Of a stretch of DNA of 64,000 bases, positions 1-64,000 are shown piece after piece. Made by a program: the position numbers and the translations under genes. Source of the DNA: Antedon mediterranea (lineage: Eukaryota > Animalia > Echinodermata). The stretch spans positions 16,101,881 to 16,165,880 of the forward strand of contig NC_092678.1 of NCBI RefSeq assembly GCF_964355755.1, given 5' to 3'. Position 1 is the first letter of the stretch; each line of letters starts with the position of its first letter. The notes below the pieces were generated by a model. It had not been told where the DNA came from. It saw only the letters and a program-made list of their open reading frames with translations, and made no database searches.

Positions 1-1422
1 ATTGTTTCTATTTTATTTTTCTTATTTTAAGCGCCCCCCTCCCCCTTCCCAAATACATTTTAATTTAATATACATCCACACACCGTACAGTTCCCATTTA
101 TTTTCTTTAAAAAAACTAGAATATGGCATTAACATGGTTTTTTTTGTTGATGTAGGCTATGTATTGTAATATTTAGTCTGCAAAGTATGGGATTCACTAG
201 AGTAATTAAGTTATGTGGCTATATTCATGGTCAAAATCTATACATAATTTGCCAGTCAATTCAATATTCCTCTTATTGTGTTTATGCCTATATGCCACTT
301 ATGAAGAAAAAAAAACACTATTTTGGTATGTAATTGCCTTATGTATATTGTTAACAGTTATATTTTGACCAATGAATTAATTGGTGAACTACTAATAAAA
401 CTGTTTTTTTTTTATTTAGAAGTAATTAGTAACCGAGGAATGATGTATTGAAAAGGTTCAACAAATGATTTAATGTTCATCTAGTTTTAAAGGTAAGCCC
501 ATTTTAAGATTTATGATTTAAAATTTAGAAAGCATGCTGTCCAAATGCACTAATTATTATGACAAACCTATAGATATTGTGCTATTGTTGTACTTCTAAT
601 GGGGTCATGGAAATACAATGGATCGATAAGGCGTTTTAACACCATTAGTAATTGTTGTATGTTCACGCCTTCAATAAAGGTATTACATCGATTTTGATAT
701 TGGTGGTCAGATTTTTTTGCATGTTGTTATTGTAAATTATTGCTGGAGACCCGAACCCACGATCTGTCGTTCATTAAAAAAACCACTGGACGTGAATTAC
801 ACTAAAGACTGGGAGCCCAATTGAATAAGGGGTACAGTACCTTATAGTCTGTATTGTTGTAACGATACTACAAATTATAGCTTCGCGTCAAGGAATTGAA
901 CTAATTGATAATAGAATTTCACTGAAAATTTAAATATTTTAATTCGTCGAATTGGTTTTTTTTTCATTTTGTGACCACACAAAAAAAGGATTCAACCAAA
1001 TTAAATGTGAGTATAATTAAAAGAAATCGTAACTTTATTATTACTAAACGATTAGCATGTTGTTTTTTTTTATAATAGTAGTTAATGACATTTTCTTGTA
1101 ATGTCTCATCAATAAATACATTATAAAATAGGACATTTTTCCGAATGTATCTATTTTTCACAATTCAATAACAGATAAATAAAATGAAATCATGTAAAAT
1201 ATTTTAATTCCATAGAATATTATGTACCCCATTTTGTAAATATAAATATATATAATTATATATAAATATGTTCTTTGTGGTATTTTAATGTATTTGTTGT
1301 ATTTTTTTATATTTATAAATATTTTTAACTTTATCTCTGATACCACTTTTTCTTCTATTTTATTCCGAAATGAATAAATATTTTCATTTTATACTTTACT
1401 TTTTTTTTAGTCATTATCAAAG

Positions 1423-3438
1423 ATGAGAAAAGCCCAGGCGTTGTTAAAATGCCGATCTAACAGCACCATATTGGCCTTTCTGTTGTTTGTCTCTGTCGTC
1501 TCTGTTGTCATTATGCTGGAGTTTGAACTTGCAGTGAATAAGAACAGCTGGCACAAGAATGTCATTGTGCCATTATGGGCTCATCATCGCCGGTAAGTTA
1601 TTTACATTTTTTCCTCCTAAATTTTATATTTGTATTGTCCACCAGAACAAAAAAAAAATTGTTTAGTTTTGTTGTTGAATGTGCCATTTTAATGTCACAT
1701 AATAAAAAAAAACGTCAAATTGGATCAATGGATTTGGAATACCCAGAACAATATACATACCTGTAGAATAATTCTGTCTACCTTAAGAAGGCCTACTCAA
1801 AATATTATCTAATATTTAATTAAACGAATGAAATAACATTCTATAGACTTAGAATAACATTATACAAATGGTAAAACGATTACTAATATCAAAACACATT
1901 TAAAATACCTTAAAGAATTTACTATACTGAATTAAAAAAATTCTCATGAATTTGGAATTAGAAATGTGAATTATAAGTGGCATTTCTTATAAACATTTAA
2001 TTAACAATCAATAAGTTTAAATTAATCTATATTTATTTATCCTGATTTGTTGAAAATATATGAAAGTTTATATTGTATCTATCAACATCAAATTAGAGTA
2101 CAAAGAATAGATAAATACAACCACCATCACAACATGTTTTTATGTGAATTGTGTTAATCAGATCTACTAATAATTCTAACTATAACTATAGACCTAGAAT
2201 CAGTATATTTATTTACTACTATTTTGTTTTTAAATTTCAGTGAAATCGATGGAAACAATGACTATGTGTATTACAGTAATAAAACCAATGGCAACATAAG
2301 TGTACCTTCACCAACACAAGCGAAATGTACTGAAGTCGATTACATTGTGTTTCTAAAAACACACAAGACAGCGAGCACAACTCTAGCCTCCATTCTCGAG
2401 CGATTTGGCTACATCAGAAATCTACTTTTTGCTGTTAGTAAAAGTGGACATATTTTTTCTCTTTCAAATTTGTTCAACCGCGACATGGTACCGTCGCTCT
2501 TCTCTCTAAACTCTAAACGTTTAAACACATCATCTAAGCAAACTGGATATCATCTACTTACTAACCACGTACGATACAACCGTCCAGAAATGGACGCTGT
2601 AATACACGATGCTAAGTACATTACGATCATTCGCGAACCTGTCGCAAATTTCGAATCAGCTTTTGGTTATTTTGAAATAGCTAAACATCTTGGATTAACA
2701 AGTCATAAGAATCCTATTGAAACTTTCATGAAAACGCCGAAGTTATTTCTCGACAAACATTTCTACCAGTGGAAAAGAGCTAAAAACGGCCAATTATTTG
2801 ACCTTGGCCTAGAGCATGACTCATTTGATGACTACTACACTGCCAAGTATAAGATTCGGCAGCTGGACTCTGAATTCGATTTAGTTCTTATTACTGAATA
2901 TTTTGATGAATCTTTGATATTGTTGAAGAAGTTGATGTGTTGGAGTTTTGAAGATATTCTCTACGTTTCGAACGGAATACGAAGCGCTAGTCATCGATAC
3001 GCCCTCAACGATGAACTTCGAGCCAAAATACGGGAATGGAATAGTGCTGACGTCATGTTGTATACACATTTTAATGAAACATTATGGAGAAAAATTAAAG
3101 AATATGAAGGAAATTTCGACAAAGATCTCATCGAGTTCCGATTACGGCAGCAGCAAGCTATGAACAAATGTATTGACGATGAACGACTTAACAAGAACGA
3201 CAGACGAGAAATTAAATATGTCTTAAAACCTAACATGACAAAGTCCATTTTCTGTCAAAATTTGCTAAGAGATGATGTAGCATATACTGATTTGATTAGA
3301 AACAAAATGAAGCAATATGGCCTGTATTTATCCTCCTCACCTAAGAAAAGTGTTCCCATTCTTCCGAGGGCACGAAAGCCACATTCTTCTTACAATCATT
3401 CGCGTCGTAGGCCTCAACGACATGTTAGAAAAACTTAA
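1423..3438 (+). CDS. GAL3ST: Galactose-3-O-sulfotransferase, copy A; exons 1423-1592 and 2241-3438 (455 aa, type II Golgi membrane protein)
   Basis: Exon 1 MRKAQ...ILAFLLFVSVVSVVIML (signal anchor) ends CG|GTAAGT; acceptor TTTCAG at 2240 joins in phase 2 to the long ORF; PAPS motifs FLKTHKTASTT and IIREPVANFESAF; EYFDESLILLK family motif. Confidence 0.93.
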
Positions 3439-4995
3439 AATATGTATTTGTTAAAATTGTAGTAGTATGCCATTATCTATCAACACACTTGAGTTGTTAG
3501 AGGACGGTAATTTTAATGCAAACTTTTCTTCACATTAACGTGTTTCTGACACTCTCTTGACGATGACTATCCAAAAATAAACTCGAACAAGGATTATTGA
3601 GTTACCAGGTAATTAGTGATTGTTACGCAATCAATTCTATCAAGAATAATTTCATAAATTTCCATTTTACTTTGTAAAATCGATATGCTGGTAATATTCG
3701 TCAACATCAATTAACTAGTTAATCGGTGAATGTTCAAGGTAATTTGGAAAAGTCCGTTGATCTCTGTTTTTAAAATGATCAATAACTATCAGATTCCTAC
3801 AATTTTTTAAAAAAGATTAGTTAGTTAAAAGTTAAATATGGAGAGTGTTAATCTGTCTGTGTTTCGCTATTGTACAATATTACGATAATGATGATGATAA
3901 TCTCAATTAATAACGTAACTATGGTATATAATGTTGCATCATGTTTTGTAAATTGACTTATAATAATTAATTGTTATAGTATATGTTGTGAAACGTTGGG
4001 TGTTTTCACAAATTATAATAATAAAAAAAAGATGTACAGTTTTAAATAGTCTACTGTGTTTCGACTTAATATTTAAAAACTATTGAAGCCACTAAGGATA
4101 GATTTAAAGAGAATGCTTCCATTTATTAAGCTATTCCCCCAAGGCCTCTTTGTTAAACTTCCATCTGAAGTTTTCAAGAGACATCCACCAAGTACCAAAT
4201 GAGTAAGTATTTTTTGTCACATTATCTTCTTTGGGATTTGGCAGTCCACACGGTGGTTTCGATTATAATAACTATGGACATAAATTGTGTTTTCAACGCG
4301 CTTTTATTTTTTACGCTAACCAAAGCCTTTGTTGTTAAGGTTTTGCTGCACGTTTGACTGAACGCGAGAGCCAAGAGAACATCGCAGAGATAGCGATAAT
4401 TACTAAGCTAGTAAATTAAACGTTACAATCATAATATAAAATTTTAACAACAAATATTAATAATTGCAAGTAAATATACTAGTTTTACAACAAGCAATGA
4501 AGTAATACTTCAAATTCTGCAATATTAATTCAGTTATTGGTAAAAATAGTACGATAGTTTTAACGATCGTATTCGATAGATATAATTGTAAATAATTAAA
4601 TATCGCCCTCAAAAAAAGCGCAAAGTACCTTGCACTCATCGTCTGATATCTGTCGAACGTAGTCACTTCACCGAAAACTGACTGTTCAACGATCATTTTC
4701 AATATTTATTCTTTCACCGTTTAAGTTTTCGTTTTGACGTAAAAACTGGTTAGATCTCCACACACCTGGAAAATAAGACTACTTTTTAAACTATAATGAC
4801 ATTTGATGTGAGTATTTTGGCATATTAAGATGCCTAGCCAGAGAGGGATACACTGAACTACCTGTATAATTCATAGAACGTTATTTACATTATCATTTTA
4901 CTGTATTTCATTGTATTATTTGTGTTGTGTAAATAAATTTCTGATTACAAAAATTACATAATTAATTAGGCATAGGCCTACGAATAATACTAATT

Positions 4996-5825
4996 ATGGA
5001 TTTCCTTTCTGAATCTTTATTAAATATTTGTAGAATTTGAATAAAATTCAAAATTTCTGACCGAAAATATGAACTTAAAAGCATCAAAACACAAACTTTA
5101 AATTTTCTAAACATTAAAATTGTTGAAGAAGATAAAAATGTTCATCCATCATATGTTTGTCATACTTGTCAATCAGCTGCATACAAACAAACGACATTAA
5201 TTACACCTTACATCTGGAGACAACACGATGATTTACATTGCACAGCTTGTTATCTTTATGAATATCAACAGAAACAAGGTCACAGGATAAAATTCAATAA
5301 AACAACTTTCATGCAATATTTAAAATTCAATTCATTAACTGAGCAATTCACCCTTTATGACCAATCAGCACTGTCTTTGTTTCAATGTTCTATTGTAAAC
5401 ATATTCTGTCGCTTGATAATGTAGAAACTCCGTGTTCCCACCATTTTTGTATGTACTGTCTCTGTCAATTTTCTGTACTCTTCGACTACGTAAATTTCCA
5501 TGTTTTGCCTGTGCGTCACCGATAACATTTGAACGTGACATGAAAAAACCATCATTACTAGTAGGCCTACAACAATCTTTGCAAACGGTTGAATTGCAAT
5601 TTCGGTTGTGTAGAAAATGTCTGAAGTATAACGAGTGCAGTCAGCATAAATGCACAACAGAGGCTGAGCAACGGTATAATGCTGTAACCAATTCAATTAA
5701 GACCATAAACAAGGAAATTGTTGACGATAAGATACCCGAACCTTTCCAGCAAGGAAGTTGGTATACAAATTACTAAAACAAACAAAAGAAATTGAGTTAC
5801 CAACAAATGGAAGAGAAGGCCTGGG
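4996..5825 (+). pseudogene. Decayed transposase N-terminus homologous to the RAG1 non-core region (Zn-binding/Chapa domain + C3HC4 RING); catalytic core absent
   Basis: Manual translation: NICRI*...DKNVHPSYVCHTC...WRQHDDLHCTAC; after a frameshift near 5394, QCSICKHILSLDNVETPCSHHFCMYCL; after a second frameshift, FPCFAC...CRKC...HKC. One stop (5038-5040) and at least 3 frameshifts. Confidence 0.85.
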
Positions 5826-6107
5826 TGAGTTATTTTTTTTAGAAAGCCAACATTTTTCACAAAACCACTGTACCAAAGTCCAGAGATTTTATTGAATAAT
5901 GGGCAAATCAAATTAACCTAAATATTATAATATAATAGTATATATATTTTAGACATTATTTTTAAAAACTGACCATCAATTTCAACTACTCACCATGGCT
6001 TCAAAGAAACACGCGTTCTTGCTCGCCATCCCATAATAAGATAAAATAACCGCTCATTTAACATGTTCTCATGAATATTCATATTTTTTTCGTTTTTGAG
6101 GCTCTAA

Positions 6108-6987
6108 TATGGAACGCCGTTTACGCAACATTTCAATGATATGAATTTTATGACGCGATATGTGAATGAAATGCATCGATATGAATTGAATGGTGCGATA
6201 TATGAATGAAATGTTTTGAATTGAATGCTTTGAATTGAATGTTTTGAATGAAATGTTTTGAATGAAATGTTTTGAATGAAATGTTTTGAATAAATTGTTT
6301 TGAATGCAATGTTTTTAATGAAATGTTTTGAATGAAATGTTTTGAATGAAATGTTTTAAATGAAATGTTTTGAATGAAATGTGTGAATTGAATTGAAAAG
6401 TCAAACTATTGATGGCGTATGTCATTCCCGCTCGCGATTTTTTTTCTCAACCTCTTAGGCCTAAGCGTGGGTACCCTCATCTCCTTTCCACGCTGCCTTT
6501 ACAGAGAATCCTAACAGACCTGGGTTCGGAAATATGTATTCCAATGTTTCAGGTCTGTTAGGATTCTCTGTAAAGGATCCATATTGATGACAGCGTGGAA
6601 AGGAGATGAGGGTACCCAGGCCTAGGCCTAAGAGGTTAAAACAAAATCGCGAGCGGGAATGACATACGCCGCCAATAGTTTGACTTTTCAATTCAATTCA
6701 AACATTTCATTCAAAACATTTCATTCAAAACATTTCATTCAAAACATTTCGTTCAAAACATTTCATTCAAAACATTTTATTCAAAACATTCAATTCAAAA
6801 TATTTCATTCAAAACATTTCATTCAAAACATTTCATTCAAAACATTCAATTCAAAGCATTCAATTCAAAACATTTCATTCATATCTCGCGCCATTCAATT
6901 CATATCGATGCATTTCATTCACATATCGGGCACATATCGCGTCATAAAATTCATATCATCAAAATGTTGCGTAAACGGCGTTCCATA
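6108..6987. mobile_element. Foldback (fully palindromic) MITE nested in the RAG1-like transposon
   Basis: Arms TATGGAACGCCGTTTACGCAACATTT... are reverse complements to a centre near 6540; each arm has a 15-bp array (GAATGAAATGTTTT-type); CTCTAA duplicated at 6102-6107 and 6988-6993. Confidence 0.88.
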
Positions 6988-7411
6988 CTCTAATTCGTTA
7001 ATTGTATAGGTCACTCACAAAATCCAAGAAAAAAACGTGGCTTCCGGGTATACATTTAGTGCGCCCTCTCTGGTTAGTTTATGGAAAATATTAGATTAAA
7101 ATTATAGAGGGTGTATGACTTTTTGTCAATAACGAAACCACCGTGTCCACTGCATGACACATCACTCATAAAGTTCTCAATATGCTTCTATATTTTGCCA
7201 TTTCTCTAGCTCGGTCTCTTTTCATTTTCCCTATCCTTAGTTGCCAATCTGCTTGTCAATGTATTATCCACATATGTTTAATCTATATGAAACACAAACA
7301 GTTTCCCCACTGCAGTACGCCGCTGTGTGACATCCGATTCGTCTGTATGTTGCTACTGAGATGTTCATGGGCTATATGAAAAGTTCTTAAACAAAATATA
7401 ACTGATTTATG

Positions 7412-8028
7412 AAAATGTACAGCACTAGGTGCATACTTAGTGAAAATGAATTTTTCTATGCAAACAATCCTACAACTGGCAATCTATGGATATAGGCTTA
7501 TCAAAGCGAGACTGATTTCACATGGGTATCGACAGAATGCAGTAAATATAAAAGTACATAAATACCTGGAAATATCTAATAAAATATATGTTCAGACATG
7601 TTTAGAACATGGAGGTATTTACCTCCATGTTTAGAACTTATACTCTTATTTTTCAAACTGTTTAAAGTAGCAGCGCAAACCAAAATTACGTTTTGTGTGA
7701 ACGCGTTTATTATTAGTGTGTTTAAAATCGGGATGAAAAAACGGGAGTAATTCGAGTTATCCCATTCAATGTTTTAGACATAATCAATTGAATTATCTTA
7801 TATTTTAATACAGTTTTCTTTGTAATTTACTTGTAGTTCTGTAGTAAGTAAAGTGTGGTTTGTGTATTATAGGTTATTAATTTCTTTTGTTGTTTATGCA
7901 GATAAATGAGAACCAAATGATCATAAACCCGGTGAAGGTGAAGACTGTGTTGAGGTTGAAAATACGAAATCAACAGACACATGGAATGATGGCCCTTGTT
8001 ATAGGTTAAACGCATATGTGTGTGAAAT
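7412..8028 (+). pseudogene. C-type lectin pseudogene (remnants of two CTL exons)
   Basis: 7412-7555 and 7902-8028 align to lectin exons 55982-56148 and 56484-56618 with several frame-breaking deletions; signal-peptide exon missing. Confidence 0.85.
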
Positions 8029-8196
8029 AAGTAAGCGGATATATCAACTATTAAAGATGTATTGTCCCCCAAAAATATGAAAAATTAAGATTAATTAAAT
8101 AAGACTTTGAATAGGTTATTTTGTAGTTTTAATAAAGTTAATCACTTCAGTAGAACAAAAATGGGGTAAACAATGTTTTCACTTATAAAAGTGACA

Positions 8197-9274
8197 ATGA
8201 TTTCGGCAGCACTTGGTCCTTTGAAGGAAAGAAACGGTTCATCTCGTCAGGCTATTGCTAATGTAATATAATGTGTGGAGGTTTTACTGTATTAAAGTAT
8301 CGCTTGGTTGATTGAATGTCACAGTTGTTTATTCAATAATACGTTATAATACACCATCAATACAATATATAAATACAGAAAAAGGAACAAAGTATAAGAG
8401 TGATGCAGCTGTAAGTGAGGTGTGGCTGTAGATGTGCTTCTGAAGAAGTATCGGTAAGGTGTGTGCTCCAAGAAGTGTATGTGAGGTGTATATCGGCTTC
8501 AGTTAATTAGCATATGTCATCATCATCTCTTAGGTCAATGATTGGTCATAAGTTGGTCCAGGGCCTTTCTGGAGGGATTGATTAATTGTATATTAAGGTA
8601 TTTCAATGATGGATATCATTGTCAAATATGTACTTAAATAGTGTCAATCTCTATTGGTTCAACAATGGGAAAGTTCATAAAGTTAAGCAAAGTGTTTTCA
8701 TTAGGGATTTAATATATGGAGTAAATGTTTAAAACATCTGGACTGGACCTTCTGTGGAAAATTCATGAACTCAATTGAATTGTAATACAAAGGTTGATTT
8801 CGCAATTATAAATTTATATCATTACATTACACTAAGTACATTTTTGCCAACTACAAAGTCGATGCCAACATAAAAAAAACCTATCTCCGTATGGCGTTGA
8901 AACGCGGAGTCGAGAGCAACAAACTAGTCCAAACCGAAGGTACTAGAGCCAGTGGTTTATTCAAGCTAAATCAGACTGCAGCAAAAGTTGATGCGGCTGC
9001 AAAGGCAAAGAAGGAACAGCTAAGAATAAGGCAGTTGACCAAAAAGACCAAAAAAACAGCTGCAAAGAAGGCAAAGAAACCAGCTACCAAGTCACTTAAA
9101 GAAGTCGGAAAAAAGAAGCCATCTTTTAAGCCTAAAAAGGCTAAATCTCCTGCAAAGAAGCCAAAGACCAAGAAGGCCAAAAATCCGAAAGCTAAAAAAG
9201 GCTTCAATATCACCAAAGAAGGCAGCTGCAAAGAATTAAAATATTTACGACCAAAAACCAAACGGCTCTTTTAG
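8197..9274 (+). pseudogene. H1: Histone H1 orphon/pseudogene, 5'-truncated and split by a solo LTR
   Basis: MISAALGPLKERNGSSRQAIA (8197-8259) resumes at 8832 as KYIFANYKVDANIKKTYLRMALKRGVESNKLVQTEGTRASGLFKL, then a K/A/P-rich tail. Confidence 0.9.
8262..8831 (-). mobile_element. Solo LTR (570 bp)
   Basis: TGTAAT...ATTACA termini; 4-bp TSD CTAA (8258-8261, 8832-8835); AATAAA on the minus strand near the left end; removal restores the H1 frame. Confidence 0.85.
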
Positions 9275-9296
9275 AGCCACCAAATATCCTAAAGAG
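9264..9296 (+). terminator. Histone 3' stem-loop and purine-rich downstream element
   Basis: GGCTCTTTTAGAGCC-ACCA (one base shorter than canonical) followed by AAAGAG. Confidence 0.85.
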
Positions 9297-10382
9297 ATTT
9301 GATCGCTTTCACGTATATCCTTTACTGAAATAATAAAATGTTATGAATGCATAAAAAGATGATTTGGATATACGCCACATTTGTTTTATAATCCATTTAT
9401 GAAACATTACAAATAGTGCAATATTTTATAATAATTTGCTTTTTTTTTTAAATGGCAAAGAAAAAGTTATTATACACATGAACATAATACAGTATCACAG
9501 TTATGGATATAAAAGATGATTCCTTATATTAATATAGCATACTAATTTAAACATCATTGCTTATCAAAGAAAATAATTATAATTCTATTGTTGAAGGAGG
9601 TGGAAATGAATCAATTCATCTTCAATTTTTACTATCTTGAGATGCTTTGATTGAGTACATGCCACTAATTAAATGCAACTGGTGTTGATTATCAATTAAA
9701 TAGAATCGCTCCCGATTTCCCCTTTTGATATCTACGTTGTTTTTAGGTTCGATTGGATAGCTATTCCTTTCACCTTATACAGACGGGTATAATGTAATTG
9801 TAAATTACTGCATACATAAACGGTATATTTATTATAATTTATAAATAATGTCCATGTTACAAATGTTTCAACCTTTGATTTCGACGAATGAAAAGTTAAA
9901 TCTACTGAAGTGAATGAATAAAGGTTGAATTGGTTAACTAATATTTTTATATAACACAATATAAAACAAACGACGGTAAAGTGAGTCAACACATTTTATG
10001 ATTCAATATTTCGAACTTTCTTTGTTCAACTTCAGGAATGCATGACAAAGAAAAACCAACTTTTATTTCTCACAAAAATACAAAATCAATTGCTTTTATT
10101 GTTTACCATATCACATTTGATCATCCTCCTAGGCCTACTCCTAGTCAATTATGGTTATTGATTATTCGAATTACGTAATTAGTTTAGTAGCTCATCTACC
10201 TTTTTAGCAGGGCATAATGAATATCGTAGCTAGGCTAGGCCTACTAGCGTGAAATCAACCAATTATTTGGGTGGTACGAGGCGGTACGAGGGGGTGGTGT
10301 ATAGGAAGTTAAGTACGAGTTGGCGTAGGTACGAGTCGACCAGGGTAAACCCACTAGCCCTACTAGAGCATAGACTATAGTC

Positions 10383-11438
10383 CGGGTGTCACGAAACCTA
10401 AGACCACGAAAGCTAAGACCCCCTAAGACCTAAGATCACGAAAGCTAAGACCCAAGACCTAAGATTACAAATACAAAGATATACTACAGCTTAAAAACAA
10501 TACTTGTTTATCCATAAATAATTTTAAACATAGTAGGTTTCATTTATTACCATAAATAAAATTAAATACTACCGCAAAACATAGATAAACTCACGTTATT
10601 TTCGCCCGTTGAGTAAATGTATATTTTTTCTTTACAACAAACAAACTTGACGGGTTGTTTGTTGGTATATATTTACTCCAACTGTGTTGGTTCAGAGAAT
10701 GTTTTTCTTTCGCACCTGCCTTTCTTGTATTTTGACTCCAAATTTGTTGACTTTATCCTGAATACCACACTTTAAAATTAGGACTTATAAGTACTTTCAG
10801 AAGGAGAAACACATAAAAACAAATAAATAAATCCTTTAAATTGATGATTTTACAGACGTGTTTCGTTGTACACTGTAACTCCTCCCATGCTCAATGTTTT
10901 TGTTTCTATGGAGCGCCAAAAGAGCAACAATAATAGAACAAGTATAAAAACAGAAAGAAAACGAAAACAAAAACAAAAAAAAACTTATTATCATGATTTT
11001 TAAACTAAAATTTATTTGCGAGTATTTATTTCTTCGTACTAGCATGATTATACTATTATCATTACAATTTTAATTTTACATTGTTCCATCCACACTGTAG
11101 ATGGACTCCACAGAATTTTCAGCCCTCTATATAATTTTTGCTCTTTTGACGTTCCATAGAAACAAAAACATTGAACATTGGGTAGACCTACTGTACTGTA
11201 GGCTAGTCATGCAAAATTCGCAAACAGTATGTGTGCGAGAAAAACATCTGTAAAATCATCAATTTAAAAATGTATTTGTTACTTTTTATGTGATTCTTTT
11301 TCATAAAAGTGCTAATTCTAAGGTGTGGTATTCAGAATAAAAGTAGGGAGTTAAAATTCAAGGCAGGTGCGAAAGATAAATATTGTAATCTTAGGTCTTG
11401 GGTCTTAGCTTTCGTGGTCTTAGGTTTCGTGACACCCG
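10383..11438. mobile_element. MITE with 8-bp TSD
   Basis: TIR CGGGTGTCACGAAACCTAAGACCACGAAAGCTAAGACCC; TSD CTATAGTC at 10375-10382 and 11439-11446; the opposite foldback arm (~14210) has the empty site. Confidence 0.88.
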
Positions 11439-11531
11439 CTATAGTCCTGCGAGAATGGGAAATCTGGCCTAGATAGGCATAGGCCTACATTAGGTACGCC
11501 GCAAAAAAAGCTATGCTATGAGCATAAAAAG

Positions 11532-12778
11532 GGGTGCAGGTCAAGTCGGCCCTATAACCGTCTCGGCCAAAGTCAAGTCGGCCGCACGTCAAGTAGGCCC
11601 AAAGTCAACTCGGCCCCAAGTCAACTCGGCCTCAAGTCAACTCGGCCTCACGTCAACTCGGCCAAAAACTAATCGGTCAACTCGGCCACAATAAAGTATG
11701 GAACGCAAAAAGTGCTTAATATTATTATGATTCTTACTATCCACGCTTTTAAAAAAATGAATAAAAAAAAAATATATAATTAAATAATATCATATAAAAA
11801 AATGAACTCATTCCCCCGGTCAGTGAAAACACGTAGCAGTTGTAGAGTCGAAAAAGCTGCCAAAGGCGCAGCTACGAATTGTTTTCAATTGTGCAATTTG
11901 AAATTTTATTAAACGTATTAATAAAGGAAATTTGGTGAAATCATTCCTAATTTTTTTGCTAAATATATTATTGAGGCCGAGTTGACTTGAGGCCGAGTTG
12001 ACTTGAGGCCGAGTTGACTTGAGGCCGAGTTGACTTGAGGCCGAGTTGACTTGAGGCCGAGTTGACTTGAGGCCGAGTTGACTTGAGGCCGAGTTGACTT
12101 GAGGCCGAGTTGACTTGAGGCCGAGTTGACTTGAGGCCGAGTTGACTTGAGGCCGAGTTGACTTGAGGCCGAGTTGACTTGAGGCCGAGTTGACTTGAGG
12201 CCGAGTTGACTTGAGGCCGAGTTGACTTGAGGCCGAGTTGACTTGAGGCCGAGTTGACTTGAGGCCGAGTTGACTTGAGGCCGAGTTGACTTGAGGCCGA
12301 GTTGACTTGAGGCCGAGTTGACTTGAGGCCGAGTTGACTTGAGGCCGAGTTGACTTGAGGCCGAGTTGACTTGAGGCCGAGTTGACTTGAGGCCGAGTTG
12401 ACTTGAGGCCGAGTTGACTTGAGGCCGAGTTGACTTGAGGCCGAGTTGACTTGAGGCCGAGTTGACTTGAGGCCGAGTTGACTTGAGGCCGAGTTGACTT
12501 GAGGCCGAGTTGACTTGAGGCCGAGTTGACTTGAGGCCGAGTTGACTTGAGGCCGAGTTGACTTGAGGCCGACTTGACTTGAGGCCGACTTGACTTGAGG
12601 CCGACTTGACTTGAGGCCGACTTGACTTGAGGCCGACTTGACTTGAGGCCGACTTGACTTGAGGCCGACTTGACTTGAGGCCGACTTGACTTGAGGCCGA
12701 CTTGACTTGAGGCCGACTTGACTTGAGGCCGACTTGACTTTGGTCGAGACGGTTTAGGGCCGACTTGGATCGAAACCC
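11532..12778. mobile_element. TIR element carrying a 16-bp subterminal array
   Basis: Imperfect TIR GGGT...CAAGTCGGCCCTA; ATAAAAAG duplicated (8 bp; 10 bp if termini are GG/CC); empty site at 14121-14142. Confidence 0.8.
11971..12738. repeat. 16-bp minisatellite TTGAGGCCGA(G/C)TTGAC x48
   Basis: 768 bp = 37 G-type units followed by 11 C-type units (switch at 12563). Confidence 0.97.
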
Positions 12779-15700
12779 ATAAAAAGGCCTCATAGTAGAG
12801 CCAAAGGTGTTAGCCCACTACTACGGATCACTAACATCTAGGGCTAGCTAGCCTAGGCCTATGAGAGTTAATTTTAAATTAAGTAGTTACTGTAGGCCTA
12901 TGGCTTCAGTAATTTCGGTCGCATTTTCGGCCTACTTTTCAGGACATGTGAGAGGTGAGGTAGGTTAGCCCAGCTAGGCTAACCTGTAAGTGTAAGTAGT
13001 ATTCTAGCCCATCCATGTGATGGGTACGAGTTGGCATTGGTACGGGTTGACCCGTATCCGTATTGTAGCTAGGGTGCTGGTCAACCCGTACCCAAACCAA
13101 CCCGTATGTAATATAAATATACTTTTATTAGCATGGGTACGGGTTAACCTGTAACCTTCTAGCTAATCGTACTAAGCCTAGAGTAGGTCTATGCCACCCA
13201 GACCGGCTACAATAATGGTCTATTCTGTTACCATACTGTAATGTGGTCCAGGTTGAGGGGCCAGGAATGATGGTAGTGCCAGTATACCGTGTACTGTAGT
13301 TTAGCCTCAAGGCAATACCATGTAGCCGTAGTAGCTTGGAGAAATACAGTAGAGATTTATGAGACTTGGTGTGTGATGATTCAGTATGATAATTGGTCCT
13401 GTAAAAAATAAAATTGTTGAATTATGAAGAAAATATTGTAAAATATAACAAGTAAATTATACTACTGTATAGTATAATTAAGGGGTAACCGTATAATATA
13501 TAATTATATAATAAATGCAATGGCAATTACTAATATTATGTATACAATATTACATTTAAATTCATATATTATTTTATTATGATAAGGAAATCTGTTTTAG
13601 AATGAGAAAAAGCCGCCCAAACCCATATTTGAACCCAGCTATCAATAAAGCTACAGTATAAACAGAATAGACCATCAGGGTAGCATAGACCTACTCTAGG
13701 CCTAGAAAATTTTCTAGAAGGATACAGGTCAACCCTTACCCATGCCAAATCATACCCAAATTTTGGTTTACTCATACCTAAAATGTTGGCCCACCCGTAC
13801 CCATCATGGGCTGGCTCGTACTCATCATGGGCTGGCCTGTACCCATGTTTAATGCTATTAAATGTATATTTATATTACATACGGGTTGGTTTGGGTACGG
13901 GTTGACCAGCACCCTAGCTAGAATACGGATCAACCCGTACCAATGCCAACTCGTACCCACCTACCTCACCTCTCACATGTCCTGAAAAGTAGGCCGAAAA
14001 TGCGACCGAAATTACTGAAGCCCTAGGCCTAACTACTTAATTTAAAATTAACTCTATAGGCCTAGATAGTAGTGATCCGCAGTAGTGGGCTAACACCTTT
14101 CTTTGCTTTGGCTCTACTACGAGGCCTTTTTATGCTCATAGGATAGCTTTTTTGCGGCGTACCTAATGTAGGCCTATGCCTATCTAGGCCAGATTTGTCA
14201 TTCTCGCATGACTATAGCATATGCTCTAGTAGGGCTAGTGGGTGTACCCTGGTGGATTCACCCCCTGGTCGACTCGTACCCATGCCAACTCGCACTTAAT
14301 TTCGTACCCACCACCCCCTCGTACCGCCTCGTACCACCCAAATAATTGGTTGATTTCACGCTAGTAGGCCTAGCCTAGCTACGATATTCATTATGCCCTG
14401 CTAAAAAGGTAGATGAGCTACTAAACTAATTACGTAATTCGTATAATCAATAACAATAATTGACTAGGCCTAGGCCTTTCTTGCATGGCAATACCATAAA
14501 TCTGCTACTATTCTGGTTGCCGAGTGGATCTTATATTGAATACATTATTATAACGTTACAAATGGTCTCCAGATAGGAACCTATTGACAGCGATATCGTG
14601 TATTAAAAGTACTTAATACAGTCAGATAGGTCTCTGGTAGACTGTCGACAGTCTTCCAGATTGAGTGTACTAACAGCTACAGAATCGGGTGACAGAATCA
14701 AAGAATGTACTTTTATATGTATTTTTTTTATTTTATCTAAACTGTATAATTATTTTTAAAATGTAAATATTATAATACTGTATATAATTAAGTTTATCAA
14801 AGAAATTGTACATCGTTTAGGCCTATAATGTTTAAAATCTTGGAAACAATTAATGCAACTGGTGTTGTATATTTTTATCAATACAATCATTTTATTTATA
14901 ATATAAATAGAATCGATTCCCAATATCACACAAACTCAGTTTCAATGAAACAAGGCATGACTCAAAAACTTGATTTCGACAAAATAAATATGTTGAACCG
15001 TGGAGGAAATACAGTATATAGAAAGAAATACAGAATATGAGTTGCCTGTCAAAAAAAACACATTGTATTTACAACCAAAATTCAATACAAACACAACTGC
15101 TTTCTGGTTGTATTTTTATTATACCGAATAAATAAAATAAATAAATAAATATGAATAATCCGAATTAACATTGATTCACAACGTGAATCTACATCATGTT
15201 GACATAAGCCATTACAATTGTTACTGTATAACGAAACAAATGTCAGATTAAAGTGGTGTGTCGAAAGTGAAACTCTACTAATTACACCATAACATAGTGC
15301 GTAGATAATGCTATTAATTACACGAGAATAATTCTCGGTTGGGGGGACTTTTTCTCATTTTCACAGATTTAAAATTAATTTAATTTCAGTATATCACCGG
15401 GCGGTTTAGAATTGATGTTCTGTGTTTATAAAATTATATATTCATTTTATTTTAAAAGATATAACAGTATAACAAATCTGAATAAGCATTGGACAACTTG
15501 AATCATGTTCACATTGGCCTATATAATATTGTTACTGTATAACAAATACAATTTGGACTCTTTTACAATGTTATTTAATATAAGATATTTTTGAGAAGCT
15601 ATGCATGGTGGTGACAAATGTTCATAAAAGAAGACATCATGCTTGTACTATTGTTTCAGTGGGGATAGTTCATATTTTTTTTTTAGGTTAATCAAATTAT

Positions 15701-15858
15701 TTATGTGAGCATAAAAATCTAAAAATTTACTGTACATTGTTTTTTAGATTTAGTATGAATTCGAATCTAACCGGTAAATTTGTTTATAATATGTTTATTT
15801 GTTTATTATTGTTTCACACAGCAGTGGATGAAATAGGCTATGAGATGAGATGAGATGA

Positions 15859-16032
15859 GCTGCCCGTGATAACAAGAAGAGCATACTCATCCCTCGTCAT
15901 CTTCGACTTGCCATCCGTAATGATGAAGAGTTGAACCGACCTATCGGTAGTGTGACCATCGCACAGGGAGGTGTACTACCAAACATTCAAGCCGTACTTC
16001 TACCAAAGAAAATCCAGGCCAAAGCCAAGTAA
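15859..16032 (+). pseudogene. H2A: Histone H2A C-terminal fragment (orphon)
   Basis: [51 protein letters not shown]...*; N-terminal half replaced by (ATGAG)n; substitutions at invariant residues. Confidence 0.92.
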
Positions 16033-16067
16033 ATCATCGTACTGCTAACGGCATTCTCAAACCAAAC

Positions 16068-16101
16068 GGCTTTTTTCAGAGCCACCACTTGTCCAAAAGA
16101 A
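16068..16101 (+). terminator. Histone 3' stem-loop and downstream element
   Basis: GGCTTTTTTCAGAGCC-ACCA followed by CAAAAGAAA. Confidence 0.85.
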
Positions 16102-16516
16102 ATTGCAAATGGCAGTTTTAAACAAACCACAGCTCGTAACTAGGCCTATCCACTAATTATCGATGATGCCGATCACATCACATAAGTTTTGCCCGAGTTT
16201 TTAAAAACAATTTTTTTTTTAAATTCATTAAAAAAAATAAAACCATAACACAAAATCACTAAAAATATAAAGTAATAGGTATCAAAGTATTATGAACGTT
16301 TAAATAAAGTAACTTACAGTGATCAAACAATATTAAAAACTATCAATTATTATTTCCATTTTTTAAAGTAAATAATAAGTAATTGTTAATTTGGTAAATT
16401 CTGTATTTTTTTACAATTAGGTAACTAATCTAACTGAATATAATTAATTAATCAGATATATACATTTTATAACATAATTTGTTTTTTTTCTCTTTAGCCT
16501 AACATAATATTAATAA

Positions 16517-16595
16517 ATTGATTGATTGATTGAAATATATATTTATACTGGGTAACCTCTTCAGTCAAAGACTGGTCTCCCAGAGGGCCCAGTTG

Positions 16596-16600
<5 letters not shown>
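16517..16600 (-). mobile_element. 3' tail of the SINE family seen at 25370
   Basis: Reverse complement of 25608-25685 with a (CAAT)n tail. Confidence 0.8.
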
Positions 16601-16630
<30 letters not shown>

Positions 16631-16632
<2 letters not shown>

Positions 16633-16766
16633 CTCTGCTAACTTTTCTGGCTGTTTACTTTATCGTTTTGATTTAGCTTTTCGCTTTTATTTTTGTATCT
16701 CCATTGAGATCCAGCCACTGATACCCACAGCATTGTCATTTTTTGCAGTAATTTGCCTTTGGATTT
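16631..16766 (+). mobile_element. Truncated Penelope-like repeat between (TA)n tracts
   Basis: Near-identical to 61962-62090 and 62099-62226. Confidence 0.75.
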
Positions 16767-18074
16767 ATATATATATATACATACATATACATACACACAC
16801 CCACACACACCCATATACATTTTTCTAAAAAAGTAACTTTCAGTGGTCAAACAATATTAAAAAATATAAACAGACTTGATTTTTAACGTAAAAAATCGTA
16901 CTTTTATTTAGAAATTCTGCATTTATCATATATAACTGCAGATAATATTAATACAATAGACTAAAAAATACAGTAAAATATAGGCGGCCTAATTATTAAA
17001 AATATGTTTTAAAATGGCCTGTGGATGTTGTCCGAGGCCTTGAGGGGCCACTATACTACTGAATTTAAACTGAAAATGTACTCCTAAACTTCTAATATAC
17101 CCATAAATCATGGATCCTTCAAAATATTGGTTTTGATTATTGGTTTAAAAAAAATACGTCATCCATACTTTGTGCCTTCTCTAAGCTTGGTTCAATTCAC
17201 ATTATGCAAAGGTTGTTTGATATAATGCACTGAGTTGCATAATCGCAAGAAAATACAGTCTCGTCCTGGAGTGCCGCGGTACCATAGAACGGCACGCAAG
17301 CGTGTTGACCAATGAAGAGCGGGAGTTCGGATAATTCATCGCTTGTGATTGGTTACAAATCATACGTTTTTTTGCATGGGAACCATCGACGTAAAGTTGT
17401 AGAACACTATTAATGTAAATTTAGGATTTAGGAGTTCATCGAACTCCTGGTTAAACGCATGGTATACCCTAGTTAAATTCACATCTTCAAAGTAATGATA
17501 GGCCGCCGGATAATTGTGTATGTCGGTTGTGAATGGCCAAAATCCATACAGATGAACCTCGTCACAAAATAAGAGCGAAGACGAAAAAACCTAAAAAAAA
17601 AAAGAAGAAAAACAATGAATATTTTAATATAATATATTTTAAAATAAAGCATAACCATAATGGAGATATCTACCACCAACAATTCATCTTGCTTGTGGTC
17701 ATGTGTTTTACTACAGAGACCACTGTGACAAAAAAAAATGGCTGCCTGTGTCAACAGAGTTTCAGAACGGAAATCTATTCAGATTTTCAAAATAATAAAT
17801 GGTTTATCTCCTGAGTACTTAAAAACCAGTCTTTATGTTCAAAACCAAATTCATAATTATAAAACTAGATTTTCTACGATAAGAAAGTCTATCTATAAAC
17901 CAAAATCAGGTATACATAGTGAGGAATAAGTTGCCCAATTAAGTAAACCTACAATATGCTCAATCTCTTATTTTTTTCAATTTTCTCTTAAAGAAGCAAT
18001 ATAAATCAGTACAAAGGAATATGGAGAGTCGATTGTTTATGTACGATGCTTTATTTATGTATGTTCTTAGGGAT

Positions 18075-18495
18075 GTTGATGATGACATTAGACGTCAATA
18101 CAGATCTTATACACTAGCACGTAAATTCAGCAAATGCTTGATGTTCAAATCTTATTGCATTTCTCTTCTTTGTGTGTTTACAACAATGCTCTTCGATTAT
18201 TTTTAAGATTGCCTAGACACTGCAGTGCTAGTGATATTTTTTGTTATTATTAATTTTCATTGTTACAGATAATGTAAGCTAGCAAAAATGAAATTATAGA
18301 ATATATTGTGGTGGTATCATTTGAATCATCCAGGCTCCATAACAAAATGATGGAGATCCTGAGATGATCTGAATACCGGTGTTTTTTGTTTTTTTTTTTG
18401 CGTCTGCCTTTTTTATTTAAACTGATTTATGCAATTTATTTTGTAACTATGGACGTCCGTTTTCGAAATAAAATTAAATGAATGAATGAATGATT
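18075..18495 (+). mobile_element. Degenerate LINE 3' fragment
   Basis: DDDIRRQYR...ARKFSKC...FKSYC motifs shared with 32397-32760; AATAAA + (GAAT)n tail. Confidence 0.6.
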
Positions 18496-20492
18496 ATCTT
18501 GATTTATAGTAATACTATTAAGTATCAGTTCTTGTAATCGTTGTATTTGTTATGTTTTTTCTACAATTCTGTTAATTATAGGCCTATAGAAGTTTCATTT
18601 AGAGACCACAGTATAGTAGAAATAAGATGCTAATTGTACTTTCCTGTATTTTTATCCTTGATTGATCCTTTACAAAATAAAAAAGAAAACGTTTTTACAA
18701 CTGGATCATGGAGGTATAAAACCCACAATGTATACATGTTTTTGGATGAATGCACCAATTATTAGGTTTGCATGCATGATGATTTCACTACGACTATTGT
18801 GTGTGTATTTACTTTTGGCGGCAGAAGGTGTTGGATTACTATATTGGGACACCACTTACTTCCAGATGATTTATACCAAGATAAAACACTATTGGCTCCA
18901 TTTTGTTACAGCTCAGGTACAGGCATGACTTTTAAATATAATATCTGATTAATTGTACATAAATCAAATATTTGTAACAGAAATCAAGACGAAAAAACAT
19001 GAATTCCATTAATATGGTCAAATACAACATTTGGCAAAATTCTGCCATAAAAACCAAGAAGACTTTTTTTCAGTAATTAGGTAGTTGAACTTAATGTAAT
19101 AACATGTCTGGTGACTCCCTAGAAGGTGAAAAAAAGATGGTGGATATACGGTTGATAATTTTTGCTACAGCATGAAAATAAAAATATGAAGTTTAATAAA
19201 AATACCAGAAATGTAAAATTCAAGTTATATAACCTATATTTAGTCATCTGATAACATTTTTACCACACCGTTTATTTTTCATCTTTTTAAAATGCCTCTC
19301 TATTTACAAAATTTGTGTACAAACGAATACAGATTTTACTGTGTAATTTGAACTATCCCCACACTGATAAGAAAGTGCTTATTTTCAACAAGCTCGTGTA
19401 ACACAAATAAAATCCCCAAAAATTATGAAAACTATAGAGCGATAATTATTGGAATGTATGATCAATAGAAATTGTTTGCCCGCACCTGGCCTTTGAAACT
19501 ATAATATTGTAAATCATTTTTATTTCAAGATATATCATAGGACGAAAAAACATTTTCACCCGTACCCTTAATACGAATTGATTTCTTTGTCCGCAATGTG
19601 TATACCATTGTGATTGTGAATCGTTACACGGTACCTTTTTGTATGAACAGTATTTAATATTGTAAACTTGTTGTAGTACGGGTTTTGTCTAAATTTATTA
19701 ATGTTTTTTTCAAGGTAATAATTTATTTTTTGATCAAATTAAATGGACATTAAATGGGATATTCAACAAACAAATTTCTAAAGATGATTTAGTTTAGTTT
19801 AAATTGGCTATCGAGACTCATTAGGCTGACCACCACTTGCAATATTTTCGCCGTATACAGTATAAACCTCAATTTTTTTAAAGGAATTTACTTATTTATT
19901 TCAATAACTATATACAGTAGTGACTTCAGTGGTGTATAGTTTGTAACGTTTTATAATTTGTTTTTGTACTTTTTTACGTGAATGTACGTATTGTGTATGT
20001 ACCATGTTTCTATGTGGTTACATTTTTACCATTTTTTTACCATCAATTTTAATGCTTTTAATATAAATAACTTGTAATTCAGCTTCAGCTGCGAAGACGA
20101 TTTGAAATAAAATAAACGAACGTATAAACGTAACTTCTGGCAGTTTATGCTTATAACGTTAATGTACCAATGGCCTACTTTAAACTAAATATAATAAGTC
20201 AACGTTGCAACTCTTTTACATTGTAGAGTGCCAAATCACATGTTCTAATGGATGTCCACATGAAGAAGATTCCGGGTTAAATCCTTTTCAAATATAGTTC
20301 AAATTGAGAGATGATAAATCAATGTCAAAGGTTAATAATGTTAGAAATAGCACTTCCATTCATTTTTGGACAAACTTTTCATTAAAGTTAATATAAAAAC
20401 ATACATTCTAACGATTTTGACATCATAATTAAGTATCTGTGACTAGCGGTTTCCAAGATACAGAATAGCCTACGTTATTAAAATGGCCGCCA

Positions 20493-20617
20493 TTTTTAGT
20501 CGCGTGGACGCAACTCTATAGTTCACTATGTCGGTCGGTCGGTCGGTCTGTCTGTCGGTCTGTCGGTCCGGTATCACTATGCGTTTTAGCACGCGACTTA
20601 TGGCTGTTGGCCTTGTT
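20493..20617 (+). mobile_element. Helentron-associated element (HINE/DINE-1-like)
   Basis: T-run, subterminal IR AGTCGCGTG/CACGCGACT, 5' hairpin, (GTCG/GTCT)n microsatellite, short 3' hairpin, no TSD; four copies in the window. Confidence 0.75.
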
Positions 20618-21727
20618 AATTATGCAAATTAGGCTACTTCCCGTTGTCGATTAATGTTCTAACGTTGATAAATGTGTTCAGTAGGGTCTAAAGAAGACGT
20701 TTCATCAAAAAAACCTTTCTTGCAATTTGTGTTCAAAAAGGGTAATTTTTTAAAAATTCTTAAAAATACACAGAAAATAAACAAAAATAAAAAAACAATA
20801 AAAACAAAAATAATAATAAACCCACCGACATGATCGCTGTCCGTCACTGAAATATTCAAATTACAAAACATTAAGTAGTAATAACTAAACATAATATTTT
20901 GACAATAGTGAAGAAGTAGTAATAACTAAAAATAATATTTTGACAATAGCAATAATGAAGAACAAAAAATAATTAAATACATATAACAACAGTAAATAAT
21001 AATTATAATATAACTGAGAATAACAATTGAAAATATATACTGTACTGCCCTCTATACCACAACAAGACAAACATTAACGTGAAAATGACACAAAGAGCAA
21101 ACTCGAGTTGTTGCCGGGTGTTGTGTGCACTTTTTCTTGGCTAATATATTGAAATACGATAAGTTTTGTAATTACGAAGTAAGTTAATTTGTATACAGTA
21201 TACGATGTATACTTTTACACACTGTGCATAATAGAAGGTTATAAAAACTATGGAGAAGGTTGTTAGTTTAATACTTAAATACTTTATTTCTTGTATGTCT
21301 ATTGTAATTTTTATGGGAGTTCATTTTTCTCCGGCATGCGTGCTTTAAATAGGTATGTATGCCCCAGGTTAATATTTGCTAGGTCTTTGTGTTGCATATA
21401 AAGGAAGTAAAGATCTTAATAAGGCGGAAAATGTAAAATAATGCATTGGCCTATATTTAAGTAAAGCTCATGATTTTTTAAAGCCCCTTTTCTCCTTGAT
21501 TTATAATTTTCACGCAATTTGGCCTGTATTTACTTTTGAAATAAAGAAATATATATTTTATATATTAAACACATCATGCACCAAACATGAATTTTAAGCC
21601 GCCTGGTGATATACTGAAATTTAATTAATTAATTTTCAACGATAAAGATGAGGAAATCTGTGAGACTGAGAAAAAGTTCGCCACAACCGCGATTCGAACC
21701 CGGAACCCTCTGCTTGATATCAGAGGC

Positions 21728-23560
21728 GTTCGCAGGACTATTTTAAGAGGGTTGCCTAAGCTGTAGAAACTGAGTATTTGAGCAAGCAAATTGTTAAATG
21801 ACACCCCTAGATGGCCGCAAATGGTTTTGTTTATAATCCAAAATAATTCAAAATGTTTTTTTTAATGAGAATGTATTAGGTCTACTTGCATAAAAAACAC
21901 AGAAAAATTAACTTGGTCTGCAGTAAAGTGAGATGGCCATTTGTTTAAAAATTAAATTACTTGAAACCGTCACCTGCAAAATACAATTAAATCAAAGGTA
22001 ATCAACTTAACTGGGCTAGATCATGTCGACTACATTTAGGCATACAATAATAATAAAATAACAATAACAACAATGTATTCATGCTGAAATCTAGGCTAAG
22101 CAATGTAAAATTAACTAGGGCCTACTTTTAAGCTTACCTTTTTTTTTCATCTTTTAGCCCGTGGCTGATACTGATAACATGTACTTCAGCTGTATATTAA
22201 ACAGTAGGCTCTACTGATACAAAAATAGGTTTTATGTGCAAAATAAAAATAATTATTAAATATATGGACTTGTTCCACGTAACAGTCATCATATCGCATG
22301 CTTTCCGCACTTAATTGTGAATCCAGGGTAATACAATTCTTGCGCATTTGGGGGGAAAGTCCTGGGAATGTTTACTCCTTTCGTAGTGTAACCGTCGGAC
22401 TTTACCTATGCCAAATGTGTACGGTAACTTTATTAGATTACCTCAAAAGAAGGGAATATTATAGTTTCCCACTTTGGGGTACTTACAATCTTAAAAACTT
22501 ACACCCAAGTTGAAGGAAAAGGGGAGTTTTACTCCAAGGAGGAAACAAATTTACACGAAAATATGGTGTAAAATCCGAATTATTTTTTACAGTGTAGGTA
22601 TTCATGCAGTGATGAAGCGGAGGATTATTTTTGCAGCGTTCCATTTAAAATAAATGTTGCTATAAAGAAATATTTTGGGTGTGAAGGTTGTTAAATTCGT
22701 TGGCGCCAGCATTACTTCTTTTACCAATTTTACCAATTAAGCTAACAACAAAACATTCAACAATGATAAAATGCCCTGCAACTACTTTATGACTAAGCCT
22801 CTCCAAAATGTTAATTTTTAGAACTTTTTAGAGAACACACTAAGTAATTTTTTTCATCAATGCGGTACTTCTGGTATGGTAGTAAATAAAATACTATTAA
22901 TTAATGTAAATTAATTATTATTATCAATTAATTATTTAAAAAGTTTGAAAAATATGAAGCTGCTGCTATAAATATTGAGGAAAACGTTAAATTGTATTAT
23001 TTTGAATTAAATGCTAAATAAGTCAGCAATTATTTCATTTTCATTTATCTACTATAAACTGTACAATAAATAATAAATATAAAACAAAGAAACTAATTAT
23101 AGGACATTTGCAGAAAGAATGGAAAATCAAAACTATACGCAAAATTATGATTTGGCCTTAAATTATGGAAAAAACGCAATAATTATGAACAAGTCAACCA
23201 TATGACAGGTTTTTGCCGAACACAGTGTGTGTTGGCCTTTTCGTACCTCTCATCAGGAGAGAAATACATCCCTCTGCTCTCATGACGCGCGTACCACAAA
23301 CAACTAGTCAATCAGAAATTTATTCTGCACATGCTCAGAAAATCTCTGTGCGCGGTATAGTTGGCCTATTAGTGACTGCTTTGCATTCGGACAGTTTACA
23401 AATATTCTCTTCCAGACTGGACTTCTATAACGTATACATATGGATATTGTATACAATGAAATGGGACTCAATTTTAATTTAGTGGCAGAAACAACATTAT
23501 TAGTATGAAATAAGTCTGTTGCCCGGGTCACTAGGGCAACACCCCTGGGTCCGCCCCTTG
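21728..23560 (-). mobile_element. Rearranged, interrupted inverted copy of the element at 28986-30308
   Basis: Blocks 21737-21830, 22597-22800, 22860-23170 and 23440-23560 are reverse complements of blocks within 28986-30308. Confidence 0.65.
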
Positions 23561-24779
23561 GATATGCAGATGTCATAACCATTATACCACTTGGGCTTGC
23601 ATAGTATTGTTCAAACTCGAATTACTTTGATAAATACAAATCTCCTCATATTCGTGTTTAATTATATGCAATAAGTGACTAACAATGCGAAAGTAGGTAC
23701 CGTAGTGTAGGTCTACGACGGAACAAAGATGAACATTTCATTTTCATTTTCATTTTATTGTTCCACATAAAATATGACAAGACAAAGAAAAAAAAGAATT
23801 AAACCTGGGTAGTTATTTGTTTATGTGAGGAGACTCAAGTAAGCCAAAAAAAGGCTTTAAGGCCGAGTTCCAAAATACATCACATAGTACATGGTAACGT
23901 AAAATGTCTTTCTAAAAAAAGGAACAAAAAGCCAAACTGATTTGATTGAATATGAATACAAGGAAAAGTAAGGAATAAATTCACATAGTAACAAACTTAT
24001 TAACTATCTAAAGAATATTGATGGATTAAGTATTGTTTGCATTTTTTTTTAAACGAAAGTAAGGTAGGTAATAATTTAATGTTTAAGGTTAAATTATTCC
24101 ATAAAAATGGTCCGTTAAAAATGAAAGAATTTTTCCTGAGGGCTGTAGTGTACTTTTCATAAATAAAATGTTTCCGGGTAACATAACTAGAACTCAGTCC
24201 GTGACTAATTTCAATTCAAATTGTGGCATTACTACTGCTAGATAAATCAATGTAAATAAGGCTACATGTTTGTACGAGCAAACTCGAGTTGCTGGGTGTT
24301 GTATGCACTTTTTTCTTGGCTAATAATTTGAAATAAGAGAAGTATTTTTATGCACGATTTGAAAAGTTCTTCCAATTGATATTTTCAACATTTCAAGGTA
24401 TGTATTTCTTTTATTTTTGGTATTATCTTGGAAATCAGATTCGTCTGTCCAGTAATGTTCGATGGTTACAAAAAAATGCGCTTTTTATAGTAATAATTAC
24501 CGAATTAATACTAGGCATACACCCCAAGTATAAGGCCCGATACTGTAGACCTACATCATTTTATTTATTTTATTTCATCAAAACCAACAGCAACGAAAGT
24601 TGCCACTTAAATATATGAAACAGAAAACAGATACAATAAATACTCTATATAAATAATATATGAAGAAAACTTAAATAAATATGCAAATAGTAAAAATTAG
24701 CCTACTGAGCACGATTCTTTCTTTCTTTATTTATTTCGTAATTTGGCCTTCCGCCCATATTACATAACATGAATCAATA

Positions 24780-27480
24780 TTTAGGCGGTCGTTTCTTAAA
24801 CTAAAGCATTTTCTAAAACATTAAAATAAAATTATTTCTCTTGATATGGCCATTCCTTAAGTTAATACTTTTTTCAAAGTATATAAAAAACAGTCTTAAT
24901 TCTCTTTTATTTCTAAATACATAATTCAAATAGGTATATATATTTTGATTTTTGATTTTAATGTATTTCTGTCTCTCAGATTGATATATAAAGGACAGCT
25001 AAATAAAAAATGCAATTTGTCTTCAATTTCACCAGTATTACAAAATAAATAGATTCTATTTTCTCTAATTATTTTAAAATGTCTTCCCTTCTCAATAAAT
25101 AAATTATGTGTTGATAAACGAAATCTTGATAAAAGTGTCCTGAACTTAAAATTTAAATCATGTAAATAGTCATCTGTAACATAATCAGCTTTACAATCAT
25201 TATAAAATCGCAAACGTGGGTTTTGTTGGAGACTGTCTCTTTCTTTATGTAAATCTGTATCGTATACCATCTGGCTGAAATTATGTAAGAAATTATTATT
25301 TATATAATTTAAATAAAAAATATAATTAAATCCGTAATAGTTAAGAATATATTAATGACTACTAATATAGTGAGTGAGTGGCCGAGCGGTTAAGACAGTG
25401 GAACCGTAATTACGTAGCCATAACATCGGCAGGGGTTCGAGGCTCACTCACTCCATGGTTCTGGTGGTAGAACGAGTCTTCTCGGATAAGGACTATAAAC
25501 CATAGGTCCAGTGTACACATCTAGCTCGTGTGCACTTTAAAGAACCTAGTACATCTTTCGAGACGAGTAGGGGGTTACCCCGGTGTATTAGTACATCACA
25601 GCCACTGATCACCAACTGGGCACTCTGGGAGACCAGTCTTTGACTAAAGAGGTTACCCAGTATAAATATAAATTTCAATTCAATATTTAACATTAAGTGC
25701 CCAGCAGTCGCTTCCGTTCTCGGCCCAGGTCTTTTGTTGAAGAAGACATATTTTTGATAGTCTTGTGTCTTCCATCATTAATATTTTAATCCAGTAACTT
25801 ATCATTCTAATAATGTCTGTAATACTGTAATTGGATATGGCCTACTTCACTTCTGGCCGCCTCGTTGGGACACGACTGTTGGACATTTAATGTATATTTA
25901 CAATGGTTAAGATGGATATTTTCAATTTCTTTTCCTTCTATATGCCCCCATATTTCGCATCCATATAAGATAATAGCGAGGATCTTTGTCTCAAATAGCT
26001 TTTCCTTAATTTTAACAGAATTGTAACCTAAATCAGATAATTTCCTTCTTAAATTAAACATGGCTCTTTTTGTCTTGTTTATTGTGACCTTTTCCATGGT
26101 GTTCCATTTACCTTGGCTGTTAATGGTGAAACCTAAATATTTAAAATTATTTACAATTTCTATATAATTTCCATTTAGCGAAAATTTATCATTGTTACTT
26201 ATTTTTCCTCCTTTTCTGAAAACCAATATTTTTGTTTTTACATTATTGATATTGAGGCTAATTTCTGTGCAATATTTCTGTAATTGATCTATTTGTTTTT
26301 GAATTCCGATTTTAGAATATGACATGAGCATAAGGTCATCTGCATATATTAAGTGCGAGATAACTGTTGTACCTATTGAACAGAAATGTAAATCATTTTC
26401 AAATAAAAATTGTTTTAGGTCATAAAGAAACATAATAAATAATATGGGCAATAGGAGACAGCCTTGTTTAAGTCCTCTGGTGCTTTTAAAACTATTTGTT
26501 AGTCCATGTTGTGTTTTAATTTTAATATTTACATCCTTATATATTGCTCTTATAATATTATATTAATATATAAAGGAAGACCCATTTGTTTAAGTTTAGT
26601 AAATAAAATATTTCTACTAATACTATCAAACGCTTGCTTGAAATCAACAAATACACAATAAAGTTTTCCCCTTTTCTTATTTAAGGCCTTTTTAACTAAA
26701 GTGTCTAAAATGAACATGTTATCGGTTGTGCTGTATCCCTTTCTGAACCCTGCTTGTTCTTCTGGTATAATATCATTTTGCTCTACCCATTCTCTGATTC
26801 GTTTTTCTATAATCCATGTAAATGTTTTGCTAAAAATAGGTAATAAAGTAATGGGTCTGTAATAGTTTACGTTATTTGGGTCATTCCCTTTGTAGATGGG
26901 AACTAAAATTCCAATTGTCCAACTGTCTGGATATTTACTAGATTTAATAATAAAATTAAAAATATTAGTAATTATTTGTAAAATATATAGTAGGTAAGGG
27001 TCTTAAAAATATTAGGTGTTAAACCATCAATTCCCGATGATTTATTTAATTTAAAATATTTAATGCTGTCTATAACTTCTAATATTATAATCAGGGGGGT
27101 ATTATTCTGAGTTAGAGCTGGATTTTCTATTAAGGGTGGCTCGTTGCTTCAAACTGATTTATTGAATACCGATTTGAAGTAGTCATATCAATTTTTACAC
27201 TTTATAGAAATATTGCTTAATAATTTCTTTGAGTCTTTAAACATGTCCCAAAATCTTTTTTCGTTTCTGTGTAAAGCTGTTTTTCTCCTCATCTCTTTCA
27301 AATATTCTATGTTTATTTTTAATTAGGTTTTTATAGACTATTTTGCTTTCTACATATTCTTTATTCGCATAATGGAACGTGTCATTATCGAACCATGGCT
27401 TGTCTACGTTTGGTCTATTGTTATTGCTAATGAATATGCATGATTTAACCTTCTTTTCAAACTTTAGCAAGAATGCACTG
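24780..27480 (-). mobile_element. Degenerate non-LTR retrotransposon ORF2 (RT + C-terminal Cys/His motif), CR1/L2-group-like
   Basis: YRPITLL, QAGFRKGYSTTDNMF, FVDFKQAFD, QGCLL, LIYADD, FKYLG, and CNTGEIEDKLHFLFSCPLY; many frameshifts. Confidence 0.88.
25370..25686 (+). mobile_element. tRNA-derived SINE with a Deu/Nin-like central domain, inserted in the LINE
   Basis: A box TGGCCGAGCGG, B box GGTTCGAGGC; core TCGGATAAGGACTATAAACC...AAAGAACC...GAGTAGGGGGTTACCCCGGTGT resembles the DeuSINE domain as recalled; (TTCAA) tail. Confidence 0.75.
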
Positions 27481-27499
27481 TGAGATCTGTTACGGAGTT

Positions 27500-28610
27500 T
27501 TCACTCGTGTTCGAATCTGCTTCTATGTTATTAATGGTTTCTTAAATGGATTATTAAAAAAAGAATACAATGAGTCTTGAATGAAGAAATGACTATTGAA
27601 AAAAATATCAACATTTGCATTGGACTCACATAAATAGTTATACAAAGAAGGAAAGCGTGTCTGAAACCGCTTTTTCGAGACATTTACTCTATTAAACGGA
27701 ACATAGAAAGTGGACTTGACTCTAGTTTTACGAGAAAGAGCATGTAAACTTAAAAGAGAGCAACAGTCGCAACTAAACAAACAATTGACACTCTTATAAA
27801 GAAACATCAAATCAGACACACTTCTTCTAAACTTAAGAGGTTCAAGACAATTAACAAAGAAACCTAACAAACTTATTTTGAACACGTAGGCGCCTTGTAG
27901 CATGAATATCAGAAATGGAATTAAAAGTAACAGAGGATAATTCTAAATTAGGCCTAACAAGCGTTTTTTACCAATTAACAAGGGGTTTAGGGTAGCTAAT
28001 TCCCCTACATTGCCTCCAAATGAAGCCAACCATTTTATTACTCTTACTAACAATGTGGTCAATGTGCTTGGAAAATAAAGTTTGGAATCGAAGAATATTC
28101 CCAGATCCTTATGGTATTGAACTTTGTCCAAGTTCTAATTATTTATTTGATAAGTAAACGAAATGGGTTTTGATTTAAGAGTCATTGACTTACATTTGGA
28201 GACATTTAGTTTCATACCCCAAGATTTAGACCACTGCACTAGACCATACATTACCTAGCATAGCATTAATACTGTATCGTCGTTAGAAGAAAATAATACG
28301 GTATAATTTAATATCATCCGCAAATAAAAGAAACTTGGAAAATTTAGCAATTGTGGTTAAATCGTTAATAAAAAGTTAAATAATAAAGGACCAACACTGA
28401 GCCCTGTGGAACACCTGAAAGAATAGGTAACCAACCTGGACTATTGACCCATAACAAGAACTCTCTGCTACCTTCCACTCACGTAAGATGATGGTAGCTG
28501 GTGTAGTTTGCCAGTGATACCAAATGTGTTCAAACTTGTAGAGAAGGAACTCATGTGACAACCCGTCAAAAGCGCGTGAGGAATCTGTATAAACAACATC
28601 ACATGCTGTT
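27500..28610 (-). mobile_element. Second degenerate LINE RT fragment (CR1-like)
   Basis: VYTDSSRAFD, SGVPQGSVL, LLFADDIKL, KDLGIFFDSKL on the minus strand. Confidence 0.8.
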
Positions 28611-28985
28611 CAGGGCCTGGATTTTTTTCTACGTCGTCTCCGTCAATAATATTATGTTGAATGCGGCTGTATGGTTGGAGTAGTACGAAACGGGTCTCTT
28701 TGCAAATTTAAGTTTACTGACGACAGGATCAAGTTTGTAGTTAACTGGATGATCAAATTGAATCAGTAAGCTTGAGCTATCACGATAGAAGATAGCAATT
28801 GTAGTGCAATTAATTGTTAGTTAAAACAATTGTTAGTTAAAACAAAGGGCCGAGCTCACTAAGCAGGAAATCCTTGGTGAGGATTGTTTATTTGAGAAAG
28901 TCGGTATTTTGTTTTGCGTGCAAGTTACAAGCCACGATAAAAAGCACACTTTGGGTGGGAAGGCAAATTCAATGCTTATTATAGC

Positions 28986-30308
28986 CAGGGGCAGACCCAG
29001 AGGTGTTGCCCTAGTGGCCCGGGCAACACCCTTAATTTCATACTAAATGTTGTTTCTGCTACAAAATTAAAATTAAGTCCAATTTTATCGTATACAATAT
29101 CCACCCGGACCCGGAACTTGATAGGTTTAGTCATAAAGTAGTTTCAGAGTTGCAGGGAATGTTATGGAAAGGAGGAGTAATTTGCTAGCGCCAACGAATG
29201 TAACGGCCTTCACAACCAAAATATTTCTTTGTACAGTAACAACATTTATTTTAAATGGAACGGTACAAAAATCATCCGCTTCATCACTGAATTAATACCT
29301 AATAACCAGACAAGGATGTATCTTTGTTACATTTTACTTTCAATCCATTTTTCATATCACGCAATCCACTTTTCAACAATATAGTAGTATAACAACATTT
29401 TGATTGAATAGTCAGTTATTCGTTACAGTTTTGACTTTGAATAAACCATGAACGACAGAACAGATCTTTCCTATCTAAGCTCGTGTATGTAGGTAGCCTA
29501 CTACGTCATTCACAAATTACCCACGCATAGAAGTTTTATGCTCGCGTCATCACAGATTACCTCTAATGGATCAAGCATTCACACATGAAAATGAAATGAA
29601 AATTCATCGACAAACGGAATATAGCCTATATTCATTAGGCGTATTGCCAAGGCTAATAATCGATTTGTCCATAATTATTGCAATTGTTAGGCCAAATCAT
29701 AATTGGAACCGTCTTATACCAGTAGCAGAGCAAATTTTGCTTCTTTCTGCAAATGTCCTATCATTACTTTCTTTGTTTTATTTTGTAGTGTGGTTTAAAC
29801 AACACTTTTGTAAAGTTTATAGTGGATAAATAAAAATGAATTTTTAAAAATTGTGGTTTTAACATCTGACTTTATTTAGCATTTAATTCAAAATAATAAA
29901 ATTTAATTAATTAATATATTTATAGTAACAGCTTCATATTTTCTGTATAACTTTTTAAAATTGTTAATTGATAATTAATTTAAATTAATTGCGTACAGTT
30001 ATTAGAATGTATTGCCGTACAAAAGTACCTTCATGGGGAACTTCCTTCCCCGTGACGTTCGCATTGAACGAAAAAAAAAAATGTTATCCTATATTGTTAG
30101 TCGCGTATGTTTTATTACCGGCGGAATAATATAGGCTACAATCATTTGTTTGTTAGCGACGTTTCCGGCGAAGTACAGGTTTATCATAAATATTACGTGC
30201 GAGAATATCATTTGCGGCCATCTGGGGATGTCATTTAACAATTTGCTTGCTCAAATACTCAGTCAGTCTTTGGGTAACCCTCTTAAAATAGTCCTGCGAC
30301 CGCCCCTG
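28986..30308 (+). mobile_element. Non-autonomous TIR element with an apparent 5-bp TSD
   Basis: CAGGGGCAG...CCGCCCCTG termini; ATAGC at 28981-28985 and 30309-30313. Confidence 0.7.
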
Positions 30309-32149
30309 ATAGCTCTATCTATATTTAGTTACAGCAATTTGTTGAGAAAACTAAATACTACCAATGTAAATAGATAGGTGGTATTGATACAGTTGGGTAG
30401 GCCTACGTATTGGCTGGTGGCCTAGAAAAAAATAATCGAATGCTATAATGTAAACTACAGTAGGCCTACATGATACCAGTGTAAAATATTAAATCCACTA
30501 TAATCCTCTATAATGATGATACACTACTTCATAGCCACACATAAATATTGTATGTAACCGCAGCGTTCCATTTTTTGTACGTCGAAAGGCTATATACTTT
30601 ATGCATGCTGACTGCCAGTGATCTAAACAATAGGTACGCGGTTGTCTAGCTCTGTCCTTTGTACGATTCGTTTGTGCCCTAGCTCACGATAAAGGCGTCA
30701 ATATCATGTGGCATCCTGTGACCAAAAATTCGTATAATTTTTCAGGTGAAAATCGGCAACCAATTAATTTGTAACTCTTACAAATTTACAGACACACGTA
30801 TGGCTAGACGTAGCCTACGCTCATAAGGTATTATATAAGGAGTTATTCACAAACGAGTTTACGAATTTTTCAATTTATTTACAAATAACCTTTTGTGGGG
30901 TACGTATTTGGAGGATTTTCAGAGATGAAATGTCTCGTACTTGATTATGTGATGATGTAAGTTAATACAAATGAATATACACTGCAATGGAATCGGTGCA
31001 ATACTTCTAGACATGTATCACATTATTATTCTGTTTTTGGATCCCTTTTGTTTTTAAATGAATATTGGTGGAATTATACCTACTGCCTATTGCGTAAAAA
31101 ACGGCAAAACTAACAAACTGCATCGGGTTTCGTATAATTATTATTAATGCCATATTATTATAACCATCCATACAAGTCTGATAAAAGTATGACGAGTGAG
31201 GGCGCACTTTATTTTATGTAAGGTCATTTTTATTTGTACATTTTTAAACACATATCTGTATATATTTTAGTTGTTTTGGTTTTTTTTTATTTAATATATT
31301 ACACAGAGGCTCCTTACAAGGTGGAACCACCTTAGCTTCAAGGCGCCTCAGTTAATAAATACAACATTTTAAAACAAACAAAAAACTGACAGAAACAGCA
31401 ATCAAATCTTCCAGCAGAATTAACAAGAAATTGTTGTACATAATAAAACAATAAAGCATTTTCACAATTCGAAAGAAGATCGGAACCAAAAATAAAAATT
31501 ACACTTACAAAATTAAAATTATACGTAAATTAAAATTATACGTTAAAGAAAAATCCTTGGCTAAGATATCCTCAATAATCGAGTTAGCCGAATTGTAAAT
31601 TTAGATTATTGAAGTTTAAACTAACATAGTTATCTAAAATGTTTACGTGTAAAAAGTATATATTTCATATTTTTAGCATTGAATGTTACATTCCATTTTT
31701 TTCCCAATTAAAAACGACATTCAGATCACCATTTAATTTTTGTTCTGAAATATTACGATCTGTACAAATATCATATAACGAAGTATCATCTGCATGTAAA
31801 CTAATATTATATTTGATATTATCAACCATATCATTTATAATTACAATAAATAAAAATGGACCCAAAACAGATCCTTAGGGTACTCCTGCTATAATGGTCA
31901 CCCAAGGAATGGTACTTCCTTCAATAATAACACGTTGTTCACCTGAGTTTATAACTTTGGAACCATTTTAGAAGAGTGCCATTAATTCCATATTGAATTA
32001 ATTTGTATAATTTCATTATGCTAAACATTATCGAAGGCTTTGAAAATATCCAAAAATACCGAGACTACTTCTTTCCTTAGATCTAAAGCTCTAATAAATG
32101 TATCTATAAGATAAAGAAGTTGATACGTTGTCGAGTCACCTGGTGTAAA

Positions 32150-32878
32150 ATTCAATTCAATTCACTTTTATTTCAGAACAAAGTCCATATCATAACACAT
32201 AACAATATTCTAATAAATAAATATAAGTAAGTAAAAATATCTATACCACATGTCGCACATAATAATGCCGTCGGAAAACCATCGATTTTCAACTGGAGTA
32301 AAATAACATTATAATGGCTATACTGATACAAGTTAACTATACGTAAAATATACATGATATTATGTATATAGAAGTTCAATCTATTTTCTGTGCAACTTAA
32401 AATCCTTTAGAATTCGAGAAAAAAACACAAGTTATTAAAGTATTACAGCTTTTTTCAATTTTTGTTTTGAAACAAAAAATATATTTCCGAATGTACTCAT
32501 AGAAGAAGGGAAGATGGTTATCAACAAACATTGCACTAGCACTACAGCTCCTTGAGCGTTTTAAAATCTTTCTAAATGCGTTATTATAACAGACCTGTAA
32601 TGACTTCATAGTTTTTACATTAAAATCAAACCATAAGGCCGCACAATACATACTAATACAGTATGACTTAAACAAAGTAATCTTAACATTCGTTGAGCAT
32701 TTACTAAATTTTCTACAAAGAGTGTTACTAGCATACTTAATGATCGATACTGCCTTTTAATATCCAGTTCGTCCCAGTATCATTACTGATAACACAACCA
32801 AGGTATATAGTGGATTGAACGTAATTTAGTTCTTTACCACATAGAACAGTTACATAATTACCATTCAGTTTTCTTGTC
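32150..32878 (-). mobile_element. LINE 3' fragment nested in the CR1-type LINE
   Basis: FKSYCISMYCAALW...CSASAMFV; AATAAA + (GAATT)n tail at 32150-32172; same family as 18075. Confidence 0.7.
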
Positions 32879-33449
32879 CTAGGGCAAAAGCAGATTGAAA
32901 TTGAAGAAGAGGTTTATTTGCATATCAAAAACTGCACGCTCAAAAATGTTTGCAAAGTTGGAAAGTATAGAAATAGGGCAGTAGTTCTCAATAAGGGATG
33001 TATTGCCTTTTTTATATAGAGGAATGACATTTGATTTTTTCCATTCCACAGGAAAGTATCCTTGGCTTATGCACAATTTATAAAGCTTTGTCAAATGGGG
33101 TGCAATAATTTCAGCAGATTTTTTTAGTATGATACTGTGAATTTCATCAGGTCCCACCGCCTTGTTTTTATTCAGCATCGTTATTAATTTCATGATCTTA
33201 TCAGCAGATAATTTTAGAGTCTCGATGTAGTTCTATACGTGAATTCCGAAGGAAAATCATCATGATTAGGAATAAACTATTTACATTTAAAATAATTGTT
33301 ACAAGTTTTAACTTTCTCACTATTTAAAGTTAGTACATCATCGTTTAAATTGATTGGAGGAATCTTATAAATTACAAACTGAATTTATGGTAGACCACCA
33401 AGTTTTTGAATCACAGTTTTTATACTTTAATAAATCAAATTGTTTATCC

Positions 33450-33578
33450 AACAAGGCTAACAGCCATGAGTCGCGTGCTAAAACGAATAGTGATACCGGA
33501 CCGACAGACAGACCGACAGACCAACAGACCGACCGACCGACATAGTAAACTATAGAGTCGCGTCCACGCCACTAAAAA
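33450..33578 (-). mobile_element. HINE/DINE-1-like copy
   Basis: Reverse complement of 20493-20617; interrupts the LINE ORF. Confidence 0.78.
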
Positions 33579-34659
33579 GGTTTGTTTAGCTTTTCTTATT
33601 GCTTTAACAACTTTTGCGCGAATTTTCTTAAAACGTTGAATATGCAAATTTGAATTATTTCGAGTGGAATGGGCACGATTTCTTTTGGGAATAAGAGTTA
33701 TAATTATGTGCATCAATCCAAGGCTTGTCATTAGGACGCACAGTTATAATCTTAGATATAATATAGTTATCTTCAACCTTTGAAGATAAATAAACTTCTT
33801 CTCAATTTACAGAATTAAGAGCATTACGAAATAAATTAAAATAATTTTTCTCAAAAAAATATATTTTACGATTGTATGGCTTGTCCCGTGTGATACGAAT
33901 ATCAATATTTGCATATACTGGACTGTAATCACAATTTAAAAGAGGGCACAATGCACCAAAATCATTAATATATATACATTTTTACTAGTAACTATATGGT
34001 CAATACAAGACCGTTGGTTTTTTTATACGTGTTGGCATATTAATGTGTTGAGTTAAACAGTTTTGTTGTACAAATTCGTAAAATGATTTTCCAAATCTAT
34101 TTGTGTTACCATTATTGTACCAGTTATTATTTTGAGCATTCATATCGCCCATCATTAAAGTTAAGCTGTGTCGAAACAAAACAAAGTTATTAGTACTGTT
34201 TTGAAAATAGTCAAGTAGATCCTGATCAGATTGAACATCACTTTGTGGTGGCCTATAACATACATAAGTCAAAATCATCCAGTTTGAAACTTGTATTTCA
34301 CACATTATCACATCTGACAAGAGATCAGTACAAATATGGGAATTAACTAAGTGTATAGAATTAGATGTGTAAAGAGCACATCCGCCGCCATGCCGGTTTC
34401 TATCATTTCATTGTTCAGAATAGTTTGATCTAGCCATGTTTCTGTTAAGGTAATAATATCACAGTTATTTGAATTTCCAATGTGTTGGAATTTCAGCTAG
34501 TTTACCTGGAACGATTAGACTACGTATACAGCAAAATTTCAAATTCTTAGCAGGAAAAAAAATTCTTGTTTAAAGATTTACTTCTTGTAATAAGTAATTT
34601 TCTTCTTGTCAAGATTTAAAATTACTTAAAACAAGAAAAATTGTACTAAGACAGAAACA

Positions 34660-37600
34660 GTTTCTTGAATTAAGTCTCGCAATTTTACTTATTTTAAGAA
34701 ATATTTTACTTAAAATAAGATGTTAATATTATATTATCCTAAACAAGAATATTTTTCCTGAATCAAGAATCGCGATATTCTTGTAAATACTTATTTTGAG
34801 AAATATTTTACTTAAAATAAGATGTTAATATCATAATATCCTTATCAAGAATATTTTGCTTGAATCAAGAATCGCGATATTCTTGTAAATACTTATTAGA
34901 TGAGAATGAGATTGGGTATTTTTTGTCTATACAATTTTCTCTCATTTGCGTTACTCTAGACTCACTACAAATAGGACTATATTCAACTTCATTCAGTATA
35001 CTTCGTTCAATTGCACATGCAAGTAGACATCTTCGACAAGTGCTCAAAAGTGGATTGTAAAATAATATAAATATACAGTTAACTTGAACAAATTTATAAA
35101 TGTTATGTATTTAACAAGTCAATAACTATAATTCCTGACATTTTTTTGATAAATCTTCTATTAAGCAGAATAGAAACATATATATTCTGAACAATCTGAC
35201 ACCAAAATGAACTTTCCACTCCAACCCAATAATGAGATATGGAAATTTGCCTGAAAAAACATGTCAAAGGTCAAATATGGTATTTATGGTCATTATTTGA
35301 GAAAAAACTTTATTATAGTAAATATAAATGTTTATGTTCTGAACATTTTGACACCAAAATTAACTCTCTATGACAAGTAGTTTTATGGATATCAAAATGT
35401 ATTAACCGTAACAAGGTTGGTAATTACACCGTAACAAGGTTGGTAATTACACCGTAACGGTCAAAGGCAAAACTGAGTACTTCCGGTCATTTTTGGATAA
35501 AATGTTTCATTAAATTAAATAGTAACATATATATTCTGAACAATTTGACACTTAAATAAACTGTCTGTGACAACTATTTACTGAGATATGGCAATGCCTT
35601 AAAATATGGGTCAAAGGTTAAAACTGGTACTTCCGGTCATTTTTTTCAAAAATCCTTCATTACAGTAAATAGGAATGTTTATGTTCTGAACATTTTGGGC
35701 TAAAAATCAACTCCCTATGACCAATATTTTTAGAGATATAGACTGTTTAAGCGAAAATGTCCGCCATTTTAAATTATGCAAATTAGGTGACCCAATGGGT
35801 CATTTTGCTTGGCGCCCATCAAAAATTGAATTTGTATAGGGTGGGCAACCTGTATACCAAATTTGGTGCTTTTGGAAGAAACTGAACCAAACACCCTTAT
35901 TTCAGCCCTAACAGACTCCACTATATCAAGAATAGATTTGCTTGAATCAAGAATCGCGATATTCTTGTAAATACTTATTTTGAGAAATATTTTACTTAAA
36001 ATAAGATGTTAATATCATAATATCCTTATCAAGAATATTTTTCTTAAATCAAGAATCGCAATATTCTTGTAAATAAATATTTTGAGAGATATTTTACTTA
36101 AAATAAGATGTTAATATTATATTATCCTAAACAAGAATATTTTTCTTGAATCAAGAATCGCGATATTCTTGTAAATACTTATTTTGAGAAATATTTTACT
36201 TAAAATAAGATGTTAATATCATAATATCCTTATCAAGAATATTTTTGCTTGAATCAAGAATCGCGATATTCTTGTAAATACTTATTTTAATGAATATTTT
36301 ACTTAAAATAAGATGTTAATATCATACTATTCTTATCAAGAATATTTTTCTTAAATCAAAAATCGCAAACTTTTTATAAATACTTTAATATTTTGACAAA
36401 AATTTACTTAAATTATTATAACTAGATGGTACGCTCGCTTCGCTCGCGTACCATCTAGGTCGTGCCCACAGATGGTTCTCGAATACACAGTAATTTCAGC
36501 GTAAAAAAATGCTTTTTTTAATGTATGTACTGCAGGACGATAATAGTTATTATTGTTTACAGAAACGAATAAATAGACACGATGATTTATGTATTAAACT
36601 GAAATTAGCACACTGGGAATTACTTCCGAAAGAGAAACTTGTCACAAAATGAGTCCAAATTTGTTATTTGGACTCATTTAAACAAACCCAATTTGTGTTT
36701 TGTGTGTAACATTAGTTTTGAGGGATAGGGAAGAGGATATGGGTACAAAGAAGAACAATGTTTTAATATATTATTTATCTACTCAGTAACGAAATATGTT
36801 TTTCACTTTGATAGGCCTATAAATAATATACCACTTGATACAGTAACACATTTGCGATTTAATACTTTGTTAAACTGTCACTGTTACAGTCCATTGAAAT
36901 AGCATGTACATGTAACGATACACGTACCACTACAACGTTTATATTCTTTGTAATTATTAATTAATACAAACGTTGAGAAGCAACTGTCAGTAGTACAGTT
37001 TATTTGTATATTGTACGTTTTATATAACAGTAGGGCCTACTCACAGGCCTATAAATAATATACCACTTGATACAGTAACACATTTGCGACTTAATACTTT
37101 GTTAAAACTGTCACTGTCATAGTCGATTGAAATAGCATAGTACATGTAACGATACACGTACCACTACAACGTTTATATTCTTTGTAATTATTAATTAATA
37201 CGTTGAGAAGCAACTGTCAGTACTACAGTTTATTTGTATATTGTACGTTCTATATAACAGTAGGGCCTACACTCACAGTAATACGTTTATTTGTACATGA
37301 TTGTGTTATACATCTACCAGTACCCACACTCACAGTAAATTCAATGGCGACCACAAGTTAATACGTATTTACAGTAATGTCCAAGTATTGCAATACTTAT
37401 CTATATATAGGTTTTAGGTTAATTTTCCAAGGGCCAATAAATTTACCTACAGCTGGTGGTACTTGTGTTAAAGCAAAGAGTTATTATTGGAATGTCCATT
37501 CATCGGAAATCAATACATTTGTATAAATGTATATTAAATCTATCAAAATAGTATGTTTTTAAGAAAATAAGTCTGTCTTCAACATTATGATGCTGTACTC

Positions 37601-37982
37601 GAGCTGTTCAACCGGTTTTCATCCATTAAAAACAATTATCGTAGGAGGAGATAGGAAAATGCGAAGCATCCTCGTATTATTGTATGCGGGTATTTTTCAA
37701 GATAGACATGCATTGGACAGTGTATACCACGATCGGAAAACACCCCTATTTGGAGCAAATCGTTGAACCTAAATTCGTTTTAATCGTCAATAACTAATTA
37801 TCGAACTCCATTTAATTAGTAAACAGGGTTACATCAGGTGGTTAAAATCAGTATCGAAAGGACGAACCAACTTTATATACCATCGAGTAAACATTCTAGA
37901 AGTAAGGCGCAATTTACCGAATTTTGCCCTTACGTAAATTTATATATAGATTATCATAACAAGACTGTTTTGCTTGAATCAA
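34660..37982. repeat. ~102-bp tandem repeat array (34660-34897, 35925-36415, 37951-37982) broken by two insertions
   Basis: Unit TTGAATCAAGAATCGCGATATTCTTGTAAATACTTATTTTGAG... recurs at 35942, 36044, 36146, 36249. Confidence 0.9.
36422..37950 (-). mobile_element. Non-autonomous Helitron
   Basis: Minus strand starts A|TCTATATATA and ends with a GC-rich hairpin and CTAG|T; no TSD; internal ~232-bp tandem duplication; second copy at 53675-54825. Confidence 0.82.
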
Positions 37983-39458
37983 CATTTCACATTAGAACAC
38001 AAAACAAATACAGTAAAAAAAGATGATCGGTAATAATTTATTAATTAAATGTGTTTATAGACTATAAATAATGAATACAAGTAAATGGCCTCCAATCTAA
38101 AAAGTGCTATATCCCCCAAGGATCAATTTTACGACCACACTTAATTTATACACTATGGTCGTGTTTATACAACACCCTAAATTTGAACACGGCTTTAATT
38201 TTTAGCGTGTTGTTCGGACCGAGGTCAACCCACCTTAACGTTTGCTGTTATACGAGAAATCACGATACCGTGTTGTACCGGAAGTTTCATCAACACGCAG
38301 TGCATGCTAGGATAAAAGGTCAAATCGTTGATCGCTTGAATTGGCGGAGTTGTCAACAATCATCGTCGCCTCCTCGCTGTATGTCCGATGTATTCGCGCG
38401 GTTTTTACCATTTTCATTATTGTCTTCGTTCACGTTTGCATTGTGTTTATTTTGTTCTCGTTTCATTTAAATTAATAAAAGTTATTTTAAGGGTTTCATT
38501 GTTTCATCTATACACTCTATACACTATGGAAGAAGATGCCATTTTTGCGATGTTATTTTTTATTCTGTTTGGAGTGGGAAATGATAGAGGCCTACTACCA
38601 CTACGAGTTGGCCCCACTAGGCTAGGCGTAAGACGTGGTAGGAGGATGATTGCTGGCAGCGAAGCAGCAATAAATGGGCCCAATCTTGTTAGCAACGTCG
38701 CATGACATGATTGATATTACGACCTGTTTTAACGAGAGGTCAAAATATACCCTGAGGACACTTCCAACACGGTAACGGCGACCGGGAATCCACCAAATTT
38801 TAGGATTCAGCCAAGTAGCCTTTTTTGCAATTAAAATCTCATTACACGGAATCTCTTTGTTGTTATACAACACACTTCTCGTAGGCGTGTAGAATATGCG
38901 TGTAATAGCGTGTTGTATAAACAACAAAGTCAAACAATCTACAAAGGCATGTAAATAGTGTACAGATAATAGTATTTGTGTTACGCTAGCGACCGGACAG
39001 GACAACAAACAAACACAGATAAACCATCATTGGATGGAAATGTCATTTATTAAAATGACGAATATTAAAACGTGTATATTGGTAAAACATAGATGACACA
39101 TCACTTAGTATAAAACTTAATTATATTACATAATATAAAATGGGTCACGCCCTATACGTTATGTCATCTGAAACATAAATCAAATACTGCATAACGGATA
39201 TCAGTAATCAGAATATTTAAACAAAGTATAAATCAAAGTATTAAACTCTACTTACTAAACAGTACTTAATATTAGGTTAACACATTTGACTTAAGCATCA
39301 AATATATACATCTATAAATCTACTTGAGTCTGATTAAAATACAATAAAATATGAAATTGGCTGTATATAAGACATGAGTCTGGGTGTCAGCGCCAAAAAC
39401 CCAGCCTTGGATGGGTTCCCACCCAGACCAAACAAAAACCACGGACCAGACCTGCCCC

Positions 39459-39770
39459 TTATGAACTGAACGATGAAATACGAATGTATTTCTTGAAAAC
39501 AGAAGATTTCCATCTCCCAAATTTTTGAATGAGGCTATCTGACCTGCCTAATGACGCAGCATGTGTTGCTGCCCCAATACGAAAACTGTGGCCCTTGTAA
39601 TGGCTCGGATTCAACCCAATAAACGACACTGCCGCTCTCAGCCGGCACGACACAAATTGTTGTGTTACCGCCTTGCCATCAAGGTGCTGAAACAAGGGAC
39701 CTGTGGACTGTTGGCAATGTGCGAGGTAGTTTGTTAGTGCGGCTACTGGGCAGTCTGTATGCAGATGATA
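39459..39770 (-). mobile_element. Tyrosine recombinase C-terminal fragment of a DIRS/Ngaro-type retrotransposon
   Basis: CPVAAL...GPLFQH...YKGHSFRIGAATHAA...IQKFGRWKSSVFKKYIR (HSxRxG, GRW, catalytic Y). Confidence 0.88.
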
Positions 39771-40102
39771 CAGAACTTCTGATATACAGTAAATGAAGTG
39801 CTTGCAAAAATTAATGAATATTTACAAAATATCAAAACATGTCTAGCAATTAAAAAACATAGCCTAATAAAACACAACAACCCAATAAAGGCTTGAAAAA
39901 TTAGCAAATTGATCTAAATTCACTGTTTCAAAGTTGTAACTTCCAAATAAATTGTTATTATTAAACATAGAAAATTCTGTTCGGTTGCAGAAAGTAAAAA
40001 TCTACAGTAGATAAATCTGTGTGATAAACAAATAGATAATGTTAAAATAAAGTATTGCCAGGCTTGTACTACTTTTTAAAAAGTCTTGTTCCAAAACATG
40101 TA

Positions 40103-40224
40103 TTTTTAGTCACGTGGACGCGCGCGACTCAATAGTTCACTATGTCGGTTGCTCGGTCTGTCTGTCGGTCCGTTATCACTACCGTATGCGTTTTAGCACG
40201 CGACTTATGGCTGTTGGCCTTGTT
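40103..40224 (+). mobile_element. HINE/DINE-1-like copy
   Basis: Same family as 20493-20617. Confidence 0.75.
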
Positions 40225-40579
40225 CTAATGTATAATAGATTTATCTCCCCACAGTTTAACTAATTGTAATATTGTGTGGGGCAGATCAAAAATAAAAAAA
40301 TACACTACAAATGCTACAAAACAGAGTAGCCAAAATATTTACATAAACAAGGAAATATGACTCCAATACACAAGCCCTGCAAAACTTAAACTGAATAGGC
40401 CTAAACCTTGACTCTCAACTGCATAACAATGAAGCCAAAATGTTGGATAAAATAAACCAAGTGCCACAATATTATCTAATTACACCCAAAATAGATACAT
40501 ACAATATCAATATCGCTTGTATTCTATTTTTATAACAAAATAAATAATTATATTCTTGATTACTTATTTTTTATCAAAG

Positions 40580-43500
40580 ATGAGAAAATCTCGGGTGTTG
40601 CCGATGCAAGGGCGATTTAATGGCAACAAATTGGCCTTTCTGTTGTTGGTCTCTGTCATCTCTGTTGTCATAATGCTGCTGGAGTTTGAACTTGCAGTCA
40701 ATAAGAACAGCTGGCACAAGAATGACGTCATTGTGCCATTTTGGGCTCATCGTCGCCGGTAAGTTATTTTAATTTTTTCTTTCCTAAAATTTAAAGTTAT
40801 ATTGTCCACCTGAAAAATTAATTTGTGGTATTTTTTTAATATACCATTTTAATGTCACGTATTTATTTATCCATTCTAGTTTATTGAAAATATATGAGAG
40901 TTCAAATTGAGTCTATTAACCCAATGTAAAAGAACGAATACATCATTACATAAGGTCACTTTCATCAGTTGACACAAGATCAAAGGTCAACATTTTTATA
41001 TGCATATTATTAGTTAATTATTTGATCAGTAAAGTTATAGTATTTCATTATAACGTTAATCAATATAATTATAATACTGTAATTAATCAAATCAGACATA
41101 AAATGTTACGCTGACCTTAAATAAAATAGACGGTTAAAACACAACTTATAACACTTTGCAAAATTAATTTTGCAAAGATGGTCAGAACATGGTTGCAGGC
41201 CTGCAATATTAATTTTGAGGCAATATAATATAACAATTTAAGGCAATAAACACTCTGATTTGATCTGCTCTGTTTATGTTGGCAATATATAATTTTGGTT
41301 TTTATTTGTTTTGGTACTCCGATAACTGAGAATACTTAGCCAGTCTGTGCACCTTAACTGGTAAACAAAATACAATTATGTGGTTTTTGTCTAGATTTGG
41401 TAGCTTTGTAAAGTTTACAGATTAGTCTTCATTGGTTTTTCACAGGCGCCTTGAGCACTTTGGTGGATAAGCGTTTAACAAAATCTTACTATACTATTGG
41501 TTGTCACTTTTTTCATCCAAATTGCAATCAGAACATACCAGGGTTAACATTTATCAATATTTGCTTATACTTTTGCTTAAGCTAAAATATTTAAGAAGTG
41601 CTTAAGCAAATAACTTAATCTTATTTATCAAACCGTCTTGGAAAAATGTTCTTGTTCAATTTTACTTTGCACATGCGCAAAATTAAACTCTAGAAGGCAG
41701 CAAATTATGTCTTAAGACAAAAACATTCTTACTTTCGTGTTCGCATTAGCTTTTTTCTCTTAAGCCCCTTTCTCACAGAGCTGTGTGCCAGGAATGTTGC
41801 GGGAATATACCATTACCATGCCGGTATGATTTTCTGTGAGAACGGGTCGTCTTGGCATCATGCCGGCATCGACATGACCTGCTTTAGACCTAGTAATATT
41901 ACTGGGATATTCTCCGCAATGCCAAACGGGCATTCTGTGAGAACGTAACGCCAATATATTTAATTCCCCGTCGAGGCTTTGACACCTTGCGCGGTCAAGT
42001 GTATCACTTTGGCGCCGATTAATTTCAATTAACAATAATAATGTCAAAGTGGAGGGATAATGAGATAAGAGAGCTGTTAAAATAAGGGGACAAGAAGAAA
42101 TTTGTAGCATATAATCTATAGGCCATAGGCCTACTTAGCTCTTTGTTGGTGCCTGACCCTTCGTCGCCTTGTAAATTGTACAGCCTGCAGATTTCTCCTT
42201 CTAAGGTGTTTTACAGATTGCCGATGACGGCTAATTAATTGCTGTACCTGTATAATATATGCACAATATACTGTACATAGCATGTATTGCATAAATATGC
42301 TATATATGAAGATAATAATCTGTAACTTAAAATTCGCCGCCATTGTAATATAGTGTGTTGAGGTACTGACTTGCAATGAGGACTCTACTCGCTTGACTGC
42401 AGTAACACATATATTGTTTATTCATTATAATATTTCAACTTGGTGATACAATAATAATGATGCAACTAACAAACTGACTAAGGAACAGAGGATGCGGTGA
42501 TGCTGTCGGTGAGATGTGAGTGCAGGTCTGCTTCTGAGGAAGTGGCTGTGAGGTGTGTCTGGGCTCTTCTGAAACTTGGGGGTATATTGGCTTCGGTTCA
42601 TTTGCATATGTCGTTACATTATCTCAGAAGCTAATGATTGGTCCTAAGTTGATCCAGGGGTGTTTAAGTGGGAGTGATTGATCTTATCTGGGGAGGTTAC
42701 AATGATGAATTGGCCCTTTCAAATCTTTGCTTAAAACTGTCAATATCTAATTGTTTTACGATGGGAACGGTTAGAGAGGTCAAATAAACTGTTTACTTTG
42801 GGATTTAAATGAGAAATTTAAATGAAATATCAAAATTCACAAATGTATCATAAATTGTTATTTTCAGTTATTTCTAATCTTTGATATAATTACTTTATGG
42901 GAGAAAAAAAAATTAGAAAAAAAATGTGAAAAATTGGATTATTTAGGCCTTATAAAATTCTCTCTAGCAACGGCTTTTGGACTATAAAAAACTAATTTAC
43001 CTATGTATTTTTGAAGAAAAAAAGACAGAGCATGTTTAGAAAGCTTATTCAGAATCAACCAATCACAGGTTCTCTCTCAAACAGGCTTTATTGTCATGGT
43101 TCAGTGGCTATGAAACCACATGTTATTCATTCATAAAGCCAAGCTAACATTGTTAACATTGTCAACAAAAGCTATCAAAATGTATCAAAGTAAACAGTCA
43201 AAATTTGTCTGAAATTTGTGTTTAGATAGTCTTTATATATTTTAGAATACTTTAGTATTGAATTTAAATGGGATCTTCAAGAAATAAAGCCAGAAAAAGA
43301 GCTAGAAAGTTTCATGGTATACAAGCATAGTAAGCCCAGGCCTGATGATGATCAGAATGAGTCTAACAGTGACGCTCAAGAAGGTACTAGTACTAGGCCT
43401 AGCCTTAATTTATCTGCTTCAGCAATAAAATTGAAGAGATCTAGAGAAAGTTCAGAGTCAGGTAATGAATCTATAGGACTTGAACATTGCCAGGATGGAT

Positions 43501-46500
43501 ATGTATTTGTTAGTGTTGAGTTGCTATGTAGTTTTATTGAATGCAACACAAGATGTCATGAATGCAAATGTGAGGTATCATGCGGACTGAATGTAAAAAA
43601 CAAACAAGGTTTCTGCCATTTCATCAGCGTTCAATGTACAGAGTGTGATTGGAGTACACAGTTTCAAACTTCCAAAGATGTTGAAAAAGATGAATCTGTA
43701 CAAGGAAAGCTCACAAAAGAGATAAATGTACGCATGGTGGCTTATGCCAGGGCAGTCGGAAAAGGACATTCATGCCTCACAAAACTTTGTATATTGGCAA
43801 ATTCACCCCCACCTATGACAGAGGATTGCTACAACAGCATATTTGAAAAAAAGTCCTTGCAGCATCAACTGAAGTTGCTAGAGAGAGCATGAGAAAAGCA
43901 ACAAGTGAAATAAGAACTGATGATAGCGTCAAAGATTGTGGCCTTCATGGGAAAACTCAAAACGTAAATGAATGTTTGAACAAACTTATTTGGGACAGAT
44001 GTTCAAAAGAATATTTTGTAGAGAGCCCTATTATAAAGGATGCTGTAAATATGACTGTCAGCTATTTCAATGATGGATGCAGTAGCTTTTTGGAACTTTT
44101 TCTTTTATTAAATATAACACCAGGAACTTTGACAGAGTTGGCATGCGAGAAAACTGACTAAAAAAGAATCATGCATGCAGAAAATAAAAAATCCGATCGA
44201 CAAAAGACGAACATCACTTAGACACATAAAAAAAAGGGTGGATTGACAAAAGGCAACAAGAAGAAGGAGATGTGTATACACCAGGGGGACATTAGTGGGG
44301 TTTTTGCTCAAAAAGAACAATAAAAATGAACTTTTGCATGCGTGCTGATATATTATAATGTGTATATGATTTTCCGCCTCCGTTTCCGTGGAACCATATT
44401 TTGATCAATTTGGTATCTTTGAAACATGATTACTCAAAATCAACTGTATCAATCTTGATAAAATTTGGTATACATACAGCACTAACTGTACTCTACTGCA
44501 TAAAATAAAATTAATAATGTTGTGTTTGTTAATAACTTAATTTACTCATATGAATAATATAATGAGCCATCGAAACATTTTAAAAAGTCGTATATGATTA
44601 ATATTATCAATCTGTCATAAAATATTTTAGGTTTTAAAGGTTCATGCAGTGCATTATGATGTAATAGATGTAATTACAAAGTTTGATTGAATTCCATTTA
44701 GCCAATTTTAAGATATGGTGTTTTAAAGATTTACTGTAATTTGATACGTTGGGGGCCATTTTGAATATATAATTAGCGCTAATTAAAAATTTGTTTGTTT
44801 AAATATAATTGTTATGACCTAATTTACAAATAAAACTTACTGTTACCTTTATTTAAACTAAAATTAAATAAATGACTTTTTTACCCATGTTCTTTTAAAA
44901 CATCTGGACAATTTCTCCTCTGGACATTCTGGGTCAAATTCGTGAACTTAGTTGATTTCTAATACAAAAGTTGATTTCTCAATTATAAAAGTATATCATT
45001 ATAATTATTACACCATATATCGCTATACAAAAATAATAACAATAAAGGACGCCCTCAATAATTATTTTGTCAGATACTTTTTATTGGCCGAATATGCCCG
45101 ACTCCTTTCTCACAAAAATCCGGTATATACCGGTTATATTTCCGGCACGATAGTCCAATGAGAATGGGTATATGCCGGTAACAATACCGGCACGACGCCA
45201 GCGTCATACCGGTATATAGCAGGCACATCTGTGAGAAAGGGACTTTAGCAATGGCTGCACTATAACATTTTATCTCCGTATTTTCACTCCCAACAAGAGA
45301 GGGCATTCTGGCTACTAGTATTTTTATTACTTGAAATAGAGAAAGAGCACAACAGTCGGAAATACATACGAAAATCATTTGCTCATTCTGTGAAGATTTT
45401 GGTCATTTGGTTTAGTTTGCAACAAAGTTTTGATTATCTCTACACGTAACCACCAGGAATGATTTCTGATTTCTCTTTCGAAAAAAAGAAGAGACTCTAC
45501 AGCTCACTTTGTCGGTTGGTTGGTAAAAACTAATTTGAGCACGTGACTGCAGCCATGTATATGGCTTTGTTTATATTAGTTGACATTGACTTGGTTCTTT
45601 TAGTCTCCGACCCTTGTCACTGCCAATAATGATTTTTGATATCCCATTCATTTTATCCTAATAGTCTATTGTTTTCCAATACAATGTAATGTTTTATTAT
45701 GAATAAGCTTAAATTGAAATGAAAATATCTTACGTTCGTTATATAGACGCATAAAGAAGAGAATCAGATGAGTTTATTCTCTCCTGACATCATACTCCTA
45801 ACTTTGAACAGTATATATGCAACCTTGGGAAAGGTGGATCTTAACTGGCTTTCCTTCTCTTCAGAAAACAAAATGTGTACTACACTATGAACAGGAATCT
45901 GTGGCTAGCAACAATATCGAGACTCATATAAACAGTGTGGTCTGTTTGTGTAGTGAGTTGTGGATTCCAGTTTTTATTATTCAATAAAAGAAAAAATCTA
46001 AGTCATTATTGATCAAGATTATAGATCTGAGTAAATGTGTCGTCAACTAGGGAAACATGCAATATTCTCTTAATATTTTCAAAAGGACATAGTGACGAAT
46101 CCAAGATCATTAAATAGAAAATGATGGGATCAGTGAATGGCCAGAGTCCTAGAAATTGTGAATTGAAATTAAAGGTGGGGGTGGTATTCTCTGATTCTGA
46201 CATTAGGGTTGGTGAGTACCCTGCCAAAATACGCAAACTATGCCAAAATACGCAAATTGAGGGCGCTATGCTTTGCCAAAATACGCAAATCATGCCAAAA
46301 TACGCAAATTTGCTTTACCAAAATACGCAAATCAAGCCAAAATACGTAAATTGAGAGCGCTATGCTTTGCCAAAATACGCAAATCTGCTTTGCCAAAATA
46401 CACAAATCATGCCAAAATACGCCAATCTGCTTTGCCAAAATACACAAATCATTCCAAAATACGCAATTTTAGGGCGCTATGCTTTGACATAATACACAAT

Positions 46501-46867
46501 TCATGCCGAAAAGCACAAATCTGCTTTTCCAAAATACGCAAATCATGCCAAAATTCGAAAATTGAGGGCGCTATGCTTTGCCAAAATGCAAAAATCATGC
46601 CAAAATACGCAAATCTGCTTTGCCAAAATACACAAATCATGCCAAATTACGCAAATTGAGAGTGCTATGCTTTGCCAAAATACACAAATCATGCCAAAAT
46701 ACGCAAATTGAGGGCGCTATGCTTTGCCAAAATACGCAATTCATTCGCTCCTCTTGTAAATAGGCTTGAAAAAAACAAGTATTGGCTTAGCAAAAGGTAC
46801 AAAAACGTAGCCGTATACTTTACTATCATAATTGTGTTAAATGTTTATATATATATATATATATATT

Positions 46868-46927
<60 letters not shown>

Positions 46928-49900
46928 CAATGATGTTGCGTAGCACTGTGTAAATTATATATAAATCATACTGTAAATTATAGAAACAGTGCTCATATTC
47001 GGAACATGATCTCATAATCGCGTCGAGCATAGCTCATTGGCGAAAGTTCCGTATTTTTTAGTTGTATGAAAAAATGTCTCTGGCTGGATTCGAATCATTG
47101 ATTTACATATACACAATATGATTTAAAAAACCGTTGCGAATTAAAGTTGGAATTTATTCTGACTTGTCAAGCCTCCACTGATTGTGAGGGCGTTTGTTGT
47201 ATGAGAGAATGTATCTGGTGGGTGAAAATCTGTGATAATACCATACATGGCTCTGTGGCCTAGTGGTATGATACTCGCCCTGTAAGCGAGAGGTTGCAGG
47301 TTCGAATCCAGCCAGAGACATTTTTTCATACAACTAAAAAATACGGAACTTTCGCCAATGAGCTATGCTCGACGCGATTATGAGATCATGTTCCGAATAT
47401 GAGCACTGTTTCTATAATTTACAGTATGATTTATATATATATATATATATAAACAAATCAGGCACAGAACATTAATTCTAAACCGCCCGGTGATATATAT
47501 ATAAATCAATGATGTTGCGTAGCACTGTGTAAATTATATATAAATCATACTGTAAATTATAGAAACAGTGCTCATATTCGGAACATGATCTCATAATCGC
47601 GTCGAGCATAGCTCATTGGCGAAAGTTCCGTATTTTTTAGTTGTATGAAAAAATGTCTGGCGGGATTCGAACCTGCAACCTCTCGCTTACAGGGCGAGTA
47701 TCATATAACCACTAGGCCACAGAGGAGCCATGTATGGTATTATCACAGATTTTCACCCAGATACATTCTCTCATACAACAAACGCCCTCACAATCAGTGG
47801 AGGCTTAACAAGTCAGAATAAATTCTAACTTTAATTCGCAACTGTCGTGTCAATTGATTGAAATTGAAAATACGGAACTTTCGCCAATGAGCTATGCTCG
47901 ACGCGATTATGAGATCATGTTCCGAATATGAGCACTGTTTCTATAATTTACAGTATGATTTATATATAATTTACACAGTGCTACGCAACACCATTGATTT
48001 ACATATACACAATATTATTTAAAAAACCATTTAAAAAATATATACTGTATTTTAGCTAAAATTCAGTATATAAAATAATTTAACTTAATTACATAATGTA
48101 CAATAAACACATGATAGTATTGCCCAATAGAATTTACTCATTTTTTTAGGCACAGGCCTAGCCTAGGTAGGGCTTCTACTTCTAGGCCCTAGCTAGCTAC
48201 CATTTTAAAACCCAAAAACAATCGAAATAACTATTCCGAATCCGTCTTATGCTACATTACGCGAGTTAACATATTATTTCAGATGAAAAACATTGAGTTT
48301 TATATTGTTTTATCCATACGTAATTACACTGGCATTAAAGATATAACATTAAAATGTAGGCCGTTTATGAGCTATTTCGCCGATTTCTTATCGCTGGGAA
48401 ATTCCCCATCAGACAGCAGGGACATCGATCGATCGATCGAGGAGTAGGCCTAGGCTAGAGGCCTAGCGTGCATGCCGGAACGGGTGGAATATTATTGCTA
48501 TATAAATAACAAGTTTGAACAAAAGAGCTTACGAAAATCTTAGGTAAAAAAATCAAAATGCGGTAGAAAACGTCGAGATAGCGGTAGCGCGGTATATGGG
48601 TACTAAAAGCGGTAGACTACCGCGAGTAGCGGTAGACTTGGGACCCCTGAAAGTCTCGGCTTTGACTTTGAATTAACGGTGTTGCTGGAAAAAATTGCAG
48701 AGATTTGCTATCAGACGATCAAAAGCTTGAAATTACCGCGACGATAAACTTTCGCCGTGAGGGCACTATTTATGTATTTTTTCGGCTTTTGGAACTATCG
48801 CAAACATCGTTAAAATGTCTTGTTTTTAATAATATTCTCTAATCTTAGACAATTTGTCCTAATGCTAAATACAAAAAATAAAGCAAACACTGTAAGATTG
48901 GAAGAAAACTTTATTAATTGGTCATTGTAAGTAATTATATAATAATTGTAAATAATAGTTTTTATTTGGTTTTATAGTTACGTTCTATGATTGGTCAATA
49001 TTGAATCACAAATGATTTTTTATATGGTGATTGAATAGACACCTATAATCATAAAAATGTAATAAAATACCAAATTGTGCTTCGAAAAATGTGTTATAAT
49101 ACATATACATAATACATTGTTGTAATTGTTAAATTTTGAACTTTAATCCTTTATACTGTATCTCAAAAACGCTTCCTATCTTGATCGATTACCTTCCATA
49201 ATCGTTGTATGGCAATTTGTCCCTTTCGGGCAGTGATTCCCCCCTCTTGCAACCGGACTATAACGAATAGATAAATACAACCACCACCATAACATTTTAA
49301 ATTTAATAGAAAGCTCTATACTCTATAGTCAATATTTATTTACATATTATTTTGTTTTAACTTTTAACTTTTAGTGTAATCAATGAAACACAAGCGAAAT
49401 GTACTGATGGAAACAATGTGTGTAATGAAACAAATGACAACATAAGTGTACCTTCACCAACACAAGCGAAATGTACTGAAGTTGATTATATTGTGTTTCT
49501 AAAAACACACAAGACAGCCAGCACAACTCTAGCCTCCATTCTCGAGCGATTTGGCTACATCAGAAATCTACTTTTTGCCGTTAGTAAAAGGGGACATACT
49601 ATTTCTGATTCACATTTGTTTAACAGCAATATGATACCTTCACTCTCTTCTCTTAACTCTAAAGGTTTAAATATATCATCTATGGGAACTGGATATCATC
49701 TACTTACTAACCACGTAAGATACAACCGTCCAGAACTGGACGCTGTGATCCACGATGCTAAGTACATAACGATCATTCGCGAACCTGTCGCAAATTTCGA
49801 ATCAGCTTTTGGTTATTTTGAAATGGCTAAACATCTTAGATTGACAAGTCATAAGAATCCTATTGAAACGTTCATGAAAACGCCTAAGTTATTTCTCGAC

Positions 49901-50584
49901 AAACATTTCTACCAGTGGAAAAGAGCTAAGAACGGCCAATTATTTGACCTGGGCCTAGAGCATAAAACGATTGATGACTACTACACTGTAAAGCAAAAAA
50001 TTCAGAAACTGGACTCTGAATTTGATTTAGTTCTTATTACTGAATATTTTGATGAATCTTTGATATTGTTGAAGAGGTTGATGTGTTGGAGTTTTGAAGA
50101 TATTCTCTACGTTTCTAACGGAATACGAAGCGCGAGTCATCGATACGCCCTCAATTTTGAACTTCGAGCAAAAATACGCGAATGGAATAGTGCTGACGTC
50201 ATGCTGTATACACATTTTAATGAAACATTATGGAGAAAAATTAAAGAATATGAAGGAAATTTCGACAAAGATCTCGCCGAGTTCCGATTACGGCAACAAC
50301 AAGCTATGAACAAATGTATTGACGATGAACGACTTAACAAGAAAGACAGACGAGAAGTTAAATATGTCCTAAAACCTAACATGACAAAGTCCATTTTCTG
50401 TCAGAATTTGCTGAGAGATGATGTAGTATATACTAAGTTGATAAGAAACAAAATGAAGCAATATGGCCTGTATTTACCCTCCTCACCTAATAAAAGTATT
50501 CCCGTTGTCCCGGGGGCACGGAAGCCACATTCTTCTAATAAGCATTCACGTCGTCGGCCTCAACAACGTGTTAGAAAAACTTAG
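40580..50584 (+). CDS. GAL3ST: Galactose-3-O-sulfotransferase, copy B; exons 40580-40758 and 49375-50584 (462 aa)
   Basis: Exon 1 paralogous to 1423-1592, ends CG|GTAAGT; acceptor TTTTAG at 49374 joins in phase 2; catalytic exon open with the same PAPS motifs. Confidence 0.92.
42344..45012 (-). mobile_element. Solo LTR (related to 8262-8831) split by a Kolobok-like insertion
   Basis: TGTAAT...ATTACA termini; TSD CCAT (42340-42343, 45013-45016); 42344-42821 and 44895-45012 align with the two parts of the 8262 LTR. Confidence 0.8.
42822..44894 (+). mobile_element. Kolobok-like DNA transposon remnant; transposase pseudogene ~43268-44290 with the catalytic middle deleted
   Basis: KRARKFHG start, CHEC...CTECDW...INVRMV...PPPM and LHGKTQNVNECLNKLIWDRCSK motifs; TTAA at both junctions; TIR pair not evident. 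Confidence 0.72.
46222..46740. repeat. Complex minisatellite built on GCCAAAATACGCAAAT with three alternating linkers
   Basis: Core recurs about 20 times with linkers CAT, CTGCTTT and TGAGGGCGCTATGCTTT. Confidence 0.9.
46847..46923. repeat. (TA)n microsatellite
   Basis: Direct reading. Confidence 0.95.
46924..48030. mobile_element. Cluster of direct and inverted copies of a ~367-bp tRNA-containing repeat in (TA)n
   Basis: Forward partial 46924-47094, inverted 47094-47435, forward 47502-47843, inverted partial 47866-48030; same unit at 62247-62778. Confidence 0.8.
47249..47320 (+). pseudogene. tRNA-like sequence (tRNA-Pro-like D and anticodon stems) inside the repeat
   Basis: GGCTCTG-TGGCCTAGTGGTATGATA-CTCGC-CCTGTAA-GCGAG-AGGT-TGCAGG-TTCGAAT-CCAGC-CAGAGAC; stems partly mismatched. 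Confidence 0.65.
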
Positions 50585-52056
50585 AATGTGTACTTGTTAA
50601 AATTGTAGTACTAGGCCATATGAGTAGTTAGAGGTGGTGTAAGTTTAATCCAAACTTTTCTTCACATTATGTTGTTCCTGACACTTTCTTGACGATGGCT
50701 ACCCAAAATCAAGGATTATTCAGTTACCAGGTAATTAGTGATGGTTACGCAATCAATTCCATCAAGAATAATTTCATAAATTACAAATAGTTTGTAAAAT
50801 CGGTGATGCATATGCTGCTAATATTCGTCATGTCACCATCAATTAACTAGATAATCGCTGAATGTTCAATGTAATTTGAAAAGTCCGTTTCATTACGCTG
50901 TTGATCTCTTTTTTTAAAACGTCATAATTATTAATAACTCAATCTTTTCAAAAAGGATTTGTTGGTTAAACTTTAAATATGGAGAGTGTGAATCTGTCTT
51001 TGTTTCACTATTGTACAATATTACGGTAATAATAGTAATAAATAATAATCTCAACTAATAACGTAACTATGGTATATAATTTTGCATCATGTTTTGTAAA
51101 TTGACATACATTTTTATAGTATATGTAATTGTGAAACGTTGATTGTTTTTCACAAATTATAAAAATAAAAACAGATGTACAGTTTTAAATAGTCTAGACA
51201 GTGTTTCGACTTAATATTTAAAATATAACTATTGAAGCCACTAAGGCTAAAGTTAAAGAGATAGTATCCATTTATTATAAGCCATTCCCCAAGGCCTCTT
51301 TGTCAGACTTCCATGTGAAGTTTTCAAGAAGACATCCACCAAGTACCAAATGAGTAAGTATTTTTTTGTCACATGATCTTTTTTGGGATTTGGCAGTCCA
51401 CTGCAGGACACATCACTCATAAAGTTTTTAATTTGCTTCTCTCTTTTCCCATTTCTCTATCTCTGTTTGCCTCTTTCCATTTTCCCTATCCTTAGTTGCC
51501 AATCTGCTTGTCAATGTATTATCCACTAATATTTTTAATCTATATGAAACACAAACAATTTGTCCGCTGCAGCACGCCGCTGTGCGACATCCGATCTGTC
51601 TGAATGTTGCTACGGAGATGTCCATGGGCTATATGAAAAGTTCGTAAACAAAATTTTTCTGATTTATGACTTCTTAAATAATTAAAAAAAAGATAGTAAA
51701 TGTGGAATTCAAGATTATAAAAGCTAAAACCGTGCAAACGGCACCATTACCATTGATAGAGGTGAGTCGATTGGTCAGGCGCAATTTCAAGTAAAAGAAA
51801 AACCACGCGGTCGTGGATTACTCACTTCCATTTTATAATAATAAACATTAGGACGATTTATGAAGGCTTTACAACTATATATTGTTATATATTTCTAAAA
51901 TTTTATAGTGTAGGCCCTACGTTTATTCGTTTTCTTTCACTCTTGGCGTGTGTACAAAATCGTACTATACAGAAATGATTGTCCCATTCAAGTGGGTATA
52001 GAATCACAACAACTGGGGGCGCTATTTTCATAGTACACAGTGCGTTCTCAATGTTT

Positions 52057-53026
52057 ATAGAGTTCTGCGGTGTGACGTCACAACCATAGATGGCGCTGCG
52101 TGGTTGCTAGCGCAACCAAATAATATGCGTTCAACGCTACTATGTTGATATACTGCATAGATCTGTATTTCTATCAAATTATATATCTTAGCTTGATTTT
52201 TTAGACTTAAACTGTAGTTGAAGAATAAATATTTAGTGCTCTTTTGAAATGTTAGTTTGTTTTTATTGAAAATTATTAAGTTTTAAAATGACTACTTCAA
52301 TAAGCATATTCCAAACAATTGGTGACCTTGTAGTCACTCATGCAGGTTGAACGCATTTTTTGGTTGGCTAGAAACCACGCAGCGCCACCTACCCAGAGTC
52401 ATATATATATAGAGAGTTTCGACTTTGAATGGAGTAGAAGCCATGTTTGTGTCCAACTATTCCTATGTAGAGTATGGAGTCTTTTGTTTTGAAAATGTAT
52501 AACGTTCAAAAGGCTTTAACTATCGAAATTAATATCAAAACAATCAATTTGTTTTAAGGTTTTTATTAAAATAATAAAAAAATTATAAAGTTACTGCGAA
52601 CATAATTTTAAACAACAAAAATAGCAATTTCGGAACGGCTCTGGCTGTGCACTTCATGCACGTTCTACGCGTGCGCGTTTATTTTGTACAGCGATTCTCT
52701 ATAGTAATGCATTGTTTTTAAATTTTGTTGTTTAAAATTATGTTCGCAGTAACTTTATGATTGATAACAAAAACCTTTAAACAAATTGATTGTTTTGATA
52801 TTAATATCGACATTTAAAGCTTGTGAATGTTATAAATTTGTTAAGGAAATGACTCGACTCCATACTCTACATAAGCATAGTTGGACACAAAGATGGCCGG
52901 TGTGCACCCCACGTGACTTTCTAAAATCTGTGAACGCAATGTCGAAACTCTTTATATATATGGCTCTGCACCTACCGTACATGCAGAACCACCTACTTTC
53001 GTGACGTCAGTACCGCAGAACTCTAT
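52057..53026. mobile_element. MITE (ATAGAGTTCTGCGG TIR) with a nested insertion
   Basis: Terminal inverted repeats 52057-52070 / 53013-53026 and an internal inverted pair 52087-52136 / 52345-52392. Confidence 0.65.
52394..52968. mobile_element. hAT-type palindromic MITE
   Basis: CAGAG...CTCTG termini, long inverted arms, 8-bp TSD CACCTACC (52386-52393, 52969-52976). Confidence 0.82.
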
Positions 53027-53674
53027 GTTGCAAATATTCCTGGAATAATTATAATTTCAAAGTCAAAATTTTCAAATATTTCAAAATGTACACAACTTAG
53101 GCCTACCATTTGGCAGATAAGATTTTTGGAGGAGAGAATAAAACATCGGAAAATAGAAGATCTTGAAATCGCAGTTTTTCTAGAGCTCTAGAATACTCAA
53201 GAAAGATCTGATCTGAGGTAACTCTAGACGCAATATCCTAGGTAGTAGAACATGGGATGTCAGGACGCCCTCTTTCTAATCAGTATTCAGTAACCTTAAA
53301 AACAAAACGAGAGAAAGCGTTTCTCCACAGAGATCTAAATATCGCTCTCTAGACATGTAATTGGCTTAAATTATGTTTTATTCAGTACCATTGAACTACT
53401 GAACACTTTTGATTCGTAAAACCGTATATCAACAGGACACGCTGCTTGTACCGTATGCCAACGAACCACATTAGTATCAAATCAGTTATAGGCCTACTGA
53501 GAGAATGTTCATGAAAACAATACTTATGTTCCTACAGTACCTTGGGATGTGTAGGCCTATATTGTGATTTTTCAGAAGCAATGACAAATGTTTATCTTTT
53601 CCCAGTATCAAGGAACATCTTCACTTCATCAATATGAGGTTGATAAATTATATAAACATTATAAAACATTGTCT

Positions 53675-54825
53675 TTTACAGAAACAAATAAATAGACACA
53701 ATGATTTATGTAGTCAACCAAAATTAGCACCTAGAAACTTGTCACAAATGAGTCCAAATTTGTTATTTGGACTCATTTAAACAAACCCAATTTTGTATCT
53801 ATTAGAGTTGAGCGTTGGGAATGAGGATAGGTACAAAGAGGAACAATTTTTTAATATATTCTATATATTAAATGGTTCTATAATATATTTCTTTATTATC
53901 CACTCTCAGTAACGAAATATCTTTTTATAGGCCTATAAATAATATACCACTAAATAGTCTGAGTAAAACATTTCCGCTTTAATACTTTATTAAAACTGTC
54001 ACTGTCTCATGGTCGATTGAAATAGTAAAGTACATTTAAAGACCACTAATACGTTTATATTTTTGTAATTATTAATTAATACAAACGTTGAGAAACAACT
54101 GACAGTAATAAAGTATTATATTATTATGTGTTTAATCTAAAAGTAGGGGCTACCCACACTCACAGTGATAAAGTTTATTAGTATATTTGTTTATATTATA
54201 TTTAACAGTACCAACACACTTTTGATTCAAATGGCGATCAAAAGTGGTTAATACCTATTTGCAGTATTGTATAGCATTACAATACTATTTCTGTTTATTC
54301 TCCAAGGGTCTATAAATTTATCTACTTGTGTTAAACCATGGAGGTATGCAAGTATGGTTAAACCAAATAATTTGGAATGTTCCATTCATTGCAAATCAAT
54401 ACATTTGTATAAACGTATATTAAATGTATCAAAATAGTATTTGTTAAAGAAAATCAACATTATGATGCTGTACTCGAGCTGTTCAACCGGTTTTCAGCCA
54501 TTAAAAACAGTTATCGTAGGAGGAGATAGGAAAATGCGAAGCGTCCTCGTATTATAGTATGCGGGTATTTTTCACGAAGGACATGCATTAAACAGTGTAT
54601 ACCACGGTCGGAAAACACCCCTATTTGGGGCAAATCGTTGAACCTAAATTCGTTTTAATCGTCAATAACTAATTATCTAACTCAATTTAATTAGTAAACA
54701 GGGTTACATCAGGTGGTTAAAATCAGTACCGAAAGTACGATCCAACTTTATATACCATCGAGTAAAAATTCTAGAAGTAAGGCGCGATTTACCGAATTTT
54801 GCCCTTACGTAAATATATATATAGA
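53675..54825 (-). mobile_element. Partial second copy of the Helitron
   Basis: Aligns to 36555-37950 including the TC 5' end; 3' end not identified. Confidence 0.75.
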
Positions 54826-55349
54826 TTTATTAAGTGAATGTGTGCACATTCTGAGTCCATCGCCTTTCTAATAATATTGTAATTTTAACTATACGTGCAA
54901 CATTATTGTATATACATAGACGCGTAGGCTCTGCATTAACAATGCTTGTCATTCTGATTGGGTTTAGGCTAGGACAAAATATAACACAATTCCCAGGGGA
55001 TAATGATTGTACCGTTTCAAATAAGCTGACGTCCGTTGGTTCCAATCAAAACCGCGGAAGTAAAACAACGCGCACTAATCTCTTAACACACAAAAAAGCA
55101 GATACAAACCCAAAACAGCCAATTCTGCGCTTTACTCGGAAAACGACAATAATGCTATTTGGAACATATCATATAAAGTCTACATACTTAAATATTACAA
55201 GTAGCATTATGTACGCTTTCCTTCCGGTTTTGCTTGAAACCAACGGATGTCAGCTTATTTGAAACATTACAATCATCCCTATCTTTCTGGGATATTATAT
55301 TATATTAGACACACCGGAAAATATTCACATTGCTGGATACAGCGGCACC

Positions 55350-58300
55350 ATGACCACATCCACAACCCTGATGTTCTTATTTATAAGCACAACAATTGCC
55401 AAAGGTAGGTAGGGAAACTAGGCATATTCTTACTTATTTTGTCTATTATCTCATGACGAGAAAACGAATATTGGTGTAATCCATTTTAAGAATTTCTGGA
55501 AACAAAACAAAATAGCATTCTCTCAGGTGTTATTCATATAGCCCTACTTACTGATGTCATCACTGACGAAGTTAGGAGGGTCACTGAAACAGTTAACAGA
55601 TAATGTTTTCAGCAACAAAATAAATAGTTCATCAAGGTCAGCTTTAACATTTAAACACATAGAAACAAAGCAAATATTTGAATTTACTCGTATAACTAAT
55701 GCAAGTTTACGTTATTTTAGTTTTTGCACAGTCATCACAAAATGCTGCTACTATACTTTTTGCGTAAGACAACACAGCGCCGAATTATTTGGGTTGTAGA
55801 ATACTATTAGGTTTCTGAAGAACTTATTCGAACTAAAGTACCTTATATAAGTCTAATAACGTGTTTTCTTTCTAAATACTTTAATCATTACAGTATTTTT
55901 GTGTCAACAAGGCTGGATGTCGTTCCAAGATAGCTGTTACAAATTTGAGGCAACAAAAAGGTCTTGGTCCGACGCTAGATCAAACTGTACAGCACTAGGT
56001 GCATACTTAGTGGTGGTCAGGAACCAAGAGGAAAATGAATTAATTTATGCAAACAATCCTACAACTGGCAATCTATGGATAGGCTTATCAGATATAGAGA
56101 GCGAGACTGATTTCACATGGGTATCGACAGAATGCAGTCAATATAAAAGTATGTAAAGACCTGGAAAAAAATATATTTTTAGATATATACATATTATACT
56201 CTTATTTTTCAAACTGTTTAAAGTAGCCGCGCAACATTAACTTTTTGTGTGAACGCGTTTATTATTAGTGGGTTTCAAATTGAGATGAAAAAAGTGGAGT
56301 AATTCGAGATATCCCCATCAATGTTTTAGACATAATCAATTGAATTCTCTTATATTTAAATACAGTTTTCTTTGTAATTTATGCCTATCGTTAAAACTTT
56401 TTAAAGGAAGTTATGTAGTAAGTAAAGCGGACTTTGTGTATTATAGGTTATTTTCTAAATAATTTCTTTTGTTGTTTATGCAGATTTTGGTAAAGGCGAA
56501 CCAAATAATCACAAACCCGGTGAAGGTGAAGACTGTGTTGAGGTTGATTATACGAAATCAACAGACACATGGAATGATGGCCCTTGTTATAGGTTAAACG
56601 CATATGTGTGTGAAATAAGTAAGTAGGGATATCAACTATTAAAGATGTAAAAACATGAAAAATGAAGATTAATTAAATAAGACTTTGAATAGGTTATTTT
56701 GTAGTTTTAATAAAGTTAATCACTTCAGTAGAAACAATGTTTTCACTTATAAAAGTGACAAAATAAATGATTAAATTCAATCAAAATCCCATAGGCTAGC
56801 AACCAATTTTAATACTTTTGCTTTAAATTACAGTTTTTACAGATAAATCAATTTCTTTTTGATCCAATTTTTGGACAAAATGGATAACTATGACACATTA
56901 AAATGGCATATTCAACCAAAAATTGTGCAAAAATTATGTTTTCAGTGGGACAATATATCTTTAACTACTATTTGGGCATACACTTGCAGAATTCTGTTTT
57001 CGTCGTTTGTTGGCTCCTCTGCGTGTAAAATGTAAATTATCACTGTAAAAAAAAAATATTTTCCCTTGAAAAAAAATATTTTGTAAAACTGTTTCTGTTG
57101 ATAAGACATTTCATAGTTTAATTACAAATTATAGTGACACTGATGAAAGTGAATAACTTAAACTACAAAATGGCCTAATAAATTTTGTTTAAATACATAT
57201 TTAAATTCTATGTCTACATATACTAAATTTCAGGTCATTTTCAAGATAGGGAACCACCTTCATACGGGTCAACTTGTCCACAAGATATCCATCTTCTCAT
57301 CAAACCAAATGAGAGAAGAGTAAATGTGTTTTGGCAACCTCCAGCGTGGACAGACGATTCCTCTTGTTTATCCAGTACCAGTAACTCTCATTCTCCTGGT
57401 GAAGTAATTGACATGCCAATTGGAGTTTTAGGAAAAACAATCAATATTGAGTACACTGCCACGGATATGGCTGGACGTTCAAGCAAATGCTCATTCAAAA
57501 TAACAATATCAAGTTAGTAGTTTTAAACATATACAGTACTATACTGTAAGAAAGAAAGTTTGTAGGTCTACGTTTTTCCGTTACACAAATCATCTATATG
57601 GGCCATTAAAATGACTGGAATTTTCCTGGCAAGGTTTTAAACTACATGTAATCAACCATTTCCATAATGTCCAATCGGCACGAGCAGGAGTTACTCTACT
57701 GTAGCACAATGTTTTTTATTGATCTATGTATACGCATATTGAACTACACTACATTAGTTTACCATAGCAATGTACTAATCTTTTTTTAAACATAGGTTTT
57801 ACAGAAGTAGAATTGTATAACAAGTGCCAAAATGGCGGGATAATTACATCAGACGACGGATTGGTTTCTTGCACTTGTCCAGACGGATTTAGTGGACAGA
57901 CATGTGCAACAACAAATAGCACGGGTAGGTTAAATAGAAATCTGTTCGTATGGCCAAATCAATTGAACAAACTGAAATCTAAAATATATCTACTATATGT
58001 ATTTTCGAAGTATTATAGGAATATTTGGTATATAACATCACATGTAATATAATGAAATGCAGTTAAATAAATGTTGTTGCAATAGTGGTGAGCAAACTTC
58101 TTATTAGGTAGTTTAACTGAATAGAGATGTAAATTTACATTCTCTACATAGAAAATGTATTGCAATAATACAGGATTTTTAAAGACTTCAGTTAATATGT
58201 CGATGACATAGAATACAATGCCATGAAATATAAGGATTCTACTATTTCAAAAAAAGCTGACTTCAGTCGGTTTCTAATCGGAAGGAAAACGACAATAAGG

Positions 58301-61300
58301 CTACTTGGTACCTATCTTATATAGGCCTAATACAGTAAAATGTACTTCTGGAAGAACAACCGAGTATGCACACATATGGATATCGCTCATGCGCCATGGC
58401 TACATCTACAAATCTGATATTTTCTTTGATTGCTACAGTTATGATTATTAGGTGCTCTATTCTTTACTAAAGCCCATGACGATCATATTTCTGATACACC
58501 ACGAGTGTGTACATTACGGTAAAACATGCAAGTCTAAAAATCTATGTAATAAATAATATAAGCTATGGATCTTCGACTATTGCAATTCATGTAACCAATT
58601 TTGGGAGGACATTCGACGTTTTTCTCTCTAAAAAATCTCTACGACGCTTCTTTGGGTACAGAAAAATACGCACACGATACAATAAACTATGTTGTGTTAT
58701 ATAGGTTATTTCATGGGGGTTTTTTTCTTGTTATAAATTCTTTATTCGTTACAGTTTCTTCCTGTCAAGACGGCTGGGTGTCGTTCCAGGATAGCTGTTA
58801 CAAATTTGAGGCAACAAAACGGTCTTGGTCAGACTCTAGATCAAGCTGTTTGGAACTAGGTGCAGACTTGGTGGTGGTCAGAAACAAAGCAGAAAATGAC
58901 TTTCTCTACACCAACAATCCTACGGGAAGTGATCTATGGCTAGGCATATCGGATGTACAAAATGAGACGAATTTTCAATGGGTCTCGAAAGAATGCAGTC
59001 AATATAAAAGTAGGTTTTTGGCGTCGTTTTGGGCAACACATTAGATCAGCAGTATTGCTGTATTTTAGGGATTTCAGGAAGGACACTCCCGTGTGAACGT
59101 TGCATCGGGGTGTAATAAGATTATAATACTGTTTGTATATGTCGAGAAGTTAAAAAAGAAGGGAATTTATAGACGATCATTGAAGGTTTTAAATTTAAAC
59201 ACTAGATACTTCAAATAAAAACACAATTGACCAATTAACAGACAAATTAGTTGGTAAACTTAAAAGCAAACATGTCAACCAAGTTATTTTTTTTGTCTTG
59301 AGTATTTCTAAAATACTCGACATCGTTTTTTTAGTCGCGTGGAAGCGACTCTATAGTTCACTATGTCGGTCGGTCGGTCTGTCTGTCTGTCGGTCTGTCT
59401 GTCGGTCTGTCTGTCTGTCGGTCCGGTATCACTATGCGTTTTATCGCTTTATGACCTTATCTTGATATCAGTTTAATCTAGCTAAGTCAATTTTTCACAG
59501 AATATTCCTTATGGCCAGGAATCGATGTGGTTATGTTTTCACGGTGCGCAATAAAAAATTACGCGGTCTACGCACGATTTAACGAAATCACGTTTGTAAT
59601 CATATCTTAACAACCATGAATCACAATTAAATAAAATTTGGTACTCATAAATTTCAGGGCATAAATCATCATATGGCAATACAATTACATGCGTAGCGCA
59701 TGTAACGCATGCGTACGCGCGCTTAAAATTTTCAAAATTTATTTTCCATGAAATAAGAGTACGTTTCAGGCAATTTTAAGCGTTTACAAAATTGCCATGA
59801 GTGCGCAGATTTTTGCGCGTGCACTGCGCGTTAAATGTTATTGCGCACTCTTTTTGCCCGATTTCTGTTTTCTTGACTTACTTTTCAACTCGAAATTACG
59901 TTATACGAGCACGTCAAAAGTGACAAGCTACGCACGTGTAAATTAAAAAAATATAAATGTTTTTAAACATGTTCAGTAATTTCGGTCAGTATAGTTCACT
60001 ATGTCGGTCGGTCCGTCTGTCTGTCAGTCTGTCTGTCTGTCGGTCTGTTTGTCTGTCGGTCCGGTATCACTATGCATTGTAGCACGCGACTTAATGGCTG
60101 TTGGCCTTGTTAATTATAAAACTACAATGCACATACAACTGTTCCGTTACAGTAAACTGATGATCTTGTGTTTTTACAGATTTTGGAGCCGGTGAACCAA
60201 ATAATTATGGACACGGTGAAGACTGTGTAGAACTTGATTATACACATTCAGACAAATGGAATGATGTTCCTTGTAGCATGAATTTTGCATACGTGTGTGA
60301 AATAAGTAAGCGGATATTTACTACTACTATTTCGATGGCAAACAATAGAATTCCGCTTTATGGAATTTTCTTCAAGCCTATTCGTATGGAAAACAAAAAA
60401 AAATGAACCATTCTTTCACACATAAGTAAACTAGAAACTACCTTCAAACAATTAACAAGCTTCCAATCTGTACAATATTTTAAAACCTTTTTGTCAATTT
60501 TAGGTAATTTTGAAGATCAAGAACCACCTTCATACGGGTCAACTTGTCCACAAGATATACATCTTCTCACCAAACCAAATGAAAGAAGGCTAAATGTGTT
60601 TTGGCAACCTCCAGTGTGGACAGACGATTCTTCTTGTTTCTCCAGTACCAGTAACTCTCATTCTCCTGGTAAAGTAATTAATACCAAATGGAGTTTTAGG
60701 AAAAACAATCAATGTGGAGTACACGGCTACGGATATGGTTGGACGTTCGAACAAATGCTCGTTCAAAATAACAGTGTCAAGTTAGTATAGCACTTTTTTC
60801 TATAACAATGTACAGTACAATGTGGAAAGTTTTCTTGTAGCTAATTATTGATTGCACATGCGTATTAGTAACAGCAGTAAAGTTATTTACCACTGCCTAC
60901 TAGACGCAGGCATGCGATGCACAAACCATCTTGGGAATGTAACTTGGCTATCTGCTACTAAGGCTGAATTCGGCACGTGTAGGTGAATATGCATACTAAT
61001 CTTCTTATATTCATTGTTTACAGACGTAAAATCATACAATGAGTGCCAAAATGGAGGGAAAATTAAAACATCAGACGATGGGTTGTTTTCTTGCATTTGT
61101 ACTGATGGATTTAGTGGAATGACATGTGGAACAAACAATTATACAAGTATGCTATAGAATTTGTTTTCATAAATCACCAATTATTGAAAAATATAAAAAA
61201 ATGAATATCAGTCCCAGCCAAAATACCTCTCGTCGATTACCAATTTTAAGGCGATGTTTCTTTCTGTTTGTTTAATGCTTGTTTTAAGTCAATTTGCAGA

Positions 61301-63300
61301 GCTGCCATAGGCTTCAATTTTAATAAATAATTCGCACGTTGGTATAATTTTTTTTTAATGTATTTTAACTTTTTGATATTAGGTGTCAATATCAATAACC
61401 TCAGAGAAGCCGAAGCACACCCAAGAAGTAAAGGTGATAACATTTGCATTTGGAAAAAAAAAAGAATTAGGTAATTTAATTGTAGATTGTAAAGTTCTGA
61501 TGTGAAAAAAAGAGACAATACCTAATTGTTTTATTCCTCGTTTTGTTTTCTTGCTCGTTTTAATTCTAGTTTTGTACACATATTGATTTTATATAAAGCA
61601 ATTGAACTATAATAATTTTTTTCTATCTTTAAGGTACAATTGAGAATTCAAATGGCCAAATTTACTTGATAGTGGTTGTGGTAGGCCTAGTAATTACAGT
61701 TCTAATCCTGATAGGTATAATCATTAAACTTACAAGGTAACTATGTAAACTTTATTAAAGTATTACTTGACTCCAACGTTTTTACTACTAATTGTCAGTA
61801 GTCTATCAGCATCCACCGCGTAAATAACGTCTGCTGCTGCTATACCTATATATATATATATATATATATCCTGTCCACCCAGGCAGCACTTGCCAACTCT
61901 TATGCTATGACTTTATCCAAATTCCATCACTTGCACTGATGAAGGGCTAGTGTTGCCCGAAAGCTCTGCTAACGTTTCTGGCTGTTTACTTTATCGTTTT
62001 GATTTAGCTTTTCGCTTTTGTATCTCCATTGAAATCCAGCCACTGATACCCACAGCATTGTCATTTTTTCAGTAATTTGCCTTTGGATTTATATATATAA
62101 CTTTTCTGGCTGTTTACTTTATCGTTTTGATTTAGCTTTTCGCTTTTTATTTTTGTATCTCCATTGAGATCCAGCCACTGATACCCACAGCATTGTCATT
62201 TTTTGCAGTAATTTGCCTTTGGATTTATATATATATATATATATATAAATCAATGATGTTGCGTAGCACTGTGTAAATTATATATAAATCATACTGTAAA
62301 TTATAGAAACAGTGCTCATATTCGGAACATGATCTCATAATCGCGTCGAGCATAGCTCATTGGCGAAAGTTCCGTATTTTTTAGTTGTATGAAAAAATGT
62401 CTCTGGCTGGATTCGAACCTGCAACCTCTCGCTTACAGGGCGAGTATCATACCACTAGACCACAGAGCCATGTATGGTATTATCACAGATTTTCACCCAC
62501 CAGATACATTCTCTCATACAACAAACGCCCTCACAATCAGTGGAGGCTTGACAAGTCAGAATAAATTCCAACTTTAATTCGCAACGGGTTTTTAAATAAT
62601 ATTGTGTATATGTAAATCAATGATGTTGCGTAGCACTGTGTAAATTATATATAAATCATACTGTAAATTATAGAAACAGTGCTCATATTCGGAACATGAT
62701 CTCATAATCGCGTCGAGCATAGCTCATTGGCGAAAGTTCCGTATTTTTAGTTGTATGAAAAAATGTCTCTGGCTGGATATATATATATAATTTGAAACTG
62801 TAACGATAAGGAAATCTGTGAGAATGAGAAAATCGCCCCAACCGAGACTCGAACTTGGACCGTCTGCTTGATATGCAGTTGCCCTAACCATTAGACCACT
62901 GGGGCTTTCATGGTATTGTTCAAACTCGATTGGATAGCGACTCTTTACAATTCTCTGCGTGGTACGGCGGAACAGCACTAGTCCTCGGTTGTAGGCCTAT
63001 ACGCACGCGCAACAGAGATCAAATTGATATGCCCTCATTGACTAAAAACTGTTGCTGTAATATTAATTTCTCATAAACACGCAAGAATTACGCGTAATTA
63101 TGGCGAATTAAGTTCAATGACCCTTAATTTTTAAAGCTGTACGTTAAAAATTGTTAAAATACAATAACTCAATATTATAACTGTTTTTTTCTTTTAGACG
63201 AAATCACAAGCCTACTAATGAAATAGAGTTTACAAATGAAATGCAAATGGAAGTAAATAAAGAAGCGGTTGACGAAAATCCAACAACGCTCCTCTTGTAA
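55350..63300 (+). CDS. Membrane C-type lectin/HYR/EGF protein: exons 55350-55404 (SP), 55894-56148 + 56484-56618 (CTL1), 57234-57512 (HYR1), 57805-57924 (EGF1), 58755-59009 + 60180-60305 (CTL2), 60504-60780 (HYR2, frameshifted), 61024-61146 (EGF2), 61383-61433?, 61634-61714 (TM), 63198-63300? (tail)
   Basis: GT-AG exons joined in phase 1; CTL motifs WIGL, EPN, EDC, WND; HYR DREPP...YTATDMAG; EGF CQNGG...CTCPDGFSGQTC; TM IYLIVVVVGLVITVLILI. The link from TM exon to last exon is unresolved. Confidence 0.78.
59326..60111 (+). mobile_element. Long HINE/DINE-1-like copy with a duplicated microsatellite block
   Basis: Same termini as 20493-20617 with ~550 bp of extra internal sequence; lies in a lectin intron. 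Confidence 0.78.
61870..62226 (+). mobile_element. Penelope-like element terminal repeat (partial tandem) in (TA)n
   Basis: 61972-62090 repeated at 62099-62226, flanked and separated by TA tracts; contains a hammerhead motif. Confidence 0.7.
61933..61969 (+). ncRNA. Minimal type I hammerhead ribozyme
   Basis: GCA-CTGATGA-A-GGGC(TAGTGTT)GCCC-GAAA-GC-TC-TGC: core boxes, stem II, palindromic mini stem III, short stem I. Confidence 0.75.
62247..62778. mobile_element. ~1.45 tandem copies of the 367-bp tRNA-containing repeat
   Basis: Unit 62247-62613 restarts at 62614; flanked by (TA)n. Confidence 0.8.
62805..62932 (-). mobile_element. Second tRNA-like repeat family (tRNA-like part 62834-62905); fragments also at ~15330-15425, ~21565-21730, ~23579-23625, ~47451-47494
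   Basis: Minus strand GCCCCAG-TGGTCTAATGG...GTTCGAGTC...TTGGGGC; shared AAATCTGTGAGA(A/C)TGAGAAAA flank. Confidence 0.65.
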
Positions 63301-64000
63301 AACATCTAGGCCTAAATATTCCCATTACTGAGTTCATATACATGTTCGATGTCCCAAAAGTCTGTTAACTAGAAGCGCATTGCAATAAAATAACAACTTT
63401 AATCAATGATTAAGGTACTGTCAATTATGATAACTTGTAAGAGGATAATTCAAATTAACATATTCATATTATATAGAAATTTAAACAATATAGATATTAA
63501 CAAATAAGAGATTTAACGATAAAATTATGTTTTCTGTGAAATTATGATTATATTGTAATGTATTGATTTAAATAAAAACTTTTATTGTAGTGAAAAAGTA
63601 TGGTGTTCGTCCAAATCTCTCTCGCATTTTTACCATAGGGTTGGTGAAATCCGTCCACAATAGGGGCTTTTTCTGTCCATAATAGGGGCTGAGGGCGCTG
63701 TTGTTTGTCCATAATAGGGGATTTTTAAAATTGATTTATATATATATATTTATAAATTTATACCGTATTTTGTGTACCTTTTTCTGTTGCTAATAAAACA
63801 AATTGAAATTAATCTGTTGGGGAAACAGACATTTTGTGAAAATTAAGAAGAAAAAATAGGAAATCCAGATTTAGAAAGGTAATTTTGTAAAAATGTAGAG
63901 CAAGTACGAACTTTGTCGTTGAAACAAGACAATAAATAACAAAAAGAGACTGTGAAAGCAGAGAGGTATACTTCCCTGGTGGTAGGGCTACAACAAATTC

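What the first reader, a model, noticed from the sequence alone, without database searches (positions are those of the whole stretch)
4249..7145. Transposon ends that read as an asymmetric 12/22(23) RSS-like pair around a RAG1-like gene
Seen: reading inward, the right end is CACGGTG + 12 bp (GTTTCGTTATTG) + ACAAAAAGT (7145-7118). The left end is CACGGTG + 22 bp + ACATAAATT (4249-4286). Established: the vertebrate RSS is CACAGTG-12/23(+/-1)-ACAAAAACC, so heptamers match 6/7 and nonamers 7/9 and 6/9, oriented outward like signal ends. The boundaries are fixed by the TCCA duplication and the empty paralogous site (51391-51405). Inference: an invertebrate transposon family may combine 12/23-like asymmetric ends with the RAG1 N-terminus. 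The 4-bp TSD points to Chapaev/N-RAG-TP rather than Transib/ProtoRAG (5 bp), which makes RSS-like spacing unexpected. Caveat: A-rich nonamers arise easily in AT-rich DNA and the left one is weak.
Basis: partly seen in the sequence, partly recalled or inferred. Interest (0 to 1): 0.92.

Follow-up and report, generated by a model that had tools for sequence, protein, structure and literature searches.

The report
Chapaev remnant with 12/23-like ends
This is a broken, enzyme-less copy of a jumping gene, likely of the Chapaev family (distant cousins of the antibody-gene enzyme RAG1), whose two ends carry a similar A-rich box one DNA turn further in on the left than on the right; that spacing matches the 12/23 signals of antibody-gene assembly and is likely an inherited end design, although its conservation and function are untested.

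Summary
Observation confirmed: 2,897-bp element, perfect 13-bp TIR, TCCA duplication, empty paralogous site; right end heptamer+12+ACAAAAAGT, left heptamer+22+ACATAAATT. A pair this close to the RSS nonamer at 12±1/23±1 arises in 0.1-0.3% of background pairs (post hoc); the left match alone is ordinary (5-6%). The ends share a 12-bp box offset by exactly 10 bp (p 0.02-0.19). A second copy type in a public run reads with a 23-bp left spacer. The gene is not RAG1: it is the broken Chapa-RING-zinc-finger start of a Chapaev-type transposase ending at an LPTxG motif, without catalytic core or RAG2; 0.9 kb is a nested IS3EU-like MITE. Best reading: a non-autonomous Chapaev derivative with bipartite, one-turn-asymmetric ends, a design published for Transib and RAGL but not found for Chapaev in my searches. 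Family-wide conservation could not be tested: no related ends were retrieved. Published Chapaev3 Merrow ends show a 9-10-bp offset in two species and none in two. The scan noted the same pattern before on other DNA (e1-10592701, same genome; e1-9572750, another genome; unchecked).

The parts
4245..4248 (+). Left target-site duplication TCCA
   Evidence: single TCCA at the empty paralogous site 51397-51400
4249..4261 (+). Left 13-bp TIR CACGGTGGTTTCG (heptamer-like CACGGTG plus 6 bp shared by both ends)
4273..4286 (+). Left inner box TATGGACATAAATT; its last 9 bp are the nonamer-like ACATAAATT (4278-4286), 22 bp after the heptamer
   Evidence: a second copy type in run X4 has 23 bp (table 7)
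4996..5305 (+). Chapa (RAG1-NZD-like) zinc-finger region of the transposase; ATG at 4996, stop at codon 15 in this copy
   Evidence: PF12560 E 0.019, below cut-off; Chapa-type homologs
5394..5660 (+). RING finger and following zinc finger, split by frameshifts near 5392 and 5470
   Evidence: match to P0004 RING, E 0.001; zf-C3HC4 only E 0.37; other copies carry one more base at both places
5731..5830 (+). Helix plus ELPTNGR (Chapaev LPTxG motif), then a donor-like GTGAGT at 5825-5830; recognisable coding sequence ends here
   Evidence: 13/33 identical to P0015, E 0.001; weak against P0014 (E 0.11)
6108..6987 (.). Nested high-copy palindromic MITE, TAT...ATA termini, 6-bp TSD CTCTAA; likely IS3EU type; not part of the Chapaev element
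   Evidence: depth mostly 10- to several-100-fold above the rest, with many different flanks; IS3EU hallmarks in PMC10045372
7118..7131 (-). Right inner box TATTGACAAAAAGT; its last 9 bp are ACAAAAAGT (7126-7118), 12 bp after the heptamer
7133..7145 (-). Right 13-bp TIR
7146..7149 (+). Right target-site duplication TCCA

Best explanation
This is an internally deleted, non-autonomous transposon, likely of the RING-bearing Chapaev group, whose two ends carry a 13-bp TIR and a similar inner A-rich box lying 10 bp further in on the left, likely an inherited one-turn-asymmetric binding design like that of Transib and RAGL ends. Shown: ends, 4-bp duplication, empty site, broken Chapa-RING-ZF start, no core, 10-bp offset. 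Inferred: an intact Chapaev transposase acting in trans cut at the CAC tips and inserted with a 4-bp stagger. A 10-bp offset keeps the box on the same helix face, so one DNA-binding arm (likely the region after LPTxG, where RAG1 and Transib have their nonamer-binding domain) would reach the box at both ends and would favour left-right pairing. A strict 12/23 rule is not assumed.
For: Joint match to RSS geometry at 0.1-0.3% of background. End-versus-end box 10/12 identical at offset 10, found without using the RSS consensus (p 0.02 for a 27-bp span). A second copy type varies inside the spacer (23 bp) and still aligns through the box. Protein relatives are Chapa-domain proteins, one with a DUF1280 Chapaev core, and the LPTxG motif matches. 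A low-confidence model of relative P0010 hits RAG1 cores first, with NBD-containing chains at the top (6cg0 E 2.5e-7; NBD-less 6oes 9.4e-5). Sister lineages have such ends: Transib 12/23 (PMC1131882), PflRAGL-A 10-bp asymmetry (10.1101/2023.08.20.553239), AanRAGL 4/13 spacers (PMC9435367). In Fig. S6 of PMC4079192 I counted a TTTGTTC box 10 and 9 bp further in at the 5' end of Merrow_TO and Merrow_LF.
Against: One family, essentially two copy types. The box p-value rises to 0.09-0.19 with 37-47-bp spans, and the left match alone is ordinary. Two of the five differences in the second copy type are not placed and may lie in or beside the box. No independent Chapaev ends were retrieved: 3 loci lacked definable ends and searches found nothing. 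Merrow_PM and Merrow_LC show offsets of 0 and 1, the Merrow box points the other way, and Garfield and Conan show no 10-bp offset that I could see. No sequence match of the Chapaev post-LPTxG region to the RAG1 NBD appeared. The model has mean pLDDT 46 and TM about 0.16.
Confidence: 0.57

Rival explanations
1. An ordinary Chapaev remnant: only the 13-bp TIR matters, and the A-rich words at 12 and 22 are a chance resemblance picked post hoc from many CAC-ended elements in AT-rich DNA.
For: About 1 in 600 random CAC-led pairs score as well, and a scan sees thousands of elements. Extra 6/9 matches occur at spacers 9 and 20. The box p is 0.09-0.19 on wider spans. Merrow copies with symmetric ends amplified in lampreys.
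Against: Both the RSS match and the end-to-end box give the same 10-bp offset. The lineage is one in which such ends are documented. The second copy type changes the spacer to 23.
Confidence: 0.3
2. The asymmetry is real but local: a recent net 10-bp insertion in the left end (or deletion in the right) of a once longer imperfect TIR of about 28 bp, tolerated because it is one turn, with no ancestral link to RSS.
For: The ends align as TIR, 10-bp gap, 11/14 match. The left spacer is AT-repeat-like (ATTATAATAAC) and varies between copies. Merrow has both states.
Against: It does not explain why the positions fall on 12 and 22-23 with AAA at nonamer positions 5-7.
Confidence: 0.1
3. A deleted RAGL (family A-like) or Transib-RAGL hybrid with a 5-bp TSD that lost one terminal base.
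For: The target GTCCAC allows a 5-bp reading. TSD length is labile in Transib (10.64898/2026.08.26.747230). RAG1 also has NZD-RING-ZF.
Against: The perfect TIR gives 4 bp. LPTxG follows the zinc finger after about 50 residues, as in Chapaev. The TIR lacks the A-rich positions 8-10 of RAGL TIRs (PMC7204232). There is no room for RAG2. Named relatives with a core are DUF1280 Chapaev-type.
Confidence: 0.03

Closest known systems
Chapaev transposons, RING-bearing subgroups (Chapaev-1/2_BF, -1/2_NV, -4/6/7_HM; PMC4411706 passages and Additional file 5)
   Same: CAC...GTG termini, 4-bp TSD, Chapa domain followed by RING and zinc finger, LPTxG motif as in P0010, P0014, P0015
   Different: This copy lacks the catalytic core; an RSS-like or one-turn-offset end structure is not described for Chapaev in the papers I could search
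N-RAG-TP of Aplysia (Panchin and Moroz 2008, not read; described in a PMC8355894 passage)
   Same: Transposon carrying only RAG1 N-terminal-like sequence
   Different: Here a RING is present (the Aplysia Chapaev-1/2/3_ACa rows in PMC4411706 file 5 lack it); N-RAG-TP end structure not seen by me
Transib5, Transib2_AG, TransibN1-N3_AG (PMC1131882)
   Same: Heptamer, 12/23-like spacers and A-rich nonamer-like box at transposon ends
   Different: Transib has 5-bp TSDs, a CACAATG heptamer and no Chapa/RING domain
PflRAGL-A and AanRAGL (10.1101/2023.08.20.553239; PMC9435367)
   Same: Heptamer, a conserved adjacent stretch, 9-10-bp length asymmetry and an inner box
   Different: They have 5-bp TSDs, RAG1L core and RAG2L; the PflRAGL-A TR2 is A-rich, here it is GTTTCG
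Vertebrate 12/23 RSS
   Same: CAC, 6/7 heptamer, AA at nonamer positions 5-6, spacers within ±1
   Different: Nonamers only 7/9 and 6/9; the first 6 spacer bases are identical at both ends; no evidence of RAG cleavage or a pairing rule

Membership tests
Chapaev (CMC) | TIRs with 5'-CAC...GTG-3' termini | tested here: met
   hallmark from PMC4079192
Chapaev (CMC) | 3-4-bp TSD | tested here: met
   TCCA with empty site; one site only, and a 5-bp reading with a lost base is not excluded
Chapaev (CMC) | N-terminal Chapa zinc finger (with RING in two subgroups) | tested here: met
   RING split by frameshifts. Shared with RAG1/RAG1L, so not diagnostic alone
Autonomous Chapaev | DDE core with C(2)C, LH, H(4)H motifs | tested here: not met
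   tblastn of P0010, P0014, P0020 finds no core in the window; filed only as a non-autonomous derivative
Chapaev (CMC) | Phylogenetic placement of the core | not testable with these tools
   core deleted and no genome held
RAGL/ProtoRAG | 5-bp TSD | tested here: not met
   4 bp with the perfect TIR
RAGL/ProtoRAG | RAG1L core and convergent RAG2L gene | tested here: not met
   only about 430 bp remain after 5830 outside the MITE; no such ORF; no RAG2 query was run
Transib | 5-bp TSD and core-only transposase without Chapa domain | tested here: not met
   4-bp TSD, Chapa and RING present (PMC4411706)
12/23 RSS pair | CAC heptamer start, AA at nonamer 5-6, spacers 12±1 and 23±1 | tested here: met
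   criteria from PMC1131882
12/23 RSS pair | Nonamer more conserved than spacer across copies | tested here: inconclusive
   one other copy type at about 3% divergence; two differences unplaced
12/23 RSS pair | Coupled cleavage needing one short and one long end | not testable with these tools
   needs biochemistry

The most novel reading that the evidence does not exclude
Chapaev transposons use RSS-homologous ends (heptamer, 12 versus 22-23 bp, A-tract nonamer) read by an NBD-like arm, so the 12/23 geometry predates the split of Chapaev from Transib/RAG, and an intact Chapaev enzyme would be a RAG2-free, RING-bearing transposase that prefers one short and one long end.
Probability: 0.3. Interest if true: 0.75.

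Novelty: new variant of a known kind. Interest (0 to 1): 0.45.

Why it matters
Where the 12/23 asymmetry came from is debated ('Transib seed' versus RAGL-A origin; PMC8355894, 10.1101/2023.08.20.553239). If Chapaev, the one other lineage that consistently retains a RAG1-like N-terminal zinc finger according to 10.64898/2026.01.24.700457, also has one-turn-asymmetric ends, the design is older than both candidates and stops discriminating between them. It could then be tested with a single-subunit enzyme. This copy is a dead remnant and gives one data point.

Tried and rejected
Homolog search with the window's N-terminal piece among longer proteins: 0 of 47 candidates. P0010 and alignment A2 gave only 2 full-length relatives each. 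In one search, 4 of 13 hits (P0001, P0002, P0005, P0006) are unrelated repeat proteins and were dropped. Metagenome scan: 3 of 110 stretches confirmed, none with definable ends. Viral and prokaryote-genome scans: nothing; phage records: nothing. DNA patterns in viral contigs gave about 240 stretches (120 fetched, none encoding a Chapaev-like protein) and one more match at L078, already among them; all treated as chance. (exact box only at the two ends) is circular and not counted. No RNA holder is listed; X5 is only guessed to be RNA. Organism B contigs did not cover the left end, which proves nothing. The structure model was poor; the Atlas gave only a 0.76 unnamed hit; the VIA alignment could not be run. 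Ten other CAC/GTG pairs with a direct repeat in the window score 5-8 of 18; most are probably not elements.

Full report
Observation. The element spans 4249-7145 (2,897 bp; 2,011 bp without the nested insert) in a 33% GC animal window. It has a perfect 13-bp TIR, CACGGTGGTTTCG, and TCCA on both sides. A paralogous segment about 86-88% identical runs through the site with one TCCA, and contigs from 3 of 4 runs laid join 4243 to 7145; these may be the paralog rather than an empty allele. The target reads GTCCAC, so a 5-bp duplication with a lost terminal base is possible, but the perfect TIR makes 4 bp the simplest reading. The host was not identified here; earlier scan notes call it a feather star (unchecked).

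Is the RSS look more than chance? Right end: spacer 12, 7/9 match to ACAAAAACC. Left end: spacer 22, 6/9. Both keep AAA at positions 5-7. Allowing ±1 and either end assignment, a summed score of 13/18 or more occurs at 0.0022-0.0034 in window or element background, 0.0010 on shuffling the ends' own bases, and in 1312 of 810,901 pairs of CAC-led 45-mers. The right end carries most of this (about 1%); the left alone is 5-6%, and further 6/9 words lie at spacer 9 (left) and 20 (right). Without the RSS consensus, the best shared word between the ends is TATGGACATAAA / TATTGACAAAAA (10/12), starting at positions 25 and 15, an offset of exactly 10; shuffle p is 0.02, 0.09 and 0.19 for spans of 27, 37 and 47 bp. 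So the ends are better described as 13-bp TIR + 11 or 1 bp + a 12-14-bp box whose tail resembles the nonamer. The signal is suggestive for one element and not decisive after a genome-wide hunt.

Other copies. Public contigs show a low-copy family in organism A and a relative in organism B. In run X4 a contig at about three times the depth of the window's own junction carries a different flank, a changed tip (no clean CAC) and AATA in place of ATT, which makes the left spacer 23 bp; it aligns on through the box (tables 7, 8). It has five substitutions in 4265-4400; three are placed (4353, 4373, 4376) and two are not, so conservation of the box is not shown. At about 3% divergence (23 substitutions in 741 bp) the test has little power anyway.

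The gene. From ATG 4996 the frame gives the Chapa pattern (LxxxCRI, HPxxxCxxC, WxxHxxxCxxC) with a stop at codon 15. A RING and zinc finger follow across two frameshifts. Other copies have extra bases at these three places, so this copy decayed after insertion or descends from a decayed one. Of 13 hits, nine are Chapa-domain proteins; one is full length with a DUF1280 core (P0010, Amphiura), related to P0014 (Ephydatia). The last recognisable residues, ARKLVYKLLKQTKEIELPTNGR, match the stretch ending in LPTxG of these proteins (E 0.001, E 0.11). No core is present in the window. One X5 contig leaves the window after 5770 with letters that read KPMTITTMT in one frame, like TPMTFMHVT after LPTGG in P0014 (table 7); this is a weak hint of a longer family member, and the join position is unexplained. 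Positions 6108-6987 are a separate high-copy palindromic MITE with TA..TA ends and a 6-bp TSD, the IS3EU signature.

Mechanism. Shown: anatomy, TSD, non-autonomy, 10-bp offset. Inferred: movement in trans by a Chapaev transposase; binding of the inner box by the region after LPTxG, by position the counterpart of the RAG1/Transib NBD (that RAG1's GRPR motif follows soon after the zinc finger is recalled; the motif's role is from the bioRxiv passage). A model of P0010 was poor (mean pLDDT 46), yet its 22 Foldseek matches at E<=0.001 rank above all else, the listed ones are RAG1 cores, and NBD-containing chains score best over 670-695 columns. This supports overall kinship but gives no residue-level NBD match, and sequence searches found only the RING.

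Comparison with the literature. 12/23-like ends are published for five Transib families (PMC1131882), a 10-bp asymmetry with a nonamer-like box for PflRAGL-A (10.1101/2023.08.20.553239), and 4/13-bp spacers for AanRAGL (PMC9435367); asymmetry matters for ProtoRAG activity (PMC8289069). For Chapaev I found no such report: 0 papers hold chapaev + rag + heptamer + nonamer, and (30 of 288 listed) showed none. Kapitonov and Jurka 2007, Panchin and Moroz 2008 and Repbase entries were not available and may already note it. In Fig. S6 of PMC4079192 I counted by eye a TTTGTTC box ending at 34 or 33 (5' end) versus 24 (3' end) in Merrow_TO and Merrow_LF, but at 24 or 25 versus 24 in Merrow_PM and Merrow_LC; Garfield and Conan show no such offset. 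So the distant Chapaev3 group shows a one-turn offset in 2 of 4 Merrow versions, with the A-tract reversed, and it appears dispensable there.

What I saw of each paper: passages only for PMC1131882, PMC7204232, PMC8355894, PMC9435367, PMC8289069, PMC12730594, PMC10045372, PMC3014272, PMC3630058, 10.1101/100735, 10.1101/2023.08.20.553239, 10.64898/2026.01.24.700457 and 10.64898/2026.08.26.747230; passages plus Additional file 5 for PMC4411706; passages plus parts 1-2 of 3 of the supplement for PMC4079192. bioRxiv supplements were not seen and may hold further TIR alignments.

Earlier scan notes. e1-10592701 (same genome, intact Chapaev, 21/12 spacers) and e1-9572750 (another genome, box one turn further in) report the same pattern, and e1-10684944 an intact Chapaev transposase in this genome. 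I could not see their DNA and do not count them as evidence; they mean the idea is not new within this scan.

Verdict. Real feature, Chapaev-type remnant about 0.9 likely, inherited functional asymmetry about 0.57, true RSS homology with end preference about 0.3. New variant of a known kind; interest 0.45.

Noticed in passing
window 8143-9912: 12-bp TIR pair CACTTCAGTAGA with 3-bp TSD AAT enclosing a linker-histone H1 fragment (8798-9268, PF00538 E 5e-10): possibly a CACTA/EnSpm-type element carrying captured H1.
   Followed up: no
window 6108-6987: Very high-copy foldback MITE made of TTGAATGAAATG-type repeats, TA..TA ends, 6-bp TSD; likely IS3EU type.
   Followed up: partly
window 2158-8200 and 49332-56800: Duplicated block with a galactose-3-O-sulfotransferase ORF (PF06990) followed by C-type lectin exons; the element sits about 0.8 kb downstream of the first sulfotransferase ORF.
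   Followed up: partly
window 46900-48030 and 61960-62780: Nested palindromic repeats with CACAGTG/CACAAT words and TA tracts, a second foldback-type family.
   Followed up: no
window 11971-12767: Near-perfect tandem array with 64-bp and 16-bp periodicity giving long open frames on the minus strand.
   Followed up: no
window 43230-43886 and 24929-27002: A Mutator-like transposase piece (PF20700) and, on the minus strand, frames that read like a LINE reverse transcriptase (by eye).
   Followed up: no
window 5721-5772: Single-copy-depth contigs in X1 and X4 skip these 50 bp, and an X5 contig leaves the window at 5770 into sequence resembling the next Chapaev exon.
   Followed up: partly
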